Below are positions 1 through 64,000 of a stretch of 64,000 nt of DNA, piece by piece. Below the pieces are notes generated by a model that was not told the DNA's origin, searched no databases, and was given only the letters and a program-made list of their open reading frames with translations. Position numbers and translations under genes: made by a program. Origin of the DNA: Candidatus Hydrogenedentota bacterium (GTDB lineage: Bacteria; Hydrogenedentota; Hydrogenedentia; Hydrogenedentales; CAILVY01). How positions within the stretch are numbered: the first letter of the stretch is position 1; each line of letters opens with the position of its first letter. The stretch lies in contig JAKQOG010000290.1 of assembly GCA_029565395.1 (NCBI GenBank), positions 24,035-88,034 of the forward strand. Reading direction: 5' to 3'.

Positions 1-1
1 C

Positions 2-589
2 GGCGAAGTAGTCGCATCCACCTTCGATGAACCTGCCGAACGTCATGTGCAAGTGGCCGAGATGGTGTTGAATAAAGCCAAACGTCTCGTTGAGCACAAG
101 CGCGACGTAGTGATTCTGCTGGACTCCATCACGCGTCTCGCACGCGCGTATAACGTGATTGTTCCGGCAAGCGGCAAGGTGCTTTCAGGCGGTGTCGACT
201 CCAATGCCCTGCAACGCCCAAAACGCTTCTTCGGCGCGGCCCGCAATATGGAAGAAGGCGGCAGCTTGACCATCCTCGCCACGGCGCTGGTGGAAACCGG
301 CAGCCGCATGGACGACGTGATCTTTGAAGAATTCAAGGGCACCGGCAACATGGAAATTCACCTGGATCGCCGCTTGATGGAGAAACGCATCTTCCCCGCG
401 CTGGACGTCCACAAGTCCCGCACCCGCAAGGAAGAACTCCTGGTGGCCCAGGAAGAACTCGAACGCATCTGGCTGCTCTTGCGCGTGTTGAGCCCCCTCG
501 AAATCGTGGAAGCGACCGAATTGCTCATCGAAAAACTCAAGAAGACGCAATCCAACGCCGAGTTCCTTGCAATGATGCAGAAAATGTAA
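2..589 (+). CDS. rho: Transcription termination factor Rho, C-terminal portion (5' end lies outside the window; listed ORF 47..589 begins at an internal Met)
   Basis: Translation matches the Rho RecA-like ATPase core and C-terminus ([75 protein letters not shown]). Followed by a strong intrinsic terminator. Confidence 0.9.
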
Positions 590-619
590 TCGCTGCACCG
601 ATTCTGCCGGAAATACTCC

Positions 620-668
620 GGGACGGCTGTCGGCGGCCATATGCCACAGACAGCCGTCCCGATTTTTT
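620..668. terminator. Rho-independent terminator between convergent rho (+) and the histidine kinase gene (-)
   Basis: Perfect 12-bp stem GGGACGGCTGTC (620-631) / GACAGCCGTCCC (649-660) with a 17-nt loop, then GATTTTTT (661-668). The palindrome also gives an A-run on the opposite strand, so it is potentially bidirectional. Confidence 0.8.
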
Positions 669-707
669 ACTGAAATTTCTGGTGGAGCAAGGCGGTTCTT
701 TGCCTAT

Positions 708-3209
708 TTACACCTGTGCTTCACCCTTATCCAGGGCTTTGCGAACCGCCAGACCCAGTTCATTCCCCAAAATGGGTTTATAAACAAAGTCGCGAATTCC
801 CGCCTCACGGGCGTCTTCAGGGGAAACAGACTCACTGAAGCCGGTCGCGAGGATAATGGGCAGATCCGGGCGCTCTTTCAGCATGGCCTGTGCCACCTGC
901 ATGCCCGTCATGCCGGGCATCATCTGATCCATTAATACCAGATCGAATTTAAAGGGGGCGTCCCGAAAACACTGCAAAGCGGCGAGACTATCACAAAAGG
1001 GGGTAATCTGATATCCCAACTGCCCGAGCATTTCAGTCCAAAGACCCACCAATTGCGGTTCATCATCCAGCACTAAAATATGTTCGGAACCCCGCAGCAC
1101 TTCCATTGCAACGCCCTTGGCCGGTTCTTCACCCTGGTAGCGGGGCAAATACACTTGAAATAGAGAACCCTTTCCCACTTGGCTTTCCACGGCAACAACT
1201 CCCTTTAGACTGGTCACAATGCCATGCAGGATAGCCAAGCCCATGCCCGTGCCTTCGCCCACGCCCTTGGTGGTAAAAAAAGGCTCGAAAATGCGTTCTA
1301 TCGTCTGCGCATCCATGCCATGACCAGTGTCCGAAACAGAGAGCCGGACATACTCTCCGGATTCGAGATCGCCATGGGGAGTATGGATTGGGATATCGAC
1401 ACGTATGGGTTCCACCCGCAGTTCCAATACGCCGCCGGTGATGCGCATGGCGTGTTGGGCGTTCGTGCACAAGTTAAGGAAGACCTGGTGCATTTGCCCT
1501 GGGTCTGCAAAAACCGCGCCGGCATTGGCGTCAATGTACGCCCGCACTTCAATGTTGGCTGGCGTGGAAGCGCGTAACAGGGCCAGTGTTTCCTTGGCAA
1601 TTAGATGCACATGCACCGCTGTGCGCTCCTGGTCGGTCTGACGGCTGAAAATCAGGATCTGCCGCACCAATTCCTTGGCGCGGTTCCCGGCCTTGAGAAT
1701 TTCATTGAAATGCCGCTGGAAGGGACTGTTTGGCTCCAGCTTGCGCAAGGCGAGTTCGCTAAAGCCGAGTATGGAGGAAAGGATATTATTGAAGTCATGG
1801 GCAATGCCGCCGGCCAGAGTGCCGATGGCTTGCATTTTTTGTCCCTGAATCAACTGTGATTCCAATCGGGCTTTATCCTGTTCCGCACGTTGGCGTTCCG
1901 CCATCTCCTGTTGGAGTTGTTCATTGGTCCGGGTTAGATCCGCAGTGCGTTCGGCCACGCGCCGTTCCAGCGAATCAAAGGCATGACGCAGGGATTCTTC
2001 CGCGCGTTGGCGTTCCCGGCAGGCACTGACCATCTCCGCAGCGGTCTGGAGCACGCGAATTTCATCGGTAGACCATCCATGGGCCGTCTGCGTCTCATCA
2101 AATCCAAGAAAGCCGCGCCATTGACCTTCCCAGCCGATAGGCAACAACAATACCGCCTGAGCGCCATAGGGAGTCAGCCAAACACGTTCAGCCTCAGGAA
2201 GATTCTCCACTGAACCCGCAATGGGTTTCCCATAGGCCATCTCCTGCTGCCATCGCTCAAAACCCGGCGTGTACGCCACGCGGACGGGCGCGGTGGTGTG
2301 ATGCCACTGCACTTTGGCCGGATCCCAGGCCTGATGCGTCATCCGCATGCACAATCCCAGTTCCGGGTCCTGATCATTTTCAAATACATATACATGACTG
2401 GCGCCGGAAATGGTCAGCAGTTGATGCAGTGCCTTATTCAGCGCCTCTTCCGGCTCCCCGCTGGCCAACAACATATGCGAACAGGCCGCCAGCCCTTCTT
2501 CAATCCGAAGCCGGTTGGCCAATGTAGCCTCCGCGCGCCGCCGCTCCCCCAATTCCACCCGCAATTGCTCATTTACTTCCGCCAAAGCCGCGGTGCGTTC
2601 CTGCACCTTAGCCTCCAACGCCCGGTGAGCATCTTTCAGGGCGCGTTTGGCGCGGCGGCGCTCAGCGATATTTTCAAACAACCGCTTGCGCTCCGCCTGA
2701 AGTTCCCGCAATATCTCCTCATTCTCAAGAAGCGCAAAACAAAATCCCGCCAGAAGCAACAAAGACCCAAATATTACCGTCGTTTGTTCCAGCATCCGGT
2801 GCGAGGGGGTATCCTTGGCCAGAAGCGGGATAGCTTGCCCCCAGGATAATTCATCGATAATATCAAACACTTGAAAGACGATGCCGCAGACCACTCCGGA
2901 AAAAATCGCAATGCGAACCATCGGCGCCGTATGCACGCGGGCAAACACATACACACCCACCGCAAGCAATACGGCCAGGGAAACAAAGCCGGAAAGATCC
3001 CGGGCTTCCGCGCCTATGAAATTGTATTCAAAAAGGAGCCGCGCCACGATTTCCACAAGGGCGCATACGGCCAGGGCCAACACCACCCAGCGCATGGCGA
3101 TTCCTTTGTCATAAGGAAGCCGCCGAAACCGGTCTAATTGCCGCCCAAGGGATGACGGTTCAACAAAATCCACCGAACTGTCGGACGTATCAAAATTCTG
3201 CGGGGACAT
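708..3209 (-). CDS. Hybrid sensor histidine kinase/response regulator (N-terminal TM segments, PAS/GAF-like region, coiled coil, HisKA, HATPase_c, C-terminal REC domain)
   Basis: H-box motif HDFNNILSSILGFSE, ATPase G-box GMGLAI, and a C-terminal receiver (ILVLDDEP...FDLVLMDQMMPGMTG...PIILATGFS). 833 aa. Confidence 0.85.
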   Translation of the reverse strand: MSPQNFDTSDSSVDFVEPSSLGRQLDRFRRLPYDKGIAMRWVVLALAVCALVEIVARLLFEYNFIGAEARDLSGFVSLAVLLAVGVYVFARVHTAPMVRIAIFSGVVCGIVFQVFDIIDELSWGQAIPLLAKDTPSHRMLEQTTVIFGSLLLLAGFCFALLENEEILRELQAERKRLFENIAERRRAKRALKDAHRALEAKVQERTAALAEVNEQLRVELGERRRAEATLANRLRIEEGLAACSHMLLASGEPEEALNKALHQLLTISGASHVYVFENDQDPELGLCMRMTHQAWDPAKVQWHHTTAPVRVAYTPGFERWQQEMAYGKPIAGSVENLPEAERVWLTPYGAQAVLLLPIGWEGQWRGFLGFDETQTAHGWSTDEIRVLQTAAEMVSACRERQRAEESLRHAFDSLERRVAERTADLTRTNEQLQQEMAERQRAEQDKARLESQLIQGQKMQAIGTLAGGIAHDFNNILSSILGFSELALRKLEPNSPFQRHFNEILKAGNRAKELVRQILIFSRQTDQERTAVHVHLIAKETLALLRASTPANIEVRAYIDANAGAVFADPGQMHQVFLNLCTNAQHAMRITGGVLELRVEPIRVDIPIHTPHGDLESGEYVRLSVSDTGHGMDAQTIERIFEPFFTTKGVGEGTGMGLAILHGIVTSLKGVVAVESQVGKGSLFQVYLPRYQGEEPAKGVAMEVLRGSEHILVLDDEPQLVGLWTEMLGQLGYQITPFCDSLAALQCFRDAPFKFDLVLMDQMMPGMTGMQVAQAMLKERPDLPIILATGFSESVSPEDAREAGIRDFVYKPILGNELGLAVRKALDKGEAQV

Positions 3210-3315
3210 CTATTAGTACAGCCTTTTGTATTCTCATAATCACCTGATCATAACTTTACCACAAAACAGGTCTAAAATACCGTCCCAATTCGCCATTCTT
3301 CTTTTATAGGCCATT

Positions 3316-4920
3316 TTAGTGATAGCGAATATACATATATCCGACGGCCGCCGTCACGAGCGCCCACCAAAAGGCCGGATTTTTCAGCCCGCGCATGCGC
3401 GCGCGAAGTTCCGGCGGCATTCGCAGGCTCTCCCGGGTCCAAATTAGATGACAAATCTCCGCTTCAGGTTTGGGGGTGGTTACAAGGCTCACGGCCATCC
3501 CTGTGAGCATACAGGCCCAGAATACAATCCCCGTGCGGTTGAAAAAAGGGTGCAGGTACTGTCCGAGGGCATCAGGCAGCCGTGGGGTGAGCAATTCAAG
3601 AGCGACCGTCAAGGGAATGGTCAGAATCCCTGCGGCCAGCGCACCCGCATGCGTGGTGCGTTTCCAGAGCACTCCGAGCAGGAACATAGTGGCAATGCCG
3701 GGCGTGACATAGCCGTAGGCGTTAAAGAGGTATATGAATATGGGACGGTCCGAGGATTTGATCAAAACAGACGCCCACAGGATACCCATGACTACAATCG
3801 CCACGCCCATGATGCGGCCAAACAATACCGCCTGCCGGTCTTCTGCTTTTGGATTAATGAAGGGGAGGTAAAAGTCCACCGTGAGAATAGTGGTGCAGGA
3901 ATTGACCGCCCCGGAAATGTGCGACATAATCGCCGCGATAAGCCCCGCCATGACCAGCCCCACCAATCCCTGGGGCAATAAATGTCCGACCAGAGTGGGA
4001 AAGGCCATATCCGGCTTTTCGAGGTTGGGAAACAATATGGGGGCCAGCATGCCGGGGATTACAACGATAAGCGGCAGGAAGAATTTCAGATAATCGGCGA
4101 ATACCACGCCCATTCGCGCATGCCATTCATCCTTCGCGGCCAGCGTCCGTTGAACAATGAACTGATTCGCAGCGCAATAAAATACACTGAGGCAAAGAAT
4201 ACCTCCCAGAAAAGATGTCCACGGGAAATCAGGATCTGTAGCGGGAAGCAATAGTTCCCACGAACCCGAAGTAGCCATGACTCCCTGCCAGCCACCCACG
4301 GCATGAATGGTAGCGAAGGATAGAATAAGCCCCCCGGTCAGCAATACTACTAACTGAAACATTTCGGTCCAGACCACGGCGCGCAATCCGCCGGCGATGG
4401 TGTATATTCCGGTGAATAAGGCAAGCCCAATAATGCTGGCGTTCAAGTTCCAGCCAAACAACGTTTCGAGAGCGATGGCGCCCATATACAACACCGCGCT
4501 GATTTCCACGAAGATATATACAATTAGAATCAACGCGGCAAAAACCGTGCGCGCTGCGCGGCCAAAGCGCTGATCGAGGAATTCAGGCATGGTGTAGAAA
4601 TTGTTGCGCAAATAGAAGGGCAGAAAAATCCATAATAACGCATTAAACCCGATCAGGATGGTGGGCCACTCAATGGTCATGGCGGCAAACCCGCGGGCAT
4701 ACGCGGTGCCGATTACGCCGATGAAATGATGGCTGCTGACATTCGCCGCCACGATGCTTCCGCCGATCATCCACCAGGGCAGGCGATCTCCCGCAAGGAA
4801 GTAGTTTCTCTTGCTGCTTCCCGCGCGCCGCGAGGCGATGATGCCCAGCAGTACTATGCCCGCAAGATAGACTGTAAAGACAATCCCGTCCAGCCATCCA
4901 AGATTTACAACGGCATCCAT
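3316..4920 (-). CDS. Sodium:solute symporter family (SSF/SSS) transporter; longest ORF extends to 4971, and the Met at 4920 lies just before TM1
   Basis: About 13 predicted TM helices and SSF-like N-terminus (NYFLAGDRLPWWMIGGSIVAANVSSHHFIGVIGTAY); Pro/Gly-rich membrane core. Confidence 0.8.
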   Translation of the reverse strand: MDAVVNLGWLDGIVFTVYLAGIVLLGIIASRRAGSSKRNYFLAGDRLPWWMIGGSIVAANVSSHHFIGVIGTAYARGFAAMTIEWPTILIGFNALLWIFLPFYLRNNFYTMPEFLDQRFGRAARTVFAALILIVYIFVEISAVLYMGAIALETLFGWNLNASIIGLALFTGIYTIAGGLRAVVWTEMFQLVVLLTGGLILSFATIHAVGGWQGVMATSGSWELLLPATDPDFPWTSFLGGILCLSVFYCAANQFIVQRTLAAKDEWHARMGVVFADYLKFFLPLIVVIPGMLAPILFPNLEKPDMAFPTLVGHLLPQGLVGLVMAGLIAAIMSHISGAVNSCTTILTVDFYLPFINPKAEDRQAVLFGRIMGVAIVVMGILWASVLIKSSDRPIFIYLFNAYGYVTPGIATMFLLGVLWKRTTHAGALAAGILTIPLTVALELLTPRLPDALGQYLHPFFNRTGIVFWACMLTGMAVSLVTTPKPEAEICHLIWTRESLRMPPELRARMRGLKNPAFWWALVTAAVGYMYIRYH

Positions 4921-4964
4921 GTTTTCCTCCGCACCATGTTGGGCAACCTGCTGGAACTCCCCAA

Positions 4965-6128
4965 TTACCAAAGAGGCGGCTTATATGCAGCGGTTAACGT
5001 ATGCCCGCTGAGCGGGGGGTGCAACGCATTTACGTCAATGCCCATGCGGGTTAAAATGGTCGGGGTGATGTCTTCACGCATTCCCCGGCGTTTGACTTTC
5101 GCGTCGTTGGTGGCGAGAAACACATACGGGGCATCGGCATGGGTCTTTATACCTTCGTCAAATCCATGATCCGCCGTGACATACACCAGCGTCTTGTCAT
5201 ACAAGCCAAGGTCTTTAAGCTTCTGTAAAATGGCCCCCGTCAAGGTATCGGCAGCAATAAGCGCGTGAGTATATTCAGGTGAATTTTCCCCGAACATGTG
5301 GCCCGCATCGTCAATCTCCCCAAAATGCACAAAGAAAAAGAACGGCTGATCTTTGTATTTGTCTATCAGTTCAAGCGTTTTTTCCCCCACCACCGCATCT
5401 TTATGAAGCCCATTTATGAACACATCAATGCCGTCTTTCATATGGAAATACGGCTTTCCTGGAATAAAACGGTATTTTTTCCCATTCTCTTCGATTATTT
5501 TCCCTTCCGCGGGTTTTCGCTTCTGGGGCCGCTGGGGAGTCTGTTCCGCTGGAGGAGTCGGTTCAGGCGGGGCAGGTTCCATGGACGAAGACACGGGCAG
5601 TTCACTCTCTGAAGAGGCGGCGGATTGTCCCGGAACTGGACGGGCCTTTGTGGGCTTTTTCGTGGGGGCGGGTTTAGGAGGTTCTGCGGCAGGCGCTTCA
5701 TCGAGAGGGATCTTCTGCGGGCCAATGGCTTCCATGTGTTCCCGTTTGCAAATCACGGCCACGGTAATGATATTGTCTTTCCCGAAATAGTTTTCCAGGC
5801 GTTCCGGCAGGGTATACCCCTTGGGAATGGACCAACTGCGCGCATTGCTGAACACGCCGGTGAATTCCGGTTCGTATCCAGTCAGAATCTGCGTCCATCC
5901 GGCTTTAGTGTCGGTCGTGCGAAGGATATCTATAGCCACCAATGCGCCTTCCTCACCGAGTGCTGTAAGATGAGGCAGTTCGCCTCGATCCATACATTCC
6001 TTTATATGATTGCGCTGTGCGGCATCCCATCCAATCAGGACGACATTGTACGGGGGGCCTCCGGCCATTGCCGTGGAGACCGCCAGTAAAATAGAGCCCA
6101 ATACCAGCAACAATATATACTTGTACAT
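4965..6128 (-). CDS. Secreted alkaline-phosphatase-superfamily enzyme, type I phosphodiesterase/nucleotide pyrophosphatase (NPP)-like, with a ~70-aa Pro/Glu/Ser-rich low-complexity insertion
   Basis: Signal peptide (MYKYILLLVLGSILLAVSTAMA). VLIGWDAAQRNH resembles the NPP LLISxDGFR block; VHFGEIDDAGHMFG resembles the NPP metal-binding PDxxGH block; VYVTADHGF. Insertion DEAPAAEPPKPAPTKKPTKARPVPG...PAPPEPTPPAEQTPQRPQKRKPAEG in mid-protein. Confidence 0.65.
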   Translation of the reverse strand: MYKYILLLVLGSILLAVSTAMAGGPPYNVVLIGWDAAQRNHIKECMDRGELPHLTALGEEGALVAIDILRTTDTKAGWTQILTGYEPEFTGVFSNARSWSIPKGYTLPERLENYFGKDNIITVAVICKREHMEAIGPQKIPLDEAPAAEPPKPAPTKKPTKARPVPGQSAASSESELPVSSSMEPAPPEPTPPAEQTPQRPQKRKPAEGKIIEENGKKYRFIPGKPYFHMKDGIDVFINGLHKDAVVGEKTLELIDKYKDQPFFFFVHFGEIDDAGHMFGENSPEYTHALIAADTLTGAILQKLKDLGLYDKTLVYVTADHGFDEGIKTHADAPYVFLATNDAKVKRRGMREDITPTILTRMGIDVNALHPPLSGHTLTAAYKPPLW

Positions 6129-6355
6129 GCCTCGACTCCTCTGTATGTGGCGCTTGTCGCAGCAGGCAGGCCATAATAATCGCCAAAAACAACGGAAGTG
6201 TCAAAAAAATCATGACCGGTTTAAAAAGGTTTTATTCCAGACACCCCATGTGAGAAGATAGAAGCGCGGGAAGAAGTCCGATTCTGACGCAGGGAGTGGA
6301 TTACATCATCGATAAGCGTATTCCCCGATTGGAATCATCAAGTCAGGAAGTTACA

Positions 6356-7672
6356 ATGGCGGCACAATTAAGCTGGCGGGAAAAAATTCTCTATGGGTTG
6401 GGCGGCATGGCGATGAGCCTGCCGGATACGGTATTTACTCAATGGATCTTCATGCGGTATGTGCCCAATGCGCAAGAAGCCGTGGTCAATGTAAAGCTTT
6501 TTGGGTTTTTTTATTTTACCGCGCGTATTGTGGGGGCAATCGCGGAGCCCGTCATTGGAAATTGGAGCGATAATTTCCGTTCGCCTTCCGGACGGCGGCT
6601 TCCCTTTGTGCGCCGCACCTTAATTCCCTTTGCCTTCGCCTTCTTTATGATGTGGTTTCCGCCGGTTCAGGGCATGCACTGGGTAAATGCGGTTTATGCC
6701 TATGTGATGATTCAAGCCTATCTGCTGTGTTTCCCCACCGTGATTACGCCTTATTTGGCGCTCATGCCGGAATTAACCCCTGATCTGAACGAACGGGTAA
6801 CCTTAACAACCTTGCAGGCGGTCGCCATAATGCTGGGCACCATTCTTTTCGCGGTCATGGGCATTGTATTAAAGGTGGGCGGATGGCTGGCGTTAGGCCT
6901 TTCGGTAAGTTTCCTGATGATAGTGGCCATGGCGCCAACCGCCCTGACAATTCGCGAGCGTATCTCCGAACACCGTCAACATGAAAAGCAAAACATCTTC
7001 CGCTCCATCCGGTCCATGCTGGACAATCGCCCCTATGTCTATCTGGTCCTTTCCACAACATTGTTTTTCTTCGGTTTTAACAGTGTAGTCATGGCCCTGC
7101 CTTTCTGGGTGAAGATTTATCTGGGAAAGGGGGAAGACATGGTTACTTATCTGATGGCGCCATTTCTGGTGGTGACGATGGTGTTGTTCACGGCGGTGGG
7201 CCCCGCGGTAAAGGTGGTGGGTAAACGCCTGCTGTTCCTTTTCACCATGATTTCCATCACGGTATTGCTGGGGCTGTTTTCCTGTGTCGGTTTTTTCCCT
7301 TTGGGCAGCCCACTCCTGCAAACGGCGGTCCTGGTGGCATTGGTGGGAGTGCCCATGACCGGGTTTACCGTATTGCCGTTTACCTTGCTGGCGGATGTTA
7401 TCGATTATGACGAGAAACGCACCGGACAGCGGCGAGAAGCGCTCTTTTTTGCATTCCAAGGCACCATACAAAAAGTGGGGCTGGCCTTTTCAGGGATTTC
7501 GTTTAGCCTTATTGCCTTTCTTGGTTCCGGCAATGAGGCCTCGGAAATGGGGTTGCGGTGTGTATTGATCCTGGCGGCTGTCAGCAGTCTGGCGGGTTTC
7601 TGCGTTTTTCTCAAGTACCCGCTTCGGGAGCGAGAGGGCAAAGTGGAGATGATCGACAACGAAGGAGAATGA
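6356..7672 (+). CDS. MFS transporter, glycoside-pentoside-hexuronide (GPH):cation symporter-like
   Basis: 12 TM organisation and GPH-like N-terminus (KILYGLGGMAMSLPDTVFTQWIFMRY). RBS AGGAAG 8 nt upstream of ATG 6356; longest ORF starts at 6296. Confidence 0.75.
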   Translation: MAAQLSWREKILYGLGGMAMSLPDTVFTQWIFMRYVPNAQEAVVNVKLFGFFYFTARIVGAIAEPVIGNWSDNFRSPSGRRLPFVRRTLIPFAFAFFMMWFPPVQGMHWVNAVYAYVMIQAYLLCFPTVITPYLALMPELTPDLNERVTLTTLQAVAIMLGTILFAVMGIVLKVGGWLALGLSVSFLMIVAMAPTALTIRERISEHRQHEKQNIFRSIRSMLDNRPYVYLVLSTTLFFFGFNSVVMALPFWVKIYLGKGEDMVTYLMAPFLVVTMVLFTAVGPAVKVVGKRLLFLFTMISITVLLGLFSCVGFFPLGSPLLQTAVLVALVGVPMTGFTVLPFTLLADVIDYDEKRTGQRREALFFAFQGTIQKVGLAFSGISFSLIAFLGSGNEASEMGLRCVLILAAVSSLAGFCVFLKYPLREREGKVEMIDNEGE

Positions 7673-7675
7673 ACC

Positions 7676-9646
<1,971 letters not shown>

Positions 9647-9692
9647 AAAATAAATGTCGTTAACCTGAAAATGTGAACGCCATGAGGCAAAA

Positions 9693-12026
9693 ATGATCAA
9701 AAAAGGTTCCTTTCTTCTACTGACGTGTTATTTACTCGCGGTCATGATGCCCTATCTCGCCGTGGCGGAGGATTTTTCGGTTTCATTGACGGTGACCGCT
9801 GAATTACCGTTTCCGCGGGTGCCGATGGATCCGGCCATCGATTTTAAGAAACTGCTCCAAACGGCGAATGCATCCGGAGCACTAGATCCGAATTCCATTG
9901 AGGTGGTGGATACCGTTACCAATGAAACAATTCCTTGTGCCCTTGGCGAGAACTTCGCCAATGATGACGTGGGCCGTGTGGAATGGGTGATCACCAATCC
10001 GGAACATAAAAACTATGAGATCCGGTTTTCAACTGTGCCGGCGCGCCCCATGCTCCTCCCGAAAATTTATACTCCGCCTATCGGCACAGGAGATTTGCTC
10101 CGGTATAATGCAGGGGCGCCACGGCCTGTCATGGTGTCGTATCCCGCAGGACTCGTGGATCTTACCGGCGACGGGAAACAGGATTTAGTAGGCTGTTGGA
10201 ATTACGCCTACCGGCCCGGACTGCCATGGGACGGTATTGTCTGCTATCCGCGTGTGGGCGGCCCGGAATCGTTTGCGTTTGGCAATCTTGCCCATGTGCA
10301 GTACGTAGACAAACCGGGCTCCACAGACTATAAAATCTTAAGCACTGTTTACATGACCGTTGCATTCGCGGATCTGAATCAGGACGGTTTGGTGGATTAT
10401 GTATTTTCGCCGCGCAATGGCGATTCGCTGTATCTGTATCTGAATACCGGCGCGCGGGACGCAGGAGGCATGCCGGTGTTTACTCCGGCGGGTGATCTGC
10501 CGCGGCCCCCGGGCACTTGGCTGCCTTGTCATGTAGTGGACCTGAATCGCGATGGCCAATTGGACGTCGTAGTGGGCAGTGTATACCGGGGCAATCCGCT
10601 GCACACCTATTACCTGAAAAACAAAAACAAAAAGGGGTGGCCCATTAAATTCGAGGAACCGATCCCATTGACGCTGGGGAAAGGCCCCTGCTTTTTCGAC
10701 CTGGACGAAGATGGCGCCCTGGATGCCTTGTCCCTTGCGGATATCCCCCATGGCGCACCCTCTGAGGCCGTTATCGTATGGCAGAAAAACCTGGGCGGCG
10801 ATCCTCCTTCCTTCAGCGATCCGCAACATATCGCGGGCGTCGAACCGGTGTATCCCGATAATCTCCATGCCGTTACGGACGGTCCGCACAAAGGTTTGTT
10901 AATCACAGACAACGTATACCAAAATGTCACGTTTTATGAACATGCCCCCACGGCGGACAACAAAGCCACCTTTAAGCAATATGCCCGCGCGCAATCCATG
11001 TCGGCGGTGATGTCCCTGAGTGATCAGGCCTGGCCGTGGGTGTGCGATTGGGATCATGACGGCGACCAGGATCTGCTGATCGGCGGCGGGTATGGCTGGC
11101 CGCGAATCGTTATCAACGAAGGAACGAAAGACAAACCGGCCTATGCCGAGCCGCGGCCCATCCTCTCGCAAGGCAAACCTATCCGGCTGCTGCGGAACGA
11201 GATTCTTGGAGAACCTTTCCACGAACATAACATGGGCTATTCGTATCCGGTATATGTGGATTGGGATGACGACGGTCTGGAGGATCTGATGTTGCCCAAT
11301 GAGACCAACCGCATATTCTGGCACAAGAACATCGGATCGCGTGCCACACCCGAATTCGGTCCCCAACAACAACTCCTGGTGGACGGTTACGAAGACTCCA
11401 AAGAAAAACGCGCTCTTTCGGCCAAACGCGCCGTGGACGCCACCTATCCCAATGAAGCCGAACAGCCCTTTTTCTGGCGGACCGGTGCAGCATTCGCCGA
11501 TTGGAACGGCGACGGCATAATGGATCTTGCAACACTGGACGGGTATACACGGCGGCTCACCCTGTTCACCCAACGGCGCAGCATAACCAACAGGCTTATT
11601 CTCAAAAAAGAAGAATTCTTGCGCCTGAAAGACAACCGTTTTATCGACGACAGCATTGTAGATCGCAGTGCACATTGGACCGAGTCGTTCCGGCCAGTGG
11701 ACTGGGATGGCGATGGATTATTGGATCTGGTGTATAGTTGCGCGGGCACAGCCCCCATCAATGGAAGCATGTATCTGTTGCGTAATGTGGGTGACAAGAC
11801 CGCGCCGCTGTTTGACACGCCGCGGACATTCTGCTGTTTTGGTCAACCCATTAAGATCACAGATCATGGCCCCAGCGCCTGGGCCGGCGACATGGACGGG
11901 GATGGCAAACCGGACTTGTTGACGTGCGTGGAATGGAGCGTCTACCCCTTTTATGCGCATGCAGCGCTTGAAATGACCGAACGGCCAACCTGCGAACTTG
12001 GAACCCTCCAAAAAAGGGGGAATTAA
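9693..12026 (+). CDS. Secreted FG-GAP/VCBS-repeat beta-propeller protein (integrin-alpha-like Ca-binding repeats; ASPIC/UnbV or rhamnogalacturonan-lyase-like propeller)
   Basis: Signal peptide, then at least 9 DxDxDGxxD loops (VDLTGDGKQDLV, ADLNQDGLVDYV, VDLNRDGQLDVV, FDLDEDGALDAL, CDWDHDGDQDLL, VDWDDDGLEDLM, ADWNGDGIMDLA, VDWDGDGLLDLV, GDMDGDGKPDLL). Confidence 0.75.
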   Translation: MIKKGSFLLLTCYLLAVMMPYLAVAEDFSVSLTVTAELPFPRVPMDPAIDFKKLLQTANASGALDPNSIEVVDTVTNETIPCALGENFANDDVGRVEWVITNPEHKNYEIRFSTVPARPMLLPKIYTPPIGTGDLLRYNAGAPRPVMVSYPAGLVDLTGDGKQDLVGCWNYAYRPGLPWDGIVCYPRVGGPESFAFGNLAHVQYVDKPGSTDYKILSTVYMTVAFADLNQDGLVDYVFSPRNGDSLYLYLNTGARDAGGMPVFTPAGDLPRPPGTWLPCHVVDLNRDGQLDVVVGSVYRGNPLHTYYLKNKNKKGWPIKFEEPIPLTLGKGPCFFDLDEDGALDALSLADIPHGAPSEAVIVWQKNLGGDPPSFSDPQHIAGVEPVYPDNLHAVTDGPHKGLLITDNVYQNVTFYEHAPTADNKATFKQYARAQSMSAVMSLSDQAWPWVCDWDHDGDQDLLIGGGYGWPRIVINEGTKDKPAYAEPRPILSQGKPIRLLRNEILGEPFHEHNMGYSYPVYVDWDDDGLEDLMLPNETNRIFWHKNIGSRATPEFGPQQQLLVDGYEDSKEKRALSAKRAVDATYPNEAEQPFFWRTGAAFADWNGDGIMDLATLDGYTRRLTLFTQRRSITNRLILKKEEFLRLKDNRFIDDSIVDRSAHWTESFRPVDWDGDGLLDLVYSCAGTAPINGSMYLLRNVGDKTAPLFDTPRTFCCFGQPIKITDHGPSAWAGDMDGDGKPDLLTCVEWSVYPFYAHAALEMTERPTCELGTLQKRGN

Positions 12027-12028
12027 GC

Positions 12029-12985
12029 ATGCATTTTAACGGACTGGGTGACAAGGAGCTTTCGTTTGCCATGCTCGGCATGGTGGAGGGCAACGGACAT
12101 CCCTATTCATGGAGCGCCATTTTTAATGGCTATGACCCGGACGCCATGGCGGTCTGTCCCTATCCTGTAATCCCGGTGTATCTGGGACAGCAGCCGAAAG
12201 AAGCCTTGGGTATCCCCCGCGCGCGGGTAACCCACATTTGGACTGATGATCCCCAAGATGCGCCAAAAGTAGCCAAAGCCTCTCTAATTCCCAATGTCGT
12301 GGAGCGGCCAGAGGACGTCATCGATCATGTGGACGCCGTGATCATCGCCACGGATATTGGCAGCGAACATGTAGAACGATGCCACCCTTTCGTCGAGGCA
12401 AAACTGCCCATTTTCGTGGACAAGCCGCTCGTGGACAACGTAAATGATCTGCGCATCTTTCAGCAATGGATTTTGGATGGACATCCGATTCTCAGCGGAA
12501 GCGCGCTCACCTACTCCCGGGAATTCCAACCGTATCACGGTTCTACTCCGGAATTAGGCGAGTTACGTTTCATCTCCATCACCACACCAAAGTCCTGGGA
12601 ACGTTATGGCATTCATGCGCTCTCCGCCATCTATCCCATTCTCGGCCCCGGATTTCTCTCCGCCCAAAATACAGGAACCAAAGACCATGCCGTCGTACAC
12701 TTTGAACATACAATGGGCGCGGAGGTGATTGTGGCGGCCATTAATGACATGTACGGCGGTTTCGGATGTCTTCAATTGTGCGGGACAAAAGGAAACGCTT
12801 CAACCGTCTTCCAGGACACCTTCTACGCCTTCAAAGCCCAGTTGGTGGATTTTGTCAAGTATCTTCGCACGGGCATTCCCCCCTTTCCCTTCAGCGAGAC
12901 GGAGGAACTTATGAAAATGGTTATTGCAGGCCTCTGGAGCCGGGATCAGGGGGGGCGAAAAATCGCTCTTTCTGACGTCCAATAA
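12029..12985 (+). CDS. Putative NAD(P)-binding oxidoreductase (Gfo/Idh/MocA-like); start is 2 nt after the preceding stop
   Basis: Rossmann-like N-terminus (ELSFAMLGMVEGNGHPYSWSAIFNGYD...VDAVIIATDIGSEHVE...LPIFVDKPL) typical of the Gfo/Idh/MocA family; same strand and nearly contiguous with the upstream glycan genes. Confidence 0.5.
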   Translation: MHFNGLGDKELSFAMLGMVEGNGHPYSWSAIFNGYDPDAMAVCPYPVIPVYLGQQPKEALGIPRARVTHIWTDDPQDAPKVAKASLIPNVVERPEDVIDHVDAVIIATDIGSEHVERCHPFVEAKLPIFVDKPLVDNVNDLRIFQQWILDGHPILSGSALTYSREFQPYHGSTPELGELRFISITTPKSWERYGIHALSAIYPILGPGFLSAQNTGTKDHAVVHFEHTMGAEVIVAAINDMYGGFGCLQLCGTKGNASTVFQDTFYAFKAQLVDFVKYLRTGIPPFPFSETEELMKMVIAGLWSRDQGGRKIALSDVQ

Positions 12986-13084
12986 AAAGTAGACGCAGGG
13001 GCTGTGTATTCGGTACAATGCCGTTTGCTTTTTTCTGTTTTTTCGGGAGAGCCAATGATTTAACAACACAAGGACAAGCGGACC

Positions 13085-14449
13085 ATGCACAATTACAACA
13101 TCCTTCTCGAAGCGGACAAGATGCCGGACATGTGGTATAACATCATGCCCGATATGCCGGTGCCTATGTCTCCACCTTTGCACCCAGCCACGCATAAACC
13201 GGTGTCACCGGATGATCTTGCCGCACTGTTTCCGCCGGGACTGATTGAACAGGAAGCTTCCATTCAACAGTTCATTTCCATTCCGGGCGATATCATGGAC
13301 GCTTACCGCCTGTGGCGTCCCACTCCGTTGCGGCGCGCCTTCCGCCTGGAGAAAGCGTTAAACACCCCGGCGAAGATTTTTTACAAGAACGAGAGTGTAA
13401 GCCCTTCGGGAAGCCATAAGCTGAACACATCGGTGGCGCAAGCCTACTACAACAAGATTTCAGGCATCAACGAACTTACCACGGAAACCGGCGCGGGGCA
13501 ATGGGGCACGGCACTATCCATTGCGTGCAGCATGTACAACATGAAATGCACGGTGTACATGGTGCGCGTAAGCTTCAATCAAAAACCCTACCGGCGCGGC
13601 CTGATGCAGACCTATGGCGCCACCGTGCTTCCCAGCCCGAGCGACACCACCGATTTCGGCAAAAAGATCCTTGCGGAAATGCCGGACACCACAGGCAGCC
13701 TGGGCATCGCGATTTCCGAAGCAATCGAAGTGGCGGCGAAAAGCGGCGGCTCTATCAAATACAGCCTGGGCAGCGTCTTGAACCACGTTTTATTGCATCA
13801 GACCATCATTGGCGAAGAAGCCAAGCTCCAGCTCGAAAGCGTGGGCGAATACCCGGACATCGTGATAGGTTGCGTGGGGGGCGGTTCCAATTTCGCCGGG
13901 ATTTCATTCCCATTCGTACATGACAAGCTCAAGAAGGGTAAAGACATTGACGTCATCGGCGTGGAGCCCACCGCCTGCCCGACCATGACGCGCGGCGCGT
14001 ATGCCTATGACTTTGGCGACACGGCTGGCATGACACCGCTCCTGCTGCAATACACGCTTGGCCATAACTTTGTCCCGCCGGGCATCCATGCAGGTGGCCT
14101 TCGGTATCACGGCTTGGCGGCACAGGTGGCGCATCTATTAAAGCACAACGTGATTCGTTCCGTGGCCGTGCTGCAGAATCCGGTGTTCGAGGCCAACCTG
14201 CTCTTCGCCAAATGCGAGGGCATTATCCCCGCGCCGGAATCCGGCCACGCGGTGAAAGTGGCTATCGACGAAGCCATCAGATGCCGCGAAGCGGGTCAGG
14301 AAAAGACCATTCTGTTCAATCTAAGCGGACATGGCCATTTCGATATGACCGCGTACGACGCATACCTGAATGGAAAATTGGAAGACTATGAGCTGAGCGA
14401 TGACATTCTCAAGCAAGGGCTCACCTGCCTTCCGGACATTAAAGCATAA
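13085..14449 (+). CDS. trpB: TrpB2-type tryptophan synthase beta-subunit-like PLP enzyme
   Basis: Long TrpB2-type N-terminal extension; PLP-lysine block [12 protein letters not shown]; glycine-rich loop [11 protein letters not shown]; 454 aa as for TrpB2. Confidence 0.8.
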
Positions 14450-14528
14450 CAGTGCTGTTCAGCGCCCGGCGGTTTTTACGATTGCCGGGCGCATTCTTTT
14501 TAAAAAACCGCAATTAAGGAACAATGCG

Positions 14529-15866
14529 ATGTTGTCCTTCTCACTAATTCTTTGCGCCAGCCTCTCTGCCCCTACGTTGGAAAATGCCTTGCCCATGCAT
14601 GCCACCGGTCCCTGGACCGTCGAAATTGGGCCGGGGAAGATTTCAACGAATACTCGGACAACGACCATTTCCAAACCGGTCTCTTTTACAATCTCACCGG
14701 CAGAACGCGTCTCCATAAAGGACGAAGAGATCCCCTCGCTCCCGGTATTCAATGAAAACACCGGCGGTTGGATAAAAGGGGCAAAACCGCTTCTCATCAC
14801 GACGCAAGAATGTACCGCCGCGGGAGCACTATACCCGGAAACCCTTCGCGTAAAGCCGGCGCCGGGCGATACACCTCCCTTCGTTTTGGACAAAGATTAC
14901 CGCATGGATCCGTTCTGGGGCACGGTGGGGCGAATCGAGGGCGGCGCCATCGCCGCCAACCAACAGGTCTATCTCGACTACGACTATGCGCCAAACCGCC
15001 TGGACAGCATTGTCAGCGATGAAAAAGGAAATCTCTCTCTAGTGAAAGGACAACCCGGCGTGGGTTCGCTGCCTCCTCCCGCACTGAACGAAAAACAACT
15101 AGCCGTGGCAAATATTTGGGTGCCCGGGAAAGCGGAACAATTAACCGAAGATCTTCTTTATCCCATCGACTTTGGCAAATCCATGCAAATGAGCGCCGCC
15201 TCGGATGTGGCCGAACGGCTGTTGCCGAAAACTCTGGCCAAATTACGTTCAGGAGATCCCCTGGTCTATGTGGCATGGGGCGACAGCGTCACCAACGGCG
15301 GGGGTGTGGACGGTGACGGATTTCAGTGGTATCAGCAGTTGTTTGTGAATCGCTTGAAGCAGCGTTTCCCGAAGGCGAATATCACTCTGAAAACAGCCGC
15401 TTGGCCCGGCGGCAACAGTGCGGGCTACATAAAAGCCCCCAAGGGCGGCACATATGACTACCAACGCGACGTACTGGATCCCAAGCCTGATCTGGTCACC
15501 ATCGAGTTCGTAAATGACGCCTACTTGGACGAAGCGGGCGTAAAAGAGCACTATGCCAAGATTTTGTCGGACCTGCGGGGTGTTGGCGCAGAGGTGGCGC
15601 TCATTACGCCCCATCTTGTGCGCCCGGATTGGATGAAAATCGACACGCTTAAATTCGACGAGGACCCGCGCCCTTATGTGAAGGGCTTGCGGCAGTTCGC
15701 GGCGGAAAATCACGTGGCGTTGGCCGACACAGCAAGGGAATGGTGCCGCCTCTGGCGCAGAGGCATCCCCTATACCACGCTGGAAGCCAATTCCATCAAT
15801 CACCCTGACCTCCGCGGACACACCCTCTTCGCGGAGGTGCTGATCGGAATGTTCCCCAAAAAATAA
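14529..15866 (+). CDS. Secreted two-domain protein: N-terminal domain of unknown function plus C-terminal SGNH/GDSL hydrolase
   Basis: RBS AAGGAA before ATG 14529 and signal peptide MLSFSLILCASLSAP (longest ORF from 14400 overlaps the trpB2 3' end). GDS block VYVAWGDSVTNGGG and C-terminal DxxH (HPDLRGH) of SGNH hydrolases. Confidence 0.7.
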   Translation: MLSFSLILCASLSAPTLENALPMHATGPWTVEIGPGKISTNTRTTTISKPVSFTISPAERVSIKDEEIPSLPVFNENTGGWIKGAKPLLITTQECTAAGALYPETLRVKPAPGDTPPFVLDKDYRMDPFWGTVGRIEGGAIAANQQVYLDYDYAPNRLDSIVSDEKGNLSLVKGQPGVGSLPPPALNEKQLAVANIWVPGKAEQLTEDLLYPIDFGKSMQMSAASDVAERLLPKTLAKLRSGDPLVYVAWGDSVTNGGGVDGDGFQWYQQLFVNRLKQRFPKANITLKTAAWPGGNSAGYIKAPKGGTYDYQRDVLDPKPDLVTIEFVNDAYLDEAGVKEHYAKILSDLRGVGAEVALITPHLVRPDWMKIDTLKFDEDPRPYVKGLRQFAAENHVALADTAREWCRLWRRGIPYTTLEANSINHPDLRGHTLFAEVLIGMFPKK

Positions 15867-15873
15867 ACCCGCT

Positions 15874-17319
15874 TCATTTAGGCTCCCGCAGCAAATGGTA
15901 TGCGTGCGTGATCAGTTCCTTGCGGGATACTTTAACGTCGGTAAACGGGTCATTCTCCGGCAGAGGAAGGAAATAGCGGGGGATCTTATACTTGGGCAGG
16001 TGGGGGGCAAGCGCATGCTGAAGGTCTTCCGGCATCAACTTGCGGCCTTCTTCAAGCCGGACAAACGCCACCGGCGTTGCCCCGAATTCCTCGTGCTCAA
16101 CAGGCACCACCACCGCCTGCAATACCCCCTCCTGCCGGCACAGGCAGGACTCAATCTCTTCGGGTTGGATATTTTCCCCGCCGGCAATAAACATGTTGTC
16201 TTTCCGGCCTATTACCTTCAGATAGCCGTTAAACTCCCAAGCCCCCAAATCGCGCGTGGCAAACCAGCCATCCTCCGTCAGGGTGCGGGAGATCTCATTG
16301 CCTTCCACATATCCCAAAAATAATGAATCGCCGCAGACCTGAATCTCTCCCTCCGGGGACAGCCGGACTGTGCCGGGCCGCAAAGGCTTCCCGACCGTCA
16401 GCAGCTTATTGATGGGATCACCGGGGCGGGTGGTGGTAGCTTGAGTCGCCATCTCGGTCAGGCCATAGGAACAGAAAATGTTTAATCCTTCCATGTGTGC
16501 CTTGCGTATCAGGGATTCCGGCAATGGCCCGCCCCCGAGCAAAATGCATTTCAGGGGCTTAAGCGCCGACCGTCCTTCCGGCGTTTGCAGGAGGCGGTAC
16601 AATTGCGTGGCCACCAGGGACACATGCGTGATTTCATATTTTCGGATAGCCTTCTCGATATTTTCATTGGAAGCGGGGAAAACCACCGACGCCCCCCCGA
16701 GCAAACAACGGAACAGAACGCCCAATCCCGCCACATGATACAGCGGCAGCGACATCAGCCAGCGGTCGCCCACGCCCAAAGGAATATTTTCATTAGACCA
16801 CATCGCATTGCGGTAGAAATTCCCATAGCTGAGCAATGCCGCCTTCGGAGGACCGGCACTCCCGGAAGTCAGCACAATAGCGGACGGACGTTCCAAATCC
16901 ACCGTGGCGTCGCCCACAGCGGAGACGAGCCGGTCATCCACCAAATCCCGCGGCGCCAGCGCATAGAGCCGCCCATACACCGTGGTGACGGATGCGCCAT
17001 ACGGCACAACCATGTTCCGGCAACGGATGCGCTCCAGGGTCTCTAACAAATACTGAGCGGGAAAACGCGTGTTCATGGGGCAGGCTATCGCCCCCATGCG
17101 GAACAGGGCCATCAACAAAATGGGATAGGGCGTCCCCGGCGGCAAGGCAATCGCGAGCAAATCCCCTTCACTCAGCCCCGCCTTGCGCAAGTTCGCCACC
17201 GCACCCGAGACATACTCATGATAGTCCCGGTAGGTGTAACTGCGGTGCGGCGCCAGGATCGCCGGCGCTTCCGGCATCCCTTGCGCCATTTCCTGCAATG
17301 GACACGCTAATTCACCCAC
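15874..17319 (-). CDS. AMP-dependent synthetase/ligase (acyl-CoA / o-succinylbenzoate-CoA ligase-like)
   Basis: AMP-binding motif LTSGSAGPPKAALLSYGNF, YGLTEMAT, and the conserved C-terminal domain; convergent with the SGNH gene, 7-bp gap. Confidence 0.8.
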   Translation of the reverse strand: MGELACPLQEMAQGMPEAPAILAPHRSYTYRDYHEYVSGAVANLRKAGLSEGDLLAIALPPGTPYPILLMALFRMGAIACPMNTRFPAQYLLETLERIRCRNMVVPYGASVTTVYGRLYALAPRDLVDDRLVSAVGDATVDLERPSAIVLTSGSAGPPKAALLSYGNFYRNAMWSNENIPLGVGDRWLMSLPLYHVAGLGVLFRCLLGGASVVFPASNENIEKAIRKYEITHVSLVATQLYRLLQTPEGRSALKPLKCILLGGGPLPESLIRKAHMEGLNIFCSYGLTEMATQATTTRPGDPINKLLTVGKPLRPGTVRLSPEGEIQVCGDSLFLGYVEGNEISRTLTEDGWFATRDLGAWEFNGYLKVIGRKDNMFIAGGENIQPEEIESCLCRQEGVLQAVVVPVEHEEFGATPVAFVRLEEGRKLMPEDLQHALAPHLPKYKIPRYFLPLPENDPFTDVKVSRKELITHAYHLLREPK

Positions 17320-17386
17320 AACGTCACTCCACAGACCTATAAAAATAAAAATCCACGCTGCTAAAAAATACTTCTCACGTATTCGT

Positions 17387-17863
17387 TCATCCGTTCCGCC
17401 ACAAACGGAAAGGATGTTTCGTCAAATGACTATTGAGGTACCTCGGGTCTCCGGATACCTCCTCGCCCAGCCACGGCGGCTTCACAAACGGCTCTTCTTC
17501 CTCCTGTAGTTCTACTTCCGCAACTATCAATCCTTCATTATGCCCATGAAACACATCAATTTCCCATTTGTGCCCTTCATGCATGACTATATACCTTGTC
17601 TTTTCAATAGGGCAACCTTCACACAACTCAGCCAACATGCATTGAGCGTCCCCCAACGGAATCGAATATTCATACTCATCCCGCACGATGCTCGCCACGC
17701 CCTTTTTTATCGTTAACACTGCCCGGTCATCCATAATACGCACCCGCACCGACACGGGCGGGCCGGCCGCCAAATACCCCTGGCTACACTCCATCCCGCA
17801 TGCACCGGATCGCCAGCGATCATCCTTCACGAGAAACTTGCGCTCAATTTCTTTTCCCATCAA
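17387..17863 (-). CDS. CYTH-domain protein (CyaB/thiamine-triphosphatase-like triphosphate tunnel metalloenzyme)
   Basis: N-terminal ExExK signature EIERKFLV and acidic C-terminal strand (VAEVELQEEEE) typical of the CYTH family; 158 aa. Confidence 0.75.
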   Translation of the reverse strand: MMGKEIERKFLVKDDRWRSGACGMECSQGYLAAGPPVSVRVRIMDDRAVLTIKKGVASIVRDEYEYSIPLGDAQCMLAELCEGCPIEKTRYIVMHEGHKWEIDVFHGHNEGLIVAEVELQEEEEPFVKPPWLGEEVSGDPRYLNSHLTKHPFRLWRNG

Positions 17864-18050
17864 AAACTCGCTTCTCCGTTTTCCTTGTCTTTATAACTCT
17901 ACCGCATTACGCAGGCAAAAATCTCCCTTTTGCACCCTGGTTTTTCCGATACAACTTTGACTTGTTCGGGCTTTTCGTGATATCTTTGTTTTTAACAGTT
18001 GCTCGCGCAAAAGACTTCATATAACTAATTCACGCATAGAAGGTGTTCGT

Positions 18051-19541
18051 ATGTTTATCGGCAGTCAATCAACAAGTACAATTCTGGACGTATTTCGAAC
18101 GGGTCTTCAAGAAGTGATCCGGCAATGCGGCACGCCCGCGGAAGTCAAATTTAAAACCAAAGGATGCGCCATCTCGGCCAAAGCGCCCGATCTAACCAAA
18201 CGGGTGGATTTTATGCAGGTGTCATTTCCGCTGAAGGAAGGCACGGACCCGGAACAGGTGAACCAGGCGATGCAAGCCACACAAATCAATGGCCGGATCA
18301 AAGTGGAGGATGGATCCTGCAAATTAATTGTTCCGCCATTTGAGTGGCGGCAGTTGAATCAGTTAATCCCCCTGGACCGGATTGTCGAGACCTATGCGCG
18401 CGAATCGTTGCGATCCCATACCTGGACCCTGGAGGTTCAGGAATACGTATCCGTGGGGTTCAATATCAACTACATGATTGAAACCATGCGAAAGCGAAAT
18501 GCCTCCGACTTGCATCTGCGCGCGGGAAACCGGCCGTTCATCCGCATTGACAACGATTTGGAACCCCTCGACCTGCCCCTTATCAGCGCGGAAGACATGC
18601 GCGAAATCATGGTGCAGTTGGGCGGCGAGAATGAATTGAACATTCTGGAAACAGAACGTGAATCCAGCTTCCAATTCCATGCCGCCGGGGTTGGCTACCT
18701 GCGGTGCAGCGGCTATATCAAGGCAGGCGCGACCGCGCTCGCTATCCGGTTAATTCCGGAAAGCCCGTTGCCGTTTGAAAAACTGAACATCCCCGATGTC
18801 GTGCGCCAGGTCTGCAACAGGCCCCGCGGTCTCTTTCTCGTCTGCGGTGTCACGGGATCAGGAAAAACCACCACCCTGGCTGCCATGATTGATTACATTA
18901 ACCAGAGCCGGAAAGCCCACGTCATCACAATCGAAGATCCCATCGAATATGTGTACACGGACAAACAGTGCATCATCTCCCAACGTCAGGTAGGTCGCGA
19001 CACACTTTCCTTCGCCAACGCACTGCGCGGATGCTTGCGCGAAGATCCGGACGTGATCCTCGTGGGGGAAATGCGCGACATCGACACCATCCGCGCAGGC
19101 CTGAGCGCCGCCGAAACCGGCCACTTGGTGTTCAGTACGCTGCATACCACGACCGCCGTGGACACCATCAACCGCATGATCAGCTATTTCCCCCAGGCCG
19201 AACGCGACCTGATCCGGCAGGAAATCGCCTATACCCTGCAAGGGGTCGTTTGCCAGCGGCTCCTCAAACGGGTCGGCGGCGGGCGCATTCCCTGCGTGGA
19301 GATTCTGCTGGGCGGGCGCCCGATTGTGCGCGACGCCATCCTCGACGGCGACCTGAGCAAATTGTATGGCATCATCGAAGTGGACGGAGACATGCGCAGC
19401 TTCGACCAGTATGCGGTGGAGTTATACCAGAAGGGATTGGTCACGAAAACAGAAGCTATCTCCGCTTGCGCGAATGAAGAAGGCTTCGAACGCGTTATTT
19501 CCGGCATCAAGTCATCCGAAGGCCGGAAGATCCTGAAATAA
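18051..19541 (+). CDS. PilT/PilU-like type IV pilus retraction ATPase family protein with an extra ~135-aa N-terminal domain
   Basis: Walker A GVTGSGKTTTLAAMI; PilT-like blocks ASDLHLRAGNRPFIRIDND, VITIEDPIEYVY, ILVGEMRD, and His box LVFSTLHT. The canonical PilT N-terminus begins near residue 140; residues 1-135 are unexplained. Confidence 0.8.
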   Translation: MFIGSQSTSTILDVFRTGLQEVIRQCGTPAEVKFKTKGCAISAKAPDLTKRVDFMQVSFPLKEGTDPEQVNQAMQATQINGRIKVEDGSCKLIVPPFEWRQLNQLIPLDRIVETYARESLRSHTWTLEVQEYVSVGFNINYMIETMRKRNASDLHLRAGNRPFIRIDNDLEPLDLPLISAEDMREIMVQLGGENELNILETERESSFQFHAAGVGYLRCSGYIKAGATALAIRLIPESPLPFEKLNIPDVVRQVCNRPRGLFLVCGVTGSGKTTTLAAMIDYINQSRKAHVITIEDPIEYVYTDKQCIISQRQVGRDTLSFANALRGCLREDPDVILVGEMRDIDTIRAGLSAAETGHLVFSTLHTTTAVDTINRMISYFPQAERDLIRQEIAYTLQGVVCQRLLKRVGGGRIPCVEILLGGRPIVRDAILDGDLSKLYGIIEVDGDMRSFDQYAVELYQKGLVTKTEAISACANEEGFERVISGIKSSEGRKILK

Positions 19542-19556
19542 TCCCCATTGTATCGC

Positions 19557-20975
19557 TCACCAATAGGTGTAGAAAAGCGCTTCCGTCAGCCAGCACTGGA
19601 AGGCCATGAAAATCAATGTGATCTTCATAGGGCCAAGCGTCTTTGCATAATTTCCCATTTCATCCAGAAGATGGGCCGCAGGCAGCGCGAGAAAGGGGAA
19701 GATGTACAACGCGGACCGTTCCCCTTCTCCCCGCCCCAGATACAGGATATTCAACACCAGCAAGGTGGCGGCGAAAAGCAAAAACCGGATTTTAGTCGCA
19801 GGTTCCGGTTTCCACAAACGCCAAAGGAATAACAGCGAAACGGGAATCCCCGCAAAGTAGAACCAGCTTAGCGGATTTAGGAAACGGTAGACCCATCCGG
19901 ATAACCGGGGCGTAATGGTGTCCAACTTGGCCTGATCCATGTCGAAATGGGTTTGGGCAACCTTAATGCATGATAGTACGTCAAATCCCGACCACCATCG
20001 TACTGCAAAATGCACAGCAATAAACATGATAAGCATGGCCGACGCCACACGGAACACCGCACGCCGGGTTTCCCGCTGGAACAATCCCCACAAGCCGATA
20101 AGGCAGAAATACACGCCAATGCCCAGCAGGGTGAACTTGAGCAGGGACATCAGCGCAAAACCAATCCCTGCCGCGGCTGCATATTTCAGGCTATTCCGTT
20201 TTAAGGCGCGATCAAATAGGAAGAGGGTGCTGATAGTGAACGGCATGAATAGAATTTCCGCGCTGGTGGCCGTAAACAATACGATGGACGGGATCAAAGC
20301 ATATACCATGCAACAGGTCCGGGCCGTACGCTCATTGGTCAGATCGCGGGACCAGTAATACAGCGGAATAATGGCCAGCGCACCCACCACCACCGTGGCA
20401 AGCGACAAGGCCAGCGCACCGCGTCCCACCAGATAGGATAAGAGCCACAACAACGCTATCGGCCCGGGAGGGGCCGCGCGTGCATGCAGGGAAAGATACG
20501 GCATCAGGTCGAGATACCGTTTGAACAGAGCACGGATCGTGGACCCTTTTCCGATATCGCCCACATATTCATACGTCTCGCGCTGATAGGCCTGAGATAT
20601 CCCCGTGAATCCATTGCGCAGCATCGCCACCGCACAGGAGAATAAAATACTGAACAAGATCACTCCTGCCAAAAACCGCAGGGGCGGGATGGGCCAAGGT
20701 TCCTCAAACCATTCCGTCCGGCGCAGCGTCACCTTCCATAACGCAAAAAAACAGAAAAAAACAGCGATGGAAATGAACCCATAGGTCCAAACAGTGTCTA
20801 AAGCAGGAGAAAACAAGGCATAAAAGGGCGTAGGATGGCCGTAGATGCTTTCAAAGCCCACAAGCCATGCCACGGCCATGGCCAGAAAATACCACAGCAA
20901 CGTTCGGATATAACACCCCAGCAAACCGGCCCCTGGGCGGTCTGAGGCATTTTTAATTAGGAAGGAGCATGTCAT
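19557..20975 (-). CDS. Polytopic integral membrane protein (10 or more TM), possibly a GT-C-type glycosyltransferase; function uncertain
   Basis: 472 aa, almost entirely hydrophobic helices with short loops; no soluble domain recognised. Confidence 0.5.
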   Translation of the reverse strand: MTCSFLIKNASDRPGAGLLGCYIRTLLWYFLAMAVAWLVGFESIYGHPTPFYALFSPALDTVWTYGFISIAVFFCFFALWKVTLRRTEWFEEPWPIPPLRFLAGVILFSILFSCAVAMLRNGFTGISQAYQRETYEYVGDIGKGSTIRALFKRYLDLMPYLSLHARAAPPGPIALLWLLSYLVGRGALALSLATVVVGALAIIPLYYWSRDLTNERTARTCCMVYALIPSIVLFTATSAEILFMPFTISTLFLFDRALKRNSLKYAAAAGIGFALMSLLKFTLLGIGVYFCLIGLWGLFQRETRRAVFRVASAMLIMFIAVHFAVRWWSGFDVLSCIKVAQTHFDMDQAKLDTITPRLSGWVYRFLNPLSWFYFAGIPVSLLFLWRLWKPEPATKIRFLLFAATLLVLNILYLGRGEGERSALYIFPFLALPAAHLLDEMGNYAKTLGPMKITLIFMAFQCWLTEALFYTYW

Positions 20976-21189
20976 GACTCGCTATTGTAGCGGCGAGACA
21001 AGATGGAATCCAACGGACCTCTTACGGAACCGTTTGCCCCGTTGAGGTATAGCTATAGGATGTGGACGGATCATTAAGCCAGCCCAACCTGATGGGAGTT
21101 TGGTACAATTAATGAGTAGAATGCAAAGAATGGAGGTGGGCGAGCGGCGTTTGATTTAACCGCTCCCGCTCCTTTACCATGAGAAGCCC

Positions 21190-22053
21190 ATGACACCAGC
21201 CGGGTCCATACGCCGAGGAAGGCATTTTTACAGCTCGCAGACATCTTTTTCGACTGATCTGCGGGTCTGGATCATTATTTCATTGATGATGCATATTGCA
21301 TTGGCGGGTGTCGGATATCGCTTTAATGAATGGTTAATCGCGAGTATTCCCGAAGCCATTACCATTCAACTCTTTGAAGCGGAAGGACCAGGGATGGGTG
21401 AACCCGCCGCCGGCCCCAAGACACCTCCGCCGAAACCTGAAGCACCCAAACCAGAGCCGCCGAAACCGGAACCCCCAAAACCAGAACCGCCCAAGCCCGA
21501 ACCGAAACCAGAACCTCCAAAGCCTGAACCGGTTCCTGAAGTCAAACCAGATCCAAAACCAGAGCCCAAGCCCGAACCGAAACCGGAGCCGAAACCTACG
21601 CCAAAGCCTTCACCGAAACCGGTGGCAAAACCCACGCCAAAACCGGAACCCAAGCCTTTACAGGTGGCAAGCAATACCCCTCCGCGCACCACTCCCGGGG
21701 GAGGGGCATTGACCGGCAAAAGCGGCGTAAGAACTCCGGGCGGCGGCAGCGGCATTCCCTCCGAATTGAGTCTGTGGGGCCGGCAGGTAGTCCGAAAAGT
21801 GGAAGAGCAATGGTTCTATCCCGAAGGCATAGACATCGATCCTGCGAACAACATGGCGGAAGTGATGTTCACAATAGACCGTAATGGAAATTTAACTGGC
21901 GAACCGGCTATTGTCAAAGAAGCGAATGATTCGCGTGTGGGACAATCCGGCTTGGAGGCTATCAAAGCGGCAGCCCCGTTTCCTCCTTTGCCGGAAACTT
22001 ACACGGGAGCCCAATTACAGATCATTTACAGTTTCACCATGGAACAACTTTAA
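21190..22053 (+). CDS. TonB/TolA-family energy-transducer protein (N-terminal TM anchor, Pro-rich PEPPKPEP linker, TonB_C-like C-terminal domain)
   Basis: TM helix, then about 100 aa of (P-E/K-P) repeats, then a C-terminal domain (YPEGIDIDPANNMAEVMFTIDRNGNLTG...AAAPFPPLP) typical of TonB/TolA C-termini; immediately upstream of tolB. Confidence 0.75.
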   Translation: MTPAGSIRRGRHFYSSQTSFSTDLRVWIIISLMMHIALAGVGYRFNEWLIASIPEAITIQLFEAEGPGMGEPAAGPKTPPPKPEAPKPEPPKPEPPKPEPPKPEPKPEPPKPEPVPEVKPDPKPEPKPEPKPEPKPTPKPSPKPVAKPTPKPEPKPLQVASNTPPRTTPGGGALTGKSGVRTPGGGSGIPSELSLWGRQVVRKVEEQWFYPEGIDIDPANNMAEVMFTIDRNGNLTGEPAIVKEANDSRVGQSGLEAIKAAAPFPPLPETYTGAQLQIIYSFTMEQL

Positions 22054-22067
22054 ACAAGGATGTAGTT

Positions 22068-23369
22068 GTGAAAAAAACAATACTTATTGTCCTGATGATG
22101 AGTATAGGCATGCTGGCCTATGGACAGGCAACTATACGCATTGGTTCCCAAGCGGGCGTGGACAAGCGCATCCGCGTGGCGGCGCCGCCCTTTGCCTCCG
22201 CAGACCCCTCGCTATCCCCCGTGGCGCGGGAAATGGCGGAAGTCATTGGCTTTGATCTCGAATTCTCAGGATTGTTTTATGTGATCGCCCCTGCGGAGTA
22301 TCCGCCCAACTTCACGGCGTTGGATCCGGATGTCGCCAAACTCGACATGGAGGTATGGCGCATGGCGCGCGTGGATCAGTTGGTGTATGGAATGGTCCGC
22401 ACGGAGGGCAATGAGATTGTGGGGCAGTTCCGCCTGTTCGATTTGTTTTCCAAACAACAGATTGTGGGGTTGGAATTGCGGGTAGCCAAGGAATCGCCCC
22501 GGCTGGCCGCGCATAAATTTTCCGAGGAAGTGATCCGATATGCGGACGGCATCCCCGGAACGGGCACGAGCGAAGTCTGCTTCAGCGGCGGCGTCATCGG
22601 AAAGAAGGAAATCTATATCGCCGACTACGACGGCGCGAACGCCAAACAACTCACCAAGCACGGCTCCATCAGCATCAAACCCCGAATCTCTCCGGATGGC
22701 AATAAAATCGCCTATCTTTCCTATAAGGATCGCTTCCCGTTTTTGTATGTGTATGATCGCCGCACCGGCAAATCAACCCCTATCTCCGAAGAACCCGGCA
22801 TCAACGCCACCCCGTCCTGGTCGCCGGACGGCACCAAGCTGGCCATGGTCCTCAGCAAAGACGGAAATATGGAAATTTATCTGCGCGATGCGGATGGCCG
22901 GCGCCCCGTCCGGCTCACCAAGAACCGGTACATGGATACGTCCCCCTATTTCTCCCCCGATGGTAGTCAATTGGCCTTCGTGAGCGATCAGGGCGGTTCA
23001 CCGCAAATCTATGTGATGCCGATCACCGGCGGTGGCGGCACGCGCCTCTCCATGCAGGGGGGCAACTCCTACGATCCTTCATGGTCGCCCGATGGAAAGA
23101 AAATCGCTTACGTGGTGGAAAAACGCGGCGCGGGATTCCAAATCTGGATGATGGACGCCAACGGAAGCAATCCCATCCAATTAACCAATGCTGGTGGCAT
23201 CAATGAATCCCCCTCATGGTCGCCTGATTCACGCCATGTCATTTACGCCACCAACCGCAACGGCGGTTCGGAACTGTGGGGCATTAACATCAAGACCGGC
23301 CAGGAATTCAAACTCAGCAAGGGCAACCTGCGCACTGAAGGCCCCTCCTGGGGTCCCCGCCGGCAGTAA
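22068..23369 (+). CDS. tolB: Tol-Pal system beta-propeller protein TolB
   Basis: Signal peptide; TolB N-terminal domain; repeated P(S/Y)(W/F)SPDG blades (ISPDGNKIAYLSY, PSWSPDGTKLAMV, PYFSPDGSQLAFV, PSWSPDGKKIAYV, PSWSPDSRHVIYA). Confidence 0.85.
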   Translation: MKKTILIVLMMSIGMLAYGQATIRIGSQAGVDKRIRVAAPPFASADPSLSPVAREMAEVIGFDLEFSGLFYVIAPAEYPPNFTALDPDVAKLDMEVWRMARVDQLVYGMVRTEGNEIVGQFRLFDLFSKQQIVGLELRVAKESPRLAAHKFSEEVIRYADGIPGTGTSEVCFSGGVIGKKEIYIADYDGANAKQLTKHGSISIKPRISPDGNKIAYLSYKDRFPFLYVYDRRTGKSTPISEEPGINATPSWSPDGTKLAMVLSKDGNMEIYLRDADGRRPVRLTKNRYMDTSPYFSPDGSQLAFVSDQGGSPQIYVMPITGGGGTRLSMQGGNSYDPSWSPDGKKIAYVVEKRGAGFQIWMMDANGSNPIQLTNAGGINESPSWSPDSRHVIYATNRNGGSELWGINIKTGQEFKLSKGNLRTEGPSWGPRRQ

Positions 23370-23426
23370 AGATCGCATAATGATAACGCCAACGCAATGA
23401 ATTTTCTCTTCCCTGCGGGGGCGTTC

Positions 23427-25484
23427 TTATTGCCCTTGATTTCCGGGCAGTTTGGCCGACAATAGCTTGATAAACACCCCGCCGATCACGGGCCGGGCCT
23501 GAAATCCAACCATTTTCCCCGTCTCCGTATCATACCAGTCGGTTAACGGAACACGGCTCGGCGTTTGATTCATCCAGGTGAACACCGGTGTGAAGAGGGT
23601 CAGGAAATCCTCCTGAGAATCCGCCAGGGTGGCCGTCCACACCAACCAATCTGTTTTCGTGTATTTGTTCCGGTTGTCCAACGGCAACCCATACACATTC
23701 TGCATCTTTTTGTAATAAGCAATTTCCTTTTGCGCCACTTCCTTTGGGAACTGATTCAATCCCAAAAGCCTGTCCCACACCAGATTGTATTTCTGGCTCC
23801 AGGTGCCCGGTTTGTCAAACGCAAGGCGGAAATGATCACCATCATCCGCCATAGGAACCCACTTGCCCGCAAATTCCCCTGACATCGCTTTATACTGCGC
23901 GGCTTCGTCAGTCTTTCCCGCCATTTCACACAGCAAAGCATATGCCCCCAACCCTGCAATAGCCTTGGCGGAGAGATTCACGTTATGCGCAAGATGGCCG
24001 GTGAAATCGTCCGTACACAGTTGGTTTTCCGGATCAAGACCTTTCTGTTTGAGATATTCGGCCCAACGCGTGAGCAGCGGCCAATATTTCTGCGCGTATT
24101 CCGGGTTGCCTTCCAGTTTGGCGATGGCCGCCACGAGAATCAGCAGATTGCCCGATTCCTCCACCTGCATCTGGTTTTCTTCCGTCTTTTCACCGCCGCC
24201 ATATACCTGCCCGTTCGCCTTGGGATACGTCCCCAAGTCATGTGGGGCGAAAGCGAATGTCCAACGGGGTGAAGCGGCGTATTCCATCACTGGCGTCAGT
24301 GTGGCGCGCGCCAGCACGGTATTGTAATAAAGGAAAATCGGAGCTTGAGGATAGATCACATCCACCGTGCCAATGCAGCCGTTGCTGAAGCATTCCTTGG
24401 GAAAAAGGAAGGGCTGACCACCCGGTCCCGCGGCCAATTTGTTCCCCGCCATGGCTTGACGATAGGCCAGCGCGCAGAGCTGCGCATAGTGCCCGCCGCC
24501 GATGTCTGTGGCATCCGTCATCAGTTGTTGATCAAATGCAGCGCATCGCTCCATCAGCGGGCCATATTCCGCCTCGGCCAGTTCAAGCATGCGTTCCGGA
24601 GTCATGTCCGCATTGCGCCGCCACCAGGCCCGCAGCGGCTTTTGCATATATTCAATGCTGTACACGTCATCGTAGGCCATGGTAAGACGCCGCTGCACCG
24701 CTTGATCCGTAACCTGGCCCAGATCAAAGCTGACGGCCAGCGCCGGCCAGCGATCTTCCGCCGCGCGCGGCATATCAGAATCATCTTTCGGCGGAAGGCC
24801 TTGATTTGCATTAAACGCACTGCGCAGATCATCCGCCGCGCCCATAACGGTGGAGGCGGGCTGCTCCTTGCTTACGGCTATCATCAAATACCCCCAATCA
24901 ATACGGACATTGTCTCCTTTGCGATCGAGTGTCTTCTGATCCACCGTGCCTATCCGCATCACGTCAAGCCCCGGCGCCGGCATACGCGACCATGTCACGG
25001 CTTGTTTTGGATCATTCACGCACCACTCCGCCGTTGCGTCAAAATAGATCTGCGCGGCATGCGGTTTGCCGTCATTGGACTTCGCGGAAAACGTGATATA
25101 CGATGCCGGACGCGAGAACACGTCGAGATCATCCGGCAATAACGGCGAAGTAAAGGTCACCATGAGATCCATCGGCCCACAGGTGAAGGTATACACGGTT
25201 TGGGTTGCACTCACCACAAGGCTCTTTTGCACCACGGCGTTGGATTGGGCAGGCGCCGCGCCCATAAACCGCATCGGCACGCCATCCACCCGGATCAAAC
25301 CGCACATCGCATGGACGCGCCCGGTCCAGTGTTTCGGCCAATCATCATACAGCCGGTCATTCATCGACCAGCAGCTCATATACGGATCATGCGTAATCAG
25401 CGGAACCGCCGGAGGCCGGATCTCCGCCCCCAGCGCGGATAGGGTAATTCCCGCCAGAAACATTCCACTCAATACTAATCGCAT
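23427..25484 (-). CDS. Secreted glutaminase-A-like protein (DUF4965/DUF5127/DUF1793 architecture; putative glycoside hydrolase)
   Basis: Start chosen at ATG 25484, preceded by RBS AAAGGAGAAGG and followed by signal peptide MRLVLSGMFLAGITLSALGA (longest ORF from 25535). Family-typical blocks include ESGNLLILVAAIAKLEGN, YGLPLDNR, TKTDWLVW. Confidence 0.6.
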   Translation of the reverse strand: MRLVLSGMFLAGITLSALGAEIRPPAVPLITHDPYMSCWSMNDRLYDDWPKHWTGRVHAMCGLIRVDGVPMRFMGAAPAQSNAVVQKSLVVSATQTVYTFTCGPMDLMVTFTSPLLPDDLDVFSRPASYITFSAKSNDGKPHAAQIYFDATAEWCVNDPKQAVTWSRMPAPGLDVMRIGTVDQKTLDRKGDNVRIDWGYLMIAVSKEQPASTVMGAADDLRSAFNANQGLPPKDDSDMPRAAEDRWPALAVSFDLGQVTDQAVQRRLTMAYDDVYSIEYMQKPLRAWWRRNADMTPERMLELAEAEYGPLMERCAAFDQQLMTDATDIGGGHYAQLCALAYRQAMAGNKLAAGPGGQPFLFPKECFSNGCIGTVDVIYPQAPIFLYYNTVLARATLTPVMEYAASPRWTFAFAPHDLGTYPKANGQVYGGGEKTEENQMQVEESGNLLILVAAIAKLEGNPEYAQKYWPLLTRWAEYLKQKGLDPENQLCTDDFTGHLAHNVNLSAKAIAGLGAYALLCEMAGKTDEAAQYKAMSGEFAGKWVPMADDGDHFRLAFDKPGTWSQKYNLVWDRLLGLNQFPKEVAQKEIAYYKKMQNVYGLPLDNRNKYTKTDWLVWTATLADSQEDFLTLFTPVFTWMNQTPSRVPLTDWYDTETGKMVGFQARPVIGGVFIKLLSAKLPGNQGQ

Positions 25485-25613
25485 GATGGCCTTCTCCTTT
25501 CCATGCCGGTGCGTCAAGCGCCAAGGCTTGCGCAATACTCAATATCTCAGTACAGGGAAAAACCATCATACCACAAAGAAAAGCAGGCCCGGAATGATGC
25601 CGTGCGGAGCACA

Positions 25614-27317
25614 CTATCGGATTACATTAATCAGGGTTTCAATCATGCTGTCAGCCACGGTTATAATGCGCGCGGAAGCTTCAAAGGCCCGTTGAAACTG
25701 CACCAGCGACGTCACTTCTTCATCAATATTTACGCCGGATACTTCCTGACGGCGGTTGTTATAATCTTGCACAAATGCCTCTTCCACGTCGAGTATGGCC
25801 AAATTGCCCTTTGAGGCCACCCCAATTTCCACTATGGTGGATTCATAATACTGGTTGGGCGTTTGCGTATCATTTTCAAACAGGTTCGCCGCACGAAGTT
25901 CCGCCATCAACAAAGCGGCGGAATTATCCCCCGTTTCAAGGAGATCCAGGCTGAAACCGGAGCCCAGCAGTTCAGGATGATCCGCCAAATATTCATTCAC
26001 CGAGATGGTGGCCGCGCTATGCCCGGTAAAGAAGCCATTTATCCCCAGAGCGGTCAACGCACCGGAGGTGTCATTGGAAAATACAAATGAATATCCTGAT
26101 TCCGGAGTAATAGTCAGCAGTCCATCCGCCCCCACAAGCGCGGACATATGCGATGAACTGTTGATCGCACTTTCAATGTCAGCCGCGGTTGTCGTCGCGT
26201 CTATGGTCACCGTGATGGTCTCCGCAACCGCACCGGTGCTGTCATAAACAACCAGATCAAAACTGCCGTCCTGAACGGTAAAAGGAAGCTGTGCCATATT
26301 CAGGGGGGCATAGGGACTGATCACCGCGTTGGTGGAGGTCACCGCCTCGGAGTAATTTTCAAGACCATTGCTTTGACAATGTATATTGTTGATGCTTTCA
26401 ATTAACGTATGCGCAATTACATCCATCCGCTCCATGACCGAGGGCAATTCCTCGTCACGGATTTTCAACACCCCAAATAACTCGCCATCGGTAATCAAGG
26501 CCGCTTGATTGTTATCGGCAAACCGGACCTGCAACAGGTCGGGCCGATCCGGGTCAAGGCTGGAATCCACCACCGCGGTAAGCTCCCGGCGGTTGGTCCC
26601 ATACACCAGCTCCGCGCCGCCCAACAGCACATCTATCGTCCCGTCAGTGCGTTCGCGCGAGGTAACCTTCACTATTTTTGAAAGTTCATCAATAAGCAAA
26701 TCGCGTTCATCGCGCAAATCATTCGCGGGACGTCCGCCCAACTCCGAATTACGGATGGTAAGATTCAGCGCCGCTATGCGTTCTGTAAGGGAATTAATCT
26801 CCTCCACTGTGTTCCGGACTTCCTCATTCGCATTCGTGCGCAACGCGTTCAGCCGATCCGCCATGTCATTAAAACTTGCGGCCAGCGATACCGCTTCCGC
26901 CAAGGTGGCCACACGACCCGATATTTCCTCCACGTTATTGGAAAAATCATTCAAAGAATCAAAAAACGATTCCATTCGGGAAGAAAATCCGGTATCCGAA
27001 GGCTCCTGAAAAATGTCTTCTATTTGAGAAAAGTACCCTGACTGAATCTCTGCGCTGCCCAAACCCGGCACCTGATTCCGGTACATTGTGTCCACAAATA
27101 CGTCTCGGAGACGGGTTATGGAATCGATGGCCGGACCTCTGCCTATCGCCCCATAGGGTTTATAATTGGGCATACGGGTGGTGAGTTCCACCCGTTGACG
27201 GGAATACCCTGCCCGGTTTACATTCGCAATATTGTGGCCCGTCGTGTCTAATTGAACTTGGGCAGCCAACATGCCTGCCCGCCCAATATCCAGCGCACTA
27301 AACAATGTACCCAAAAC
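25614..27317 (-). CDS. flgK: Flagellar hook-associated protein 1, FlgK (start is ambiguous: GTG 27317 or TTG 27314 preferred over ATG 27362)
   Basis: N-terminal flagellar rod/hook domain (SALDIGRAGMLAAQVQLDTTGHNIANVNRAGYSRQRVEL), FlgK central region and C-terminal helix; AAGGAAGAG RBS precedes the GTG/TTG, and the sigma-28 promoter leaves a ~60-nt leader to that start. Confidence 0.8.
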   Translation of the reverse strand, partial: VLGTLFSALDIGRAGMLAAQVQLDTTGHNIANVNRAGYSRQRVELTTRMPNYKPYGAIGRGPAIDSITRLRDVFVDTMYRNQVPGLGSAEIQSGYFSQIEDIFQEPSDTGFSSRMESFFDSLNDFSNNVEEISGRVATLAEAVSLAASFNDMADRLNALRTNANEEVRNTVEEINSLTERIAALNLTIRNSELGGRPANDLRDERDLLIDELSKIVKVTSRERTDGTIDVLLGGAELVYGTNRRELTAVVDSSLDPDRPDLLQVRFADNNQAALITDGELFGVLKIRDEELPSVMERMDVIAHTLIESINNIHCQSNGLENYSEAVTSTNAVISPYAPLNMAQLPFTVQDGSFDLVVYDSTGAVAETITVTIDATTTAADIESAINSSSHMSALVGADGLLTITPESGYSFVFSNDTSGALTALGINGFFTGHSAATISVNEYLADHPELLGSGFSLDLLETGDNSAALLMAELRAANLFENDTQTPNQYYESTIVEIGVASKGNLAILDVEEAFVQDYNNRRQEVSGVNIDEEVTSLVQFQRAFEASARIITVADSMIETLINVIR

Positions 27318-27387
27318 GCTCTTCCTTCTTGTTGATGCTCCTTTGCGTGCACTCAACCACATCTACCGTGAGCAAGGACCATTCCAT

Positions 27388-27416
27388 ATATCGGCAATTC
27401 CCCTAAGATCCTTTAA
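27388..27416 (-). promoter_or_regulatory. Sigma-28 (FliA)-type class III flagellar promoter upstream of flgK
   Basis: On the minus strand: TTAAAG - 15 nt - GCCGATAT, matching the sigma-28 consensus TAAAG-N14/15-GCCGATAA. Confidence 0.6.
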
Positions 27417-27586
27417 ATACATGAGTTATAGAGATTCAACCGCCACCCGGCAATCATAGAATGAATGAAAAGCTTGCCGGGATACCGGAAAAATGTGCTC
27501 CTGCCGATACTTCCTGATACAGCGATGCAAAGGACGGACTGCTTCCCCCGGAAAACAGCGAACCCCTCTTTTAAGGCCTCAAACCT

Positions 27587-28483
27587 TCAGCGGTTGGATA
27601 GGGGAAAATGCCCAAAAAACTCTTCCAGGGAGGATTTAAAAGCGCCATAGAACGGCAGCGTGAAATGGGTTGCACCCGCTATCTCAATTAACTCCATGGC
27701 TGGCGCCTCGGCGTGCAACTCCCTGGCCAGCGGCAGGAACCCGTCACGGGTTCCGATCAGGCAAATGGCGGGAACCTGAATTTTCTTCAACGCCTCTCTG
27801 GAAACCCCCAATTCCCTATACTTGCTCTTCAACGCCTTTTTTGCATTTTTATCTATAAGTTGATCCCCAATCCAATTGCGCACCCGGTGAAACACCGATT
27901 TGGAGCCAGACGCCATCCCCAGCAACATGGACGCCTGTTGGGGCGGAGCCACTTCCGGAGATGGAGCCTTGTAGGGATTAGGGATGGGCGAAGGATCCTC
28001 CGGATTTTTCCAGCCCGCCGCGCAAATGGCCGCGCTCTGCACGCGGTCCGGATGGAGGGTGAGCAGCTTTAATACAAGGAATCCACCCAGCGAATACCCC
28101 GCCACATGCGCCTTCTGAAAGCCCAAATGGTCCATCAGCCGCACGATGTCTTCGGCCATTTGGACGCCATACTGCTCTGGAGCGGCGGGCCGACCGCTTA
28201 GACCGTGGCCCCGCAAATCAAACGTGACCACCCGGTAATGCCTGGCCAAGCGGCGGACCACTCCCGGCCTCCGCCAGTTCAAATCCGCCGTCGCCGCCAC
28301 CCCGTGCACCAGAATCACCGGCTCCCCCTGCCCTTCCACCGTGTAATACAAGCGTACGCCGTTTGCATCGAAATACTCTCCGGGCGTCCGATGTATCAAT
28401 AGGTAACAAAAGCCGCCGGCAACGATAAAACAAGCCACCAGTGCCAAACTGCATCCCAACACCCATTTCTTTTTCATGGACAC
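27587..28483 (-). CDS. Alpha/beta-fold hydrolase (membrane-anchored or secreted)
   Basis: N-terminal hydrophobic segment, oxyanion-hole block VILVHGVAAT, nucleophile elbow GYSLGG, and a C-terminal His region. Confidence 0.7.
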   Translation of the reverse strand: MSMKKKWVLGCSLALVACFIVAGGFCYLLIHRTPGEYFDANGVRLYYTVEGQGEPVILVHGVAATADLNWRRPGVVRRLARHYRVVTFDLRGHGLSGRPAAPEQYGVQMAEDIVRLMDHLGFQKAHVAGYSLGGFLVLKLLTLHPDRVQSAAICAAGWKNPEDPSPIPNPYKAPSPEVAPPQQASMLLGMASGSKSVFHRVRNWIGDQLIDKNAKKALKSKYRELGVSREALKKIQVPAICLIGTRDGFLPLARELHAEAPAMELIEIAGATHFTLPFYGAFKSSLEEFFGHFPLSNR

Positions 28484-28609
28484 CCCGCATACGTTGCTTC
28501 TAAAAAAGGTGTCTTACTCTAAAATGTTCCACTATCCCGCGTCAACCGGCAGTTTTTAAACCACAAGTGCGTACTTTTAAGGAACAGTTGTATTTGTTAC
28601 AATAAGCGC

Positions 28610-29227
28610 ATGATGAACTTACCCAATAAACTGACTTTGGCCCGTTGCGTTATGGCCCTCATCTTTGTGGGCATTATGTCGTTTAAAAATCCATTCGGGT
28701 ACTCCGCGGCCTACATCCTGTTTATTGCCGCGACCTTAACTGATTATTATGATGGAAAAATCGCTCGCGAACGAAACCTGATCACCAATTTTGGAAAACT
28801 GTTTGATCCCGTCGCGGATAAAGTGCTGATGTCCGCCGCATTCATCATGTTAATGACCATCCCCGACCTCCATATCCCTGGGTGGACCATCGTAGCCATT
28901 CTGGCCCGCGAATTCCTGGTGACCGGCGCGCGCACCCTTGCCGCCGCGGAAGGCGTCATCATCGGGGCGGACCGGTGGGGCAAGTCAAAAACCGTCTTCC
29001 AGATGATTTATGTGTTCACCTTCCTGTTTCTGGCCATCGTGATCGAATTGGCGGATACCTACAACGCGCTGGGCAACCTGTTTCCCGGCGGCCTGGAACT
29101 CCACCGATGGATCATCGGCTGGGCCTCCCAGCTTGCCATCGTACTCGTAGCCGGGTTCACCGTGTTTTCCGGAGCGCAATTCGCAAAAACCAACTGGAAA
29201 ACACTCCATTTGGACAGCGCGCTATGA
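28610..29227 (+). CDS. pgsA: CDP-diacylglycerol--glycerol-3-phosphate 3-phosphatidyltransferase (CDP-alcohol phosphatidyltransferase family)
   Basis: CDP-OH_P_transf motif DYYDGKIAR...G...D(P)VADK; PNKLTLAR N-terminus; 205 aa, 4-6 TM helices. Confidence 0.8.
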   Translation: MMNLPNKLTLARCVMALIFVGIMSFKNPFGYSAAYILFIAATLTDYYDGKIARERNLITNFGKLFDPVADKVLMSAAFIMLMTIPDLHIPGWTIVAILAREFLVTGARTLAAAEGVIIGADRWGKSKTVFQMIYVFTFLFLAIVIELADTYNALGNLFPGGLELHRWIIGWASQLAIVLVAGFTVFSGAQFAKTNWKTLHLDSAL

Positions 29228-30345
29228 ACTCTGCCGCACCCTCCAAGGCCATTATCGACCTGAACGCTTACACCCACAATCTGGCCGTGGTGCGCCGATT
29301 TATCGGTCATGACGCCGCCATCGCCGCCGTGCTCAAAGCCAACGCATATGGACATGGACTAGTGCCCCTGGCGAAAAAAGCGGTTGATGCCGGCGTGCGC
29401 ATGCTGGCTGTCGCCATTGTGAACGAGGGCATCCAGTTGCGCCAGGCCGGCATTCAAACCCCCATCCTCATCATGGTGCAACCCGATGACGATACCTTGG
29501 AGGAGGTGCTCGAATATCACCTGACCCCCATGATTTCCACCACTAAAACGGCGGAACGCCTCGGAGAACTCGCCCATCGCGCAAACCGCATGGCATCCAT
29601 CCATTGCAAGGTGGATTCCGGCATGGGACGGCAGGGTTTTTCTCTCAGTACCGCCCCCTCCGACCTCCAATACCTTTCTCGCATTTCCCATATCGATATC
29701 GAAGGCATTGCCACCCATTTTCCCATAGCGGATCAGTTGGATGACACGTTCACCTACAACCAAATCAAAACCTTTAAACAACTGCTCAAACAATTGGATA
29801 AACGGGGCATCCCGTACGAAATCGCACACGCCGCCAACAGCGCCGCCATTGTGAACTATCAGGGAAGCATTTTTAACATGGTCCGCCCCGGACTCATGAC
29901 GTACGGGGTTTGGCCCGCTAAAAATCCTCCTCCTCAAAATTTGCTGAAGCCTGTGTTGCGGTGGGAGACGCGCGTGCTCCAAATCCGTAATTTGGAACCC
30001 GGCGCCAGCGTGGGATATGGCAGAACGTATAAAACCGACTCCCCCATTCGCGCAGCCGTGTTGCCGGTGGGATATGCCGACGGCTATAAATACAACCTTT
30101 CCAACAACGCCGATGTGTTGATTCGGGGCAAGCGTTGTCCCGTGCGCGGCAGCGTTTGCATGGATCAGATTGTCGTGGATGTCAGTCACCTGGAGGATGT
30201 ACAAACAGGCGACCTGGCCACCCTGATTGGCACTGATGGCGCGGAGTCCATCCCCGTGGAAGAACTCGCCGAGCGCGCAAAAACCATCCCCTATGACATC
30301 CTGACGGGCATCGGCCAGCGCGTGCCCAGAGAATATATCGAATAA
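29224..30345 (+). CDS. alr: Alanine racemase
   Basis: PLP-lysine motif AVLKANAYGHG; 373 aa; ATG 29224 overlaps the pgsA stop (ATGA). The listed ORF 28882..30345 is an out-of-frame upstream extension across pgsA. Confidence 0.85.
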   Translation: MNSAAPSKAIIDLNAYTHNLAVVRRFIGHDAAIAAVLKANAYGHGLVPLAKKAVDAGVRMLAVAIVNEGIQLRQAGIQTPILIMVQPDDDTLEEVLEYHLTPMISTTKTAERLGELAHRANRMASIHCKVDSGMGRQGFSLSTAPSDLQYLSRISHIDIEGIATHFPIADQLDDTFTYNQIKTFKQLLKQLDKRGIPYEIAHAANSAAIVNYQGSIFNMVRPGLMTYGVWPAKNPPPQNLLKPVLRWETRVLQIRNLEPGASVGYGRTYKTDSPIRAAVLPVGYADGYKYNLSNNADVLIRGKRCPVRGSVCMDQIVVDVSHLEDVQTGDLATLIGTDGAESIPVEELAERAKTIPYDILTGIGQRVPREYIE

Positions 30346-30380
30346 CCTTTTTCCCCGCACAAAAAATAAAGTAGACCCTT

Positions 30381-30908
30381 ATGCCAAATCTTTATTACAT
30401 AGACGGCTACAACGTGCTCCACTCCTCCTCTTTGCTTCGGCCTTTGGCCATCAAAGACTTCGAAGCCGCCCGCGACGCCCTCGTCGACAAAGTCGCTGCT
30501 TTTTGCGTGGCCACCGGAAAGCAGGCGGTCATCGTCTTCGACGGGCGCGGAAAACATCAGCCGGAACGCGCCCCCACGGCGCCTCATGTGAAGGGGCTGG
30601 AAATTCTCTATTCCCCTCACCACTTGTCCGCGGATGCCGTCATTGAACGGATGATCTATAAGACGCATAATCGCCTCGATACCGTCGTGGTGAGCAGCGA
30701 TCAGGGCATGCGCGACCTCTGCCGGAACATGGGAGCCCTTACCATGGCCGCAGACAACTTCCTGCAGGAAGTGCGTGAAACCCGGAATGACACCGCGCGC
30801 ACTCTCTCGTCCCTGGATAAAAAGGCCGATCCGCCACGCATTGAAGATCGGCTGGATGATTCCACCATGGCGCGGCTGAGCGCACTTAAAGAAAAACTCT
30901 CCAAGTGA
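30381..30908 (+). CDS. YacP-like NYN-domain protein (predicted RNase, Rae1 family)
   Basis: IDGYNVL, VIVFDGRG and SADAVIERM blocks, and the SSDQGMRD block, align with YacP/Rae1 NYN-domain motifs; 175 aa. Confidence 0.7.
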   Translation: MPNLYYIDGYNVLHSSSLLRPLAIKDFEAARDALVDKVAAFCVATGKQAVIVFDGRGKHQPERAPTAPHVKGLEILYSPHHLSADAVIERMIYKTHNRLDTVVVSSDQGMRDLCRNMGALTMAADNFLQEVRETRNDTARTLSSLDKKADPPRIEDRLDDSTMARLSALKEKLSK

Positions 30909-31069
30909 ATTTGATAAAGAAGCGATTAGTGCGCTTACCGATCGGTAGAAGATTGGTTTCAGCCTCAAAAATATGCTATACTTCCCCTGTTTTCCCGCCT
31001 ATTTCGCATGTTCGGGTGGGTTGCCTTTAACATTTCCTCCAACTGATGGTCATGAAAGGTATGTGAACC

Positions 31070-33604
31070 ATGGTTAAGAAGTTGATGGTGGCGCCGGAAG
31101 ACGTACGTAAAAGTCATTCTATCCAACTGGGAAAAATTCCCGTCAACACCTACAACCGGACAATCAAGCAAGAACTTGATTTGAAGTCCGGCATCACCGC
31201 CGAGCGCTGTCTGCGGATTTACAGAGATATGGCGATGGTCCGTGAATTCGAAACCATGCTGGATAATATCAAGAAGCTGGGCAGTTACCACGGCACGGCA
31301 TATAACCACGCCGGACCCGCCCACCTCTCCATCGGTCAGGAAGGTGCGGCTGTGGGCGAATGCGTTCACCTTTCCGTGGACGACCACATCTTCGGCAGTC
31401 ATCGGAGTCATGGCGAGATCGTTGCGAAGGGATTGCGCGCCGTCCAGGATCTCACCGCCAACGGTTTGAACTCCATTATGGAAAATTATTTCGGCGGCGT
31501 CATTCTCAAGGTCGTGCAAACGCATGAACCCAATTGGGAAGGCCTGACCCTTACGGAAAAGGGTAAAAAGAAGCCCGCCCTTGCCACGTCGGAAGAGGAA
31601 GAACTGGGCATCGACTTTCTGTTGTACGGCCTGCTCGCCGAAATTTTCGGACGCGAAAATGGTTTCAACAAAGGCATGGGCGGCTCCATGCACGCGTTCT
31701 GCCTCCCCTTCGGCGCGTACCCCGCGAACGCTATCGTCGGCGGCAGTGCGGATATCGCCACCGGCGCGGCGCTCTTCCGTAAAGTGCGGCGCAAGAGCGG
31801 TCTGTGCGTCGCCAATATCGGCGATGCGTCAGTGCACTGCGGACCCGTCTGGGAAGCCCTGAACTTCTCCACTATGGCCCAGTATTCCGAACTGTGGGGC
31901 GAAGGTTTTGAAGGCGGCCTGCCCATCATTTTCAATTTCATGGACAATTTCTACGGCATGGGCGGCCAGCCCATCGGTGAAACCGCCGGTTTCGAGCATC
32001 TCGCGCGCGTCGGCGCCGGATTGAACCCGGATAACATGCACGCGGAAGTCGTGGATGGCAACAATCCACTCGCCTTGGCCGACGCGTATAAACGCAAAAT
32101 CGATCTCATCAAGTCCGGCAAGGGGCCGGTGTTGCTCGATGTGCTGTGCTACCGGCAATCCGGCCACTCTCCAAGCGATCAATCCGCCTACCGCGAACGC
32201 GATGAGATCGAACTGTGGAAATCCGTGGATCCTCTCGTGGAATTCGCCGCGAAACTGAAAGACGCCGGTTTGGCTTCGGAAGATGACATCAAAACCATTC
32301 ACGCGTACGTGCAGCGCAAAGTATTCAAGGCATGCAACCTGGCCGTCAGCGAAGAAATCTCCCCGCGCATGAAACTCTCTCCACACCAAGGCGTCTCGCA
32401 AATGATGTTCCGCAACGAAGCGGAAAAACTTCCCGGGCTGGAACGCAAAGACGATGTGCGCATGCCTCTCGAAGAGAATTCGCGCGTCAAGAACATCGCC
32501 AAGAAATCGCGCAACGGCTTCGATGAAAACGGCGCGCCCCTGAAGAGCACCAAGGCGGTCACCTTCGGTGAAGCCATCTTCGAATCGGTGATCCATCACT
32601 TCTATAACGATTCACGCCTCGTGGCCTATGGCGAAGAAAACCGTGACTGGGGCGGCGCTTTCGCCGTGTACCAAGGACTCACGGACGCCCTGCCCTACAA
32701 CCGGCTCTTCAACTCCCCCATTTCCGAAGCCGCGATTGTCGGCACCGCCGTCGGGCTCGCCATGGAAGGCGGACGCGCCCTCGTCGAACTGATGTACTGC
32801 GACTTTATGGGCCGCGCGGGCGACGAAGTGTTCAACCAGTTGCCAAAATGGCAGGCAATGTCCGCCGGATTGATCAAGATGCCGGTGGTCCTGCGCGTGT
32901 CGGTCGGCGCGAAATACGGCGCGCAACACTCCCAGGACTGGACCGCCCTCGCCGCGCACGTGCCCGGCCTGAAAGTCATCTTCCCGGCCACGCCCTACAG
33001 CGCGAAAGGCCTGATGGCGTCCGCCCTCAGCGGCAACGACCCTGTGATTTTCTTCGAAAGTCAGCGGCTCTATAACCAGGTGGAAATCTTCCAACCGGGC
33101 GGCGTGCCTGCGGAATACTACCAACTGCCGATTGGCGAACCCGCCTGCATCAAGGAAGGCAAGGATCTCACCATCCTCACCTTCGGCGCCACGCTCTACC
33201 GCGCCATGGACGCCGCAAAACGTTTCGAAAAAGAATTCGGCATCTCCGCGGAAGTATGGGACGGGCAAACGCTTGTGCCGTTCAACTTCGCCCCCATCGT
33301 GGAAAGCGTCAAGAAAACCGGCAAACTGATCCTGTGCTCCGATGCATGCGAACGCGGCAGCTACATCCACACCATCGCCAGCCAGCTTGCGCAAATGGCC
33401 TTCGACTACCTCGATGCGCCCGTCTGCACCATTGGCGCGCAAAACTGGATCGTGCCGCCCGCCGAAATGGAAGAACAATATTTCCCGCAGGTCTTCAGCT
33501 TCCTCGACGCGTATCACCAGCAAATCAAGCCCCTGCCGGGATACACCCCCGTCATCAACCGCGCCCCGGAAGAAATGATCGCCCTCAACAAACTGGGCAT
33601 CTAA
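31070..33604 (+). CDS. Fused 2-oxoacid dehydrogenase E1 component, alpha+beta subunits in one 844-aa polypeptide (TPP-dependent)
   Basis: The N-terminal half resembles the E1 alpha TPP-binding domain; the C-terminal half resembles E1 beta/transketolase pyrimidine-binding and C-terminal domains (GEENRDWGGAFAVYQGL, PISEAAIVGTAVGLAMEG, FNFAPI). Confidence 0.75.
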   Translation: MVKKLMVAPEDVRKSHSIQLGKIPVNTYNRTIKQELDLKSGITAERCLRIYRDMAMVREFETMLDNIKKLGSYHGTAYNHAGPAHLSIGQEGAAVGECVHLSVDDHIFGSHRSHGEIVAKGLRAVQDLTANGLNSIMENYFGGVILKVVQTHEPNWEGLTLTEKGKKKPALATSEEEELGIDFLLYGLLAEIFGRENGFNKGMGGSMHAFCLPFGAYPANAIVGGSADIATGAALFRKVRRKSGLCVANIGDASVHCGPVWEALNFSTMAQYSELWGEGFEGGLPIIFNFMDNFYGMGGQPIGETAGFEHLARVGAGLNPDNMHAEVVDGNNPLALADAYKRKIDLIKSGKGPVLLDVLCYRQSGHSPSDQSAYRERDEIELWKSVDPLVEFAAKLKDAGLASEDDIKTIHAYVQRKVFKACNLAVSEEISPRMKLSPHQGVSQMMFRNEAEKLPGLERKDDVRMPLEENSRVKNIAKKSRNGFDENGAPLKSTKAVTFGEAIFESVIHHFYNDSRLVAYGEENRDWGGAFAVYQGLTDALPYNRLFNSPISEAAIVGTAVGLAMEGGRALVELMYCDFMGRAGDEVFNQLPKWQAMSAGLIKMPVVLRVSVGAKYGAQHSQDWTALAAHVPGLKVIFPATPYSAKGLMASALSGNDPVIFFESQRLYNQVEIFQPGGVPAEYYQLPIGEPACIKEGKDLTILTFGATLYRAMDAAKRFEKEFGISAEVWDGQTLVPFNFAPIVESVKKTGKLILCSDACERGSYIHTIASQLAQMAFDYLDAPVCTIGAQNWIVPPAEMEEQYFPQVFSFLDAYHQQIKPLPGYTPVINRAPEEMIALNKLGI

Positions 33605-33626
33605 GATACTCAAAATACCTCTTTGT

Positions 33627-33666
33627 AGAGCGGCGAACGTCAAAGCACGCCGCTCTGCATTTATTT
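33627..33666 (+). terminator. Rho-independent terminator after the E1 gene
   Basis: 9-bp stem AGAGCGGCG / CGCCGCTCT with a 12-nt loop, then GCATTTATTT. Confidence 0.6.
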
Positions 33667-33765
33667 AAGAGAGAATTGCATGAGAGGCGCCCAATGGAAT
33701 CCCATTGGATTCGTTAACTTGCCATACCTTTTGATTCGGGTTAGAATCTATACGAGGAAAAGAAA

Positions 33766-33973
33766 TATGAGCGAACTTATCTTTCTGGTTGAAGAAGCGC
33801 CTGAAGGCGGGTATACCGCTAGAGCTATGGGAGAAGCCATCTTCACGGAAGCTGATACCTTGGATGAATTGCATGCACAAATTCGTGATGCGGTGACCTG
33901 CCATTTCGAAGACCACGCCCGCCCTAAGATTGTCCGGCTCCATTTTGTTCGCGAAGAGGTTATTGCGGTGTGA
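33766..33973 (+). CDS. hicB: HicB-family antitoxin (small, RNase-H-like fold type)
   Basis: 69-aa product MSELIFLVEEAPEGGYTARAMGEAIFTEADTLDELHAQIRDAVTCHF, typical of short HicB/UPF0150 antitoxins. RBS GAGGAAAAG; ATGA overlap with the downstream hicA; local GC (~49%) below the surroundings. Confidence 0.7.
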
Positions 33974-34212
33974 GACTCCCGCGTGATATCTCCGGCATGG
34001 AACTCACTCATCGACTGAGCCGGCTTGGTTATCGGATAACCCGCACAACAGGCAGTCATCAACGCCTTACAACTATGCTTCAGGGGGAACATCATGTTAC
34101 TGTCCCGCTGCATTCTCCCTTGAGAATGGGCACTCTCGCCGCTATTCTAAACGAAGTATCACAACACTTCGATATGTCTCGTCAAGACCTTCAAGAACAA
34201 CTCTTCGATTGA
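33970..34212 (+). CDS. hicA: HicA-family mRNA-interferase toxin
   Basis: 80-aa product with the HicA/YcfA signature: GYRITRTTGSHQRL then HHVTVPLHSPLRMGTLAAIL (GSH and TVP.H blocks). Confidence 0.7.
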   Translation: MRLPRDISGMELTHRLSRLGYRITRTTGSHQRLTTMLQGEHHVTVPLHSPLRMGTLAAILNEVSQHFDMSRQDLQEQLFD

Positions 34213-34264
34213 TCAGTTCTTTATTTTGTAGTGATCTCCCCACCCTGAATCGGTCATACTATCC

Positions 34265-35653
34265 ATGGTGAACCAGTGCGGGAGTCCTGGAATGGAAAAA
34301 GAGCGAAGAAGTTACCCTTGGCAGCGGCGGCAACGCAAAATACTGGTGATCATATTCATTTTCTTTGTGGCACTGCCCGCTGCCCTGATTGCCCTGCGCA
34401 AATACCAGGATATTCAGTTCCAGAAACAACTGCAGGCCATTCGCGACGCCGGATTTCCCGCCACGGCCCCGGAGTTGGCCAACTACTATCCCACGCCGCC
34501 CGCTGATCAAAACGCCGCCGACCTGTATCAGCAGTCTTTCGATTTTAAAAAGCCGGGCCCGGCCAATCAGGAGTTCCGAGACCTTGAGCAAAAGCTTGGC
34601 GAGGTCAAGAAAGGCCGTTTTGCCGAAGATCTACACAAACTGGCGGAGGACTATCTGGCGGAAAATACAGAAAAACTCCGGCTCCTGCACGAGGCCGCCA
34701 AATTCCCTGCATGCCGCTTTCCCCTCGATTTTTCCAAAGGTTCTGCGCTCGAACTGCCCCATCTGAGCCAACTTCGCGCATCCATGCGGTTATTGTCGCT
34801 GGAAGCCATTCTGGCCGCCGAAGATGGCGATATGAACCGCGCCCTGGATTCCATCCTCACCGCCTTCGCCGTCACAAATGCCATTCGTCAGGAACCCCTC
34901 GTCATCTCACAACTGGTCTGGATGGCTTGCCATGGAATCGCCTGTGATACGGTGCGCCGCACGATGGATCTGGCGCCTTTTTCCGAAGAACAACTGGCGC
35001 AACTCGCAACCGCTCTGAAAAATGCCGAAGACCCCGAATCCATGGGCCGCGGACTGGCGGGCGAGCGCGTCCTGGCGCTTATGGCGTATGAGGATCCGAT
35101 ACTGATTACCAATGATCTTGACCACACTATTCATGGAGCAGGTACGGCCGCCGCGGCGTTGTTACAAGTAACAGGCGCACTTAACCGCGATTGTGAATAC
35201 TACCTGCGCATGATGAACCAGATGATTGATGCAAGCCGCCTGCCCGCATACGAAGCCATGCCTGCCATGCGCCAAATCGAGAGGCGTCTGAATGCTTCCT
35301 CCTCTTGGCTCCCTAGCATTGCCCGCATCCAACTTCCCGCACTCACGCGGATTATAGAAGCCCAGGCGCGTGACCAGGCAATACTCCGAACCACCGCCAC
35401 TTCCGTTGCTATCGAGCGGTACCGGCTGCTCTATAACCATCTCCCGGAACAAATCAACGATCTCACCCCCTCCTTTCTCGAATCCATTCCTATTGATCCC
35501 TTCGACGGACAACCCCTGCACTATCGCCGCCTTGATACCGGCTATGTGGTCTACAGTGTTGGTCTCAATCTAAAAGATGATGACGGCGCCGAGCCGCTGC
35601 CCAGACTAGACAACCGTATGACCGGCGACATTATTTTCAGGGTCGAACGATGA
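34265..35653 (+). CDS. Membrane-anchored protein of unknown function, paralog A: N-terminal signal-anchor, ~330-aa alpha-helical domain, C-terminal GspG-pseudopilin-like domain
   Basis: Basic cytoplasmic stub YPWQRRQRK followed by a TM helix; C-terminus AIERYRLLYNHLPEQINDLTPSFLESIPIDPFDGQPLHYRRLDTGYVVYSVGLNLKDDDG resembles the GspG/EpsG ALDMYKLDN..YPTTEQGL...LPKDPWGNDYQLL...DIFTLGADG region. Alternative start ATG 34292. Confidence 0.7.
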   Translation: MVNQCGSPGMEKERRSYPWQRRQRKILVIIFIFFVALPAALIALRKYQDIQFQKQLQAIRDAGFPATAPELANYYPTPPADQNAADLYQQSFDFKKPGPANQEFRDLEQKLGEVKKGRFAEDLHKLAEDYLAENTEKLRLLHEAAKFPACRFPLDFSKGSALELPHLSQLRASMRLLSLEAILAAEDGDMNRALDSILTAFAVTNAIRQEPLVISQLVWMACHGIACDTVRRTMDLAPFSEEQLAQLATALKNAEDPESMGRGLAGERVLALMAYEDPILITNDLDHTIHGAGTAAAALLQVTGALNRDCEYYLRMMNQMIDASRLPAYEAMPAMRQIERRLNASSSWLPSIARIQLPALTRIIEAQARDQAILRTTATSVAIERYRLLYNHLPEQINDLTPSFLESIPIDPFDGQPLHYRRLDTGYVVYSVGLNLKDDDGAEPLPRLDNRMTGDIIFRVER

Positions 35654-37059
35654 TCGTCTCCCAGCCCCATACCCATAACCAGCGCTACCCATGGCGGAAA
35701 CGCCGGCGGCGGGTACTGCTGGCGCTATTTTTGCTCGTTGTACTCCTTGGGGGCGGACTGGCGGTATTTAATTGGAAAATAAACACTCGTACGGAAGCCA
35801 TGCTCAAAACCTTACAGGCATCAGGCATTCCCACCACCCCAAAAGAACTGGAAAATCAATACCCCGCGCCGCCCCAAGGCAAGAACGCCGCTGAAACCTA
35901 TCAAAAAGCCTTTGAGACCGGAAAATACGACGAAAACGCAGAATCCTATGCCAAAATCGACGATAAAATGAGGGAAGAATCCAAGGATTCCAATCATCAG
36001 CCGACTCTATCTGATACGCTGCGCTCCATGGTCCGGGAGTATCTCAATGCGAACGCGGAAACCCTGCGCCTCTTGCATGAAGCCGCGAAAACCCCCGGCA
36101 GCCGCTATCCTTTGGACTTCTCCGATCCCATCAATATGAAATTAGACCATCTGGCCAAAATCCGGCAATCGCTGCGCTTGTTAAAACTGGAAGCCATGCT
36201 GGCCGCGGATGACAAGGATTTCGATAAAGCCCTGGAAGCCATCCGTGCCATGCTGGCGGCAGGGGATTCCGTTCGTCAAGAACCCATATTCATTTCCCAA
36301 CTGGTCCGGAATGCCTGCCATGGGTTGACTGTCGACGCACTTCAGTATGTACTGGCCTCCGGCACATTAACGGAGGAACAACTGGCGCGTCTGAATGACA
36401 TGTTCACACACCAGATAGACACGGAATCCTTTACACGCGGCTTACAGGGAGAATATATAGTCGGCATGGCTGTTTTTGATCGTCCCGAAATTATGGCGGA
36501 CCTCTACAAGGATATGTTTGGGGTTGAATCCTATGTGCCCGGCGCTACACGCACTCTCTTGCGGGTCGTCAGTATGACCGGATGGACGGAAGCGGATCGA
36601 TACCGCTATCTGAGCCGTCTCAGCGAGCTTAACGCTATCAGCCGCATGCCGGTCTATGAGGCCATCCCTGCCATGCAGGCCTTTGAAGACCAAATCCAGC
36701 GAAACAATTCCTGGATACCGACGATTTCCGGAAATCTTTCCTCCGGCCTGAGTAGAGCGGTCTTTTCGTTTGGCCGGGATCAGGCACAGATTCAATTTGC
36801 CACCACCGCCATTGCCATACAACGCTACCAATCATTCACTTCCAAACTTCCGGACTCTCTCAATGACCTTGTTCCGTCTTTCATGAGTTCCATGCCCCAA
36901 GATCCCTTCGATGGACAGCCCATGCGCTACCGCCGAATCGAAAATGGGTACCTCGTGTATAGCGTCGGATATAACCAACAGGACGAGGGCGGAGTTGCCC
37001 CCGCTGAAAATCAGGATAGGTATCGAACCGGAGACATCATTTTTACTCTGGAACACTGA
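35650..37059 (+). CDS. Membrane-anchored protein of unknown function, paralog B (tandem duplicate of 34265..35653)
   Basis: Same architecture and colinear similarity to paralog A: YPWRKRRRR then a TM helix; shared blocks LRLLHEAAK, RYPLDFS, QEPIFISQLVRNACHG; C-terminus AIQRYQSFTSKLPDSLNDLVPSFMSSMPQDPFDGQPMRYRRIENGYLVYSVGYNQQDEGG. ATGA overlap with paralog A. Confidence 0.7.
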   Translation: MIVSQPHTHNQRYPWRKRRRRVLLALFLLVVLLGGGLAVFNWKINTRTEAMLKTLQASGIPTTPKELENQYPAPPQGKNAAETYQKAFETGKYDENAESYAKIDDKMREESKDSNHQPTLSDTLRSMVREYLNANAETLRLLHEAAKTPGSRYPLDFSDPINMKLDHLAKIRQSLRLLKLEAMLAADDKDFDKALEAIRAMLAAGDSVRQEPIFISQLVRNACHGLTVDALQYVLASGTLTEEQLARLNDMFTHQIDTESFTRGLQGEYIVGMAVFDRPEIMADLYKDMFGVESYVPGATRTLLRVVSMTGWTEADRYRYLSRLSELNAISRMPVYEAIPAMQAFEDQIQRNNSWIPTISGNLSSGLSRAVFSFGRDQAQIQFATTAIAIQRYQSFTSKLPDSLNDLVPSFMSSMPQDPFDGQPMRYRRIENGYLVYSVGYNQQDEGGVAPAENQDRYRTGDIIFTLEH

Positions 37060-37783
37060 CTTTTTGAGGTGTGCCGTGTCTGTGGCGTCCCGCGCGGAGA
37101 TTGAGCAATTCCACAAACAGCGAGAAGAACATCGCGAAATAGATGTAGCCTTTTTCAATGTGCTTTCCAAAACCTTCCGCGACCAGCATCACGCCAATCA
37201 ATAGAAGGAATGCCAGGGCCAGCATGCGGATGGTGGGATGGCGGTTGACAAAGCCTGTCACCGCGCCTGCGAACAGCATCATCACCATCACCGCCAGGAC
37301 AATTGCGGCCACCATCACCGGCACGCGCTGCGCCATGCCCACGGCGGTAATCACGGAATCGAGTGAAAAAACCAAATCGAGCAGCAATATCTGCACAATG
37401 GCGGAAGCAAAGGATTTCGCCGCTCTGGCATGTGAGACCTCTGATTCGTCACCTTCTGTTTTCTCGTGGATTTCCTTCACCGCTTTCCAAATCAAAAACA
37501 ATCCCCCGCCCAGCAGAATGATGTCACGTCCAGACACCGGATGCCCCAGCACGGTAAACAGGGATTGCTGCATGGACATAATAAAACTAATGGAAAGAAG
37601 CAGACCAATCCGTAGGAACATGGCCAGCCCCAGGCCAAGCTGACGCGCCTTAGGTTGTTGAGCTTTTGGCAAACGCCCCGTGACCACCGCCAGCACCACG
37701 ATATTGTCAATGCCGAGTACAATCTCCAATGCCGTCAACGTCACCAGCGCTATCAAACTCTCCACCGTCAATAAATCATGCAT
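37043..37783 (-). CDS. terC: TerC-family integral membrane protein
   Basis: The TerC hallmark LEIVLGIDNIVVLAVVTGRLP recurs as a second half-repeat; 246 aa, ~7 TM helices. Confidence 0.8.
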   Translation of the reverse strand: MHDLLTVESLIALVTLTALEIVLGIDNIVVLAVVTGRLPKAQQPKARQLGLGLAMFLRIGLLLSISFIMSMQQSLFTVLGHPVSGRDIILLGGGLFLIWKAVKEIHEKTEGDESEVSHARAAKSFASAIVQILLLDLVFSLDSVITAVGMAQRVPVMVAAIVLAVMVMMLFAGAVTGFVNRHPTIRMLALAFLLLIGVMLVAEGFGKHIEKGYIYFAMFFSLFVELLNLRAGRHRHGTPQKVSVPE

Positions 37784-37850
37784 AGTTTTGGATCTCCATA
37801 CAGAAATACCCTTTAAAGACTCCTCTTATTCAAGCGGAGTTACCATTTAA

Positions 37851-37957
37851 GGGAGGGCGAGGCTCCCGCCGAGCCGTCAAACAAAACATCCAATTATCGT
37901 AGTGTAAGAAGAATATTTTGCTTTTGTTTCACGGCTCGGCAGGAGCCTCGCCCTCCC
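37851..37957. repeat. MITE-like palindromic element, copy 1 (107 bp)
   Basis: Arms GGGAGGGCGAGGCTCCCGCCGAGCCGTCAAACAAAA / TTTTGTTTCACGGCTCGGCAGGAGCCTCGCCCTCCC are near-perfect reverse complements around an AT-rich core. Intergenic, between terC and the oxidoreductase gene. Confidence 0.85.
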
Positions 37958-37960
37958 GGA

Positions 37961-39085
37961 TTATTTAAATTTCACTGCCTTGGACACGGATTGTTCGCAC
38001 ACTTCCCCGGCGGTGACTTCACGGCCCAGCGCATTCGACAAATAAATTCCCTCGGAAATGAGCATGGTATTCAGCGCGATCTCCGCCGTGGGCAACAATT
38101 CGACCCGCCCCTGCAATGCCGCCGCCCAATGATGCTGCGGGCTGTCATACACATCGCCAACGGTATGTACGTTCTGCAAGCGGTACTCGAATGTCTCCAG
38201 ATCCGCCGTGCAATCGAATTCCAGGTCGTCAATGTTGTGATAATAGCCAAACGGATTCAGCCGCACTCCTCCCTGGCTGCCCGCCACTGAAGATCCCTCA
38301 AACGCGTTCAGATGAATGGCCCACGATTCAATGATATCCAGCGTGATGCCGCCCTCGAACCGGACAAACCCCACCCCCAGCTCTTCCACGTCATACCCGC
38401 TCGACGCGCGGCGATTGGGATCCATGTCCGTTTCTTGATAGATCTTCCCCGTGATCGTGAGCACTTTCGGATTGCCCAGCAAATACAGCATGTTCGAGAT
38501 ATGATAGACCCCCATGTCAAACAAAGCGCCCCCCGCCGCCACCTCTTTCTGCACAAAACTGGCCGTGCCATAGCCGTCTACAAACGGCCGCTTGCGCCGC
38601 CGGAATCCGGTGGAGCGCGCATGATACAGCGTGCCCAGATGCCCGCCGTCAATGAGCGCCTTGGCCGCTTTGGTTTCGCGTGTAAACAGCGTAGCCAGTT
38701 GAATGGACAGCTTCCTTTTCAATTTACGCGCGGACGTCAGCATAGCTTCCGCATCGCAATACGCCCCAGCCATCGGCTTCTCGCAAAAAACATGCTTGCC
38801 CGCCTTCAGCGCCGCCACGGCAAAGGGCATGTGCAGATTATTGTGCAGGCAAATATCCACCGCTTCGATATCCGATCGCTTCAGAAGATCCGCAGCATTG
38901 AAATAAACATGCGGAATCTTGTACAGCTTGCCCACCCGCCGCGCTTCCGTCGTATTGGCATCCGCCAGCGCCACCATCTCCACCCCAGGAATGGCCGCAT
39001 ATCGATCCAGATGCTCCTTGCCGATCTGCCCAACACCGATAATGCCCAGGCGCGTCTTTTTCGTACTCATGGCCTTCCCTTTCAC
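37961..39085 (-). CDS. Gfo/Idh/MocA-family NAD(P)-dependent oxidoreductase
   Basis: N-terminal Rossmann block [18 protein letters not shown] block VFCEKPMA, and the family C-terminal alpha/beta domain. Confidence 0.8.
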
Positions 39086-39927
39086 AATGCGCCTAATTTT
39101 TCCAGATTCCGCCGGATCAATGCCGCCGTTTTTGCCGCCGCGCCGTATTCATCACCGTCTTCCGGGCAACTCTCCACCCCCCAGCAGCCTTTATACCCCG
39201 ACTCCACCAACAATCGAATCGCTTTCGCCAGGTTCACCGACGGGTCATTGCCCTGTGCATCGAAATTAAACGTTTTGAAATGGGTGGACCGCGCATACTT
39301 CGCGCACAGTTCCCAGCCCTTTTCCTTCAACTCGGTCGCCCAATTGTGGGAGTCAAACAACAGGCCAAGCCCCGGAACCGCCTCCAGGATCCGCACCACA
39401 TTTTCCGGGACAACCGATGGGCCCCAGTGATTTTCCATAAGAAGTTCAATGCCTTTGTCACGCGCGCGCGCAAGAATGTCCTCATACCCTTCCACGACGA
39501 TTTCCAGCACCGCGTCCGGCAGTTCCTGCGGCCCGCCCGCGTCAATGCGCACCTGCGCCGCACCCAATGTCTCCGCCACATCCAGCCAGCGATAGGCCAG
39601 GCGGCGGTTGGCCTCACGCGCCGCCGGATCCTCTTCGTAAATGTGCGCGCCATCCACCGCAATGCAGCCAAACGGCAGCCCCGCCGCCTCTGCCGCCTCC
39701 TTCACGCGCCGCACATACGCGTCATCCTGCGAGGAGAGCACTGCATGCCCAGGGTCGGCGCCCGCCTTCGCCACATGGTCGCCACCCTGCAATGGCGCCA
39801 ACTGCGCATTCCACGGATCAAGTTGCGTGGCGCCCAACTCCTTGCAGTCCGTGATGTACTTGAAAATATCCTGTTGTCCCGATTCCAGCAACCGGTGAAA
39901 ACTAAATCCTCCAAAACTCAGCTCCAT
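39082..39927 (-). CDS. Sugar phosphate isomerase/epimerase (xylose-isomerase-like TIM barrel) family protein
   Basis: AP-endonuclease-2/TIM-barrel family pattern; start taken at [10 protein letters not shown] (ATG 39927; the longest ORF extends to 39963). 4-nt overlap with the downstream oxidoreductase gene indicates an operon. Confidence 0.65.
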
Positions 39928-39963
39928 GTCGCGCTCCTTTGTAGATTTCCCACAGTATACCAA

Positions 39964-40925
39964 ATCTAAAGACGGTCATTGCGAACCCCAAATGATTGTC
40001 CCAGGGCTATCGCATTAAAAAAAGCCGATACATTGACATTTCTCAAGAACCGAGCCTCTCCTTCGCAAGGGATTTGCCAGCGTTTGTTTGAATCAACCCA
40101 ATGACAAAGGCGATTTTGCGGGGAATTTTAATGCGATAGCCCTGATGATTGTCCCGATTATTCATTGAATGGAAAAAGAGGCCGGGAGGGCAAAGTTTAT
40201 CACGCGTCTCGCGTGACTCACGCCGGGCCGTGCGGCAAAACATCCCAATTTGTCATTGCAAGGAGCGCCAGCAACGAAGCAATCTCGGAGCCATGTCAAC
40301 CCTGCCCATAGTAGCGCCACTTTCTTAGCAGCGAAGCGAAGTAATCTCGCCGGATTGTCAGCTGTGCATGGTTTCGGGATTGCTTCGCTTCGCTGCTAAG
40401 AAAGTGGCCATGATCGGGAGGGCGAGGTTTATCCACCGCAGGAGGGCTCCTGATGCTGTCTGAGAATTCTCTTTAAGAGTTATTTGATATGACTTGGCAA
40501 AGCTCAGAGTATCCCGCAGGGATTCAATAATTCCAGCCCAGGGTTGTGCGTCAGCGCTACCCTGGGTATGCTGCATCCCTAGAATAGCGCCTACCCTGAA
40601 AGGGTTGGCGCATGGTTAGGTTTAAAATTAAATTTCAACGCGTTGTATAACCCCTTCAGGGTTGGTTTATTAGGGATCTTGACCCAGGGTAGCGCCGGGC
40701 GCAACCCTGGGCTGGAATTATCAATCCCCGTTGGGGATTGCCGATTTTTTCTGTGATTAGCAGACATCGCACGGTCTCTTTTCGTTGTGATCGGCTTTTA
40801 TGAATTCTCAGACAGACTCGGGAGCCCTCCTGCGGCGGATAAACCTCGCCCTCCCGATGGACATGTTCACAACAAGCGCAAAATAACAACCTATGAAAAT
40901 CGATTAGGGATTCTGCAACGTTAAC
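39964..40925. repeat. ~950-bp noncoding region of nested and degenerate palindromic repeats (MITE nest or possible large structured RNA)
   Basis: No ORF with protein-like composition. Contains an inverted repeat 39988-40020 / 40127-40156; a perfect 26-bp stem 40315-40340 / 40383-40408; a 36-bp inverted repeat 40415-40450 / 40821-40855 starting with GGGAGGGCGAGG (same terminus as the MITE family); and an inner ~45-bp inverted repeat 40519-40567 / 40692-40740. Confidence 0.7.
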
Positions 40926-42776
40926 TTACTGCTCCGTGGGCGAAAGGAGGAAACGCAGATTGGGCAATGTTTTTCCGTTTTTATCCGTGATTCGCAGCAC
41001 AAAGCCCCAATTCACCTCGGTGTTGCACACCTTCACCAACAGCGGTGTCACCCCCTTGGGAATAGTCACCGACACCGTATCGCGATCCAGGTATGCCGAC
41101 CCTTCCACGGGATAGTCATATACCAGCGTATTGCCCAGCCACACTTTGCCCGCGTCGTTCGTTCCCACACGAAGTTGCGCCGGACACTCCTCGTCAGCGG
41201 CAACATAACACAGCGCATAGGCGCACACCTTTTCGGCGGGCGTGAACACGCGTTTAAAATCGACAAACATTGAATTGCCCGGCGCGGCATACTCCTGCCA
41301 CCGTCCTTTCCCGTTCACGGTGTCATATTCCGCCGAAAGATCTATGCCTTGTTCCGGCGGATACACCATAGTGTGACCGATGGATAATTCAGTGCAGGGA
41401 AAAGGCCCTGCCACCAGCCACCGGGTCTGCGCCCCAAAGAGTTTTTGAAGATTCACCGGTTTGCCGTGGAAATACTGCAAGGCCAAATTCCACCCCTCCG
41501 CCACCTTCGTTGGTTCCAGGGAATTCACCGGAATAAGACCAAAGTCAGGCATGGAGCCCGGCTCGACAAATCGCGGCACCGGCGTCACGCCCAGTTCCTT
41601 CGAATAATCAAGGAGGAACATCTGGCGCAACTCTTTCGCCACCGTTACATAAGGGGGTGACAGGATCACCTCGCGTTTCGCAATAACGTCAAGATAGGCC
41701 TGCAAGTCAGCCGGGCCTGTGTATAGCTCCAATTTGCGCCCCGCCAATTGCTCATAGCAATTATGGCTGTATATCCAGTTGTACCGTTTGCCGGCCATAA
41801 GCGAGCCCGCATAACCCTGCCGGAATTCCTCCAGCGGCATGCCGGGTTCCTGCACCGACTGATAATTAAACCCAAAGGGCCATATGCCCGGCGCAATGGA
41901 ACAATGACTTTTCCAATATGTTTTCGCGCGCGGGCTCAACAGGCGTTGAAACAGGCTGTTGCAGGCCCAGGCATGCCCCAGCATATACCGGATGTTTGGA
42001 TTGCGGTATGTGTGCTCGGTGCAATAATGAATCCCGCCGGGCGCTTGCCGGGCCGCGGCTTCTTCCACCCAGGCAAGGTGGATAACCATGCCCAGGCTGA
42101 ATTCCTGCTCCGGGAACGTAAGAAACACCATGTCGGGGAATTCATCATAGAGAATCCGGATTACACCCGTCATGCGCTCCCGCACCTTTCGAACCAGATC
42201 CTCCCGCGTATAGCCGGCATAGGTATACCCAGGCCAATCGAACTGGTATTGCTCCCCGCAATATTCAATATCCAGGGCAATGCCATTACATCCGGAATCG
42301 CGCGCAAAAATCGCAAACTGCCTGAAATTGTTGTTAATACGCCCCCACGCGGCGTCATTGAACCATTCAAAGAAATGATCAAAGGCAATTTTCAAAAATG
42401 TTTCCGACCCTATACTCCTGCAACTCTCATTCGCACGCTTCGCCTGCTGAAAGGTCTCATCGGATTCCCCAATGGTCCACGGCTTTTTATCTGTTGCCCA
42501 GATATCCGTGCACCACTCCCGCGCCACCTGATCCAGAAAAAATGCCTGCACGCCATGCTGCGCCCAAACCTGGGCGTCCGCAATAATCTGTTCCGGACTT
42601 GCCGAAAAAAGAATCGTCTTGGGGAGCGGCAATTCCGCCGTGGTTCCATACGAAAGCCCCGGCTCCGCCGTTTTTGACGGTTCCACGGCAACATCCGCAC
42701 AAGCACACCCCATCCCCAACAGCACTACGAATAGACACACCCGTGATTCCCACATACTGCCTCCTTTCAGGTACAC
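40926..42776 (-). CDS. Secreted protein of unknown function (616 aa; possible glycoside-hydrolase-like catalytic domain plus C-terminal beta-sandwich)
   Basis: Signal/lipoprotein-like N-terminus (LLGMGCACAD); coding-like composition throughout; no motif I can assign with confidence. Confidence 0.5.
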   Translation of the reverse strand: MYLKGGSMWESRVCLFVVLLGMGCACADVAVEPSKTAEPGLSYGTTAELPLPKTILFSASPEQIIADAQVWAQHGVQAFFLDQVAREWCTDIWATDKKPWTIGESDETFQQAKRANESCRSIGSETFLKIAFDHFFEWFNDAAWGRINNNFRQFAIFARDSGCNGIALDIEYCGEQYQFDWPGYTYAGYTREDLVRKVRERMTGVIRILYDEFPDMVFLTFPEQEFSLGMVIHLAWVEEAAARQAPGGIHYCTEHTYRNPNIRYMLGHAWACNSLFQRLLSPRAKTYWKSHCSIAPGIWPFGFNYQSVQEPGMPLEEFRQGYAGSLMAGKRYNWIYSHNCYEQLAGRKLELYTGPADLQAYLDVIAKREVILSPPYVTVAKELRQMFLLDYSKELGVTPVPRFVEPGSMPDFGLIPVNSLEPTKVAEGWNLALQYFHGKPVNLQKLFGAQTRWLVAGPFPCTELSIGHTMVYPPEQGIDLSAEYDTVNGKGRWQEYAAPGNSMFVDFKRVFTPAEKVCAYALCYVAADEECPAQLRVGTNDAGKVWLGNTLVYDYPVEGSAYLDRDTVSVTIPKGVTPLLVKVCNTEVNWGFVLRITDKNGKTLPNLRFLLSPTEQ

Positions 42777-42816
42777 TCTATATCATGCCCAACTACCAGG
42801 AAACGCTAATCATACG

Positions 42817-43743
42817 ATGAAACCCGGTAACAATAAAACATCTGACCCCAATTGGATCAAAATCCAGGATGATTTTGCCATACTCCGGCCAAAACAACGC
42901 AACCGGTTCCGCATCCTTCAGGTTACCGACTTCCACTCCAATGTCGACGAAATATTGAACGAAAAAACCCGCGCGGACGTCCGGGCCATGGTCCGGCGTT
43001 TCGCCCCGGATCTTCTGGCGGTCACCGGCGATATCTGGTGCGGCGACGACACCCCGGACGCCGCGCCCATGTGGATGCAGCGCGATCTGGATTTTCTGGG
43101 GGGTCTTGACGTCCCATGGGCATTTATTTGGGGAAACCATGATTATGCAGCGGATTTCGAGGCCGCACAACGCCAAATCGCCGCCACACCGAATGCCGTC
43201 GCTCCGCATGGAAACGGCCGCGGAAATTTCCGTGTGGAAGTGCGCCAGGACAGACATCCGCTTCCCGCTTGGGATCTTTTCTTCTTGAATTCCGGCCCGC
43301 AATGGCAACTGCCCCAGGATCTCGCGTGGTTCCAGGAAGAAACCACACGAATAACTCAGGATCGAGGAACAATCGTTCCGGCTATCGCCTATTTTCACAT
43401 CCCTTTGAAAAATTACCAGGACGCCATCGATCAAGGCCGTACTATCGGCGAAGGAACGGAATACATGCTGAATTGGGGCGATGAGGAAGGCCTTGCGGCG
43501 CCAATATTCAAGCAGGCGGGAAACGTCCGGGCCTGTTTCACCGCCCACAGCCATAAAAATGATTTCTGGTTTGAAGAAGACGGTGTGGTGTTCGCCTATG
43601 GACGCGCCACTGGCTATGGCGGCTACGGCGGCGAAGATCTCCCCAAAGGCGGCAAATTACTGGACCTGGATCTTCATTCCGATCATTTTAGTTTCATGAC
43701 CGTCTTTGGCGATGGCACGGTAGAACAAACAACGGTTCGATAA
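42817..43743 (+). CDS. Calcineurin-like metallophosphoesterase
   Basis: Metallophosphatase motifs QVTDFH, GDIWCGDD, GNHDY and the downstream His blocks. Start at ATG 42817 (MKPGNNK), because the longest ORF from 42619 overlaps the divergent upstream gene. Confidence 0.75.
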   Translation: MKPGNNKTSDPNWIKIQDDFAILRPKQRNRFRILQVTDFHSNVDEILNEKTRADVRAMVRRFAPDLLAVTGDIWCGDDTPDAAPMWMQRDLDFLGGLDVPWAFIWGNHDYAADFEAAQRQIAATPNAVAPHGNGRGNFRVEVRQDRHPLPAWDLFFLNSGPQWQLPQDLAWFQEETTRITQDRGTIVPAIAYFHIPLKNYQDAIDQGRTIGEGTEYMLNWGDEEGLAAPIFKQAGNVRACFTAHSHKNDFWFEEDGVVFAYGRATGYGGYGGEDLPKGGKLLDLDLHSDHFSFMTVFGDGTVEQTTVR

Positions 43744-43761
43744 CATTCTCAAGGAATTATT

Positions 43762-43869
43762 GGGAGGGCGAGGCTCCTGCCGAGCCGTAAGACAAAATAT
43801 CCAAATAGCATATATTCCTGCGACAATCCTGATCTTGTTTTAACGGCTCGGCAGGAGCCTCGCCCTCCC
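43762..43869. repeat. MITE-like palindromic element, copy 2 (108 bp)
   Basis: Termini GGGAGGGCGAGGCTCCTGCCGAGCCGT / ACGGCTCGGCAGGAGCCTCGCCCTCCC; lies between convergent genes (metallophosphoesterase and RDD). Confidence 0.85.
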
Positions 43870-44048
43870 ATTCGCACTTTTTCTTTTCAATTAGCTGCTT
43901 CTGCTCATTCCCACGTGCACTTGGGATCGCACCTGCATGCCCGCCGTAGTCACCTGCTTCGCGTGACGAAGAAGGGTCTTCAGCGTGTCACTTTTCTCGT
44001 TCCCAAGTTACATTTTGAAACACACTTGTCTTCAAAGTTTAACTTTGC

Positions 44049-44825
44049 CTAATTCGCTTCTCCTGATTTCCGGAAGATGCTGTCCACCGTGTTACGCAAA
44101 TATTGCTCATCGGTTAATCCGGCGGATGCTTCTTCCGGGAATGCGACCTGTTCTCTGAAATGGTCCGCCAGTTCTCTGTAAAGTGCCACCCGCGCATCGG
44201 GGTCCAGCTCATTCCGGCGCATTAACGCTTGCACCAACAGCGCAACTTCCACGGGCGACACCTGCTGCCGCAGGCGCGCTTCCAGATGCGGATAACTCCG
44301 GAAGGAATTGTATTTATCCGGCAGAAGCTGCTGAAGATCCGGCTGTTTGGGCGTGGGGGTATGCACCACCACCGTGTTCGCCGCCAAATCGCCCAGGCGC
44401 TGCGCATGCCGGCTGAACAACATGGCCGCCCCACCCGCCAAATACAGCATCGGCAGCATATCCACGGTGCGCATCAGATTGCGCATCACGATCTGACTGA
44501 ACTGAAGCCGCAAACCCTGCGCATCCATCACGCGGATCTTGAGCAGGAATTTACCCAGGGTCTGACCATGCCATATCCATTCCAGCAAGATATTGTATCC
44601 GGTATTCAATACAAAGAACGTCAGGATGGAAATGGCCGTGGTGAGATCGCCGGAAAATGACTGCAATATGGAAAACGTGGTGAGTACAACCAAGGCCACG
44701 ACTAATGTAACGCCGAAATCTATCCCCCATGCCAGAAACCGGGCGCTGGGACCCGCCAAAAGCAGTGAAAACTCCACGCCTTCCGGCGTGCGCACGGCCA
44801 AGGTGGCGTTGCGGGGTTCAATCAT
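44049..44825 (-). CDS. RDD-family membrane protein (last gene of the MoxR-associated operon)
   Basis: RDD-domain pattern (R...GQTLGKFLLKIRV...D...) with 3 TM helices; start taken at MIEPRN (44825), overlapping the upstream gene end by 8 nt. Confidence 0.7.
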   Translation of the reverse strand: MIEPRNATLAVRTPEGVEFSLLLAGPSARFLAWGIDFGVTLVVALVVLTTFSILQSFSGDLTTAISILTFFVLNTGYNILLEWIWHGQTLGKFLLKIRVMDAQGLRLQFSQIVMRNLMRTVDMLPMLYLAGGAAMLFSRHAQRLGDLAANTVVVHTPTPKQPDLQQLLPDKYNSFRSYPHLEARLRQQVSPVEVALLVQALMRRNELDPDARVALYRELADHFREQVAFPEEASAGLTDEQYLRNTVDSIFRKSGEAN

Positions 44826-45849
44826 GGGGAGCCGCCTTTCCCGACAGCCTACGCCCGCGCTTTCGCCCCGATCCCAGCAGGAACGCAAATAAAAGAAGCA
44901 ATTCCAGGCTGCCGAACGCTATCTTCAAGGCATAGGGAATAACCGGTTCATGATACTGCGAAAAAAACGATTCCACGATGCCCGCCCAAACCAACAGCAA
45001 CATAACCCCCACGATCAGCGTTACCAGATCGGGACCCGCAGCGCGCAGCCGCTCCCGGAATGATTGTGCGCTGCCCCACCCAATCAGGGCGCCTGCCAGC
45101 ACAAGCCCCGCCTGCCCTGCAATCAGCACCGCAGGCAATTCGATGGAGCCATGCGGCAAGAGCCATCCCGCCAGAAAAGTGCTCTGCCCCGCCAGAATGT
45201 AATCAATGGCCACGCCTCCAAGAATCACCCCGTTGTACAACATCATTATCAGCGTGCCAAGCCCCCATGTGATGCCCAGCGACATGGCGAAAATGCTCAC
45301 CCGGATATTATTCGTCATCAACGCGGCGGCAAACGTAGATCGCGCGCCTTCAAGGCGATCTTCCGTGGAGTGTTCTTCTCTCTCCACACGTTTGGCGGGA
45401 TCATCCTGTAAATGACTGAATTGAACGGGGAATACCGATTCCTTTGCAGCCGGGTCCAGCAGCACCGCGCCCGCGCCAAAAAAACTGCCGATGACCATCG
45501 CGGCCAGAGCGATGAGAAAAGCGCGATACCGCCGGCGGAAAGTCTGCGGAAAGGTTTCAAAAAACCATGCGAGTGGTTTCAAACGATAGGGGGCATCGCG
45601 AATCTCATGAATCTCCGCATACGCGCGCCCCACCAGTCCCTCAAGGTATCCCCGGATTTCCGGTTCCACCGCGAAAGTGCGGATGCGCGCCAAATCCGAT
45701 GCGGCCCGGCGGTACAAATAATAGAACCGGCGGGTTTCCGCAAGATCCATGCGCTGCTCCAGGCGCCGCTCCAGGCGGCTCAGACACTCCTCCAGTTCCT
45801 GCCAGAACGGCTGTTCTTCCCGGACAAAATGGGCGACATCCAAAATCAC
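44818..45849 (-). CDS. SpoIIM-like (DUF95) membrane protein
   Basis: Soluble N-terminal helical region, then a 5-6 TM stage-II-sporulation-M-like core (NNIRVSIFAMSLGITWGLGT...LPHGSIELPAVLIAGQAG). Confidence 0.65.
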   Translation of the reverse strand: MILDVAHFVREEQPFWQELEECLSRLERRLEQRMDLAETRRFYYLYRRAASDLARIRTFAVEPEIRGYLEGLVGRAYAEIHEIRDAPYRLKPLAWFFETFPQTFRRRYRAFLIALAAMVIGSFFGAGAVLLDPAAKESVFPVQFSHLQDDPAKRVEREEHSTEDRLEGARSTFAAALMTNNIRVSIFAMSLGITWGLGTLIMMLYNGVILGGVAIDYILAGQSTFLAGWLLPHGSIELPAVLIAGQAGLVLAGALIGWGSAQSFRERLRAAGPDLVTLIVGVMLLLVWAGIVESFFSQYHEPVIPYALKIAFGSLELLLLFAFLLGSGRKRGRRLSGKAAPHD

Positions 45850-47201
45850 AAGATCTGCCTTTGCTTTATACTCAAGTATTGGGAAACCAATTCCGGCGTC
45901 AGCGACTCGTTTTCCAACAAACCCAGAGCCACTCCCCGCCGGTGCAAGATGCGCTGCAATTCGCGCAGATCACGCCACTGCAAATGCCCGCTCAGGCGCT
46001 TATAGACATCGTCCACGCTGGATACCTCGGAACGATCAAACAAGGGTCCCACGCCCGCGGGCGTCAACATGTTCGCCAGAATCAGATGGCGGCGGGTAAT
46101 CAGATCCATGCTTCGCGCGAAGGTTTCCGAAAGCACGGGATCATCCAGGTTTGTCAGAAACACCAGCAAGGCGCGCCGCCGCAAGCGCGTGCGAATGAAT
46201 GAACATACCTCGTCAAAATCCGGCGTTACATCGTTGGGTTCCAGCGTATAGAGCGCGTCCCGGCAAACCGTGTAATGCTCCCGGCCGTTTCGCGCGCGCA
46301 CAAACCCGTGAATGCGATCGCTAAACGTCAATAATCCGAACAAATCCCCTTGACGCTCCGCCACCATGCCCAAAATCATCGCGGCATGGATAAAACGGTC
46401 CAGTTGTGAAACGGAACCCTGGGCGGGATCCTGAAGGGTGCGTCCGCTCAACCGGGAGGCGTCCAGGATCACATACACTTCCTGCGTCCGCTCCACTTGA
46501 TACACTTTCGTGATCGGATGCGCACGCCGCGCCGTCGCTTTCCAGTGTATGTCTTCAAAACTATCCCCCGGAATATATTCGCGCAATTTTTCAAATTCGC
46601 GGCCTTTGCCAACCCGCCGCCGTGCATGCAATCCGAGCGCGCCCCGGTTCAGGAAAATCGCCGCCACACGGTTGCGCTCGCCCAGCAAGTTCGGATACAC
46701 CCGGAGTTCCACGTGATCCGGAAAGACCCGCCGGCATCTCCAAAATCCTACCACCGAATCCATGGCCGCATAGATATTTTCAAGAAAAAACTCGCCGCGT
46801 TTATGCGGCGTCACCGGCCAATCCAGCCGATATTCCTCCGCTTGTTCGCCAATGGAAACGATCTTCGTCTCCTCCACGCTTTCCACACTGGGCGGAAACG
46901 ACAACCCAACCACCAGCGAACGCGGCTGACGATCCCGGTTGGCAATGTGAATGCCGATCATTCCGGCCCGGTCTTTCGTAAGCCGGAACAGTGGCGCGCC
47001 GCCATTGGTCCGGATGAACTCCAGGTGCAATGCGCCAAACCGGTTCGTGGACAACACCGCATCCACTACAGCCAGAACGGTGAACACCCCCATAATCCCC
47101 AACACCAACAGGGTCCACTCCGGAACGGCGGACACGACCAATGCACACGGCAGGAATACCGCCGCCGTCCAGAATATCAATCTGTTGGTGGGGGCTATCA
47201 T
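45846..47201 (-). CDS. DUF58-domain protein (MoxR partner) with N-terminal TM hairpin
   Basis: DUF58 signature GKGREFEKLREYIPGDSFEDIHWKATARRAHPITKVYQVERTQEVYVILD; ATGA overlaps at both ends. Confidence 0.8.
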   Translation of the reverse strand: MIAPTNRLIFWTAAVFLPCALVVSAVPEWTLLVLGIMGVFTVLAVVDAVLSTNRFGALHLEFIRTNGGAPLFRLTKDRAGMIGIHIANRDRQPRSLVVGLSFPPSVESVEETKIVSIGEQAEEYRLDWPVTPHKRGEFFLENIYAAMDSVVGFWRCRRVFPDHVELRVYPNLLGERNRVAAIFLNRGALGLHARRRVGKGREFEKLREYIPGDSFEDIHWKATARRAHPITKVYQVERTQEVYVILDASRLSGRTLQDPAQGSVSQLDRFIHAAMILGMVAERQGDLFGLLTFSDRIHGFVRARNGREHYTVCRDALYTLEPNDVTPDFDEVCSFIRTRLRRRALLVFLTNLDDPVLSETFARSMDLITRRHLILANMLTPAGVGPLFDRSEVSSVDDVYKRLSGHLQWRDLRELQRILHRRGVALGLLENESLTPELVSQYLSIKQRQIL

Positions 47202-48163
47202 CGCGGAACCGTAATACTCTGCAGCAATTGTTGAATGATTTCAGCACACGTCAGCCCTTCTATTTCATATTCGGGCCGGAGAATAATCCGGTGTTCAAGA
47301 ACCGCCCGCGCCATGCTTTTGATATCGTCCGGCGTGACAAAATCCCGGTTTTGCATCGCCGCGCACACCCGGCTGGAAAGCAACAACGCCTGCGTGGCGC
47401 GCGGCCCCGCGCCCACCATCACGCTACTGTGTTCGCGCGTCTTACGCACGATATCCACCGCATAGCCCAGGAGTTCATCGCGCACCACCACCTCATTCAA
47501 GATCGTCCGCATAAGCGCCAATTGTCCCTCTTCCAGCACCTGCCACACCTCTCCGCGCGCCAACACCGCTTCCGGCGCTTCCAGACCCAGTGTGCGCCGG
47601 GCAAGCGTGAGTTCTTCCTCCCGCTTGGGAGTTTCCATGATAATTTTGAGCATAAACCGGTCCACCTGCGCTTCCGGAAGCGGGTACGTTCCCTCAAACT
47701 CGATGGGGTTCTGCGTCGCGAACACCGTGAAATTGGGCGACAGCGGATGGGTCTCGCGATCTATGGTTACACGCCGCTCCTGCATCGCCTGCAACAGCGC
47801 GGACTGTGTTTTTGCGGGCGCCCGGTTGATTTCATCCGCCAATAGAAACGTCGTGAACACAGGGCCCTTCACCAATTGGAATTCATTGTTCTTCAGATTG
47901 AACACATTCGTCCCAATAATGTCCGCCGGCATAAGATCCGGCGTAAACTGGATGCGGTTGAACTCGCATCCAAGCACCCGCGCCAGCGTCCGCACCAACA
48001 GCGTTTTCGCCACGCCCGGCACGCCCTCCACCAGCGCATGATGATTCGAAAAAATGGCGATAAGCGCCTGATCGATCACCTCGGCGTGTCCAATGATCAC
48101 TTTGCCGATTTCCTGGCGCGCACGGGCCAGCAGATCCTGCAATTGTTCAAGTGTTGAGGTCAC
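47198..48163 (-). CDS. MoxR-family AAA+ ATPase
   Basis: Walker A GVPGVAKT, Walker B/sensor LLADEINRAPAKTQSALLQAMQER, and the MoxR C-terminal lid; 321 aa. Confidence 0.9.
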   Translation of the reverse strand: MTSTLEQLQDLLARARQEIGKVIIGHAEVIDQALIAIFSNHHALVEGVPGVAKTLLVRTLARVLGCEFNRIQFTPDLMPADIIGTNVFNLKNNEFQLVKGPVFTTFLLADEINRAPAKTQSALLQAMQERRVTIDRETHPLSPNFTVFATQNPIEFEGTYPLPEAQVDRFMLKIIMETPKREEELTLARRTLGLEAPEAVLARGEVWQVLEEGQLALMRTILNEVVVRDELLGYAVDIVRKTREHSSVMVGAGPRATQALLLSSRVCAAMQNRDFVTPDDIKSMARAVLEHRIILRPEYEIEGLTCAEIIQQLLQSITVPR

Positions 48164-48166
48164 GGA

Positions 48167-49390
48167 TCATTTCCTTTCTTTTATCAGCCTCTCCATGGTT
48201 TTATAACGCGCCACCAGGGCGGCCGCGTTGTTTTCCGTATCCTGAGCCAACCCCATAATGTCGTTATGTGCCGCGGGAGCAAAGCGCGGATCATGCGCAA
48301 AATCCCGCCGCCATTCCTCATAACAGGTAGTTAACAACCGGCGAACCGGCACACTGCGCCGAACCAGTTGATGCAAGCCGGTAAAAGCTTCCTGTACATT
48401 TTCCGATTCCACCGTCTGTTTCAGATACGCCGCATCGTGCCGGGGCACAAGACTCCACATGCTCTTCCAAACAAATAACAGCCCTGTCACTGCAAAAGCG
48501 ATCAGCGCAAGATCAAGCCGGTAACGCCGGACCAAGTCCATCAACCCCGGCGTATGCACAATGCCAAAATGCGATTCATCCACCACGATTTGTGTATTCG
48601 GGCCCACCAGCCACGTTAAAAACCCCGTCGGACGTTCTTTGCGCAACGCTTCATTACTGATAAAATACGAATCCGCGCACACCACAATGGAGCCGCTGCC
48701 CCACTGCCGCTCAATAATCACCGGAAAATCATCGCGCGCATACACCACGCGCCAATGATCCGCCAGCTTCTCAAAATAAGAAGCGGATCGCCAGGGCAAT
48801 GAGTCCGGAAGTTCCTCAACTTCCGCTTTCTTATTCACAAAAATCTTTTGCGCTTTCTCTGAAAACGCCTTCCCGCTTATTTCAAACCCCCAGCGTTCTT
48901 TGATGTTTACATAGAGTTCCTTTTCCCCCTGTATCGCCTCCTTTTCCGATTCCCCTTCCCGCGTTTTTTCTCTTTCCGCCCGTTCCTGCTCCTCTTTCCA
49001 GTACACGCCGGATAAGGGATAATACGCGATCACCATGCGCCCCCCCGTTAATACAAATCCTTCCGCCGCGCGGATCACTTCCATGGGATCGTCCGTATCC
49101 GGCACCCCTGCCAAAAATAATGTGGTGTTATTCCCCTGGTTCAGTTCCATAATGTTGCGTTCATGCCGGCGCACCTGCAACCCTGGCATCATGGCAAGCG
49201 ATTCGTAAAAGGCCTGTGCACCCATGGGGTCCGCACGGTGTGTCGAATAGGCCGGATAAACGTCGCCATAATCCATACGAAGCGAAAACACCCGCCATAA
49301 TTGCACCAAGGCCAGAAGACCTATCACCACCGCCGCTCCCAACGCCCATGCGGAGCCTCGTTTTCCATATATGCGTGCAGGCGCGGCCAC
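48167..49390 (-). CDS. DUF4350-domain protein (N-terminal TM anchor)
   Basis: DUF4350-like periplasmic domain (GSGSIVVCADSYFISNEAL) and a coiled-coil low-complexity insert; recurrent partner in MoxR/DUF58 neighbourhoods. Confidence 0.65.
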   Translation of the reverse strand: MAAPARIYGKRGSAWALGAAVVIGLLALVQLWRVFSLRMDYGDVYPAYSTHRADPMGAQAFYESLAMMPGLQVRRHERNIMELNQGNNTTLFLAGVPDTDDPMEVIRAAEGFVLTGGRMVIAYYPLSGVYWKEEQERAEREKTREGESEKEAIQGEKELYVNIKERWGFEISGKAFSEKAQKIFVNKKAEVEELPDSLPWRSASYFEKLADHWRVVYARDDFPVIIERQWGSGSIVVCADSYFISNEALRKERPTGFLTWLVGPNTQIVVDESHFGIVHTPGLMDLVRRYRLDLALIAFAVTGLLFVWKSMWSLVPRHDAAYLKQTVESENVQEAFTGLHQLVRRSVPVRRLLTTCYEEWRRDFAHDPRFAPAAHNDIMGLAQDTENNAAALVARYKTMERLIKERK

Positions 49391-49393
49391 GGC

Positions 49394-51184
49394 CTAACCT
49401 CCCACCCGTTCATGACACGCATACACGGCGTCAAAACCGTCCTTGTTCGCTTCATGTTCGCCATACCAGACAGACTCATAGATTCCCGCGCCCTGCCGGA
49501 ACGCCGGAAGCAGTTCCGGACGCGCATGCTGGTGCCGGGCTAATTCCACGCCGTAATCCCGATTCGACTTGAACCGCGCTATCCGAATAAGGTCCAGGCG
49601 GGACATCCGCGCAAGCATCGCCAGGAATAACGCCCGGATCGCCAGACGGCACTCCCCTTGCTCCATCAATGTCTGGGCCATGCCCAGCCAACCCTCTTCC
49701 GGAAGTTGATCCGCCGATGTGTTTTCATCGGCAACATCCGGCACGGGCGTACTCCCCAGAACAGCCAGCACCGGCGTCTCCTGCCGGCGTTGTTTCCATA
49801 AGCGGAACAGCAATACTCCGATCGCGCCGATCAGGATAATGACGAGCACCACCAGTACCACCCGCAAAATATCCTTTATGGAATCCAATGTCCGCGGGGT
49901 TCGGTCCTTGCTGAACACACGATCCCGGTCCAGGAGCCAGTCAAAGAAACGGTCTATTGCATCCACCGTTTTCTTGGCAGCCCCGCGTATTGTCTCCGAA
50001 ATGTTGCGCAACGTCCGTACAATAAATCCCTCCTGGTTCGGATCCGGCGCCGGACGCGGCATGCGCCAGGTATACCGCATGCGGCTGAGTTCCTGATTCA
50101 GCGCCTTGTCCAGTTGCTGCGCCGTCACTGCATTGGGCCGGGCAACAGGCGCCGCCGCATCTTCTTGCGCCGAAACCGGTAAAGCAACCATCATCATTGC
50201 CGCCGTACCCGCGAATATCATCATCCACGCGGACATCCGCCGCACCCGCCGGAGAAGAATACGGAGATCTTCGCCGTTGCGGCGCGAGCGCCCATAAAAA
50301 CACCGCAGCACATACGCCGTCTTTATCGTGGGATCAAGAACCAGATAGGTCATGCCGCAAATAATCGCTATGAAGGTGCTGTTCTGCACGGCATTCCCGG
50401 ATTGCGAGAGGATCGTCTCAACACCCAGAAAGGAATCCAGCATCTGCGCGCCAAACATCAGGCCCGCGCCAAGATTGAGCGCGACGATAATGCCCACCGG
50501 CGCCAACGGCACAAACGCAATGGACAGCAACACCGCGTACAAATACGCCAATCCCCCCAGCAGCAAGGGCGACAATGAATCCATCACGGGCAGAAACGCC
50601 AGGTATAGCCCGGCCATCAACAACACGAGAAAGGGGCTCAAAAGCCATATCACAATATGGTTTTGCGCAGGCCAGAGTTTGGCCTGCGCCGTCGCATGAT
50701 CAAAAACCTCCCGCGCCGATGCGCCTCCGCCATCATCCAGCACCGTCGCATTTTGATAGGTGGCGTACACCCAGCCAAACGGAAACGCCGTCATCACGGC
50801 GAACGGCAGGGTGAAAAAGCCCGTCATCTGAATGATAGCCTGGAACGAAGCGGACCGGAGCCAGCGCCCCGCCGTCAAAGGCGCTGGAGGCTCATTTTTC
50901 AACCCGGCCATGAGCACATGGCAGAACCGTGCCTGCCATGTCTTCATCCAGACAAATAAAACCGCCATGCCCAGCGCCGCCAGCGGCAATATTGTTGTTG
51001 CCCCCGCGCTTTGAAGCATGGCGCCCCAGAACGTAATCGCCCCCGCCACAAACGGCAACGCCCCAATGTAATACACGGCCAGGACCGCCAGCGGCGTTCC
51101 TTTCAACACCAGCACGGCCTCTTCGGCAATTTGCAGACCGGAAGGACTGGTCTCTCGGGAAGGTTGCATCATGAACTGTCCCAA
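49394..51184 (-). CDS. Polytopic membrane protein with C-terminal DUF4129 domain
   Basis: About 10 TM helices, then a cytoplasmic/periplasmic DUF4129-like C-terminus (RALFLAMLARMSRLDLIRIARFKSNRDYGVELAR...YESVWYG). Confidence 0.65.
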   Translation of the reverse strand: MGQFMMQPSRETSPSGLQIAEEAVLVLKGTPLAVLAVYYIGALPFVAGAITFWGAMLQSAGATTILPLAALGMAVLFVWMKTWQARFCHVLMAGLKNEPPAPLTAGRWLRSASFQAIIQMTGFFTLPFAVMTAFPFGWVYATYQNATVLDDGGGASAREVFDHATAQAKLWPAQNHIVIWLLSPFLVLLMAGLYLAFLPVMDSLSPLLLGGLAYLYAVLLSIAFVPLAPVGIIVALNLGAGLMFGAQMLDSFLGVETILSQSGNAVQNSTFIAIICGMTYLVLDPTIKTAYVLRCFYGRSRRNGEDLRILLRRVRRMSAWMMIFAGTAAMMMVALPVSAQEDAAAPVARPNAVTAQQLDKALNQELSRMRYTWRMPRPAPDPNQEGFIVRTLRNISETIRGAAKKTVDAIDRFFDWLLDRDRVFSKDRTPRTLDSIKDILRVVLVVLVIILIGAIGVLLFRLWKQRRQETPVLAVLGSTPVPDVADENTSADQLPEEGWLGMAQTLMEQGECRLAIRALFLAMLARMSRLDLIRIARFKSNRDYGVELARHQHARPELLPAFRQGAGIYESVWYGEHEANKDGFDAVYACHERVGG

Positions 51185-51522
51185 TCATCTTCCAGGATCG
51201 TCTTATGCTCGTGAAACGTCGAAGGCACGGAGAGCAGCGCCTTTCCTATCACAAAAAATGACCCCCACAAAACCAGCACCCCCAACGCTATCCGGAAAAC
51301 CATGCGCAATGATCCAAAATTCCGTTTCTGGTCAAGTTGCGCCTTAGCGGTTTCTTCTGCAATGCACGCCGCACACAATAACCGGTTGCGGTGCTCCGAA
51401 ACACATTCCCGGCAAAAAAAACGCCCGCATTCCGGACACCGCGCCGCCGCCTCGCGCTGCGCATGATTGAAACACCGCGATTGCGCGAAACTCACATGCT
51501 TGCTGTCAACGTGTTGTTCCAT
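51169..51522 (-). CDS. Small zinc-ribbon membrane protein (4-Cys-pair zinc ribbon plus C-terminal TM helix), first gene of the operon
   Basis: 118-aa product: CFNH...CPECGRFFCRECV...CAAC, then TM MVFRIALGVLVLWGSFFVIG. Start taken at MEQHV (51522) within the longer ORF 51169..51957. Confidence 0.5.
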   Translation of the reverse strand: MEQHVDSKHVSFAQSRCFNHAQREAAARCPECGRFFCRECVSEHRNRLLCAACIAEETAKAQLDQKRNFGSLRMVFRIALGVLVLWGSFFVIGKALLSVPSTFHEHKTILEDDWDSS

Positions 51523-51694
51523 CGGATGCCTGAGAGTGTTGCGCATGCCGCCCAACGGCACGCTCCTCAGCCTATGGTAGGTATTCAGGCATCGCAGATC
51601 AATTTTGTTCCCTCCGGAGACAACCACAGCCCGCACGGAGAGGAAGGGGTATGGTATACTCGTGTTTTTCCACAAAATTACGAAGGTTTTGTGA

Positions 51695-53155
51695 ATGTCC
51701 GAAACCCCCATCGTCCTGAGCACGGTGACCGGACGGTATACCCATGCCGCCTTCGGTTTGCGTTGGCTGTATGCCAATCTGGGGCCCTTGAAAGAAAAAA
51801 CAATTATTCGCGAATTCCACCTCCAACAACCGCCTTTGGAAATCGCGGAACGCCTCCTGGCGGAAAAGCCGCGCATTCTCGGCCTCGGCGTATATATCTG
51901 GAACGTGAACCTCATCACCCAGGTGGCGCAAACCATCAAAGGCGTGCAGCCGGACATCTCCCTCGTTCTCGGCGGTCCGGAAATCAGTTTCGAGTACGAA
52001 AATACACCATTATTCGATACCGCCGATTACATTGTTTGCGGGGAAGGCGAAACAGCCTTCGCGCAACTCGCCGAAGCCATTTTGGAGAACCGTTCACCCG
52101 CGCAAAAAGTAATTCAAGCGGATCGGCTCGATGTGGCCCAACTGCAGCTTCCATACGATGCCTATACGGATCTCGATATCACGCGGCGGCTGGTATACGT
52201 GGAAGCCTCGCGGGGCTGTCCATTCCGATGCGAGTTCTGTCTGTCTTCCCTGGATCCCCATGTGCGCGATTTCCCATTGGAACCTTTTCTCGACGCCCTT
52301 AAAACACTCATTGAGCGCGGTGTGCGCAATATTCTCTTCGTGGACCGCACCTTCAACCTGAAAACAGAACGCGCCGATGCCATCCTCCGCTTTTTCCTTG
52401 AACACTGGCGCGAAGGGCTCCGGGTCCATTTTGAGATTGTGCCCGGCCGTCTGAATGAAACCCTGCTGCGCCGCATGGCGGAATTTCCTCCCGAAGGCCT
52501 GCATCTCGAAGTGGGCGTGCAAACCTTTACTCCCGAAGTGCTCGAAAACATCTCCCGGCGGCAGGATAATCTCAAGACGATAGAAACCATCCACTTCCTG
52601 CGCGAACACACCGGCGTTCTGCTCCATGCCGACCTGGTGGCGGGATTGCCCGGCGAATCCTGGGAAAGTTTTGGCGCCAGTTTCGATCAACTGCTGGCCT
52701 TGCGTCCGCATGAAATCCAGGTAGGCATTCTAAAGCGCCTGAAAGGCGCCCCCATCGCGCGGCATATCCCCGGATTCCACATGGTTTTTTCACCCCAAGC
52801 CCCCTACGACATCTTGCAAACGGACCACCTCAATTTCACCCAAATGCAACGCATCAAACGATTCGCACGCTATTTCGACCTGTATTACAACTCAGGTAAT
52901 TTCCCCACAAGCCTGCCGATCCTGTGGCATAGCCGCCCCTCTGCCTTTGAAGCAGGCATGGCCTTTACGGACTACCTGTGGAACACCACCGGACGCACCC
53001 ACGAATTCCCCTTGGCCCAACTCGCCCGCCATCTCTACGATTTCCTGATACAATCCCCTGCGGCTGATCCCGCCGCCATCGCCGAAACCATCAAAAGCGA
53101 CTTCCACCACATCCCTGGCCGCAAAGACAAACTGTCGTTTCTAAAGAATTGCTAA
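51695..53155 (+). CDS. B12-binding radical SAM protein with C-terminal DUF4080
   Basis: N-terminal B12-binding-like domain; radical SAM CxxxCxxC (EASRGCPFRCEFC); conserved DUF4080-type C-terminal extension. Confidence 0.8.
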   Translation: MSETPIVLSTVTGRYTHAAFGLRWLYANLGPLKEKTIIREFHLQQPPLEIAERLLAEKPRILGLGVYIWNVNLITQVAQTIKGVQPDISLVLGGPEISFEYENTPLFDTADYIVCGEGETAFAQLAEAILENRSPAQKVIQADRLDVAQLQLPYDAYTDLDITRRLVYVEASRGCPFRCEFCLSSLDPHVRDFPLEPFLDALKTLIERGVRNILFVDRTFNLKTERADAILRFFLEHWREGLRVHFEIVPGRLNETLLRRMAEFPPEGLHLEVGVQTFTPEVLENISRRQDNLKTIETIHFLREHTGVLLHADLVAGLPGESWESFGASFDQLLALRPHEIQVGILKRLKGAPIARHIPGFHMVFSPQAPYDILQTDHLNFTQMQRIKRFARYFDLYYNSGNFPTSLPILWHSRPSAFEAGMAFTDYLWNTTGRTHEFPLAQLARHLYDFLIQSPAADPAAIAETIKSDFHHIPGRKDKLSFLKNC

Positions 53156-53165
53156 GGACGTTCCC

Positions 53166-54236
53166 TTACAGATCTTCCATCAGACGGGCAATGTCTTCGG
53201 GCGCGGGTAACAACCCTTCAAGTTCTTTTGGCAAAGTAGGGACTATGCAATACTCTGCAACACCGATGGGCTTGGCGGAATTGCGCAAGGCATATTCAAC
53301 AATGGTGGTATTCTTGTCTTTACATAGAATGATTCCGATGGAAGGGTTTTCACCTTCTTCCCGTACAGTGTCATCAAGAATGGCAAGATAAAACTGCATC
53401 TTGCCCACATATTCTGGTTCAAACTCGCCCACCTTCAATTCAAAGGCAACAAGACACCGAAGCTTCCGATGGAAAAGCAGGAGATCAACAAAGTATTCCT
53501 TGCCTGCGACTTCGAGCCGATACTGGCTGCCAATAAAGGCAAACATTCCACCCATGGCGCGAAGGAAATCCTCGACACGAGACAAGATAGCATGTTCGAG
53601 TTCACGTTCAGAATGTTCTTCGCCCAGCCCGAGAAAATCGAACAGGTATTCGTCTCTCAATGCAAGTTTGGCTTGGTCTCGGATGGATTCTGGCAAGGTA
53701 CTATCAAAGTTGGTTTGACTGATAAGAGTCTTTTCATAAGTCTGGTTCTCAATTTGATGAAGGAGAACACGTTTTGTCCATCCCATTCGGCGCGTCATTT
53801 TAATGTAAAATTCTCGCTGAAGTGGATCCTTGCAGTGTTCTAAAATGACTACATTGTGGCTCCAGGCAATTTCTGCAACCAATGGCTGCAGTTTTTCACA
53901 GTCCGCATAAGTAATGTATAAGTTCCTCATATTCCATATGTTACGAACTGAAAATCCCTGAATACCAGGGAACTCATTCTGAAGATCATGCGCCAAATTC
54001 TCTACCACCGCCTTGCCCCAGGATTCCCCCTGCTGACGCTCGACGATCATACGGCCAATATCCCAGTAAAGGGCAATTAACTCCTTGTTGACGGCCTTCA
54101 GTGCGGCATACTGGGCGGACCGTATACGCTCTTTTACATCCCGTAGCAAGTTGGCATACTCAACGGGAACCTGGCCGGGCTGTGACGCTATTTCGGCTTT
54201 GGACTCATTCGCATGGTGTTCTTTTGTCATATGCAA
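53166..54236 (-). CDS. YhcG/DUF1016-family PD-(D/E)XK nuclease-domain protein
   Basis: DUF1016 N-terminal region (YWDIGRMIVERQQ...) and a C-terminal PD-(D/E)XK core (VDLLLFHRKLRCLVAFELKVGEF); local GC (~46%) well below the flanks. Confidence 0.7.
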   Translation of the reverse strand: MHMTKEHHANESKAEIASQPGQVPVEYANLLRDVKERIRSAQYAALKAVNKELIALYWDIGRMIVERQQGESWGKAVVENLAHDLQNEFPGIQGFSVRNIWNMRNLYITYADCEKLQPLVAEIAWSHNVVILEHCKDPLQREFYIKMTRRMGWTKRVLLHQIENQTYEKTLISQTNFDSTLPESIRDQAKLALRDEYLFDFLGLGEEHSERELEHAILSRVEDFLRAMGGMFAFIGSQYRLEVAGKEYFVDLLLFHRKLRCLVAFELKVGEFEPEYVGKMQFYLAILDDTVREEGENPSIGIILCKDKNTTIVEYALRNSAKPIGVAEYCIVPTLPKELEGLLPAPEDIARLMEDL

Positions 54237-54310
54237 CGCATCCCCTCCTCACAAAACATTGCTCCGTAATTGCTCAGCATCATGTATATATATCTTACCA
54301 AACGGTAAAA

Positions 54311-56047
54311 TCAAAAGATACAAAATCCGTCTTCCCCCGCATCGCACGCCTGATACCCCCCGCTATTGTACAACTGCATCAGCCGGAGCAGTTCGGAAAG
54401 ATCGATTTTCCAATCGGCGGGATTATAATCGCTCGAATGCTGCGGGAAGGACCACCGGTTGCCATCACTCAAGCCGTAATCATCCTCGCTTCCAGGATCG
54501 CAGTGATATCCATACGAACGCGCGGGATATGATTGATAAAGCTGTATCCCGCGAAGCAATTCGGAAAGACTGATATGATGGTCGCTGTTAATATCGGCTG
54601 AATGCACCGACGCGGGATGCGATCCATCGGAGGTCAATGTAATGTCCCGGCGCGTAGTGCTTCCGGAAACCACCGTAACCCCGCTGATCGTACGGGAAAC
54701 ATATCCTGGCGCGGAAACCGCCAGCGTATAGGTCCCCGGCAGGAGCATCCGGTGATAATCGCCCACATCCGGATCAGTAATCACCGGATGATCGATTCCC
54801 TGAACGCTTATCCTCGCATACACCGGCGCACCCGTAGAGGCATCGGTGACAACTCCGCGTACCCCCCAATGCACCGTTTCCATATAGGAAAGCATCGATT
54901 CCCGGTTGTACTCCCAAAACTGTCCCAGCGTCGATTGCGCGGGCTTCTTGGTATTGGATAGCTCAATCGTCATCTGATTGTTACTGGCGTACCGGTAGTT
55001 CCAGTCCTGCATCCCCCCATACACCGTGTACCACGCGGCCCCGTTGGTGATCCCGTGCTCAAACAAGAAATTGTTCCACATCGGCGTATTATATTGTGAA
55101 TATACTTCCGCCACTTGAATGAACAGCGCATCATCCGGGGAAATGGTATACGTGTTTGCCGGAGCATCGCCCTCATCAAACGGATAATTCACCACCAGCG
55201 CGCCTGTATGAAAATTCGCGGAAAGCGTGAAACTGTGCTGCGCGGTCCAGCGCATCATGTGCTGCACTTCCGTGGGACGTCCCGGCGCATCGATCATCCC
55301 GCCATCCAGAAGATTTTCCGAGGGGCCGTCCTGAACATAACTCGGGAAGTTCCGGTTCAGATCAAAGCCCTGTGCATTATACCGCGTGCCGTTAGTGAGC
55401 CCGTCCGGATTCATCAAGGGCACAATCCAAATCTCCGTTTCATCCACCAACTGCGTAGCGCGCACCCCATCTTCCGTATACGCGCCATAATTGCTCAGCA
55501 ACCACTTGATCAACTGCAGGCACATCTCCGTGCCAATCGGTTCATCCCCATGGATGGTGGAAACATATTTGAACTCCGGCTCATCCTCCTCCGCATCCGG
55601 ATTGGCCGTAATTTTCACCGCCCAGAGCGTACGCCCGTTCACCGAATCCCCCAGCGAATACAACCGGCAGATGGACGGGTAATCGTTCGCATATTCCTGC
55701 AAGGCCGATGTCAACGAGGAATAACTGTGATACACCCAGACGGCCTTGGATACTTCATCGAACACCGGCGGATTCGGCTGACATTCCACTACCCTATAAG
55801 TCAAACCATGACTTTCGATCTGCCGTAATTCTTCTTCCCGCGCATACACCCGGATCCGGCCCTCCGCCATCCCGTCCACATCAAAGTGATTCCTCACCAA
55901 AAAATCCAGTGTTTCCCTGGAACCTTGTTCCACTTCAATCACATACACCCGCCCCAGGACCAAATCATCCGATGCGGATGAAGCCCCCAAAAGGGAAATT
56001 GCAGCTACAACATACAGTCCAATAAACATGCGCACCACTATCGGCAA
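54311..56047 (-). CDS. Secreted M14-family zinc carboxypeptidase with carboxypeptidase-regulatory-like beta-sandwich and two C-terminal dockerin-like repeats
   Basis: Signal peptide; M14 zinc-ligand block STIHGDEPIG; CarbopepD_reg-like segment GVVTDASTGAPVYARISVQG...PGTYTLAVSAPGY; C-terminal repeats DINSDHHISLSELLRGIQLYQS and DWKIDLSELLRLMQLYNS. Confidence 0.7.
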   Translation of the reverse strand: MPIVVRMFIGLYVVAAISLLGASSASDDLVLGRVYVIEVEQGSRETLDFLVRNHFDVDGMAEGRIRVYAREEELRQIESHGLTYRVVECQPNPPVFDEVSKAVWVYHSYSSLTSALQEYANDYPSICRLYSLGDSVNGRTLWAVKITANPDAEEDEPEFKYVSTIHGDEPIGTEMCLQLIKWLLSNYGAYTEDGVRATQLVDETEIWIVPLMNPDGLTNGTRYNAQGFDLNRNFPSYVQDGPSENLLDGGMIDAPGRPTEVQHMMRWTAQHSFTLSANFHTGALVVNYPFDEGDAPANTYTISPDDALFIQVAEVYSQYNTPMWNNFLFEHGITNGAAWYTVYGGMQDWNYRYASNNQMTIELSNTKKPAQSTLGQFWEYNRESMLSYMETVHWGVRGVVTDASTGAPVYARISVQGIDHPVITDPDVGDYHRMLLPGTYTLAVSAPGYVSRTISGVTVVSGSTTRRDITLTSDGSHPASVHSADINSDHHISLSELLRGIQLYQSYPARSYGYHCDPGSEDDYGLSDGNRWSFPQHSSDYNPADWKIDLSELLRLMQLYNSGGYQACDAGEDGFCIF

Positions 56048-56137
56048 TCAACCGCATCCTTGTCAAATAAGGAAAACCTCATTGCATGCAACATGAAATA
56101 TGGCAATCCGATGGGAGTATAGAATGGCATTCGATGA

Positions 56138-56437
56138 TCACCTTACTTCAATAAGTTCGAGGCGAAGGCGCTTCCCTACTGCGGCTGCTGCACGCTGCAG
56201 CGTATGCAATGTAACGGAGGTATTAGTGGCATCCAACAAACGATCAAGTGCCGGCCTGCTTGTGCGCATACGACGCGCCATCTGTGCTTTTGAAAGCCCT
56301 TCAGCCCTCATTGCCTGATCTATCTGCATGGCAAGAAGTTCTTTGATGGCACGTTCCTCGCACTCTTCCAATATCCCCTCCTCCGCCAAAAAATCATCAA
56401 ACAATGATCCAATATTTCCCTTATTCTGTTTCTTCAT
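56138..56437 (-). CDS. XRE-family HTH antitoxin (HigA-like)
   Basis: 99-aa product with HTH region (LSKAQMARRMRTSRPALDRLLD); immediately downstream of and co-oriented with the Gp49-like toxin gene; low local GC. Confidence 0.6.
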   Translation of the reverse strand: MKKQNKGNIGSLFDDFLAEEGILEECEERAIKELLAMQIDQAMRAEGLSKAQMARRMRTSRPALDRLLDATNTSVTLHTLQRAAAAVGKRLRLELIEVR

Positions 56438-56460
56438 GGTAAAACCACCTCCATCATTTC

Positions 56461-56805
56461 CTATCGCCTTATTAGTGACTTCATCCGTTTGTAAGCAAGT
56501 TCAATGTCTTGGCTTGGTGTTTTCTGCGTTTTCTTAATAAAACCATGAAAAAGAACCATGGTCCCTTCCACAAAGCCAAAAATAACTCGCGCTATTCTGC
56601 CGTCAGATATGTTGCTCCGTATTTCCCAAAGACCAGATCCCAAGGATCGACACACTGGAAGCCCAATAGACCAGCCAAATTCAACTTTTTGGATATCTTT
56701 CCCAATGGTTTTTCGGTCATTAGCGTCCAATTCTTTTAACCACTGGCGAACGGGTTCCTCCCCGCTTTCAGCGGCAAAAAATCGCGCTGGAACTTTTTTA
56801 TACAT
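56461..56805 (-). CDS. Gp49-like (PF05973/DUF891) RelE/HigB-superfamily toxin
   Basis: 114-aa product; the blocks ARVIFGFVEGTMVLFHGFIKKTQKTPSQDIELAYKRM are the hallmark of phage Gp49-like addiction-module killer proteins. Confidence 0.6.
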   Translation of the reverse strand: MYKKVPARFFAAESGEEPVRQWLKELDANDRKTIGKDIQKVEFGWSIGLPVCRSLGSGLWEIRSNISDGRIARVIFGFVEGTMVLFHGFIKKTQKTPSQDIELAYKRMKSLIRR

Positions 56806-56887
56806 AGCCTTCTCTTATAGTATGCATCAAATTTGGTGCGCGGTCAAGGGGACACTATTTAGAACGCGAGATGTAAACGAATACCTC

Positions 56888-59800
56888 TCATTCCGGCACC
56901 GCCTGATACAACGTATGGCCATTCGCGGCGAGTTTGACCATCGCCCACGTGGCGGTTGCCGGATCGGAGAATCGGAACAGTACATCCTGGCTTTGAAATG
57001 GCGGCACGGCGACGGCCGCGCGGCGAGGCAATACGGTCACCTTGGGGGATCCTCCGAGTTCCGGCCAAAATTCCACCGGCACGATCAAGTCCACAAATCC
57101 TTCCGAGGGGATGCCGCTTTTATTCTGTATGGTGACCTTCACCTGTGCCTCGTTGCGTGACACGGTCATTGCCAGCGGCTGCTCCATCCGATCCAGCACA
57201 TCGCGAATGATCTGATCCTTATAGGTGGTCCAGGCCACCAGCCCGCCGGTGTCCGCGCCCAACGTGGGCGATACCACGGAGATATCCTCTTCTTTAGACT
57301 CGCCCGGCTTCAGGTTGTAATAAAATTGCCCAGGACCCACGCTCCAGCCATCCGCGGCTTGAAGATATACAATCCCTTCGAGCGTCTTGTCGGACAGATG
57401 ATTGGCAATCACCGCCTCCACTTTCGTTTCCGCCTCCTCCAGGCTGCCCCGCAACACCAGCGACAGCGGCATGTTCCCCAAAGGCGCCGTGCCCAGGTGA
57501 TGTTCCCAATAACGGCTGTGCACCGGGCCAAAGAGATCTGCCTCCGGCCCCAGGGTTGCGCGTTCGCCATGCGTAAAGCGCGTGGTGGGCAGCATCCACA
57601 CGGTATCCACATCAAACCCATTCGATTCCAGACGAATCGACGCATCTTCCCCCTTCAACGTCTTGCCGGGATCTTCGAGCAGCGTCGAATACGATGCGCT
57701 GGTAAACGGCACGAAGAATTGGAGGTTTCCCTTCCAGGGCCGGCCGGTGGCTTCCCAGCCACGCATCACCAGCCCATTGCGCGGATGCGCGGCATTGGCC
57801 TGCATCGAAGCCATAGCGTACCCCGCCGGTTTCAACGTGCTCATAAGCCAACCAGGCGGATTTACCTCCAAAAACCCTTGCAGGCCCGGCTGATGTCCCG
57901 TATGCAAATCAGAAACCGACGTCAAGAACAGCTCATTATACGCGCGCGCTTCCCGCGCCACTGCGGCATCGCGCCAATCACCGTCAAATGGACATAAGGC
58001 ATACTGGAACGTTTGGACGTTCTCCGGGGCCGCGCCATGCGCCAACCCCACTGCAAGCGTGCCATCACGCTCCAGGCTGCATAGCTTTGCCCCCTGGAAA
58101 AACACCGCAACACCATTCGTGGCCTTCGCTGGTGTTTTTTCGGGAAGATAACCCGAGGGCGGCAAGTCATAGTGTCCGCGCGAACCCACCGATTCTGCAA
58201 AATCCGAAGCCATGGCGGCACTGCGATCCGGCGCCGCGCCCGCCAGAATTATTGTCGGAACCGGCGCATATCCTTCCGGGACCATTCCGTCTTCAAGATA
58301 CAGCGCCGCGCCCTGCGGAACCTGTTCCAAGAATTGCTTCGCTGCGGTCTCCGGCAATTCCTTTACCAACCGTCCACACACCGTATTCTGTGCAGGATCC
58401 CCGATCACGATTCGCATCGCCGCGCCATGATCCAGATCCGCGTCCAGGTTCACGAATTCTGTCGAATCCGTCCACAAAAAATCCGGCTTATCGGGCGCAT
58501 CGGACGTCATGCCCGCGGGAATGCCCCGCCGCACCAGCGCATTCATCACGGTGCGCGCCGCCTCTTTCAATGCCGGAACTTTTCCATAAACAATCTGGCA
58601 CGGCCCCAGCGGTACAGCACCCTCAAAACCAATCTGTATGCAGTCAGTTGGCGAAACCGCCACCCAGTCCAAGGCCGGTTGCGCGCCAGTGCCCGACGGA
58701 TTCTCCGCGCCCTTGCTGCGGAAATCGAACGTGGACCGGCTGCGGCGTCCCGCCACCGCTCCGAAACGTTCGCCAAACACTGGCGCCCGCTGTTCCGATG
58801 GCACGGAAAACAGCGCCACAAGCATTTTCCCTTCCAGGTTCACTCCTTCAGTTCGGGTTTCGCAATCCACGCGCGGCACGCCTCGGTATAGGGTAATTTC
58901 CCGCGTCAATGTTCCCCCGCCAAACGGGCCGCGCACTGCAAGCTTCTGCATCCCCTCCAGGATCTCACTCTTCACCTCTTCGGGTTTTTCCGTGGAGACC
59001 GTTTGCTTGCCGGTGGTCCAAAGTTCCCTGCCGGAATCCGTTTGCGCGGAATCTTCCTCCAGCAGAATCAATTGATTCATCGGCCCTTTGGCATAATCGA
59101 CATTTGTGCGCTTATCCAATAATTTGCGAATCGCACCGGTTGCGGCATCCAAGGCCACCAGGAAAAACTCATTTTCGATCTGCGCATCGCCGCGCACCAC
59201 CGCCTCTTGTGGTTTTCCCTCTGGTTGAATATAAAACGTTCGATAGCCGGCCGCAGGGATATTTTGCGCCACAAACCGGACCCGCGCGGCGCGCACCGCC
59301 TGTTTCGATGCATCTGTGTACCGTATCCGATCCGCCTGAAACGGCACGGCATTCCCAAAATTATCTAAAAGTGCAAGCCCCTTCGCGTTGTCCAGCTCCA
59401 CTTCCACTTCGCACACGTCCGTGCGCGGCCACGAAGAGGGATTAAACACCACCAGCGCCTTCACGCCCTCCATACTGATTGGCGCGGTTTTTAGCGTATC
59501 CGCTTCTTTGGCCACGTACGCCAGCGACTTGCGCAACACCCCGTCGATCAACTCCGCCAATTCCCGGTATGCGGAGAGCGTGTCCGCATAGGCCTCTTCC
59601 GAAGAAGCCACGCCCAGCCGGTCCGGAGCGCTCCAATACATAATGCTCCGCCACGCACGATCCAGCGCCACATCCGGATAGTCCGCCCCCAGCAGCGCCG
59701 CCACGGACGCAAACCGTTCCGCGATCAATAAACGGTTTTCCGCGATGGCATGCGCGCGTTTGAGATCCGGTTGCGCCAGCACGGCCCCCGGATACCGCGC

Positions 59801-61621
59801 CGTCAACAACCGCCCGCTGTCAGGAACATGCTCTTTGCTCTCGGGATCGAGACGCGCCAAATCGGACATAAAAACGTTCCCGCCGCTTCCTTGCAGGCGA
59901 ATCGCGGGATATGATTGCGCCAGTTCGCGCGATGCACCCATGAGAAACGGCTCCGGCGGAGTCAGCACACTCTCCAACACCAGCACGTCCGAAACAATGC
60001 CCCAATCCAATAATTCACGCCGCTGTAACGCCGCCATCTGCCGCAATTCATCCGCATTCGCCGGACCAGGACATGCCTGTTTACGCCGGTGAAAAACCTG
60101 CGAGCCATTCAATGCGGCATGACGAAACAACGGTGGCAATCCCAATACTTGCACATTGCTGATGAGGCCGCCTAATCCCGCCTGATCCAGCAACTGCGGG
60201 GTCTGTGGCGCGATGCCGGGCAAATCCCACGCGCAGCATGCCGGACGCGTAATGTTCAGCCAATCCCGCGCGGCGGCACGGCCATACGCGATATTTCGCG
60301 CGATCACTTCACCCCCCACGAGCCGCTCGTCCGGCATCGCATACGCCGCCAGCGCGCCAATATGCTCTCCCGCCTGCTGAAGCACATGCACATACTCCGG
60401 ATACGCAATCAATGCCGCCTCCCATTGCTGTGCCGGGCCAAGATCAATTCCATACTCCCGCTCCTGCTCCATAAGCATCCACTGCCGGTGCAGCGATCCC
60501 ACGCGCGCATCCATTTTCGCGGCTTCATCCACTTCAGGCTCCGCCGCATACCGCTGCCCGCTCACCACATACACCGTTCCCCCTTTTACGCGCGGCTGCA
60601 CCGCCAAATTCCAGGCGAACACCGCGCTCACATCGCCGCCCTCCGCATCCTTTGACGCCAACCGGACCTTTACCGGAATCGTCAAGCCTGCGGGTGTGGC
60701 CCCGGCAGGCACGGGAACCCGTTCTTTCCAGGCTTCTCCGGGTTTTATGGCCGCGATCCGCCGCACCTCCGGATTCACCGGAGTATTCGCGGTCACAATC
60801 ACGTCCACTGGCGGCGAAACCTTGCTCCCCGCATTGAACAGCGTCAGCCAGGTGTCCTGCCGCACGTCGTTCGCGCTCCCGGAAAAGGCCCCTGCGTTTT
60901 CCAGACGCGGCACGTAAAACACTTCGCCCAAGGGCAACGCCGCATACAGCTTCAATGCAATTTCATAACCGCTCACCCCCCGCAATAGCGGACGGTTTAC
61001 AAATACACGCGTGCCGAGTTCGTTCTCACTCATATCTGCTGCTTTCGCCAGCGCTTCAAACGTTATCCCCGGCACTTCACACACGAAAAAATTCATCCCC
61101 GGACGAAACGCAACCGTAAAATAATCCGCCCCCATCGAGGTTACCGGTCCGCCGTGAACATCGCGCACGGGAAAACCGTTCATCCACGCACGCACCCCCA
61201 GCGGACTTTGCAATTCCATGAACACCGTCCGTGCATCCGGCGTCTCTGCATAAAACCCCGCATACGCAACCCCTTCCGCCGCATCCGGAAAAAACGGGGC
61301 AAGATTCAGCGAATAATCCGCCGTGCCCGCCCGTTGCCAGATGGCTTCCCCCCCCTCTTTTCTCACCTTGACCAAGTGTTGCGGACGCATCTGCGCAACC
61401 CCCCTGATCGGCTCCATGAAATCCTTATCCCCCAGCGGAGGCTCGCCCCGCTGAAGCGCCCCCGCAATGCCGCCCTCCTTATCCGAAGCAAACGGCCCGC
61501 ACACCAGCCAATGCGCCACATAGCCACGTTCCAAAATCGTGTCGAGCTGTTCCTGAGCCGCAGAATACGGCCCCGCCAACAACAGCGCCCCAATCAGCGC
61601 GGCATACAGGCTATGTCGCAT
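56888..61621 (-). CDS. Giant secreted multidomain protein (~1578 aa), putative glycoside hydrolase (alpha-mannosidase GH38-like C-terminal architecture; family uncertain)
   Basis: Start taken at ATG 61621 giving a classic signal peptide MRHSLYAALIGALLLAGPYSAAQE (longest ORF reaches 61750). The segment ALVVFNPSSWPRTDVCEVEVEL is typical of GH38-type C-terminal beta-sandwich domains; coding-like composition throughout. Confidence 0.6.
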   Translation of the reverse strand: MRHSLYAALIGALLLAGPYSAAQEQLDTILERGYVAHWLVCGPFASDKEGGIAGALQRGEPPLGDKDFMEPIRGVAQMRPQHLVKVRKEGGEAIWQRAGTADYSLNLAPFFPDAAEGVAYAGFYAETPDARTVFMELQSPLGVRAWMNGFPVRDVHGGPVTSMGADYFTVAFRPGMNFFVCEVPGITFEALAKAADMSENELGTRVFVNRPLLRGVSGYEIALKLYAALPLGEVFYVPRLENAGAFSGSANDVRQDTWLTLFNAGSKVSPPVDVIVTANTPVNPEVRRIAAIKPGEAWKERVPVPAGATPAGLTIPVKVRLASKDAEGGDVSAVFAWNLAVQPRVKGGTVYVVSGQRYAAEPEVDEAAKMDARVGSLHRQWMLMEQEREYGIDLGPAQQWEAALIAYPEYVHVLQQAGEHIGALAAYAMPDERLVGGEVIARNIAYGRAAARDWLNITRPACCAWDLPGIAPQTPQLLDQAGLGGLISNVQVLGLPPLFRHAALNGSQVFHRRKQACPGPANADELRQMAALQRRELLDWGIVSDVLVLESVLTPPEPFLMGASRELAQSYPAIRLQGSGGNVFMSDLARLDPESKEHVPDSGRLLTARYPGAVLAQPDLKRAHAIAENRLLIAERFASVAALLGADYPDVALDRAWRSIMYWSAPDRLGVASSEEAYADTLSAYRELAELIDGVLRKSLAYVAKEADTLKTAPISMEGVKALVVFNPSSWPRTDVCEVEVELDNAKGLALLDNFGNAVPFQADRIRYTDASKQAVRAARVRFVAQNIPAAGYRTFYIQPEGKPQEAVVRGDAQIENEFFLVALDAATGAIRKLLDKRTNVDYAKGPMNQLILLEEDSAQTDSGRELWTTGKQTVSTEKPEEVKSEILEGMQKLAVRGPFGGGTLTREITLYRGVPRVDCETRTEGVNLEGKMLVALFSVPSEQRAPVFGERFGAVAGRRSRSTFDFRSKGAENPSGTGAQPALDWVAVSPTDCIQIGFEGAVPLGPCQIVYGKVPALKEAARTVMNALVRRGIPAGMTSDAPDKPDFLWTDSTEFVNLDADLDHGAAMRIVIGDPAQNTVCGRLVKELPETAAKQFLEQVPQGAALYLEDGMVPEGYAPVPTIILAGAAPDRSAAMASDFAESVGSRGHYDLPPSGYLPEKTPAKATNGVAVFFQGAKLCSLERDGTLAVGLAHGAAPENVQTFQYALCPFDGDWRDAAVAREARAYNELFLTSVSDLHTGHQPGLQGFLEVNPPGWLMSTLKPAGYAMASMQANAAHPRNGLVMRGWEATGRPWKGNLQFFVPFTSASYSTLLEDPGKTLKGEDASIRLESNGFDVDTVWMLPTTRFTHGERATLGPEADLFGPVHSRYWEHHLGTAPLGNMPLSLVLRGSLEEAETKVEAVIANHLSDKTLEGIVYLQAADGWSVGPGQFYYNLKPGESKEEDISVVSPTLGADTGGLVAWTTYKDQIIRDVLDRMEQPLAMTVSRNEAQVKVTIQNKSGIPSEGFVDLIVPVEFWPELGGSPKVTVLPRRAAVAVPPFQSQDVLFRFSDPATATWAMVKLAANGHTLYQAVPE

Positions 61622-61811
61622 CGTCCCAGTCATGCCCCGCATTGTGGCTGGAATCCCCGCCGTAAGGCAAATAATCCAACCCCATACACGCTGGCCTCGA
61701 AGAATACTCTTAACCTGCATTTTCCACCAACGCTTAATCATACTCGTCATTGCGAGTTCCCCACCCGCCGCAGGCGGGGTGAATTATAAAGAAACACCTA
61801 AACGCATCCAC

Positions 61812-61914
61812 GCCGTTATCGCTATCGCTATCGCTATCGCTATCGCTTTTGGCATCGCTATCGCTATCGTTATCGCTATCGTTATCGCTATCGCTATCGC
61901 TATCGCTATCGTGT
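61812..61914. repeat. Hexanucleotide microsatellite (ATCGCT)5 - TTTGGC - (ATCGCT/ATCGTT)10
   Basis: Direct reading of 61812-61914. Sits in the ~500-bp divergent region between the giant secreted gene (-) and queF (+). Confidence 0.9.
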
Positions 61915-62247
61915 TCCCCATTATGTCTGCTTCCTCTTCTTCCACCTCATCCAATTGCTCCTACTGGTCCTCTTCTCCCAGTCTTCCCAGTCTCTTGCCG
62001 CGGCGAAGTTCCGGTCTCGCGGAACGAAGCCGGGTCCCAGACCTCCAACCGGTTTGCATCCCCTGCACCTTGCGTTTCTAAAAAGTCCCCGGCGAAGAAA
62101 ACGTGCCAAAAAGAAAACTACTACTGCGATGACCATTTACGCTACGCTTATACACGGCGACTCTGAACATACAAGCAATCTTGGAATGACAAATGAAATG
62201 AAGAGTTGACTAAAAACCAGGGTAGTTTACCGAACATCGAGGCGGAT

Positions 62248-62697
62248 ATGAGCACACCATCCAAAAATCGCGGTCAATTTCAGGCGCAGGACAAGACGAT
62301 CCCGTTCAAGGGCCCGGAGGCAATCGACTCCGCCTGTCTGGAATGTTTTGAATACGCATATCACAACACGCCGCACGGTCAGGCCATGGAAATCGTCACC
62401 ACCACGAACGAGTTCACCTCCGTGTGCCCGTTTTCCGGCCTGCCGGATTTCGCCGAGGTGAAAATCGCCTACATCCCGGACAAGCGCTGCATCGAGTTGC
62501 GCTCGTTGAAATATTATCTGCTTTCCTACCGCGATGTGGGCATTTGGTATGAACACCTCGTCAATCGCATGCTGGAAGATCTCGTTCGCGCGTGCAAACC
62601 CCGCCGAATGACCATCACCATCACCTGCAATCCTCGCGGCGGCCTCGCAAGCACTGTCACCGCCTCTTACGACCGGGAAACTAATCCCGCGCTTTAA
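62248..62697 (+). CDS. queF: NADPH-dependent 7-cyano-7-deazaguanine reductase QueF (unimodular type I)
   Basis: Active-site Cys block TSVCPFSGLPDFA and the QueF motif E(L)RSLKYYLLSYRD; start at ATG 62248 with RBS AGGCGGA (longest ORF from 62206). Confidence 0.8.
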   Translation: MSTPSKNRGQFQAQDKTIPFKGPEAIDSACLECFEYAYHNTPHGQAMEIVTTTNEFTSVCPFSGLPDFAEVKIAYIPDKRCIELRSLKYYLLSYRDVGIWYEHLVNRMLEDLVRACKPRRMTITITCNPRGGLASTVTASYDRETNPAL

Positions 62698-62719
62698 CCC
62701 GGACCGTTTAATAGAGATT

Positions 62720-62826
62720 GGGAGGGCGAGGCTCTCGCCGAGCCGTAAAACTAAACAACCCAATGCAATATGATTAAACAATAATCCCGATCTTGTTTGA
62801 CGGCTCGACGGGAGCCTCGCCCTCCC
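62720..62826. repeat. MITE-like palindromic element, copy 3 (107 bp)
   Basis: Termini GGGAGGGCGAGGCTCTCGCCGAGCCGT / ACGGCTCGACGGGAGCCTCGCCCTCCC; lies between convergent queF and udk. Confidence 0.85.
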
Positions 62827-62842
62827 ATACACAGGGAAATGA

Positions 62843-63445
62843 TTAGGCCAAGCGGGATCGGATCTCCGCAATGACGCTCTGCCACGCGTCCACGGTTTCT
62901 CCGGAAACAATTCTTCCGGCAAACGCTTTTGCCGGTTCGACAAATTGTTCGTGCATGGGCTGTACCTGACTCTGAAATTGTTGAAGCACGCTCTCGCGGG
63001 TCCGCCCGCGCTCCGCTACATCCCGCTGCATACGCCGGCTCAGCCGCTCCGTCTCATCCAACTCCACGAAGAGCGTTAAATCAAAAAGAGCGCGCAAGTC
63101 CGGATGCCCCAACACATGCAGCCCCTCCACCACAATAATGGGCTTGGGATGAATGCGGCGGCAGCCCGGCGCACGCACATGCCGCGTAAAATCGTACACC
63201 GGCGCTTCAATCGGCGCCCCGGCTTTCAAGGCGAGCAATTCCTGAATGAGCCGATCCGTCTCCAGGGCATCGGGATGGTCATAGTTGGTCAAAAGCCGTT
63301 CTTCAAACGTCTTGGCCTGCTGATCCCGGTAATACCAATCGTGTTCCAAAACAACCGTCTGTTCCGGGAAACAATCGCAAATATATCCCGCAAGCGTGCT
63401 CTTACCCGAACCCGTCCCGCCCGCAATGCCAATACATACTCCCAT
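62843..63445 (-). CDS. udk: Uridine kinase
   Basis: P-loop IGIAGGTGSGKST at the N-terminus and uridine kinase/PRK-family blocks (DHPDALETD, VVEGLHVLGHP, RRMQRDVAERGR). Confidence 0.8.
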   Translation of the reverse strand: MGVCIGIAGGTGSGKSTLAGYICDCFPEQTVVLEHDWYYRDQQAKTFEERLLTNYDHPDALETDRLIQELLALKAGAPIEAPVYDFTRHVRAPGCRRIHPKPIIVVEGLHVLGHPDLRALFDLTLFVELDETERLSRRMQRDVAERGRTRESVLQQFQSQVQPMHEQFVEPAKAFAGRIVSGETVDAWQSVIAEIRSRLA

Positions 63446-63642
63446 CTTCGGTCCCTCGTGCTGGTATCATAGACAAAATGGATCTTTCTTGTACACCCGA
63501 TGCAATTGCAGGGACAATAAATAAGATGAAGGTGTGAAACCGCCTAAGGCAGGCCTCATAACGATTCAAAAACTTCTCGCGCTTTTATAACACATTGTTT
63601 TTAAATGAGTTAAGGAAGGTGTACTCGCTTTCGCACACGCAC

Positions 63643-63705
63643 TTGACAGGGGGGGCGGAATTTGCTATGCTTTCGCTGTTAGCACTCACTCGTGGAGAGT
63701 GCTAC
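63643..63705 (+). promoter_or_regulatory. groEL promoter (TTGACA-17-TATGCT) followed by a CIRCE/HrcA operator
   Basis: TTGACA 63643-63648, 17-nt spacer, TATGCT 63666-63671. CIRCE TTAGCACTC-N9-GAGTGCTAC at 63679-63705, one mismatch to the consensus TTAGCACTC-N9-GAGTGCTAA. Confidence 0.75.
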
Positions 63706-63749
63706 TACCGCCCGCTCTCCAGATGGGCGCTCCAACATCTACAGTTTAA

Positions 63750-64000
<251 letters not shown>

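Follow-up and report, generated by a model that had tools for sequence, protein, structure and literature searches.

REP and REPIN systems are usually described as lineage-specific, vertically inherited partners of a domesticated transposase, and are known mostly from Proteobacteria. Bacterial MITEs with long terminal inverted repeats (TIRs) include Correia/NEMIS in Neisseria and the 107-bp RUP in Streptococcus pneumoniae; these duplicate their target, TA or another sequence, and are linked to DDE transposases (of the IS630 type for RUP). REPINs are REP doublets that form hairpins and are found with RAYT transposases (Bertels & Rainey 2011, PMC3116915; Nunvar 2010; Di Nocera 2013, PMC3733652), and REPs have been described as species-specific (PMC6006769). 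Genes for another group of HUH enzymes, the class 3 TnpA_Y1, occur mainly in Planctomycetes, Acidobacteria and Proteobacteria (Quentin et al. 2018, PMC6006769). The hairpins flanking these genes, given in Table S1 of that study as CCGAGCCGCGACCGTAAGGGAGCGG (Legionella), CAGAGCCGCGACCGTTAGGGAGCG (Solibacter) and CACGAGCCGGAAGCGTGAGCGACGG (Planctomyces limnophilus), are nearly identical in Legionella, Solibacter and Planctomyces, that is in three phyla, and consist of a foot CnGAG followed by CCGC-GA-CC-GTAA-GG-GA-GCGG (PMC6006769).

Here we describe a family of short palindromic elements in a 64,000-nucleotide stretch of DNA from a Candidatus Hydrogenedentota bacterium (the whole stretch is hereafter called the window). 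The kind of element, which looks like a REP/REPIN-type repeat, is already known. What appears to be undescribed is the hairpin module that builds it, with its GGGAG foot, its GA-bulged structure and its near-invariance across phyla: the module is absent from Rfam and from the literature as far as searchable, where its sequence gave only chance matches in papers on eukaryotes.

Palindromic elements in the window

The initial annotation of the window described three near-perfect palindromes of about 107 bp bounded by TIRs of about 27 nt. Both features were recovered at the coordinates given there, as follows.

37851 to 37957, no strand assigned: copy 1, an element of about 107 bp of family 1, identified by arm search, palindrome, fold and gene context
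37851 to 37877, plus strand: left arm of copy 1, with foot GGGAG, hairpin GGC-GA-GGC-TCCC-GCC-GA-GCC, then GT
37931 to 37957, minus strand: right arm of copy 1, the same module on the minus strand, with T at position 17
43762 to 43869, no strand assigned: copy 2, 108 bp, arms complementary at 28 of 28 positions
43762 to 43788, plus strand: left arm of copy 2, from the arm search
43843 to 43869, minus strand: right arm of copy 2, from the arm search
62720 to 62826, no strand assigned: copy 3, 107 bp, the orthologous site being empty in two related species
62720 to 62746, plus strand: left arm of copy 3, from the arm search
62800 to 62826, minus strand: right arm of copy 3, from the arm search

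The 27-nt arm GGGAGGGCGAGGCTCCCGCCGAGCCGT exhibits six matches in the window at three mismatches or fewer, and these form exactly three inverted pairs; no match is obtained in 100 dinucleotide-preserving shuffles of the window. The arms of the three copies are 27-28 nt long and 94-100% complementary, and the elements (107-108 bp) contain no ORF. The long hairpin proposed for each copy is supported by the z-scores of both RNA and DNA folding. As RNA, each copy folds into a single long hairpin (dG -59 to -76 kcal/mol, z -9 to -13); as DNA, the corresponding values are dG -34 to -41 kcal/mol and z -9 to -11. The sole arm mismatch of copy 1 is a C-A opposition on the plus strand and a G-U pair on the minus strand, which is the transcribed strand.

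The neighbouring genes were identified by Pfam and by the called genes of the source contig, and they agree with the gene pairs named before (oxidoreductase/terC, metallophosphoesterase/RDD and queF/udk). Copy 1 starts 3 nt past the stop codon of a GFO/IDH/MocA oxidoreductase gene (37961-39070, minus strand) and lies 67 nt ahead of terC (37043-37783, minus strand), so that both flanking genes are on the minus strand. Copy 2 is 18 nt past the stop of the metallophosphoesterase gene (42817-43743, plus strand), which is convergent with the RDD gene (44049-44825, minus strand). A T-rich stretch occurs 8 nt downstream of copy 2, on the plus strand only. Copy 3 lies between two convergent genes, 22 nt past the stop of queF (62248-62697, plus strand) and 16 nt past that of udk (62843-63445, minus strand).

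A dispersed family in the same organism

We scanned metagenomes with a pattern made of the arm followed by GTNANACNARA and obtained 35 stretches. Seven of them, from outside the Hydrogenedentes population, were unrelated small GGCTC...GAGCC hairpins and were discarded. The remaining stretches belong to the same population and provide 23 unique elements of 80-112 bp, and at least 20 distinct copies beyond the three of the window are present in contigs of the same organism (Ca. Hydrogenedentes MAG). With at least 23 distinct copies in contigs of this population, the elements are thus a dispersed family, as initially proposed, and are not unique to the three loci. The density of copies is three in about 73 kb of contiguous sequence, and the hundreds of copies per genome suggested by the initial annotation are an extrapolation.

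The family consensus reads GGGAGGGCGAGGCTCCYGCCGAGCCGT - AARACAAAAYATCCAAAT - about 20-25 variable nt - TCCCGATCTTGTTTNAC - GGCTCGGCRGGAGCCTCGCCCTCCC. This makes the element internally asymmetric, with an "A end" and a "B end". The inward extension of the palindrome (AAACAAAA / TTTTGTTT) and the core box GATCTTGTTT, first noticed in the three window copies, are both real and conserved across the 23 unique copies. Among these, the mean pairwise identity is 0.96 and 0.95 for the two arms, 0.63 and 0.74 for the subterminal boxes, and 0.39 for the centre. The two arms of one element co-vary: one copy (L140) exhibits an A11..T20 variant on both arms, and the arm-to-arm combination at position 17 among family copies is T-A (12), C-G (6) or G-C (2). 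Most copies begin 3-30 nt past a stop codon, between tandem or convergent genes, and they occur in both orientations; these gene-context statistics come from crude ORF-based gene calls, which include many false "intragenic" calls, and are used qualitatively only. The flanks of the 23 copies exhibit only a Y at -1 and an R at +1.

A stretch matching the window is found in the MAG GCA_035393045.1 (179-kb contig DAONNH010000001.1, 32796-96795, reverse complement). All three copies are present at the same loci in every population assembly sampled (JGI 3300009780, 3300025871 and 3300010355; ENA; Logan). The copies are thus fixed in the species and, since all the sampled strains carry them, provide no direct evidence of recent movement.

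A repeat nest and a second family

The 998-nt spacer between 39927 and 40926 of the window is a repeat nest with at least four repeat types, including the following.

40413 to 40858, no strand assigned: 446-bp element of a second family, with 57-nt inverted ends that are 93% complementary
40527 to 40721: 195-bp palindromic element nested within the 446-bp element
40316 to 40408: 93-bp hairpin within the nest
40205 to 40290, plus strand: decayed chimeric half-copy of family 1, with a degenerate arm, the A-end GCAAAACATCCCAAT and a GTCATTGCAAGGAGCGCCAGCAACGAAGCAATCTC module

An intact counterpart of this chimera, with the same architecture, is found at L145 (7048-7140). The ends of the 446-bp element open with GGGAGGGCGAGG, 12 nt in common with family 1 that cover the foot, the first stem, GA and GG. 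Further copies or compounds of the 446-bp family occur in the same organism (L159/L138 and L164). In the compounds, a family-1 element without the outer 12 nt of one arm is joined to the inner part of an end of the 446-bp family, and this fusion is seen in L159/L138 and independently in L164. Being common to both families and marked out by the compounds, the outermost 12 nt GGGAGGGCGAGG are the best candidate for a functionally critical end.

The 25-nt arm module

The arm corresponds to a sharply bounded 25-nt module, Y-GGGAGGGCGAGGCTCCYGCCGAGCC-G, in which position 17 is T or C. When 160 oriented matches (among the matches listed) were aligned, conservation extended from the Y at -1 to the G at +26, and the flanks were random. 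The module consists of a foot GGGAG, a stem GGC, GA, a stem NNC, a loop TCCY, a stem GNN, GA and a stem GCC. In this fold, GA/GA is a symmetric internal loop and TCCY the tetraloop of the module hairpin.

The evidence for this hairpin comes from covariation. In the 83 arms that are free of the search pattern, the pair 11-20 is G-C in 55, A-T in 19, C-G in 2 and a non-pair in 7, and the pair 12-19 is G-C in 65, C-G in 8, T-A in 1 and A-T in 1. In a scan of viral contigs with positions 11, 12, 19 and 20 left free, both pairs are Watson-Crick in 25 of 29 arms, in four combinations. Compared with the structure .....(((..(((....)))..))), the 71 unique arms exhibit 91.5% of paired cells, and 32 double-changed cells against 5.8 +/- 2.2 in shuffled arms (none of 500 shuffles reaches 32). 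They reach a covariation score of 0.275 against 0.109, higher than every slid control. Thermodynamically, a single arm folds no better than shuffled sequence (z about +0.3), and the structure of the arm is thus deduced from covariation only. Two other intra-arm hairpins were considered, GGCTC/GAGCC (pairs 11-25 to 15-21) and GGGAG/CTCCC (pairs 1-17 to 5-13). Both were rejected, as neither exhibits covariation.

Distribution and arrangement across lineages

A scan for the arm in one genome per GTDB species, with the pattern GGGAGGGCGAGGCTCNNGCCGAGCC, returned at least 120 stretches. Their taxonomy was taken from the record titles, some labels being doubtful from the GC content. Among the matches listed, most titles are of Planctomycetota (Pirellulales, Gemmatales, Planctomycetales, Isosphaerales, Phycisphaerae and Tepidisphaerales), and these include chromosome-level assemblies. 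Other labels among the matches listed are Verrucomicrobiota, Victivallales, Armatimonadota, Acidobacteriota, Binatia, Nitrospirales, Ignavibacteria, Zixibacteria, Thermodesulfobacteriota and Proteobacteria. The presence of the module is supported for three phyla: Hydrogenedentota (the window), Planctomycetota and Armatimonadota. The last is represented by L007, which was assigned to this phylum because the best named matches of its DUF1802 protein are in Chthonomonadales. Plasmid and phage collections exhibited no match to the module.

The arms are arranged with a strict polarity. Among the matches listed, 64 head-to-head pairs (GGGAGGG outward) are found within 400 nt and no tail-to-tail pair. 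Over all sets, the plus-strand arms, counted per locus, have an intact partner in 90 cases, a decayed partner in 14 and no partner in 43 (solo arms, about 29%), again with no tail-to-tail case; some arms stand in tandem or in clusters. The loops between paired arms measure 0-248 nt (median about 25 nt). They are unrelated between lineages and related within one genome (the two L184 doublets; family 1), which indicates that the doublet, not the single arm, is the unit copied within a genome.

In Planctomycetaceae MAGs, the arm is part of ordered mosaics together with GTAG-tagged REPs (GTAGCCCGAGCATTCCTGCTCGGC), a CACCGAGCTGGTGCTCGGTGG hairpin, a GGCGAGCCGTTAGCG...GCTGACGGG hairpin and (GTCAGTT)n repeats. 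This organisation is BIME-like. Hairpins resembling those of class 3 form a family of their own, present in 12 of 120 loci among the matches listed and lying within 100 nt of an arm in four of them.

Insertion sites

Two relatives of the organism, L200 (Udk 84% identical) and L197 (Udk 69% identical), keep the gene order groEL-udk-queF. The convergent udk and queF of these relatives either overlap by 4 nt or are separated by 3 nt, with no element between them, and no arm occurs anywhere in the 20-kb locus of the 69% relative. The udk-queF spacer of the window is 145 nt long and includes the 107-bp copy 3. As the two genes abut in both outgroups, an insertion in the lineage of the window is the parsimonious reading. 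The empty orthologous sites thus support the insertion of copy 3, in a comparison of distant relatives where 16 and 22 extra nt flank the copy and the exact insertion boundaries are not fixed.

No target-site duplication was found in the 64 inverted pairs among the matches listed, in which direct-repeat matches at k = 2-9 and three offsets are at chance level. The flanks of the pairs exhibit a slight excess of complementary runs of three or more (9 seen, about 2 expected).

Searches for a cognate enzyme and for RNA signals

Neither the window nor about 1.6 Mb of DNA surrounding more than 250 copies yielded an HUH/Y1 gene or any other transposase. A phmmer search with the E. coli RayT returned nothing from the window and the DNA around copies, nor did one with 20 RAYT/TIRYT sequences (rebuilt from the supplement of Di Nocera 2013) against the DNA around copies. 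The only weak RAYT/TIRYT match (L157, E = 0.011) is out of frame within a gene of 928 aa, and was rejected. The class 3 TnpA_Y1 signature, searched as a regular expression (NHVH...Y....Q), was absent from the loci around copies. All-versus-all clustering of the ORFs within 1.5 kb of an arm revealed only abundant Planctomycete families as recurrent neighbours, and the ORFs of motif-dense "viral" contigs exhibited no transposase domains. A DUF1802 gene adjoins an arm in two phyla (L007 and L090) and was considered as a partner. For three homologues on long contigs, however, no motif occurs within 4 kb, and a Lactamase_B gene always precedes them; we take the adjacency to an arm to be a coincidence.

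The genes between distant inverted arms (L005, L026 and L099) are ordinary, and no transposase was found among their translations. In L005, one of them is a 157-aa ORF with a VOC/PhnB-type look by eye. Those of L026 and L099 are small ORFs, the translations of which have no recognisable transposase features.

At the RNA level, the whole window has no Rfam match at the gathering score, and the element, at E <= 10, matches only generic miRNA-precursor hairpins far below threshold. The elements are absent from the terminator-like sites returned by a terminator scan of the window. Copies 1-3 have no T-run directly after their stems, and the loops of the elements are 35-58 nt long against 3-8 nt for an intrinsic terminator. 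No association with promoters was seen in the window. Solo arms run in the direction of the neighbouring gene in 8 cases and in the opposite direction in 10, by crude gene calls.

Discussion

The elements resemble REPINs in several respects. They are made of two inverted short hairpin modules with a spacer, of about 100 bp overall; they are extragenic, numerous and without target duplication; and their solo modules resemble decayed remnants, while BIME-like clusters with other REPs also occur. As in a REP, the module is an imperfect palindrome within the range of 20-40 nt that forms a hairpin, as judged by covariation. The differences lie in a GA/GA internal loop, in a foot GGGAG preceded by Y where REPs have GTAG or CGTC, and in the lack of a RAYT near module copies (about 1.6 Mb). 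Instead of a lineage-specific sequence, the same 25-mer recurs in at least 120 stretches under the labels of many phyla. Among the points against the REPIN reading are the foot, which is none of the GTAG, CGTC or CnGA tags, and the near-invariance of the module across phyla, unlike the lineage-specific and vertically inherited REP-RAYT systems.

The hairpins of class 3 TnpA_Y1 provide a second term of comparison. Both hairpins have a 5-nt foot ending in GAG, then a stem, GA, a stem, a tetraloop, a stem, GA and a stem, as is seen when a class 3 example (CCGAG CCGC GA CC GTAA GG GA GCGG) is set beside the module (GGGAG GGC GA GGC TCCY GCC GA GCC). A high copy number, a near-identity across phyla and overlapping taxa are further likenesses. 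In contrast, the sequences differ, with only CCGAGCCG in common and in another register; the foot of the module is not CnGA and shares only GAG. The REP tables of Quentin et al. 2018 (PMC6006769) do not include the motif of the module. With enterobacterial BIMEs, the likeness is one of organisation, through the mosaics of arms with GTAG-type REPs, small hairpins and heptamer repeats and through the 1-kb nest of the window; the component sequences are unrelated to the E. coli REP/BIME motifs. The module is not known to bind IHF, gyrase or Pol I.

We propose, with about even confidence, that the element of about 107 bp pairs two REP-like hairpin modules in a REPIN-like doublet, and that an enzyme, probably of the HUH type, moves it in trans. 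Its unit would be two inverted REP-like modules of 25-27 nt (Y-GGGAGGGCGAGGCTCCYGCCGAGCC-G), each folding as a single strand, and the propagated unit in this organism would be the whole doublet: arm, GT-AARACAAAAYATCCAAAT, about 20-25 variable nt, TCCCGATCTTGTTTNAC, arm. The copies would be made in trans by an enzyme that acts on single-stranded DNA and whose gene lies elsewhere; an HUH/Y1 transposase, either a RAYT or a "class 3 TnpA_Y1", is the likeliest candidate. Such an enzyme would read the foot and the GA-bulged hairpin, and would cut and join without target duplication. We infer an HUH/Y1-like enzyme because the module has the architecture of the class 3 hairpins and their unusual constancy across phyla in common; the Y1 step is less certain than the structural description. 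The lack of an enzyme gene in the window and in about 1.6 Mb around the copies counts against this reading, but is expected if this gene is single-copy. After insertion past stop codons, the GC-rich stem of 27-36 bp would probably act as a barrier to transcription or exonucleases, which could explain why the arms are about 95% identical against about 39% for the centre. The element may play a secondary role as a 3'-end hairpin. The role of terminator or mRNA stabiliser suggested by the initial annotation is plausible from the position of the copies, but these have no U-tract and are absent from the terminator-like sites.

The same annotation labelled the family as MITE-like. The label is partly supported, as the elements form a dispersed, short, non-coding, palindromic and intergenic family inserted at gene 3' ends, and there is a likeness to Correia/NEMIS and RUP, with their size of about 100-155 bp, TIRs of about 26 nt, intergenic position, long hairpins and proposed functions as terminators or RNA-processing sites. 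A classical MITE, either a deletion derivative or a fortuitous pair of TIRs, would have its 27-nt TIRs bound as double-stranded DNA by the DDE transposase of an IS located elsewhere. Perfect TIRs of 25-28 nt on an ORF-less element of about 107 bp would be natural for it, as would a longer family of 446 bp having exactly the same outermost 12 nt, the nested and compound copies, the constant outward position of the GGGAGGG end (as transposon ends should be) and the empty sites in related species. Yet target-site duplications, which Correia/NEMIS and RUP make, are lacking in 64 pairs, and no transposase is found between or near the arms in about 1.6 Mb. The intra-arm covariation points to a single-strand hairpin, needless for a TIR bound as double-stranded DNA; the arms self-fold and occur alone (about 29% solo), in tandem and in mosaics, and the arm is invariant across lineages whose loops have nothing in common. 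We thus consider a classical MITE quite unlikely, and propose to replace the label "MITE" by "REPIN-like doublet of REP-like hairpin module".

A host function alone could also account for part of the data. The hairpin would then be maintained at gene 3' ends as a bidirectional transcription block, an mRNA 3'-end protector or the site of a host protein, and would be not, or no longer, mobile. The location of the window copies and most family copies 3-30 nt past a stop codon fits such a function, and the conservation of the arms (about 95%) over the centre (about 39%) suggests purifying selection or conversion acting on the stem of each copy. Compensated changes between the two arms, the fixation of the copies in every sampled strain and the near-invariance of the arm across phyla are in the same line. 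On the other hand, no U-tract follows the stems, the terminator scan missed the elements, loops of 50-58 nt are unlike those of intrinsic terminators, and both orientations relative to transcription are found (by crude gene calls). Solo arms keep their sequence though unable to form the long hairpin, and relatives lack the element at the same site, where the genes abut. Furthermore, we know of no host factor specific for such a sequence. As the main explanation, a host-maintained hairpin is in our view improbable; as a secondary role it is compatible with the REPIN-like reading. The elements could finally act as RNA, as small structured RNA genes or cis-regulatory motifs. Their strong predicted RNA structure, the covariation of the arm hairpin (equally compatible with RNA) and the G-U pair that the arm mismatch of copy 1 forms on the transcribed minus strand would agree with this, but no Rfam family is matched at the gathering score, no promoter association is seen, the solo arms have no orientation bias (8 against 10, crude), inverted pairs place the G-rich hairpin on both strands, and the centre is not conserved. 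An RNA function of this kind is very unlikely.

Going beyond the REPIN-like doublet itself, the module might be what an undescribed single-strand-DNA system recognises, one that spreads horizontally and is based on a new subclass of HUH/Y1 or on another enzyme. The module and the class 3 hairpins would then belong to a single superfamily, the "pan-phylum REPs", from which lineage-specific REPIN-like elements and BIME-like mosaics are assembled. The specificity of such a system would be so constrained that the module stays essentially identical from Hydrogenedentota to Planctomycetota and Armatimonadota. We regard this extension as tentative and rather doubtful.

A hairpin module that is near-invariant across distant phyla and builds different doublets in each lineage contrasts with REPs as usually described, which are lineage-specific. 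If its enzyme is found, the module would be a tractable case for how single-strand-DNA enzymes read a signal made of a foot and a hairpin, and for how such repeats spread between phyla. The modules mark gene 3' ends in the poorly studied Hydrogenedentota, Planctomycetota and Armatimonadota, and their recognition improves annotation. They also break assemblies and seed spurious ORFs, with peptides such as ...SLALP and ...EPRPP.

Other repeats in the window

The following repeats were identified in the window in addition to the palindromic elements of about 107 bp.

21430-21528, direct repeat of 15-nt period (CCNAAACCNGAACCN), within an ORF
40251-40290, GTCATTGCGAGGAGCG..AGCGACGAAGCAATCTC module, third repeat type
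40316-40408, 93-bp near-perfect hairpin with arms GCCACTTTCTTAGCAGCGAAGCGAAGTAATCTCG, third repeat type
40413-40858, 446-bp element with 57-nt inverted ends
40527-40721, 195-bp palindromic element with ends ATAATTCCAGCCCAGGGTTG..., nested in the 446-bp element
61802-61939, (CGCTAT)n hexamer tandem array, immediately upstream of a 1620-aa ORF

The first 12 nt of the 446-bp element are common to the 107-bp family. Loci L159/L138 and L164 of the same organism hold related copies and compounds, and one partial match comes from a related species (L200). The module of the third repeat type is also present in another assembly stretch (L145, 7090-7140), and at two loci half a 107-bp element is joined to this module.

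Mosaics and hairpins in other genomes

In Planctomycetaceae MAGs (L009, L017, L018, L034, L097, L107), the arm, the 25-27-nt hairpin module found at both ends of the 107-bp elements, lies within BIME-like mosaics of fixed component order. It is accompanied there by (GTCAGTT)n heptamer arrays, GTAG-tagged REPs and two other hairpins, CACCGAGCTGGTGCTCGGTGG and the class-3-like GGCGAGCCGTTAGCG..GCTGACGGG. At four loci (L051 5476-5546; L052 ~4111; L014 7675-7735; L084 984-1105), near-exact copies of the hairpin published for class 3 TnpA_Y1 (Quentin 2018, PMC6006769) are present, with the sequence GAGCCGCGACCGTAAGGGAGCGG or a variant and often paired as inverted doublets. The carriers are Phycisphaerae, Planctomycetota and Isosphaera MAGs and one labelled Alcaligenaceae. 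Hairpins of this type are a second hairpin family spanning phyla.

Genes adjacent to the arms

An arm is located just upstream of a DUF1802 (PF08819) gene in two genomes (L007 59-658; L090 179-763). The loci examined were L007, L090 and L201-L203. In several phyla, DUF1802 genes lie downstream of a metallo-beta-lactamase-fold gene as a conserved pair. The L007 contig starts inside the element, and in L090 no metallo-beta-lactamase-fold gene is found upstream among the called genes. The literature on DUF1802 is almost nil, and it has no relative with a solved structure.

In a Verrucomicrobiae MAG (L005 3819-4654), two outward-facing arms separated by 786 nt bracket a 157-aa ORF, which by eye alone looks like a VOC/PhnB-type gene. 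The arms may have captured the ORF as a passenger gene, or they may simply be two solo arms.

Tandem repeats

The (CGCTAT)n array corresponds to L121 11507-11644. Two assemblies (L121 and L122) match at 100% identity as far as this array and are wholly unlike past it, where one has the 1620-aa gene with accessory genes and the other carB and other genes. The cause of this divergence is a structural variant, or else the assembly was joined at the microsatellite. The product predicted from the 15-nt-period repeat would be a Pro/Glu/Lys-rich repeat of the PEPKP type.

Follow-up and report, generated by a model that had tools for sequence, protein, structure and literature searches.

The window, that is, the whole stretch of 64,000 nucleotides that was analysed, originates from an uncultured Candidatus Hydrogenedentes bacterium of anaerobic digesters. 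Between two of its minus-strand genes lies a gene-free spacer of 998 nt (39928-40925), delimited by the ATG of a xylose-isomerase-like TIM-barrel gene (39927) and the stop codon of a gene for a 609-aa protein (40926). Inverted repeats occur in this spacer far above the chance level, and four of the ten inverted repeats of at least 18 nt in the whole 64-kb window fall within it. A first-pass annotation had seen no credible ORF here, in agreement with a longest ORF of 77 aa, and when the region was translated in six frames and the joined peptides were searched twice against 5.8 billion proteins, no homolog emerged at E <= 1, which supports a non-coding region. Neither a tRNA nor a tandem repeat was found when sought in the region. 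The locus is identical in four assemblies, and two contigs (L004 and L005) stop inside it at window positions 40651 and 40066, an example of palindromes breaking assemblies. Close to the TIM-barrel gene, a putative extended -10 promoter box (TGGTATACT; 39954-39962, minus strand) could be read from the sequence and from syntenic loci, and it would serve a downstream operon consisting of the TIM-barrel gene and a GFO/IDH/MocA oxidoreductase gene. At the opposite edge, a non-repeat stretch of 67 nt just past the stop of the 609-aa gene (40859-40925, minus strand) is conserved in the closest relative, L074. A short motif GTCATTGCGAA (39975-39985, plus strand) has a second copy GTCATTGCAAG at 40252-40262 and recurs beside repeat units elsewhere, as L085 and L084 have GTCATTGCGAG adjoining the same units.

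Relatives with a 79-80% identical 609-aa protein have retained the gene order Metallophos - 609-aa gene - AP_endonuc_2 - GFO_IDH_MocA. Their orthologous spacers comprise 45 nt (L076/L077) or 175 nt of unrelated sequence (L075) compared to 998 nt in the window, and the block of about 1 kb is absent from all three. Alignment between these spacers and the window is limited to the TGnTATACT box and the ribosome-binding site, with the box at equal distance to the ATG in L076/L077 (TGGTATACT) and L075 (TGCTATACT); the -10 box is the ancestral edge of the spacer. In L074, which has a 94% identical protein, 93% identity was observed over 82 nt (40844-40925) up to the contig end: the 67 nt past the stop codon are shared, followed by a plain hairpin-repeat arm (TGGGAGGGCGAGGCTCCCGCCGAGCCGTAAA) in which the contig ends and which begins at the exact junction base where the window has a 446-nt element. 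More distant homologs of the 609-aa protein are not syntenic and therefore uninformative. The insert in the spacer is most probably a lineage-specific, recent accumulation of small palindromic mobile repeats.

The leftmost of these repeats is a 143-bp MITE of the ISAs1 type (40002-40144) with perfect 19-bp terminal inverted repeats CAGGGCTATCGCATTAAAA (40002-40020 / 40126-40144; 19 of 19 positions complementary), which start with CAGGG. It is flanked by a direct repeat ATGATTGTCC, matching at 10 of 10 positions and read as target-site duplication, with the left copy at 39992-40001 and the right copy at 40145-40154. The inverted pair 39988-40020 / 40127-40156 described before contains the perfect 19-nt inverted repeat, but the 10-bp direct repeat had been wrongly merged into it. 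The interior of the element is non-palindromic and non-coding, its short ORFs are without homologs, and its fold (z = -4.6) is due to the termini alone. Hallmarks of the ISAs1 family are a 14-22-bp terminal repeat starting with CAGGG and a 10-bp direct repeat (PMC11946415), as in ISArsp11, which has CAGGGCTGATGCAAAGTCG as its repeat sequence and likewise a direct repeat of 10 bp (PMC6305408). Terminal repeats, a target duplication of about 10 bp and a small non-coding size thus all place the element among the ISAs1-family MITEs. No second copy was detected in about 83 kb of the source contig and about 100 kb of other loci, and no parent insertion sequence was found in the sequence sampled. A match to the MITE pattern in a viral contig was judged to be due to chance. 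The region had been called a MITE graveyard, which was half right, the element at 40002-40144 being an intact, apparently recent MITE. As far as we found, it would be the first ISAs1-type MITE noted in the Hydrogenedentes literature.

The remaining repeats are assigned to a superfamily with GGGAGGGCGAGG tips, for which eight exact matches were found against 0.39 expected. The 64-kb window holds nine tips, part of them in three complete hairpins of 107 nt (37851-37957, 43762-43869 and 62720-62826), and it is these hairpins that confirm the earlier observation of ends matching the termini of a repeat family. The family is dispersed, multi-copy and extragenic and has terminal inverted repeats. 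Target-site duplications were not found, the flanks showing merely a tendency for T before and A after the tip, an extension of the palindrome, and no transposase, RAYT or recombinase was found for this GGGAGGG family. As both an enzyme and a consistent target duplication are missing, it is the distribution of the copies that points to mobility. One member is an 80-nt unit (40183-40262, plus strand) composed of a GGGAGGGCAAAG tip with two mismatches to the family tip, TTTATC, a 7-bp palindrome (TCACGCG TCT CGCGTGA), GCCGGGCCGTGCGGCAAAACATCCCAATTT and GTCATTGCAAG. It had been taken for a degenerate half-copy of the MITE; with 90-91% identity over 77-80 nt to L085 4337-4416, it turned out to be a recurrent repeat unit in its own right. 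Next to it, a 93-nt hairpin (40316-40408; fold z = -10.3) made of recurrent modules has 34-nt arms (94% identity, 26 perfect) and a 25-nt loop; the perfect 26-bp stem reported before lies within this stem, with coordinates corrected to 40316-40341 / 40383-40408. Its inner part (40335/40343-40385) recurs at 86-91% in L082/L088, and 40393-40415, comprising the outer right arm and CATGATC, recurs adjoining GGGAGGG tips in L084 (35/35) and L085 (40/41), with the tip included in both counts.

Elsewhere the 80-nt unit, the loop module of the 93-nt hairpin, the flank CTGCTAAGAAAGTGGCCATGATC and the arm recur in other combinations, and L085 4146-5188 is a second spacer of about 1 kb made of the same modules. 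Same short modules in different orders at different intergenic sites are a BIME-like mosaic. The arm variant was found in 13 further metagenome stretches, which agree with the window in GC content and in tetranucleotide usage (r = 0.88-0.94); no tips were detected in about 55 kb of more distant Hydrogenedentes loci, and a source contig extended by about 19 kb added no further copy of any module. A scan of a genome collection with the 18-mer pattern GGGAGGGCRARGTTTATC gave 61 single matches over unrelated phyla compared to about 69 expected by our own estimate, with the window's own locus absent; among them, the matches L053 and L014 of two related MAGs are the only ones that look real. As the 61 matches are close to the chance expectation, either the arm variant is restricted to a narrow clade or the collection lacks the source genome, the latter being suggested by the absence of the window's own locus. 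The collection scans are non-exhaustive, as the window's own contig is missing among the metagenome-scan matches. Scans of viral contigs with three patterns led to chance matches only, BLASTN (distant mode) against plasmid and phage collections gave no match, and a literature search on the repeat sequences themselves revealed nothing relevant.

The largest element is a 446-nt composite nested palindrome (40413-40858), in which 57-nt outer arms (40413-40469 / 40802-40858; 93% identity) enclose an interior of about 330 nt. A 36-bp outer inverted repeat at 40415-40450 / 40821-40855 had been noted; it is present, with a length of 57 nt at 93%. These arms are a variant of the hairpin-repeat arm (tip and TTTATCCRCCGCAGGAGGGCTCC). 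Towards the centre follow a small hairpin ATCCCGCAGGGAT(T) on the plus strand (40511-40524), kept as ATCCCGAAGGGAT in paralogs, and the left inner inverted-repeat arm (40527-40567; CAGCCCAGGATAAGCGAAGCGCCATCCTGGGT at the same place in paralogs), which is also a local hairpin (CCCAGGG - 16 nt - CCCTGGG; two matches against 0.07 expected). It pairs with the right inner arm (40682-40721), the inner repeat measuring 41 nt at 90%. This is what holds of the inner repeat of about 45 bp proposed before, the remainder of which consists of the local hairpins 40511-40524 and 40722-40740. The 114-nt core between the inner arms (40568-40681) is 61% identical to its own reverse complement. To its right, a terminator-like hairpin CAATCCCCGTTGGGGATTG followed by CCGATTTTTT (40722-40750, plus strand) corresponds to CATCCCCTGCGGGGATG followed by AATCGTTTTT at the same place in the paralogs; as the T-run in L085 is partly mirrored on the left, it may be a mere part of the palindrome. 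The element folds with -272 and -259 kcal/mol on the two strands (z = -19 and -21). From these z-scores, that of the 93-nt hairpin and the four of ten inverted repeats located here, the repeats are not due to chance.

The same metagenome contains two paralogs of this architecture on other contigs, namely L085 (about 4467-4989, minus strand) and L078 (about 5255-5821, minus strand; same locus as L087). Both follow the order of the window: arm, CTGTCYGAGAATT, ATCCCGNAGGGAT hairpin, inner repeat CAGCCCAGG...CCTGGGT, core and mirror half. Identity to the window copy is 72% in the left 156 nt, and outside the core the two are collinear and about 97% identical to each other. Perfect inverted repeats of 38 nt enclose a 180-nt core that has opposite orientations in the two paralogs, with 94% identity to the reverse complement compared to 54% in direct alignment. 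Homology of the window core to this 180-nt core was rejected, as the alignment score falls within the shuffled-sequence null; common to the cores of both subfamilies are only short CYCTGAAAGRG / CYCTTNCAGRG hairpins. The genes next to the three composite copies are unrelated and differ in orientation, and no second interior of the window type was detected in about 83 kb of the source contig and about 100 kb of other loci. The nesting had been explained by separate insertions at this site, in the manner of Russian dolls. As the same nested architecture occurs in paralogs elsewhere, the composite spreads as one unit. A separate transposon within the arms, bounded by CTGTCYGAGAATT, was considered and lacks a convincing target duplication: the CTCCCG found to either side in L085/L078 is offset, and the window shows nothing but a continuing palindrome there. 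The two diverged subfamilies keep the nested architecture with arms changing together, an observation that runs against the repeat reading and could reflect selection on a folded product.

Therefore, from the block missing in relatives, the modules recurring elsewhere and the target duplication of one of them, the DNA-level insertion of repeats favoured before is supported, and the spacer is most probably a hotspot of small non-coding palindromic mobile repeats that this lineage has accumulated at the DNA level. The ancestral spacer would have comprised a few tens of bases with stop codon, extended -10 box, ribosome-binding site and ATG, and about 950 nt would have been gained between stop codon and -10 box in at least four events. 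In one of them the ISAs1-type MITE, for which terminal repeats and target duplication show transposition, would have inserted by a DDE cut-and-paste or copy mechanism under duplication of 10 bp of target. The others would be the arrivals of the 80-nt 'tip' unit, the 93-nt hairpin and the 446-nt composite palindrome, all members of one GGGAGGGCGAGG-tipped superfamily dispersed in the genome and in close relatives. Its modules are recombined in different orders at different loci, as is the case in E. coli for the mosaic REP clusters known as BIMEs. The 446-nt element would then be a pair of hairpin-repeat arms in which the short loop was swapped for a nested-palindrome interior of about 330 nt, and its long internal inverted repeats may allow recombination to flip the core.

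The flipped core is the sole unusual feature and worth a follow-up. With a small probability, the 446-590-nt palindromes may be a distinct element, consisting of a mobile chassis (arms and sub-terminal hairpins) and an exchangeable, flippable core with 38-41-nt bounds. If true, a candidate phylum without genetics would possess an inverton able to transpose, or else a mobile gene that yields a folded RNA or single-stranded DNA. An inverton-like DNA switch carried by the composite, with a recombinase flipping the core between the 38-41-nt inner repeats and thereby altering local transcription, is very improbable. The size and repeat-length range of known invertons takes in the core and repeats found here, and the opposite cores of L085 and L078 between perfect repeats in otherwise collinear copies fit such a switch. 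However, the two orientations were seen at different loci, with one orientation per locus in the assemblies available, the L078 locus shows one orientation in two metagenomes (L078, L087), and the window locus is the same in all four assemblies. Neither core contains a sigma-70-like promoter, no invertase or recombinase gene adjoins any copy, the window core is partly palindromic itself, and a single recombination or template switch between the 38-nt repeats after duplication explains the flip.

A large structured non-coding RNA encoded by the 446-nt element or by the region as a whole, with nested helices kept by selection, is very improbable. Both strands are predicted to fold very stably, the order of helices is the same in two diverged subfamilies, with 17 of 117 predicted pairs changed on both sides, and the terminator-like hairpin with its T-run keeps its relative place in the paralogs. 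Equal folding on either strand is nevertheless expected of any DNA palindrome, the stems are perfect or near-perfect with mismatches that lack a strand bias (4 G-T, 1 A-C, 2 other), and the covariation term is unfavourable (+3.29) with only two independent lineages. Rfam, covering OLE, GOLLD, ROOL, HEARO, raiA and all other models, gave no match at the gathering score for the window and only noise at E <= 10 for the region, such as a microRNA model on the 93-nt hairpin. Moreover, the element is missing at the orthologous locus (L075, L076, L077), its copies adjoin unrelated genes in all orientations without a link to a gene class, the cores of the two subfamilies are unrelated, and the element terminates in the tips known from a dispersed family of repeats. 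Without an Rfam match, positional conservation, a neighbour link or strand-biased wobble pairs, the large ornate ncRNA suggested as an alternative in the first-pass annotation is not upheld. Lastly, the region can hardly be what decay has left of a single larger element such as an insertion sequence, a prophage end or a pseudogene: the arm pair with its long interior resembles an internally deleted insertion sequence and contigs L004/L005 break off within the region, but its six-frame peptides lack homologs, phage and plasmid collections gave no match, the modules recur independently at other loci, and the interior is palindromic throughout, unlike a decayed gene.

The region is thus a MITE/REP-like repeat cluster with new members of already known repeat types, and the reading as structured RNA is unsupported. 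This explains the odd 1-kb gap within a compact genome and is mostly housekeeping knowledge, mainly of repeat biology. It adds an ISAs1-type MITE and a modular GGGAGGGCGAGG-tipped hairpin family to the sparse mobile-DNA catalogue of an uncultured phylum and is a caution to annotators and RNA-motif hunters that 'ornate' folds of this kind reflect DNA repeats in Hydrogenedentes MAGs. The repeats may affect the host, for example by insulation or termination between both genes or by mRNA stabilisation; as they lie directly upstream of the conserved promoter box, they may insulate the downstream sugar-metabolism operon or alter its expression.

Among known systems, the 107-nt hairpins resemble REP/REPIN sequences with RAYT (PMC3116915, PMC3337134) in being extragenic, of about REPIN size, with two inverted arms and a short spacer, and many-copy in a narrow lineage. 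In contrast to REP, which is a palindrome, a single GGGAGGGCGAGG arm is not (fold z = -0.02 and -0.25), and as single arms fold no better than shuffled sequence, REPIN membership was ruled out. The hairpins also lack a GTAG-type head, and no RAYT (IS200-like tyrosine transposase) was found among the called genes with Pfam hits in about 60 kb. The BIMEs of E. coli and the modular BOX elements of pneumococci are clusters built from a few short modules whose orders and orientations vary by intergenic site. The vocabulary here is comparable, with tip arms, AGAAAGT flank, AAGCAATCTCG...CGAGATTGCTT hairpin and GTCATTGCGAG, whereas sequences and phylum are unrelated and the clusters reach up to 1 kb, including a nested palindrome of 446-590 nt. 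Correia, ERIC and Rickettsia palindromic elements are dispersed, non-coding imperfect palindromes of 100-170 bp that form long hairpins and can affect transcription of neighbours. The composite shares imperfect palindromy, long hairpins, dispersal and lack of coding content with them, but is 3-5 times longer, with at least three nesting levels and a core that varies by subfamily. Invertons likewise have a segment, here of 114-180 nt, within inverted repeats, here of 38-41 nt, and are found in both orientations, which are distributed here over paralogs at separate loci, with no promoter or invertase detected. Finally, the window MITE differs from ISAs1-derived MITEs in having neither parent nor second copy in the sampled sequence, but resembles them in its 19-bp perfect CAGGG termini, 10-bp duplication, missing coding capacity and intergenic site, and its terminal repeats are similar to those of ISArsp11 (CAGGGCTGATGCA... 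against CAGGGCTATCGCA...).

The spacer (39928-40925, 998 nt) extends from the ATG at 39927 of a gene for a TIM-barrel protein (xylose-isomerase-like, 39082-39927, minus strand) to the stop codon at 40926 of a gene for a 609-aa protein (40926-42755, also minus strand). The TIM-barrel protein is found as an exact match on DAONNH010000001.1 (179 kb) of MAG GCA_035393045.1 and on contigs of the JGI metagenome samples 3300010355, 3300009780 and 3300025871, and over 39000-42000 all contigs with the identical protein are 100% identical to the window. The first-pass annotation had described a region without a credible ORF built from nested inverted repeats, and both descriptions proved accurate. The longest ORF in the spacer is 77 aa, a search of 5.8 billion proteins with six-frame peptides of the region gave no match at E <= 1, and no tRNA, tandem repeat or Rfam family was detected in the spacer. 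Inverted-repeat analysis recovered all of the repeats, with arms of 57 nt (93%; 40413-40469 / 40802-40858), 34 nt (94%, with a perfect 26-nt stretch inside; 40316-40349 / 40375-40408), 41 nt (90%; 40527-40567 / 40682-40721) and 19 nt (perfect; 40002-40020 / 40126-40144). They far exceed chance; the 64-kb window has ten inverted repeats of >=18 nt in all, of which four fall inside the spacer and three more are 107-nt hairpin repeats, and GGGAGGGCGAGG occurs 8 times versus 0.39 expected. Folding of the 446-nt composite palindrome (40413-40858) yielded -272 kcal/mol (z = -19) on one strand and -259 kcal/mol (z = -21) on the other, and a 93-nt hairpin (40316-40408) gave z = -10.

The gene order Metallophos - 609-aa gene - AP_endonuc_2 - GFO_IDH_MocA is retained in two relatives (609-aa protein 79-80% identical), where the spacer measures 45 nt (contigs L076/L077) or 175 nt of unrelated sequence (L075) versus 998 nt in the window. 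Only the stretch proximal to the downstream gene can be aligned with these loci, comprising an extended -10 box (TGGTATACT, 39962-39954, minus strand; TGCTATACT in L075), a ribosome-binding site and the ATG. Therefore, about 950 nt were gained in the window's lineage between stop codon and promoter box, and the comparison with related genomes proposed in the first-pass annotation finds this insert missing from syntenic loci. In the closest relative (L074, 94% identical protein), 67 nt after the stop codon are conserved with the window, and a plain hairpin-repeat arm starts at the same base as the window's 446-nt element, where the contig ends. The 609-aa protein is without a Pfam domain and belongs to a conserved family of unassigned function, with an apparently signal- or lipoprotein-like N-terminus as judged from its sequence; its >200 full-length homologs (52-94% identity) are mostly in Hydrogenedentes-labelled MAGs, and the more distant ones are non-syntenic. 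Most named homologs carry the source label Candidatus Hydrogenedentes, whereas the two MAGs with the closest syntenic orthologs (79-80%), L014 (CAYYRW01) and L053 (CAYXPO01), which also contain the GGGAGGG repeat family described below, are titled 'uncultured Nitrospirales', so that one set of labels is probably wrong. In another gap of the window (L001 15716-16161, about 33770-34215), a HicA-toxin gene and a small upstream partner look like a type II toxin-antitoxin pair.

The perfect 19-bp repeats (CAGGGCTATCGCATTAAAA) terminate a 143-bp MITE (40002-40144) with a non-palindromic interior, and a perfect 10-bp direct repeat (ATGATTGTCC) flanks it, the target duplication that accompanied this one insertion into the spacer. 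Elements of the ISAs1 family have 14-22 bp terminal repeats starting with CAGGG and a 10-bp duplication (PMC11946415), as in the member ISArsp11 (terminal repeat CAGGGCTGATGCAAAGTCG, 10-bp duplication; PMC6305408). The MITE shares the CAGGG start of its terminal repeats and the length of the duplication with this family, and its transposition may be explained by an ISAs1-family transposase supplied in trans. No second copy was present in the available sequence (source contig and other sampled loci). What was taken for a degenerate half-copy of the MITE (40183-40262) is an 80-nt unit that recurs with 90% identity in the metagenome stretch L085 (4337-4416) and is followed in both places by GTCATTGC(A/G)AG. 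Modules of the 93-nt hairpin are also found elsewhere, its inner part as 86-91% copies in L082/L088 and its outer right arm plus CATGATC directly adjoining GGGAGGG tips in L084 and L085. The motif GTCATTGC(G/A)AG...CGAAGCAATCTC (40250-40295 and 40316-40408; L084, L085) translates to DCFVA...NDK-like peptides and may resemble a hairpin repeat present in spurious ORFs of many phyla; a protein search bearing on this resemblance gave no match at E <= 1. The modules other than the MITE recur at other loci.

The arms that bound the composite belong to the dispersed GGGAGGG family, whose basic form is a 107-nt hairpin of GGGAGGGCGAGGCTCCCGCCGAGCCGT, loop and mirror arm. Three complete hairpins with GGGAGGGCGAGG tips (37851-37957, 43762-43869 and 62720-62826), each in a short intergenic gap, have arms of 28-36 nt at 91-100% and a mean column identity of 80% among copies. 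A second form with an additional TTTATCCRCCGYAGGAGG in one arm is present in L080/L089 and L084, with half or decayed copies in L079/L081, L083 and L090; the composite carries this extended arm on both sides, with a ~330-nt interior in place of the hairpin core. Tips also carry recurrent flanks such as GGCGATTCGCAGAAGAAAGTAAAATGCGAGGTT, mirror-oriented on both sides of some copies, reflecting either units longer than the tips imply or insertion in the centre of another palindrome. The flanks of the copies compared showed no consistent target duplication. Assignment as a REPIN (PMC3116915, PMC3337134) was rejected, because the individual arms are not palindromic. The family is dense in this organism; the 64-kb window contains nine tips, and a metagenome scan, which missed the window's own contig and thus sets lower bounds for family copy numbers, led to at least 13 further stretches, whose composition matches that of the window (r = 0.88-0.94) and suggests that they derive from the window's genome or a very close one. 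The family was found in both 79-80% relatives, with none in ~55 kb of loci from more distant Hydrogenedentes; matches in a genome-collection scan were at chance level. It may have been spread by some enzyme or via recombination between copies.

Two paralogs of the composite, in L085 (about 4467-4989, minus strand) and L078 (same locus as L087), share with the window copy the order arm, CTGTCYGAGAATT, hairpin ATCCCGNAGGGAT, inner inverted repeat (arms starting CAGCCCAGG and ending CCTGGGT), core and mirror half; in the mirror half there is a hairpin of terminator type with a T-run. Over the left 156 nt, both paralogs show 72% identity to the window copy, and a plain hairpin repeat substitutes for their right outer arm. 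Between the two subfamilies the inner repeats differ in sequence with self-complementarity kept, and the cores (114 nt in the window versus 180 nt) showed no relatedness on alignment. All three copies have unrelated neighbour genes in differing orientations, none with an adjoining transposase or recombinase; the composite was duplicated as a unit. L085 and L078 are ~97% identical outside the core, and the 180-nt core (about 4674-4854 and about 5507-5686, respectively), flanked by perfect 38-nt inverted repeats, is inverted, with 94% identity as reverse complement versus 54% direct. One inversion thus occurred between the inner repeats, possibly because the 38-nt repeats recombined or served for template switching. 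Two metagenome contigs of this locus end within palindromic elements. L004 stops at window position 40651, ~15-30 nt from the composite centre, and L005 at 40066, ~10 nt or less from the MITE centre; these ends likely reflect assembler failure on inverted repeats, and such elements are thus a probable cause of fragmented MAGs in this group.

The flipped core leaves room for an inverton-like switch, which we consider very unlikely, as every available assembly shows one orientation per locus and both cores lack a sigma-70-like promoter. Similarly improbable is the large ncRNA suggested in the first-pass annotation, for although the architecture kept across subfamilies would suit an RNA gene, the composite is missing from orthologous loci, ends in tips that belong to a dispersed repeat family, folds as well on one strand as on the other, has perfect or near-perfect stems whose few mismatches lack strand bias, gives an unfavourable covariation term (based on two independent lineages only) and matches no Rfam model. 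All testable evidence points to the other suggestion, DNA-level repeat insertion.

The spacer is an ordinary though well-formed array of palindromic mobile repeats from an uncultured phylum, which may act on the downstream operon through termination or insulation. Another gene-free spacer of ~1 kb, L085 4146-5188 (Ga0116156_10000033) between divergent beta-helix and ceramidase-like genes, contains the same modules in a different order and shows that repeat clusters recur in this population. BIME clusters have a mosaic pattern of modules, which the reordering of these modules between L085 and the window resembles. The elements are newly found but of known kinds, the flipped composite core being the sole unusual detail.

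Follow-up and report, generated by a model that had tools for sequence, protein, structure and literature searches.

A shortened seven-gene member of a widespread operon for an ATPase-driven membrane-protein system

The seven genes described here form an ordinary, shortened member of an uncharacterised ATPase-driven membrane-protein system present in hundreds of bacterial species. They are encoded together and tightly coupled, and they have been inherited together, in one fixed order, across phyla. By analogy, we propose, with a probability of about one half, that they would specify one self-contained inner-membrane machine, in which a MoxR–VWA motor tethered to the membrane puts together or gates a transmembrane complex whose action is on the envelope.

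Layout, boundaries and distribution of the operon

The ORF map of the window (the whole 64,000-nucleotide stretch that was analysed) contains seven minus-strand ORFs between 44049 and 51522, at the coordinates given by the initial annotation, which had proposed a tightly coupled operon (Table 1). Successive junction gaps are -4, +3, +3, -4, -4 and -8 nt; these short gaps and overlaps, together with the same gene order in related loci, bear out that proposal, and the arrangement is far beyond chance. The DUF4129 gene had been started at 51184, a TTG that lies further upstream in frame; the ATG at 51172 was accepted instead, and it creates an ATGA overlap with the B-box head gene. The GC content of the operon is like that of its flanks.

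Table 1. Coordinates of the operon genes and of the flanking features in the window
Feature	Position	Strand	Remarks
B-box head gene	51522-51169	-	ATG start; 117 aa
DUF4129 gene	51172-49394	-	ATG start accepted; 592 aa
DUF4350 gene	49390-48167	-	GTG start; 407 aa
MoxR gene	48163-47198	-	GTG start; 321 aa
DUF58 gene	47201-45846	-	ATG start; 451 aa
SpoIIM-like gene	45849-44818	-	GTG start; 343 aa
RDD gene	44825-44049	-	ATG start; 258 aa; final gene of the operon
Divergent intergenic region, presumed promoter region	51523-51694		172 bp; ORF map
B12-binding radical SAM/DUF4080 neighbour	51695-53155	+	Pfam; across the intergenic region from the operon
Perfect inverted repeat	43761-43870		28 nt, 54-nt spacer; between RDD stop and Metallophos gene
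Metallophos gene	42619-43743	+	Pfam; convergent with the operon

The radical SAM/DUF4080 gene also adjoins the operon in its closest relative among the matches listed. A promoter is placed in the divergent intergenic region by position alone, because a sigma-70 consensus scan of that region found no site. Terminator-like hairpins are present within the operon, but not above shuffled expectation. At the other end, the perfect inverted repeat marks the 3' boundary and may serve as a bidirectional terminator; this element is repeated at 37850-37958 and 62719-62827. Across five Pfam-annotated loci, no gene family recurred in the flanks, which makes the operon look self-contained.

A genome scan confirmed at least 582 related loci, and comparison of gene neighbourhoods among the best 80 of these revealed that the gene order recurs, and is kept, across at least six phyla. 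Among the matches listed, 48 loci have all seven genes and 42 have a ten-gene form, which is the usual one, and median junction gaps lie between -7 and +16 nt. The ten-gene form has three extra upstream genes (encoding a GYF-RDD protein and two membrane proteins, one of which is a second B-box protein), none of which is found in this window, whose source is a Hydrogenedentes MAG. Since they are missing from the operon in this lineage, they are either dispensable or located elsewhere, and a model of fixed stoichiometry is the weaker for it. Median identity across phyla was 71% for MoxR, 58% for SpoIIM, 54% for RDD, 49% for DUF58, 45% for the B-box protein and 33% for both DUF4129 and DUF4350. 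Such conservation, uneven yet high, is typical of a housekeeping complex. The four accessory genes, which had been thought to take the place of a VWA protein here, turn out to be fixed members of a widespread operon.

Families and predicted topology of the products

All six family assignments made beforehand (DUF4129, DUF4350, MoxR, DUF58, SpoIIM and RDD) were correct by Pfam. A simple hydropathy script, used in place of a dedicated predictor, gave TM segments in six of the seven products, MoxR being the only one free of them; the earlier count of five was too low, and the picture of mostly membrane proteins around a MoxR/DUF58 pair stands.

MoxR scores 214 bits with AAA_3 and 73.9 bits with AAA_lid_2, matches PDB 2R44 (E 9e-79) and retains intact Walker A (GVPGVAKT) and Walker B (LLADEINR) motifs, features that identify it by sequence as a canonical soluble MoxR-type AAA+ ATPase (AAA_3). 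The DUF58 protein (Pfam DUF58, 76.3 bits) is predicted by hydropathy to begin with a membrane hairpin of two TM helices at 8-49, followed by a cytoplasmic domain. VWA_2 was matched by 19 of 36 DUF58 orthologues at E<=1, and the Rhizobium homologue passes the gathering score for VWA_2 (27.4, compared to 27) and falls below it for VWA_CoxE (21.4, compared to 26.4). A MIDAS-like pattern, D-x-S-x-x-S ... LT-x-LDD, is 90-100% conserved among the orthologues (D247, S249, T350 and D354 invariant, S252 and D353 conserved in at least 90%), its first part being a variant, D-x-S-x-x-S and not D-x-S-x-S. These matches and this motif identify the DUF58 protein, whose cytoplasmic domain has a VWA-type fold, as the VWA-type partner of MoxR. 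The initial annotation had held such a partner to be absent, and had named a hidden VWA domain as the finding that would speak against it; DUF58 itself contains that domain, and since DUF58 is the partner, no VWA is missing from the operon.

The SpoIIM-like protein (Pfam SpoIIM, PF01944, 115.1 bits) is predicted to combine a cytoplasmic three-helix N-terminal domain, which is DUF8413 in the precomputed Pfam annotation, with six TM helices. Residues N181, N206, H233, E237, R269, D274, E293 and Q298 are the polar positions conserved family-wide; H233, E237, E293 and Q298 are invariant even in the 27%-identical Rhizobium and Paracoccus homologues, and H300, H81 and E79 are confined to a close clade. 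The RDD gene is always immediately downstream of the SpoIIM-like gene in the related loci listed, and its product (Pfam RDD, 65.4 bits) is by hydropathy a membrane protein whose C-terminal domain, of ~100 aa, is soluble.

In the DUF4129 protein, the Pfam match (35.6 bits, GA 24.8) covers the C-terminal 70 aa only. It is preceded by an all-helical N-terminal membrane domain (about 1-330), a helical segment that is predicted to be periplasmic and has W-R-x-P as a conserved motif, a predicted TM helix at 438-456 and an acidic linker, the DUF4129 domain itself, presumably cytoplasmic, spanning about 490-592. In the AlphaFold model the membrane domain resembles CysZ and choline transporters, and the C-terminal bundle is HEPN-like. 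The CysZ/CTL resemblance is at the level of fold only (Foldseek E>0.1, TM-score 0.48), and none of 65 orthologues gave an EI24/CysZ Pfam match. The DUF4350 protein (Pfam DUF4350, 35.0 bits, GA 30.4) has, by hydropathy, a TM helix, an extracytoplasmic domain of ~260 aa, a second TM helix and a C-terminal cytoplasmic tail of ~100 aa. DUF4350 was matched by 31 of 31 orthologues, ABC_transp_aux weakly by two; no solved structural relative was found by sequence, and a GldG/flavodoxin-like relationship of DUF4350 comes from HHpred (PMC5898192).

The head protein reaches 23.3 bits with zf-B_box, just below the GA of 24.1, and 21.3 bits with ANCHR-like_BBOX. According to hydropathy, its N-terminal B-box-type two-zinc finger is followed by a TM helix (74-92) and a short conserved tail, predicted to be periplasmic, with the motif P-x2-F-H-[ED]-G-T-x-W. 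The conserved ligands, C-x2-H-x8-C-x2-C-x4-C-x2-C-x3-H-x5-C-x2-C, follow the two-zinc B-box pattern: C17, H20, C29, C32, C37, C40, C50, C53 and P100 are invariant in 29 orthologues, with H44 and H104 kept in at least 90% of them. The family profile is matched by at least 6531 clusters, some of which carry PF22586. Conservation of the protein sequence across phyla indicates that this small zinc-binding protein is real and translated, as first proposed; its description as a Cys4-pair zinc ribbon of anti-sigma-like topology had to be abandoned, since the ligands are those of a two-zinc B-box and include no H-x3-C-x2-C (ZAS anti-sigma) motif.

Possible functions of the machine

Hydropathy, the positive-inside rule and domain type were used to place the parts. 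MoxR would lie on the cytoplasmic side, along with the VWA domain of DUF58, the finger of the B-box protein, the DUF4129 domain, the N-terminal bundle of the SpoIIM-like protein and the tails of DUF4350 and RDD. Facing the periplasm would be the tail of the B-box protein, the DUF4350 domain, the segment of the DUF4129 protein that bears W-R-x-P, and the cluster of polar H/E/Q/N residues in the SpoIIM-like protein. In the motor that we favour, the DUF58 VWA domain, anchored by its two-helix hairpin, would recruit a MoxR hexamer to the membrane. MoxR might then spend ATP to assemble the co-encoded membrane proteins (the CysZ/choline-transporter-like DUF4129 protein, DUF4350, RDD and the SpoIIM-like protein) into a hetero-oligomer, or to switch the conformation of that complex. 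The B-box finger would probably bind peptides in the cytoplasm as an adaptor or regulator. Membrane or envelope homeostasis is the most likely output, whether through transport or gating of a small solute or lipid head group or through remodelling of the envelope; signalling to transcription, or defence against phages, is less likely. Envelope and morphology defects in mutants of the related cmd/Bat operon (PMC5700661) speak for this reading, as does the role in secretion or membrane remodelling already suggested for DUF4350–MoxR–vWA operons on comparative-genomic grounds (PMC5898192). The data are compatible with the membrane-protein quality-control or assembly machine suggested initially.

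MoxR–VWA pairs with known roles often mature metal centres (NorQD, CoxDE, BchI/D). By analogy with NorQ/NorD, CoxD/CoxE and Mg-chelatase, the pair could load metal into a membrane enzyme, the client being the SpoIIM-like protein with its conserved His/Glu site. That protein is the most conserved membrane component, and four of its polar residues withstand great divergence; however, family-wide conservation covers just one His and two Glu, the remaining candidates being limited to the close clade, and we found no recognisable metalloenzyme motif and no relative in Pfam or the PDB that has a metal site, which leaves metal insertion unlikely. Ranking below it is a novel protein-secretion or surface-assembly apparatus with DUF4350 as a GldG-like periplasmic subunit, after the archaeal DUF4350–MoxR–vWA proposal of Makarova et al. 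(PMC5898192). The confirmed DUF4350 family, its two weak ABC_transp_aux matches and the conserved elements predicted on both membrane faces are in its favour, but the loci inspected have no secreted, Ig-like or S-layer cargo gene in or beside the operon, no outer-membrane component is present, though most carriers belong to diderm phyla, and the Ig-like/COG4743 proteins of the archaeal model are absent by Pfam.

A module for transmembrane signalling or regulated proteolysis is improbable. The B-box–TM protein would here be anti-sigma-like, or a substrate or adaptor of a membrane protease, as its predicted layout of cytoplasmic finger, single TM helix and conserved periplasmic tail might suggest; membrane peptidases are reportedly partners of prokaryotic B-box domains (a finding attributed to Burroughs, Iyer and Aravind in 2011), and NCBI names some orthologues "rhomboid family protein". 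Yet no sigma factor, transcription factor or recognisable peptidase gene was called in or directly beside the operon at five Pfam-annotated loci, nor among the window genes scanned (40926-56047), the ZAS motif is lacking, and neither the N-terminal domain of the DUF4129 protein nor the SpoIIM-like protein conserves a catalytic peptidase signature. Least probable by far is an anti-phage or biological-conflict system of MoxR–vWA type. A passage of PMC12067865 cites such a link for MoxR–vWA ternary systems, MoxR scores 45 bits against the bpMoxR model, and the DUF4129 domain is modelled with a HEPN-like fold. PADLOC, however, matched none of the seven proteins, R-x4-6-H is not conserved in the HEPN-like domain, and genes for an effector nuclease, a protease or a pore are absent; both sequence and gene order are very highly conserved between phyla, and GC content does not depart from that of the flanks.

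Comparison with known systems

Published annotation tables for mycobacterial Rv3689–Rv3695 (M. chelonae BB28_RS01875–01900, MAB_0386c–0392c) likewise list a membrane protein, DUF4350, MoxR, DUF58, stage II sporulation protein M and RDD side by side, and a single RNA-seq data set has all of these genes co-repressed 6- to 8-fold (PMC8191103). A co-IP of Rv0954, a protein associated with the divisome, brought down Rv3694c and Rv3695. In contrast to the single-strand operon, c-suffixes indicate mixed strands (Rv3694c, compared to Rv3693 and Rv3695), and the annotation table lists no B-box head gene and does not name DUF4129.

A distant six-gene core in the same order, tightly packed on one strand, occurs on megaplasmids of Rhizobium leguminosarum/etli and Paracoccus aminovorans: short DUF4129-like, DUF4350-like, MoxR, DUF58, SpoIIM and RDD. 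Identity to the operon is 45% for MoxR, 26% for DUF58, 27-29% for SpoIIM and 31-33% for RDD; support for DUF4129 and DUF4350 is weak (E 6e-4 and 8e-7, below gathering cut-offs), and hhalign was negative for them. The head gene there encodes a DUF805 membrane protein instead of a B-box–TM protein, and the DUF4129 protein has only about 250 aa, without the CysZ-like membrane domain.

In Bat/cmd operons (Bacteroides fragilis BatI, R. leguminosarum cmdA-D RL3499-3502, Borrelia bb0170-0176), MoxR and DUF58 also head a set of inner-membrane proteins, and mutants in these MoxR–DUF58–VWA systems show defects in the envelope, in morphology or in aerotolerance (PMC5700661). Separate VWA+TM BatA/B, TPR BatC, BatD and SH3 proteins belong to Bat operons and are all absent here, whereas DUF4129, DUF4350, SpoIIM, RDD and B-box are not found in Bat. 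Archaeal arCOG01314 operons, predicted by Makarova et al. 2015 to encode a secretion or membrane-remodelling system, share a membrane-anchored DUF4350, a COG0714 MoxR ATPase and a vWA protein, and bacterial SpoIIM homologues adjoin vWA and COG0714 genes (PMC5898192). The archaeal system also has proteins of Ig-like and S-layer type (COG4743) and does without DUF4129, RDD, B-box and SpoIIM.

MoxR–DUF58–transglutaminase clusters (Pseudomonas TgpA type, bifidobacterial PFNA cluster) resemble the operon in joining MoxR/DUF58 to a polytopic membrane protein. TgpA-type proteins of Pseudomonas have a C-terminal cytoplasmic DUF4129 domain; the operon proteins, however, gave no Pfam match to a transglutaminase core, in whose place the AlphaFold model puts the CysZ/CTL-like membrane domain. 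Bacillus subtilis SpoIIM, of the SpoIID/M/P engulfment complex, belongs to the same Pfam family as the SpoIIM-like protein, but the operon has no SpoIID or SpoIIP homologue and is carried by non-sporulating diderm phyla. An additional N-terminal domain, DUF8413, and a constant RDD partner characterise the operon's own SpoIIM clade.

Organization and boundaries of the operon

Seven consecutive minus-strand ORFs fill positions 44049-51522 of the ORF map, and they follow one another with gaps of -4, +3, +3, -4, -4 and -8 nt, counted from the B-box gene at the head of the operon. The tight coupling of seven minus-strand genes described in the initial annotation was therefore recovered with all its ORFs. 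For the DUF4129 gene the reading frame proposed there was right, but the start at 51184 is an upstream in-frame TTG; the ATG at 51172 was preferred because it creates an ATGA overlap and agrees with the starts of the orthologues. Each of the six family names first assigned (DUF4129, DUF4350, MoxR, DUF58, SpoIIM-like and RDD) was backed by Pfam, the DUF4129 match covering no more than the C-terminal 70 of 592 residues. Among NCBIfam models, six of the seven proteins had no specific one, and only generic AAA+ relatives matched. PDB sequence searches, with single sequences and with profiles, gave no relatives of the DUF58, SpoIIM-like or DUF4350 proteins. By hydropathy scan, all products except that of the MoxR gene have TM segments; the operon does encode mostly membrane proteins, as first thought, but they number six and not five.

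Coordinates and properties of the features in the window (first coordinate of each operon gene, placed start codon; matches, Pfam bits; TM segments, hydropathy; identity, median to the window protein with close relatives left out)
Feature	Coordinates	Strand or orientation	Match	TM segments	Identity
B-box head gene	51522-51169	minus	zf-B_box 23.3, below GA 24.1	1	45%
DUF4129 gene	51172-49394	minus	35.6	at least 6	33%
DUF4350 gene	49390-48167	minus	35.0	2	33%
MoxR gene	48163-47198	minus	AAA_3 214, AAA_lid_2 73.9	none	71%
DUF58 gene	47201-45846	minus	76.3 (GA 23.4)	2	49%
SpoIIM-like gene	45849-44818	minus	PF01944, 115.1	5-6	58%
RDD gene	44825-44049	minus	65.4	1 strong, 2 weaker	54%
B12-binding radical SAM/DUF4080 gene, upstream boundary	51695-53155	divergent	Pfam
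Metallophosphoesterase gene, downstream boundary	42619-43743	convergent	Pfam
YhcG/DUF1016 PDDEXK-nuclease gene	53166-54236	minus
GC dip	53000-54500
Terminator-like hairpin in B-box gene	51420-51440	minus
Terminator-like hairpin in DUF58 gene	46793-46810	minus
TGGGAGGGCGAGGCTCCTGCCGAGCCGT repeat, operon-flanking copy	43761-43870
TGGGAGGGCGAGGCTCCTGCCGAGCCGT repeat, second copy	37850-37958
TGGGAGGGCGAGGCTCCTGCCGAGCCGT repeat, third copy	62719-62827

The GC content of the operon (0.54-0.58) is near that of its flanks, and a promoter and terminator scan of the region gave no signal above shuffled expectation. Two terminator-like hairpins trailed by T-runs, one within the B-box gene and one within the DUF58 gene, are probably chance features of coding sequence, since the total number of such hairpins in the region (20) does not exceed that in shuffled sequence (13.9 +/- 3.8). 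Also in the window, the perfect inverted repeat TGGGAGGGCGAGGCTCCTGCCGAGCCGT (28 nt) is present in three copies. Its arms stand about 54 nt apart, with at most two mismatches per arm; no copy is expected by chance. This repeat looks like a dispersed palindromic element of the REP/MITE kind. The operon-flanking copy is intergenic, precisely where the operon and the convergent gene downstream meet, and may serve as a bidirectional terminator. Farther upstream, GC content dips to 0.46-0.48 from about 0.55 in the surroundings; the dip coincides with the YhcG/DUF1016 nuclease gene, and this segment may be a small acquired island.

Predicted properties of the products

The ATPase is a MoxR proper, with an AAA_3 core, an AAA_lid_2 domain, Walker A GVPGVAKT and Walker B LLADEINR; it matches PDB 2R44 (E 9e-79). 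MoxR-DUF58 pairs have been catalogued for about 20 years (Snider and Houry 2006), and a 2025 review still gives DUF58 no assigned function. The DUF58 domain was matched in all 36 orthologues, 19 of which also match VWA_2 at E<=1, the best at 1.3e-4. For the Rhizobium homologue the VWA_2 score lies above threshold (27.4, GA 27) and the VWA_CoxE score below (21.4, GA 26.4). In the alignment, D247-x-S249-R-L-S252 follows a hydrophobic strand and L-T350-x-L-D-D354 follows another, a spacing one residue longer than the canonical MIDAS D-x-S-x-S ... T ... D; the motif is, as far as sequence goes, a MIDAS-like pattern with one extra residue. DUF58 is thus itself the predicted VWA-type partner of MoxR, and the view that this partner was missing from the operon is withdrawn: the VWA domain hidden among the seven products is that of DUF58. 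Given its N-terminal two-helix hairpin (hydropathy), this domain should face the cytoplasm, on the same side as MoxR. In the DUF4350-MoxR-vWA operons described by Makarova et al. (PMC5898192), the vWA protein is a fusion of an Ig-like and a vWA domain.

The structural model of the DUF4129 protein (65 sequences, mean pLDDT 86.4) is all-helical. Its N-terminal domain matched no Pfam family in any of the 65 orthologues, and a transglutaminase core (Transglut_core) was found neither in the window protein nor in these orthologues, DUF4129 being the only match. Foldseek agreed with a HEPN fold (probability 1.0, TM-score 0.54-0.66, E >0.1) and, weakly, with CysZ for the membrane domain (probability 0.75, TM-score 0.48, E >0.1). 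From the model, the C-terminal domain is predicted to adopt the four-helix HEPN fold, with W495, R513, A514, K535, Y540 and W569-Y570-G571 invariant. The catalytic R-x4-6-H motif is not conserved there, nor is any His of this domain. A HEPN nuclease was ruled out on this ground, and the domain is therefore probably a protein-binding module.

For the SpoIIM-like protein, the model (pLDDT 74.4) has an N-terminal bundle of three helices and six TM helices. Eight residues (N181, N206, H233, E237, R269, D274, E293 and Q298) do not vary between Hydrogenedentes and the homologues in Rhizobium and Paracoccus, at an overall identity of 27-30%. The predicted topology places H233, E237, E293 and Q298 toward the periplasm-facing half of the TM segments.

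The head protein had been described as a zinc ribbon with a pair of Cys4 clusters and one TM helix. The small zinc finger and the TM helix hold, but the ligands do not form a simple Cys4 ribbon. Across 29 orthologues, C17, H20, C29, C32, C37, C40, C50 and C53 do not vary and H44 is kept in at least 90%, which is the spacing of an eight-ligand, two-zinc cross-brace B-box with predicted zinc binding. ANCHR-like_BBOX scores 21.3 bits (GA 27), and PF22586 appears in the precomputed annotation of some orthologues. The single TM helix is followed by a conserved tail, P-x2-F-H-[ED]-G-T-x-W. That the ORF is translated is shown by the conservation of its protein sequence across phyla. The likeness to anti-sigma factors suggested earlier is topological only, since the ZAS motif H-x3-C-x2-C is absent from the alignment and no sigma-factor gene lies in or directly beside the operon at five Pfam-annotated loci, or among the window genes scanned from 40926 to 56047; an anti-sigma (ZAS) identity was accordingly ruled out. 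Some B-box-TM orthologues of about 108 aa (P0260 and P0262) are named 'rhomboid family protein' by NCBI but lack a rhomboid core, presumably because the model behind the name picks up a zinc finger found N-terminally in some rhomboids. Burroughs, Iyer and Aravind reportedly tied prokaryotic B-boxes to membrane peptidases in 2011. The rhomboid names fit this link, which we take as a lead and not as evidence.

Distribution of the family and its ten-gene form

At 100% identity, the DUF4129 protein of the window matches a protein placed by NCBI in a Candidatus Hydrogenedentes MAG. Gene order was the same at five homologous loci on long contigs with Pfam-annotated neighbours. A genome scan with one genome per GTDB species, using the alignment of the SpoIIM clade as query, confirmed at least 582 loci among 600 matched stretches, and the operon family occurs in several hundred species of several phyla. 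The 80 best of these loci are labelled Hydrogenedentota, Desulfobacterota, Verrucomicrobiota, Acidobacteriota, Planctomycetota and SAR324, with single loci labelled Methylomirabilota and Binatia. Five loci (L007, L041, L056, L083 and L039) bear implausible labels (Nitrospirales, Klebsiella, Bifidobacteriaceae, Saccharimonadales), and the Nitrospirales-labelled locus is 70-93% identical to the Hydrogenedentes window, which suggests mis-binned contigs or mislabelled bins. By family size, there are at least 5322 90%-identity clusters in the SpoIIM-like clade (E<=1e-5), at least 6531 clusters of the B-box protein, and 1660 50%-identity cluster representatives of the long DUF4129 protein (E<=1e-30).

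Mapping of the 80 best loci by tblastn gave a near-invariant order: u1, u2, u3, B-box, DUF4129, DUF4350, MoxR, DUF58, SpoIIM, RDD. The gene set, which the initial annotation had implied to be unique, thus recurs in the same order across phyla. All ten genes are present in 42 loci and all seven in 48; median junction gaps are -7 to +16 nt. Of the three additional upstream genes, u1 encodes a GYF_2, zinc-ribbon and RDD protein, u2 a zinc-ribbon protein with a weak B-box and three TM segments, and u3 a polytopic protein without Pfam family. At one locus (L006, 6317-7360) the u1 product is, instead of GYF_2-RDD, a zinc ribbon joined to a polytopic domain like DUF975/UPF0259/GPDPase_memb, an unrelated-looking membrane domain exchanged in at the same position. 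At another (L004, 9001-10540) two pieces, a membrane part of 394 aa and a DUF4129 part of 85 aa, stand in for the long DUF4129 gene, which could reflect a frameshift or a genuine gene split. This arrangement recalls the pair of a DUF805 and a short DUF4129-like protein upstream of DUF4350 in Rhizobium and Paracoccus.

A tblastn search found none of u1-u3 in the whole 64-kb window, only the B-box region giving a match. Their site is occupied by the divergent B12-radical SAM/DUF4080 gene, in contrast to L001, L003-L006, L008 and other related loci. The closest relative among the listed loci, L007, whose SpoIIM protein is 83% identical, likewise carries this radical SAM gene in place of u1-u3, and the seven-gene form is for this reason a trait of the window's lineage. 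The three genes are also missing at a few Verrucomicrobiota loci (L031, L053). Taken alone the window locus adds little; its main use is to indicate that u1-u3 are dispensable in cis.

Cultured bacteria carry distant versions. When plasmids were searched at the protein level, 54 records emerged, 52 from Rhizobium and two from Paracoccus, with the annotated order DUF805, hypothetical (about 250 aa), hypothetical (about 430 aa), MoxR, DUF58, stage II sporulation protein M, RDD. MoxR is 45-46% identical to its counterpart in the window, and DUF58, SpoIIM and RDD are 26-33% identical to theirs. The Rhizobium hypothetical proteins have weak Pfam matches to DUF4129 (E 6e-4) and DUF4350 (E 8e-7). In Paracoccus DUF4129 was matched only at E 0.025, and the protein of about 440 aa had no Pfam match; hhalign of the DUF4129 profile with the 251-aa Rhizobium protein was not significant. 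In Mycobacterium chelonae, a published table lists adjacent loci for DUF58, MoxR, stage II sporulation protein M, RDD, DUF4350 and a membrane protein, corresponding to Rv3689-Rv3695 and all co-repressed 6- to 8-fold (PMC8191103). Judged from this published annotation, the mycobacterial cluster would be orthologous to the operon.

Possible function and relation to known systems

The operon is a fixed, co-inherited and tightly coupled set made up of a soluble AAA+ ATPase, a VWA protein anchored in the membrane and five other membrane proteins, with conserved elements predicted on both membrane faces. By analogy with characterised MoxR-VWA pairs, DUF58 would recruit MoxR to the membrane, and ATP hydrolysis would assemble or switch a complex of the co-encoded membrane proteins. 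We favour a role in membrane or envelope homeostasis (transport, gating or remodelling), with a probability of roughly one half, because the DUF4129 protein has a putative CysZ/CTL-like fold, DUF4350 is GldG-like (PMC5898192) and mutants in the related cmd/Bat operons show envelope phenotypes (PMC5700661). Metal insertion into the SpoIIM-like protein appears unlikely: of the putative ligands E79, H81, H233, E237 and H300, the first two and the last are not shared by the distant homologues in Rhizobium and Paracoccus, and the site was downgraded on that account. A secretion apparatus is slightly less likely still, and signalling or regulated proteolysis improbable. That the operon is an anti-phage defence system is very improbable, as PADLOC models matched none of the seven proteins, and this candidate was rejected.

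Within the envelope-homeostasis reading, a more specific proposal is put forward tentatively. The operon might encode the central part of an inner-membrane machine, not yet described, that spans phyla. In it, a membrane-tethered MoxR-VWA motor would use cytoplasmic ATP hydrolysis to drive an activity facing the periplasm, either gated transport via the subunit with the putative CysZ/choline-transporter-like fold or catalysis at the conserved His/Glu residues clustered in the SpoIIM-like protein, with the B-box fingers as built-in regulators. If true, this would define a new class of energised envelope-homeostasis system and the first clients for the long-orphan MoxR-DUF58 pair. The pair in any case gains fixed, co-inherited candidate partners, namely the B-box-TM, putatively CysZ-like DUF4129, DUF4350, SpoIIM-like and RDD proteins. 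Since distant versions exist in the tractable Rhizobium, Paracoccus and mycobacteria, the question is open to direct test in cultured carriers.

A literature search returned no study of the operon itself, only Makarova et al. 2015 (PMC5898192), where its parts are mentioned, and two mycobacterial data tables. Bat/cmd systems are defined by the separate VWA+TM proteins BatA and BatB and a TPR protein BatC, whereas the seven products have no VWA, BatA/D or TPR match in Pfam. TgpA-type proteins carry a transglutaminase core, unlike the DUF4129 protein of the window. The archaeal arCOG01314 system shares with the operon the combination of DUF4350, MoxR and vWA (PMC5898192), but its Ig-like/S-layer proteins (COG4743, pfam07760) have no Pfam match among the seven products. 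With SpoIID/M/P the operon shares SpoIIM family membership, but the SpoIID and SpoIIP partners are absent from it in the window and at related loci. Set apart by the lack of these defining features, the operon family is a distinct, uncharacterised form of MoxR-VWA system, of which the window copy is an ordinary, shortened member.

Follow-up and report, generated by a model that had tools for sequence, protein, structure and literature searches.

Two probable, separately acquired cassettes, a solitary YhcG/DUF1016 gene and a higBA-type operon, beside a resident M14 carboxypeptidase gene in a Candidatus Hydrogenedentes bacterium

In a 64-kb stretch of DNA from an uncultured Candidatus Hydrogenedentes bacterium (here termed the window), two unrelated mobile cassettes, each acquired separately, are likely to flank a vertically inherited M14B carboxypeptidase gene, a reading to which we assign a probability of about 0.8. 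The first cassette would be a solitary YhcG gene, encoding a helical, possibly DNA-binding domain joined to a Hjc-like, Mg2+-dependent endonuclease domain of the PD-(D/E)XK fold. The second would be a self-contained type II toxin-antitoxin (TA) operon of the higBA type, with the toxin gene placed first. The presence and absence of the two units differ among relatives, and hence they appear to have arrived or decayed independently. The original prediction had seen in them, together with the peptidase gene between them, one horizontally acquired islet devoted to defense or addiction.

Organization and base composition of the locus

All four open reading frames (ORFs) lie exactly where the original prediction had placed them, and their Pfam families agree with the identities it had given. 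The features of the locus are as follows, with L115 and L007 denoting the corresponding loci of a close and of a more distant relative, respectively.

53146-54317, no strand assigned: insertion tract 1, 1172 bp (GC 0.462, z -3.75), from blastn against L007 and junction alignments
53166-54236, minus strand: YhcG/DUF1016 ORF; gene proper 53166-54230, 354 aa
53832-54002, minus strand: mosaic patch in YhcG, about residues 77-133, in the N-terminal domain
54311-56047, minus strand: M14 carboxypeptidase ORF; gene proper 54311-56029, M14B-type zinc carboxypeptidase, probably resident
56050-56880, no strand assigned: insertion tract 2 with the TA cassette, 831 bp (GC 0.451, z -3.64), from blastn and tblastn against L115 and alignment
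56138-56437, minus strand: HTH antitoxin ORF, HigA-like, 99 aa
56461-56805, minus strand: Gp49 toxin ORF, HigB-like, RelE-ParE superfamily, 114 aa
56819-56848, minus strand: promoter-like site from a promoter scan, TTGACC, 17 nt, CATACT
56824-56839, minus strand: near-perfect palindrome GCACCAAATTTGATGC between the promoter hexamers, candidate HigA operator

The mean GC content of the whole window is 0.546 (54.6%). Sliding-window comparison with stretches of the same length gives z scores of -3.44 for the YhcG gene (GC 0.466) and -3.11 for the TA pair (0.458; toxin, 0.432; antitoxin, 0.490), and for either unit a value this low recurs at none of the approximately 59,000 other positions in the window. 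The low GC content ascribed to both units is hence upheld, as for their size they are the lowest in the window; the contrast with flanks of ~60% is not, since the background is close to 55% and only a 1620-aa gene reaches ~59-60% (0.593). The M14 gene (0.535) and the gene for a B12-radical SAM protein (rSAM, 0.554) lie near the mean. At third codon positions the z scores are -1.8 for YhcG, -2.1 for the antitoxin, -3.2 for the toxin, and +0.1 for M14. Tetranucleotide usage gives a more mixed picture: the segment 53001-54000 has the second largest distance in the window (z 3.7), as the proposal of an acquired tract would have it, but the 1-kb windows across M14 are atypical too (z 2.6-3.2), which slightly weakens the reading of M14 as native.

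The M14 carboxypeptidase is likely resident

The peptidase is recovered by Pfam as Peptidase_M14 (7.9e-60) together with CarboxypepD_reg, and it matches domain II of carboxypeptidase D (PDB 1h8l) with an E value of 4.8e-79, the HGDE motif, the second histidine, and the catalytic glutamate being aligned. The catalytic domain is accompanied by a transthyretin-like domain and a C-terminal twin-repeat module, the latter showing a sub-threshold similarity to EF-hands. Its description as secreted comes solely from a hydrophobic N-terminal stretch, MFIGLYVVAAISLLGASSA, read by eye. Orthologs are found in L115 (93% identity), L007 (78%), and L127 (78%); in the genome that includes L008 and L127 the gene lies elsewhere, adjoining the same gene for a 3-keto-disaccharide hydrolase domain as in L007. 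Given its native composition (GC 53.5%, GC3 z +0.1) and these orthologs in sister genomes, we take M14 to be resident; by these signs it is vertically inherited and lies outside the acquired DNA. A metagenome scan with M14 returned 80 loci, all at most 57% identical and none with an rSAM, YhcG, TA, or BIG gene nearby, and is for that reason uninformative on synteny.

The YhcG protein

The YhcG ORF reaches a TTG at 54236, but translation more likely begins at the ATG at 54230, which has GAGGAGGGG upstream of it. Two Pfam families cover its product, namely DUF1016_N (PF17761; 1e-47, 162.1 bits, cut-off 32.8, positions 1-137 of 137) and YhcG_C (PF06250; 1.3e-60, 204.3 bits, cut-off 32.5, positions 3-156 of 157). 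By these matches it is a two-domain protein, with an N-terminal helical DUF1016_N domain and a predicted C-terminal PD-(D/E)XK nuclease domain. E212, D249, and E264-L-K266 together form an E-D-ELK motif, corresponding to the E-D-E(I/L/V)K catalytic motif of YhcG/DUF1016 nucleases (PMC1189080); across 32 homologs D249 and K266 never vary, and conservation at E212 and E264 is 90% or higher. The PADLOC profile PDC-S02 aligns over positions 6-338 of 346 (best E value, 2.6e-149). A sequence search of the PDB with YhcG gave no match. None of the four proteins of the region had an NCBIfam match that passed the curated cut-offs, and YhcG had no match there whatsoever. In the structural model the N-terminal half is all-helical (pLDDT 65-91); with a mean pLDDT of 64 for the whole low-confidence model, the fold matches are only suggestive, and a restriction-endonuclease-like core of the alpha-beta-beta-beta-alpha-beta type is no more than a putative feature.

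Between the alleles of the window and L115 dN/dS is 0.16, which indicates that the gene is retained under purifying selection. The two differ most in a patch at 53832-54002, where identity falls to 59-62%, against 85-95% elsewhere in the gene, and dS rises to 1.6-1.8, against 0.33-0.54 outside, with dN/dS at about 0.15-0.18.

Insertion of YhcG and its spread

In both the window and L115, tract 1 occupies the spacer between rSAM and M14, with identical junctions. The gene order in L115 is BIG-M14-YhcG-rSAM, and its proteins are 92% (rSAM), 93% (M14), and 91% (BIG) identical to those of the window. In L007 (83% identity for rSAM and 78% for M14) YhcG is missing and the two genes are separated by an unrelated spacer of 277 bp; blastn of the window against L007 finds homology only at 50008-53145 and 54318-55948. 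We propose that YhcG entered this spacer before the window and L115 diverged and was then kept by purifying selection, recombination having left a single patch inside it. The polarity of this gain is set by a single outgroup contig, L007, from which YhcG may instead be absent through loss. The rSAM protein, in an exact-protein look-up, was 100% identical to that of the window at all six listed places (eight contigs read), so that they offer no strain-level polymorphism to exploit; the strain occurs in anaerobic digesters.

Homologs about 70% identical to this YhcG occur in cyanobacteria, actinobacteria, a deltaproteobacterium, and Methanosarcinales, whereas the identity of the neighboring rSAM falls to ~50% outside the lineage. 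Plasmid records (534) and phage records (15) contain homologs as well. The closest ones lie in unrelated contexts, one of them (78% identical) adjoining HsdS, and three independent insertion sites share neither conserved flanks nor a target sequence. We know of no demonstrated function for this very widespread family. The likeliest role of the protein would be the cleavage of foreign or otherwise marked DNA; the alternative is its persistence as a selfish gene.

The toxin-antitoxin cassette and its decay

The toxin gene is followed directly by that of the antitoxin on the same strand, with a gap of 23 nt, i.e., in the reversed order. The toxin matches Gp49 (PF05973; 7.4e-21, 74.4 bits, cut-off 23.9) and the antitoxin HTH_37 (1.2e-6, 28.6 bits, cut-off 27). 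In the PDB, phmmer pairs them with the two chains of one complex, HigB (6af3_A, 1.9e-9) and HigA (6af3_B, 2.1e-3). Each of the antitoxin homologs, 72-90% identical, directly follows a toxin homolog, the pairing being kept at three other loci. The closest homologs of the pair occur in unrelated contexts, one of them beside an integrase and HsdM.

Upstream of the toxin gene, the palindrome GCACCAAATTTGATGC is found once in the window against an expectation of 0.02. At three independent loci with unrelated flanks (L120/L121, L122, and L124) the block CTTGAC..GCACCA(N4)TGrTGCAT likewise lies upstream of toxin homologs. The pair hence appears to carry its own promoter and a conserved palindromic operator, a candidate for autoregulation. 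A terminator scan gave counts no higher than those of shuffled controls. We propose that the toxin is a ribosome-dependent mRNA endonuclease and that the HTH antitoxin binds and neutralizes it and represses the operon through the promoter palindrome. If stress, takeover by a phage, or the loss of the locus were to halt synthesis of the antitoxin, the freed toxin would then arrest growth.

Among the relatives compared, the intact pair is present in the window only. In place of tract 2, L115 has an AT-rich spacer of 273 bp, which by blastn, tblastn, alignment, and ORF analysis holds no toxin and, of the antitoxin, nothing but a relic of the initial 46 codons. The cassette, intact in the window, has on this sequence evidence demonstrably decayed in L115. 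As no outgroup has an intact BIG-M14 junction, the insertion of the cassette is read from its composition and the mobility of its family only.

Surroundings and signs of mobility

Neither the neighborhood nor the sequence around the cassettes bears out the proposed context of a defense islet. The neighbors are metabolic or housekeeping genes, including a MoxR/DUF58 operon, the rSAM gene, a gene for a GH38-like giant protein, QueF, and uridine kinase. No integrase or transposase was found near the cassettes; direct or inverted repeats flanking either of them were limited to short matches at chance level, with no target-site duplication. There is no genuine tRNA to serve as an insertion target, the sole ARAGORN call (tRNA-Cys, 9175-9265) being 44 kb away, inside an ORF and without Rfam support. 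Other defense genes were not found nearby: PADLOC matched YhcG strongly and the TA proteins weakly.

The families themselves are nevertheless frequent on mobile DNA and close to defense genes; this is attested by the plasmid and phage records of YhcG, its PDC-S02 assignment and its homolog beside HsdS, and by the TA homolog beside an integrase and HsdM. We only infer the biochemical activities of YhcG and the TA proteins and any anti-phage role, a defense function for the YhcG of the window included.

Alternative readings

One possibility, which we regard as doubtful, is that YhcG is an active single-gene system, anti-phage or selfish, in which a ParB/KorB-like helical N-terminal domain would be a swappable DNA-recognition module and the patch of ~57 residues a switch of specificity by recombination. 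Outside this exchanged patch the alleles of the window and L115 are 93-97% identical. The shuffling of HsdS in Type I restriction-modification (RM) operons, which often host this family, would be an analog of such a switch.

It is rather unlikely that YhcG, instead of defending its host, is a selfish nuclease gene of a homing-like kind, which moves into the spacers between genes, also within RM operons, as an ORF on its own. Its insertion as a near-bare ORF in spacers of unrelated loci without conserved flanks would fit, as would its extreme conservation across phyla, the internal recombination patch, and the enrichment of YhcG between RM genes (PMC9881135). However, three independent sites lack a common target sequence, and purifying selection that acts over the long term, once the gene is fixed at one locus, is just as well explained by a useful gene. 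Further, homing has to our knowledge never been shown for the YhcG/DUF1016 family, which also counts against this proposal.

Quite improbable, in our judgment, is that nothing was acquired and that both units are old residents, with a low GC content set by family-specific constraint, which relatives have lost. The TA pair is, after all, decayed in L115; both units, or a relic, are shared with L115 and so predate its split from the window; and TA homologs elsewhere are 4-7 GC points lower than their hosts, so that the family as such could be low in GC. On the other side, YhcG is ~70% identical to proteins of other phyla and an archaeon, far above its neighboring genes; both families occur in unrelated contexts, YhcG also on plasmids and phages; the deviation is strongest at GC3, the least constrained position; and the unrelated spacer of L007 bears no deletion scar.

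A single contiguous acquired islet of YhcG, M14, and the TA pair is very improbable. In its favor, the three units are adjacent and co-directional, windows over M14 are tetranucleotide-atypical, and synteny breakpoints among relatives fall in this region. But the GC and GC3 of M14 are native, no island boundaries, integrase, or tRNA are seen, and the low-GC DNA forms two troughs parted by 1.7 kb of native-GC M14. Orthologs of M14, 78-93% identical, occur in L007 where YhcG is missing, in L115 where the TA pair is missing, and in L127 where both are; these three loci largely refute the islet. What stands of the originally proposed islet is a pair of low-GC accessory units; comparison with related genomes finds each of them variable, as anticipated, but in differing phyletic patterns.

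Implications

In favoring two separate cassettes around a resident gene, the main value of the analysis is one of correction: where compositional troughs adjoin, comparative evidence is needed before they are joined into one "island." Both YhcG and the TA pair belong to known families as unremarkable members, and the locus leaves current understanding unchallenged. It offers a clean small example of a TA cassette that would bring along its own promoter and operator when it travels and later decay, in L115 by losing the toxin before the antitoxin, of which a stub remains, and another of YhcG inserting as a bare ORF. The mosaic N-terminal patch is a modest lead for the study of the YhcG/DUF1016 family.

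Comparison with known systems

YhcG of Escherichia coli (PF06250 and PF17761, equivalent to PDC-S02 of PADLOC) has the same two-domain architecture and E-D-E(I/L/V)K motif. PDC-S02, one of 145 phage defense candidates in PADLOC, described as untested, is defined by embedding in Type I RM, BREX, or DISARM systems; the YhcG of the window differs in being solitary, adjoined by rSAM and M14 in a metabolic neighborhood. The peptidase shares its catalytic and transthyretin-like domains, zinc ligands, and catalytic glutamate with domain II of duck carboxypeptidase D (PDB 1H8L), a metazoan M14B enzyme, but it is bacterial, with a signal-peptide-like N terminus and an additional C-terminal twin-repeat module of ~100 aa. 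The TA pair is by its phmmer E values a distant match to HigBA of Streptococcus pneumoniae (PDB 6AF3/6AF4; PMC7984235), from which it differs in host phylum and in the sequence of the operator, and D61 is replaced by glycine, a position at which D61A has a negligible effect in that HigB (PMC7984235). Both chains are nonetheless matched, the toxin-first order and the HTH antitoxin are common to the two systems, and R63, R70, F89, and K91 of the toxin align with R68, R73, F90, and K92, the four residues needed for the RNase activity and toxicity of S. pneumoniae HigB (PMC7984235).

Two mobile cassettes beside a resident gene

The original prediction described a single acquired defence islet in which a nuclease gene and a toxin-antitoxin pair bracket a peptidase gene. 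The evidence does not bear this out: the nuclease gene and the toxin-antitoxin pair have independent histories and the peptidase gene is resident, so that the “islet” is mere adjacency and not an entity. The revised reading is that two ordinary mobile cassettes, independent of each other, lie on either side of a resident gene. The locus consists of four co-directional ORFs, all on the minus strand, with the coordinates originally predicted:

53166-54230, minus strand: YhcG/DUF1016 PD-(D/E)XK nuclease gene (from the likelier start; the ORF as originally placed reaches 54236)
53832-54002, minus strand: mosaic patch in the nuclease gene (about aa 77-133, N-terminal domain), divergent from the allele of a close relative
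54311-56029, minus strand: M14 carboxypeptidase gene
54311-54620, minus strand: C-terminal module of the carboxypeptidase (about 100 aa), with a D-x-N-x-D..ISLSELLR..QLY motif present twice, apparent as a 38-nt direct repeat
56138-56437, minus strand: HigA-like antitoxin gene
56461-56805, minus strand: HigB-like/Gp49 toxin gene

HMM searches recovered the Pfam domains YhcG_C and DUF1016_N, Peptidase_M14 and CarboxypepD_reg, HTH_37, and Gp49, in agreement with the families claimed for nuclease, peptidase, antitoxin, and toxin. The claim of low GC holds for the nuclease gene (46.6%, z -3.4) and the toxin-antitoxin pair (45.8%, z -3.1), each lower than any other stretch of its length in the 64 kb, but the background is about 55% and not 60% (whole window, 54.6%; adjoining B12-radical-SAM gene, 55.4%; M14 gene, 53.5%; 1620-aa gene, 59.3%). 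The nuclease, antitoxin, and toxin genes also have the lowest GC3 among the plausible genes of the window, with a short, probably spurious ORF (61849-62166) in the same range, and tetranucleotide usage over the nuclease gene is strongly deviant (z 3.7). The M14 gene has average GC3 (z +0.1); unexpectedly, 1-kb windows over part of it (54001-55500) are atypical in tetranucleotides (z 2.6-3.2), with a GC-normalised correlation z down to -3.1, despite normal GC and GC3.

The surroundings comprise a MoxR/DUF58/DUF4350/DUF4129 operon, the B12-radical-SAM gene, a GH38-like giant protein, QueF, and a uridine-kinase-family gene, with no defence gene among them. Neither mobility genes (integrase, transposase) nor a genuine tRNA or flanking repeats were found around the region. 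An ARAGORN call elsewhere, a 91-nt tRNA-Cys at 9175-9265 within a 656-aa ORF (7676-9646), is probably a false positive, since Rfam reports no tRNA there at the gathering threshold.

Separately, tetranucleotide deviation per kilobase peaks in the window (z 3.8) over some 960 nt (39964-40925) that contain no convincing ORF and match no Rfam family. This stretch is dense in long inverted repeats (57 nt, 93%; a 34-nt hairpin, 94%; 23 nt, 96%; 19 nt, 100%), and the 36-nt core of the longest arm is confined to that one pair; nested MITE-like elements or a structured RNA could account for it.

Comparison with related genomes

In a Logan contig of a close relative (L115), the order is giant protein-M14-nuclease-radical-SAM, with amino acid identities to the window of 91% (giant protein), 93% (M14), and 92% (radical-SAM), and the sequences at both nuclease junctions match. 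Its spacer between the giant-protein and M14 genes (273 bp, 38% GC) bears no trace of the toxin gene; a 59-codon ORF (4038-4217; counterpart, 56332-56437) is an antitoxin relic, which lacks the HTH and whose MKKQNK... part resembles the first 46 antitoxin codons (63% amino acid and 76% nucleotide identity). In a more distant relative (L007), the radical-SAM (83%) and M14 (78%) genes are convergent neighbours separated by an unrelated 277-bp spacer, and homology with the window ends at 53145 and restarts at 54318. In a third genome (L008/L127), the genes following the radical-SAM gene are unrelated and the M14 orthologue (78%) lies on a separate contig, adjoined by a 3-keto-disaccharide-hydrolase-domain gene that also precedes M14 in L007. 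Across the four related genomes, gene order differs on both sides of the radical-SAM and M14 genes.

Taken together, these comparisons indicate that M14 was inherited vertically within a rearrangement-prone neighbourhood, and that both low-GC units were present before the window and L115 diverged. The nuclease gene would thus have been gained before that split, its loss from L007 being the less likely alternative; the toxin-antitoxin pair is likewise older than the split, intact only in the window and decayed in L115. These differing patterns of presence and decay argue for independent histories of the two units.

The L007, L008, and L127 records (CAYXPO01, CAYYRW01) are titled “uncultured Nitrospirales”; as they share gene order and 75% DNA identity with the Hydrogenedentes window, these labels look wrong. 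Window positions 41695-63155 are identical to contig DAONNH010000001.1 of the MAG GCA_035393045.1, whose toxin protein NCBI assigns to Candidatus Hydrogenedentes, and identical contigs occur in several JGI, ENA, and Logan metagenome assemblies.

The YhcG nuclease gene

E212, D249, and E264-L-K266 make up the family's E-D-E(I/L/V)K motif (PMC1189080) and are invariant or almost invariant across 32 homologues; a dN/dS of 0.16 relative to L115 indicates purifying selection. Homologues number in the thousands, with family members in 534 plasmid and 15 phage records, Wolbachia phage WO among them. The named homologues of about 70% identity belong to Nostocales, Thermoleophilia, Rubrobacter, a deltaproteobacterium, and Methanosarcinales, whereas radical-SAM identity drops to about 50% outside the lineage, which is strong evidence that the nuclease gene has spread horizontally. 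The genomic settings of the nearest homologues are unrelated: one gene is flanked by a peptide ABC transporter and the Thx gene, and another adjoins HsdS. The independent insertions compared have no common flank outside the ORF. This insertion as an ORF alone and the mosaic patch are the only mildly unusual features.

The patch is 59-62% identical in DNA to L115, against roughly 80-95% for the remaining allele; at the protein level, identity over aa 77-133 is about 50% as judged by eye (computed segment 60-140, 65%), against 93% over aa 146-354 and 97% over aa 251-354. Synonymous divergence in the patch is saturated (dS 1.6-1.8, dN/dS about 0.15-0.18), and the two halves of aa 146-354 have dS of 0.33-0.85. 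This mosaic divergence, with saturated dS and low dN/dS, points to an import by recombination into the N-terminal domain, which weakly resembles ParB/KorB DNA-binding domains, rather than to positive selection in situ.

The carboxypeptidase

Among solved structures, the protein matches carboxypeptidase D domain II and carboxypeptidases N and M best (4.8e-79 and below), and its zinc ligands (H160, E163, H274) and catalytic residue (E356) align with theirs; by eye, the N terminus is signal-peptide-like. The C-terminal module has only sub-threshold similarity to EF-hands; an unrelated LRR protein (L008 17973-18248) terminates in a copy of it with 50% identity, and in some M14 homologues dockerin or EF-hand domains occupy its position. 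The module may be specific to the lineage and serve in calcium binding or anchoring.

The toxin-antitoxin cassette

The toxin gene comes first, followed after a 23-nt gap by the antitoxin gene. Upstream is a promoter-like TTGACC-17-CATACT, and between its hexamers sits the palindrome GCACCAAATTTGATGC, a type of site found once in the window against 0.02 expected. The closest toxin homologues (70-77% identity) occupy three unrelated contexts, one beside an integrase and HsdM; directly downstream of each is an antitoxin with 72-90% identity to that of the window, and upstream of each the CTTGAC..GCACCA(N4)TGrTGCAT block of the window recurs, neighbouring sequence being unrelated. In those hosts too, the cassettes lie 4-7 GC points under their surroundings. 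The pair is a self-contained, putatively autoregulated higBA-type cassette.

Four identical-strain contigs from different data sources terminate within the antitoxin gene at 56316-56342, three of them exactly at 56342, and one of these three runs on into Illumina adapter sequence; these shared ends are probably a library or assembly artefact.

Comparison with known systems

Each cassette adds a new member to a well-known family, and any defence function is a proposal based on family membership. For the toxin-antitoxin pair, this extends to its activity and any phage-defence or locus-stabilising role; toxin and antitoxin match chains A (1.9e-9) and B (2.1e-3) of the same complex, S. pneumoniae HigBA (6AF3). 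R68, R73, F90, and K92 of that HigB, which matter for RNase activity and toxicity (PMC7984235), align with R63, R70, F89, and K91 of the window toxin. PADLOC assigns the nuclease to the phage-defence candidate class PDC-S02 (2.6e-149). Independently, DUF1016 is reported to be enriched beside invertible RM genes (PMC9881135); the gene described here is solitary.
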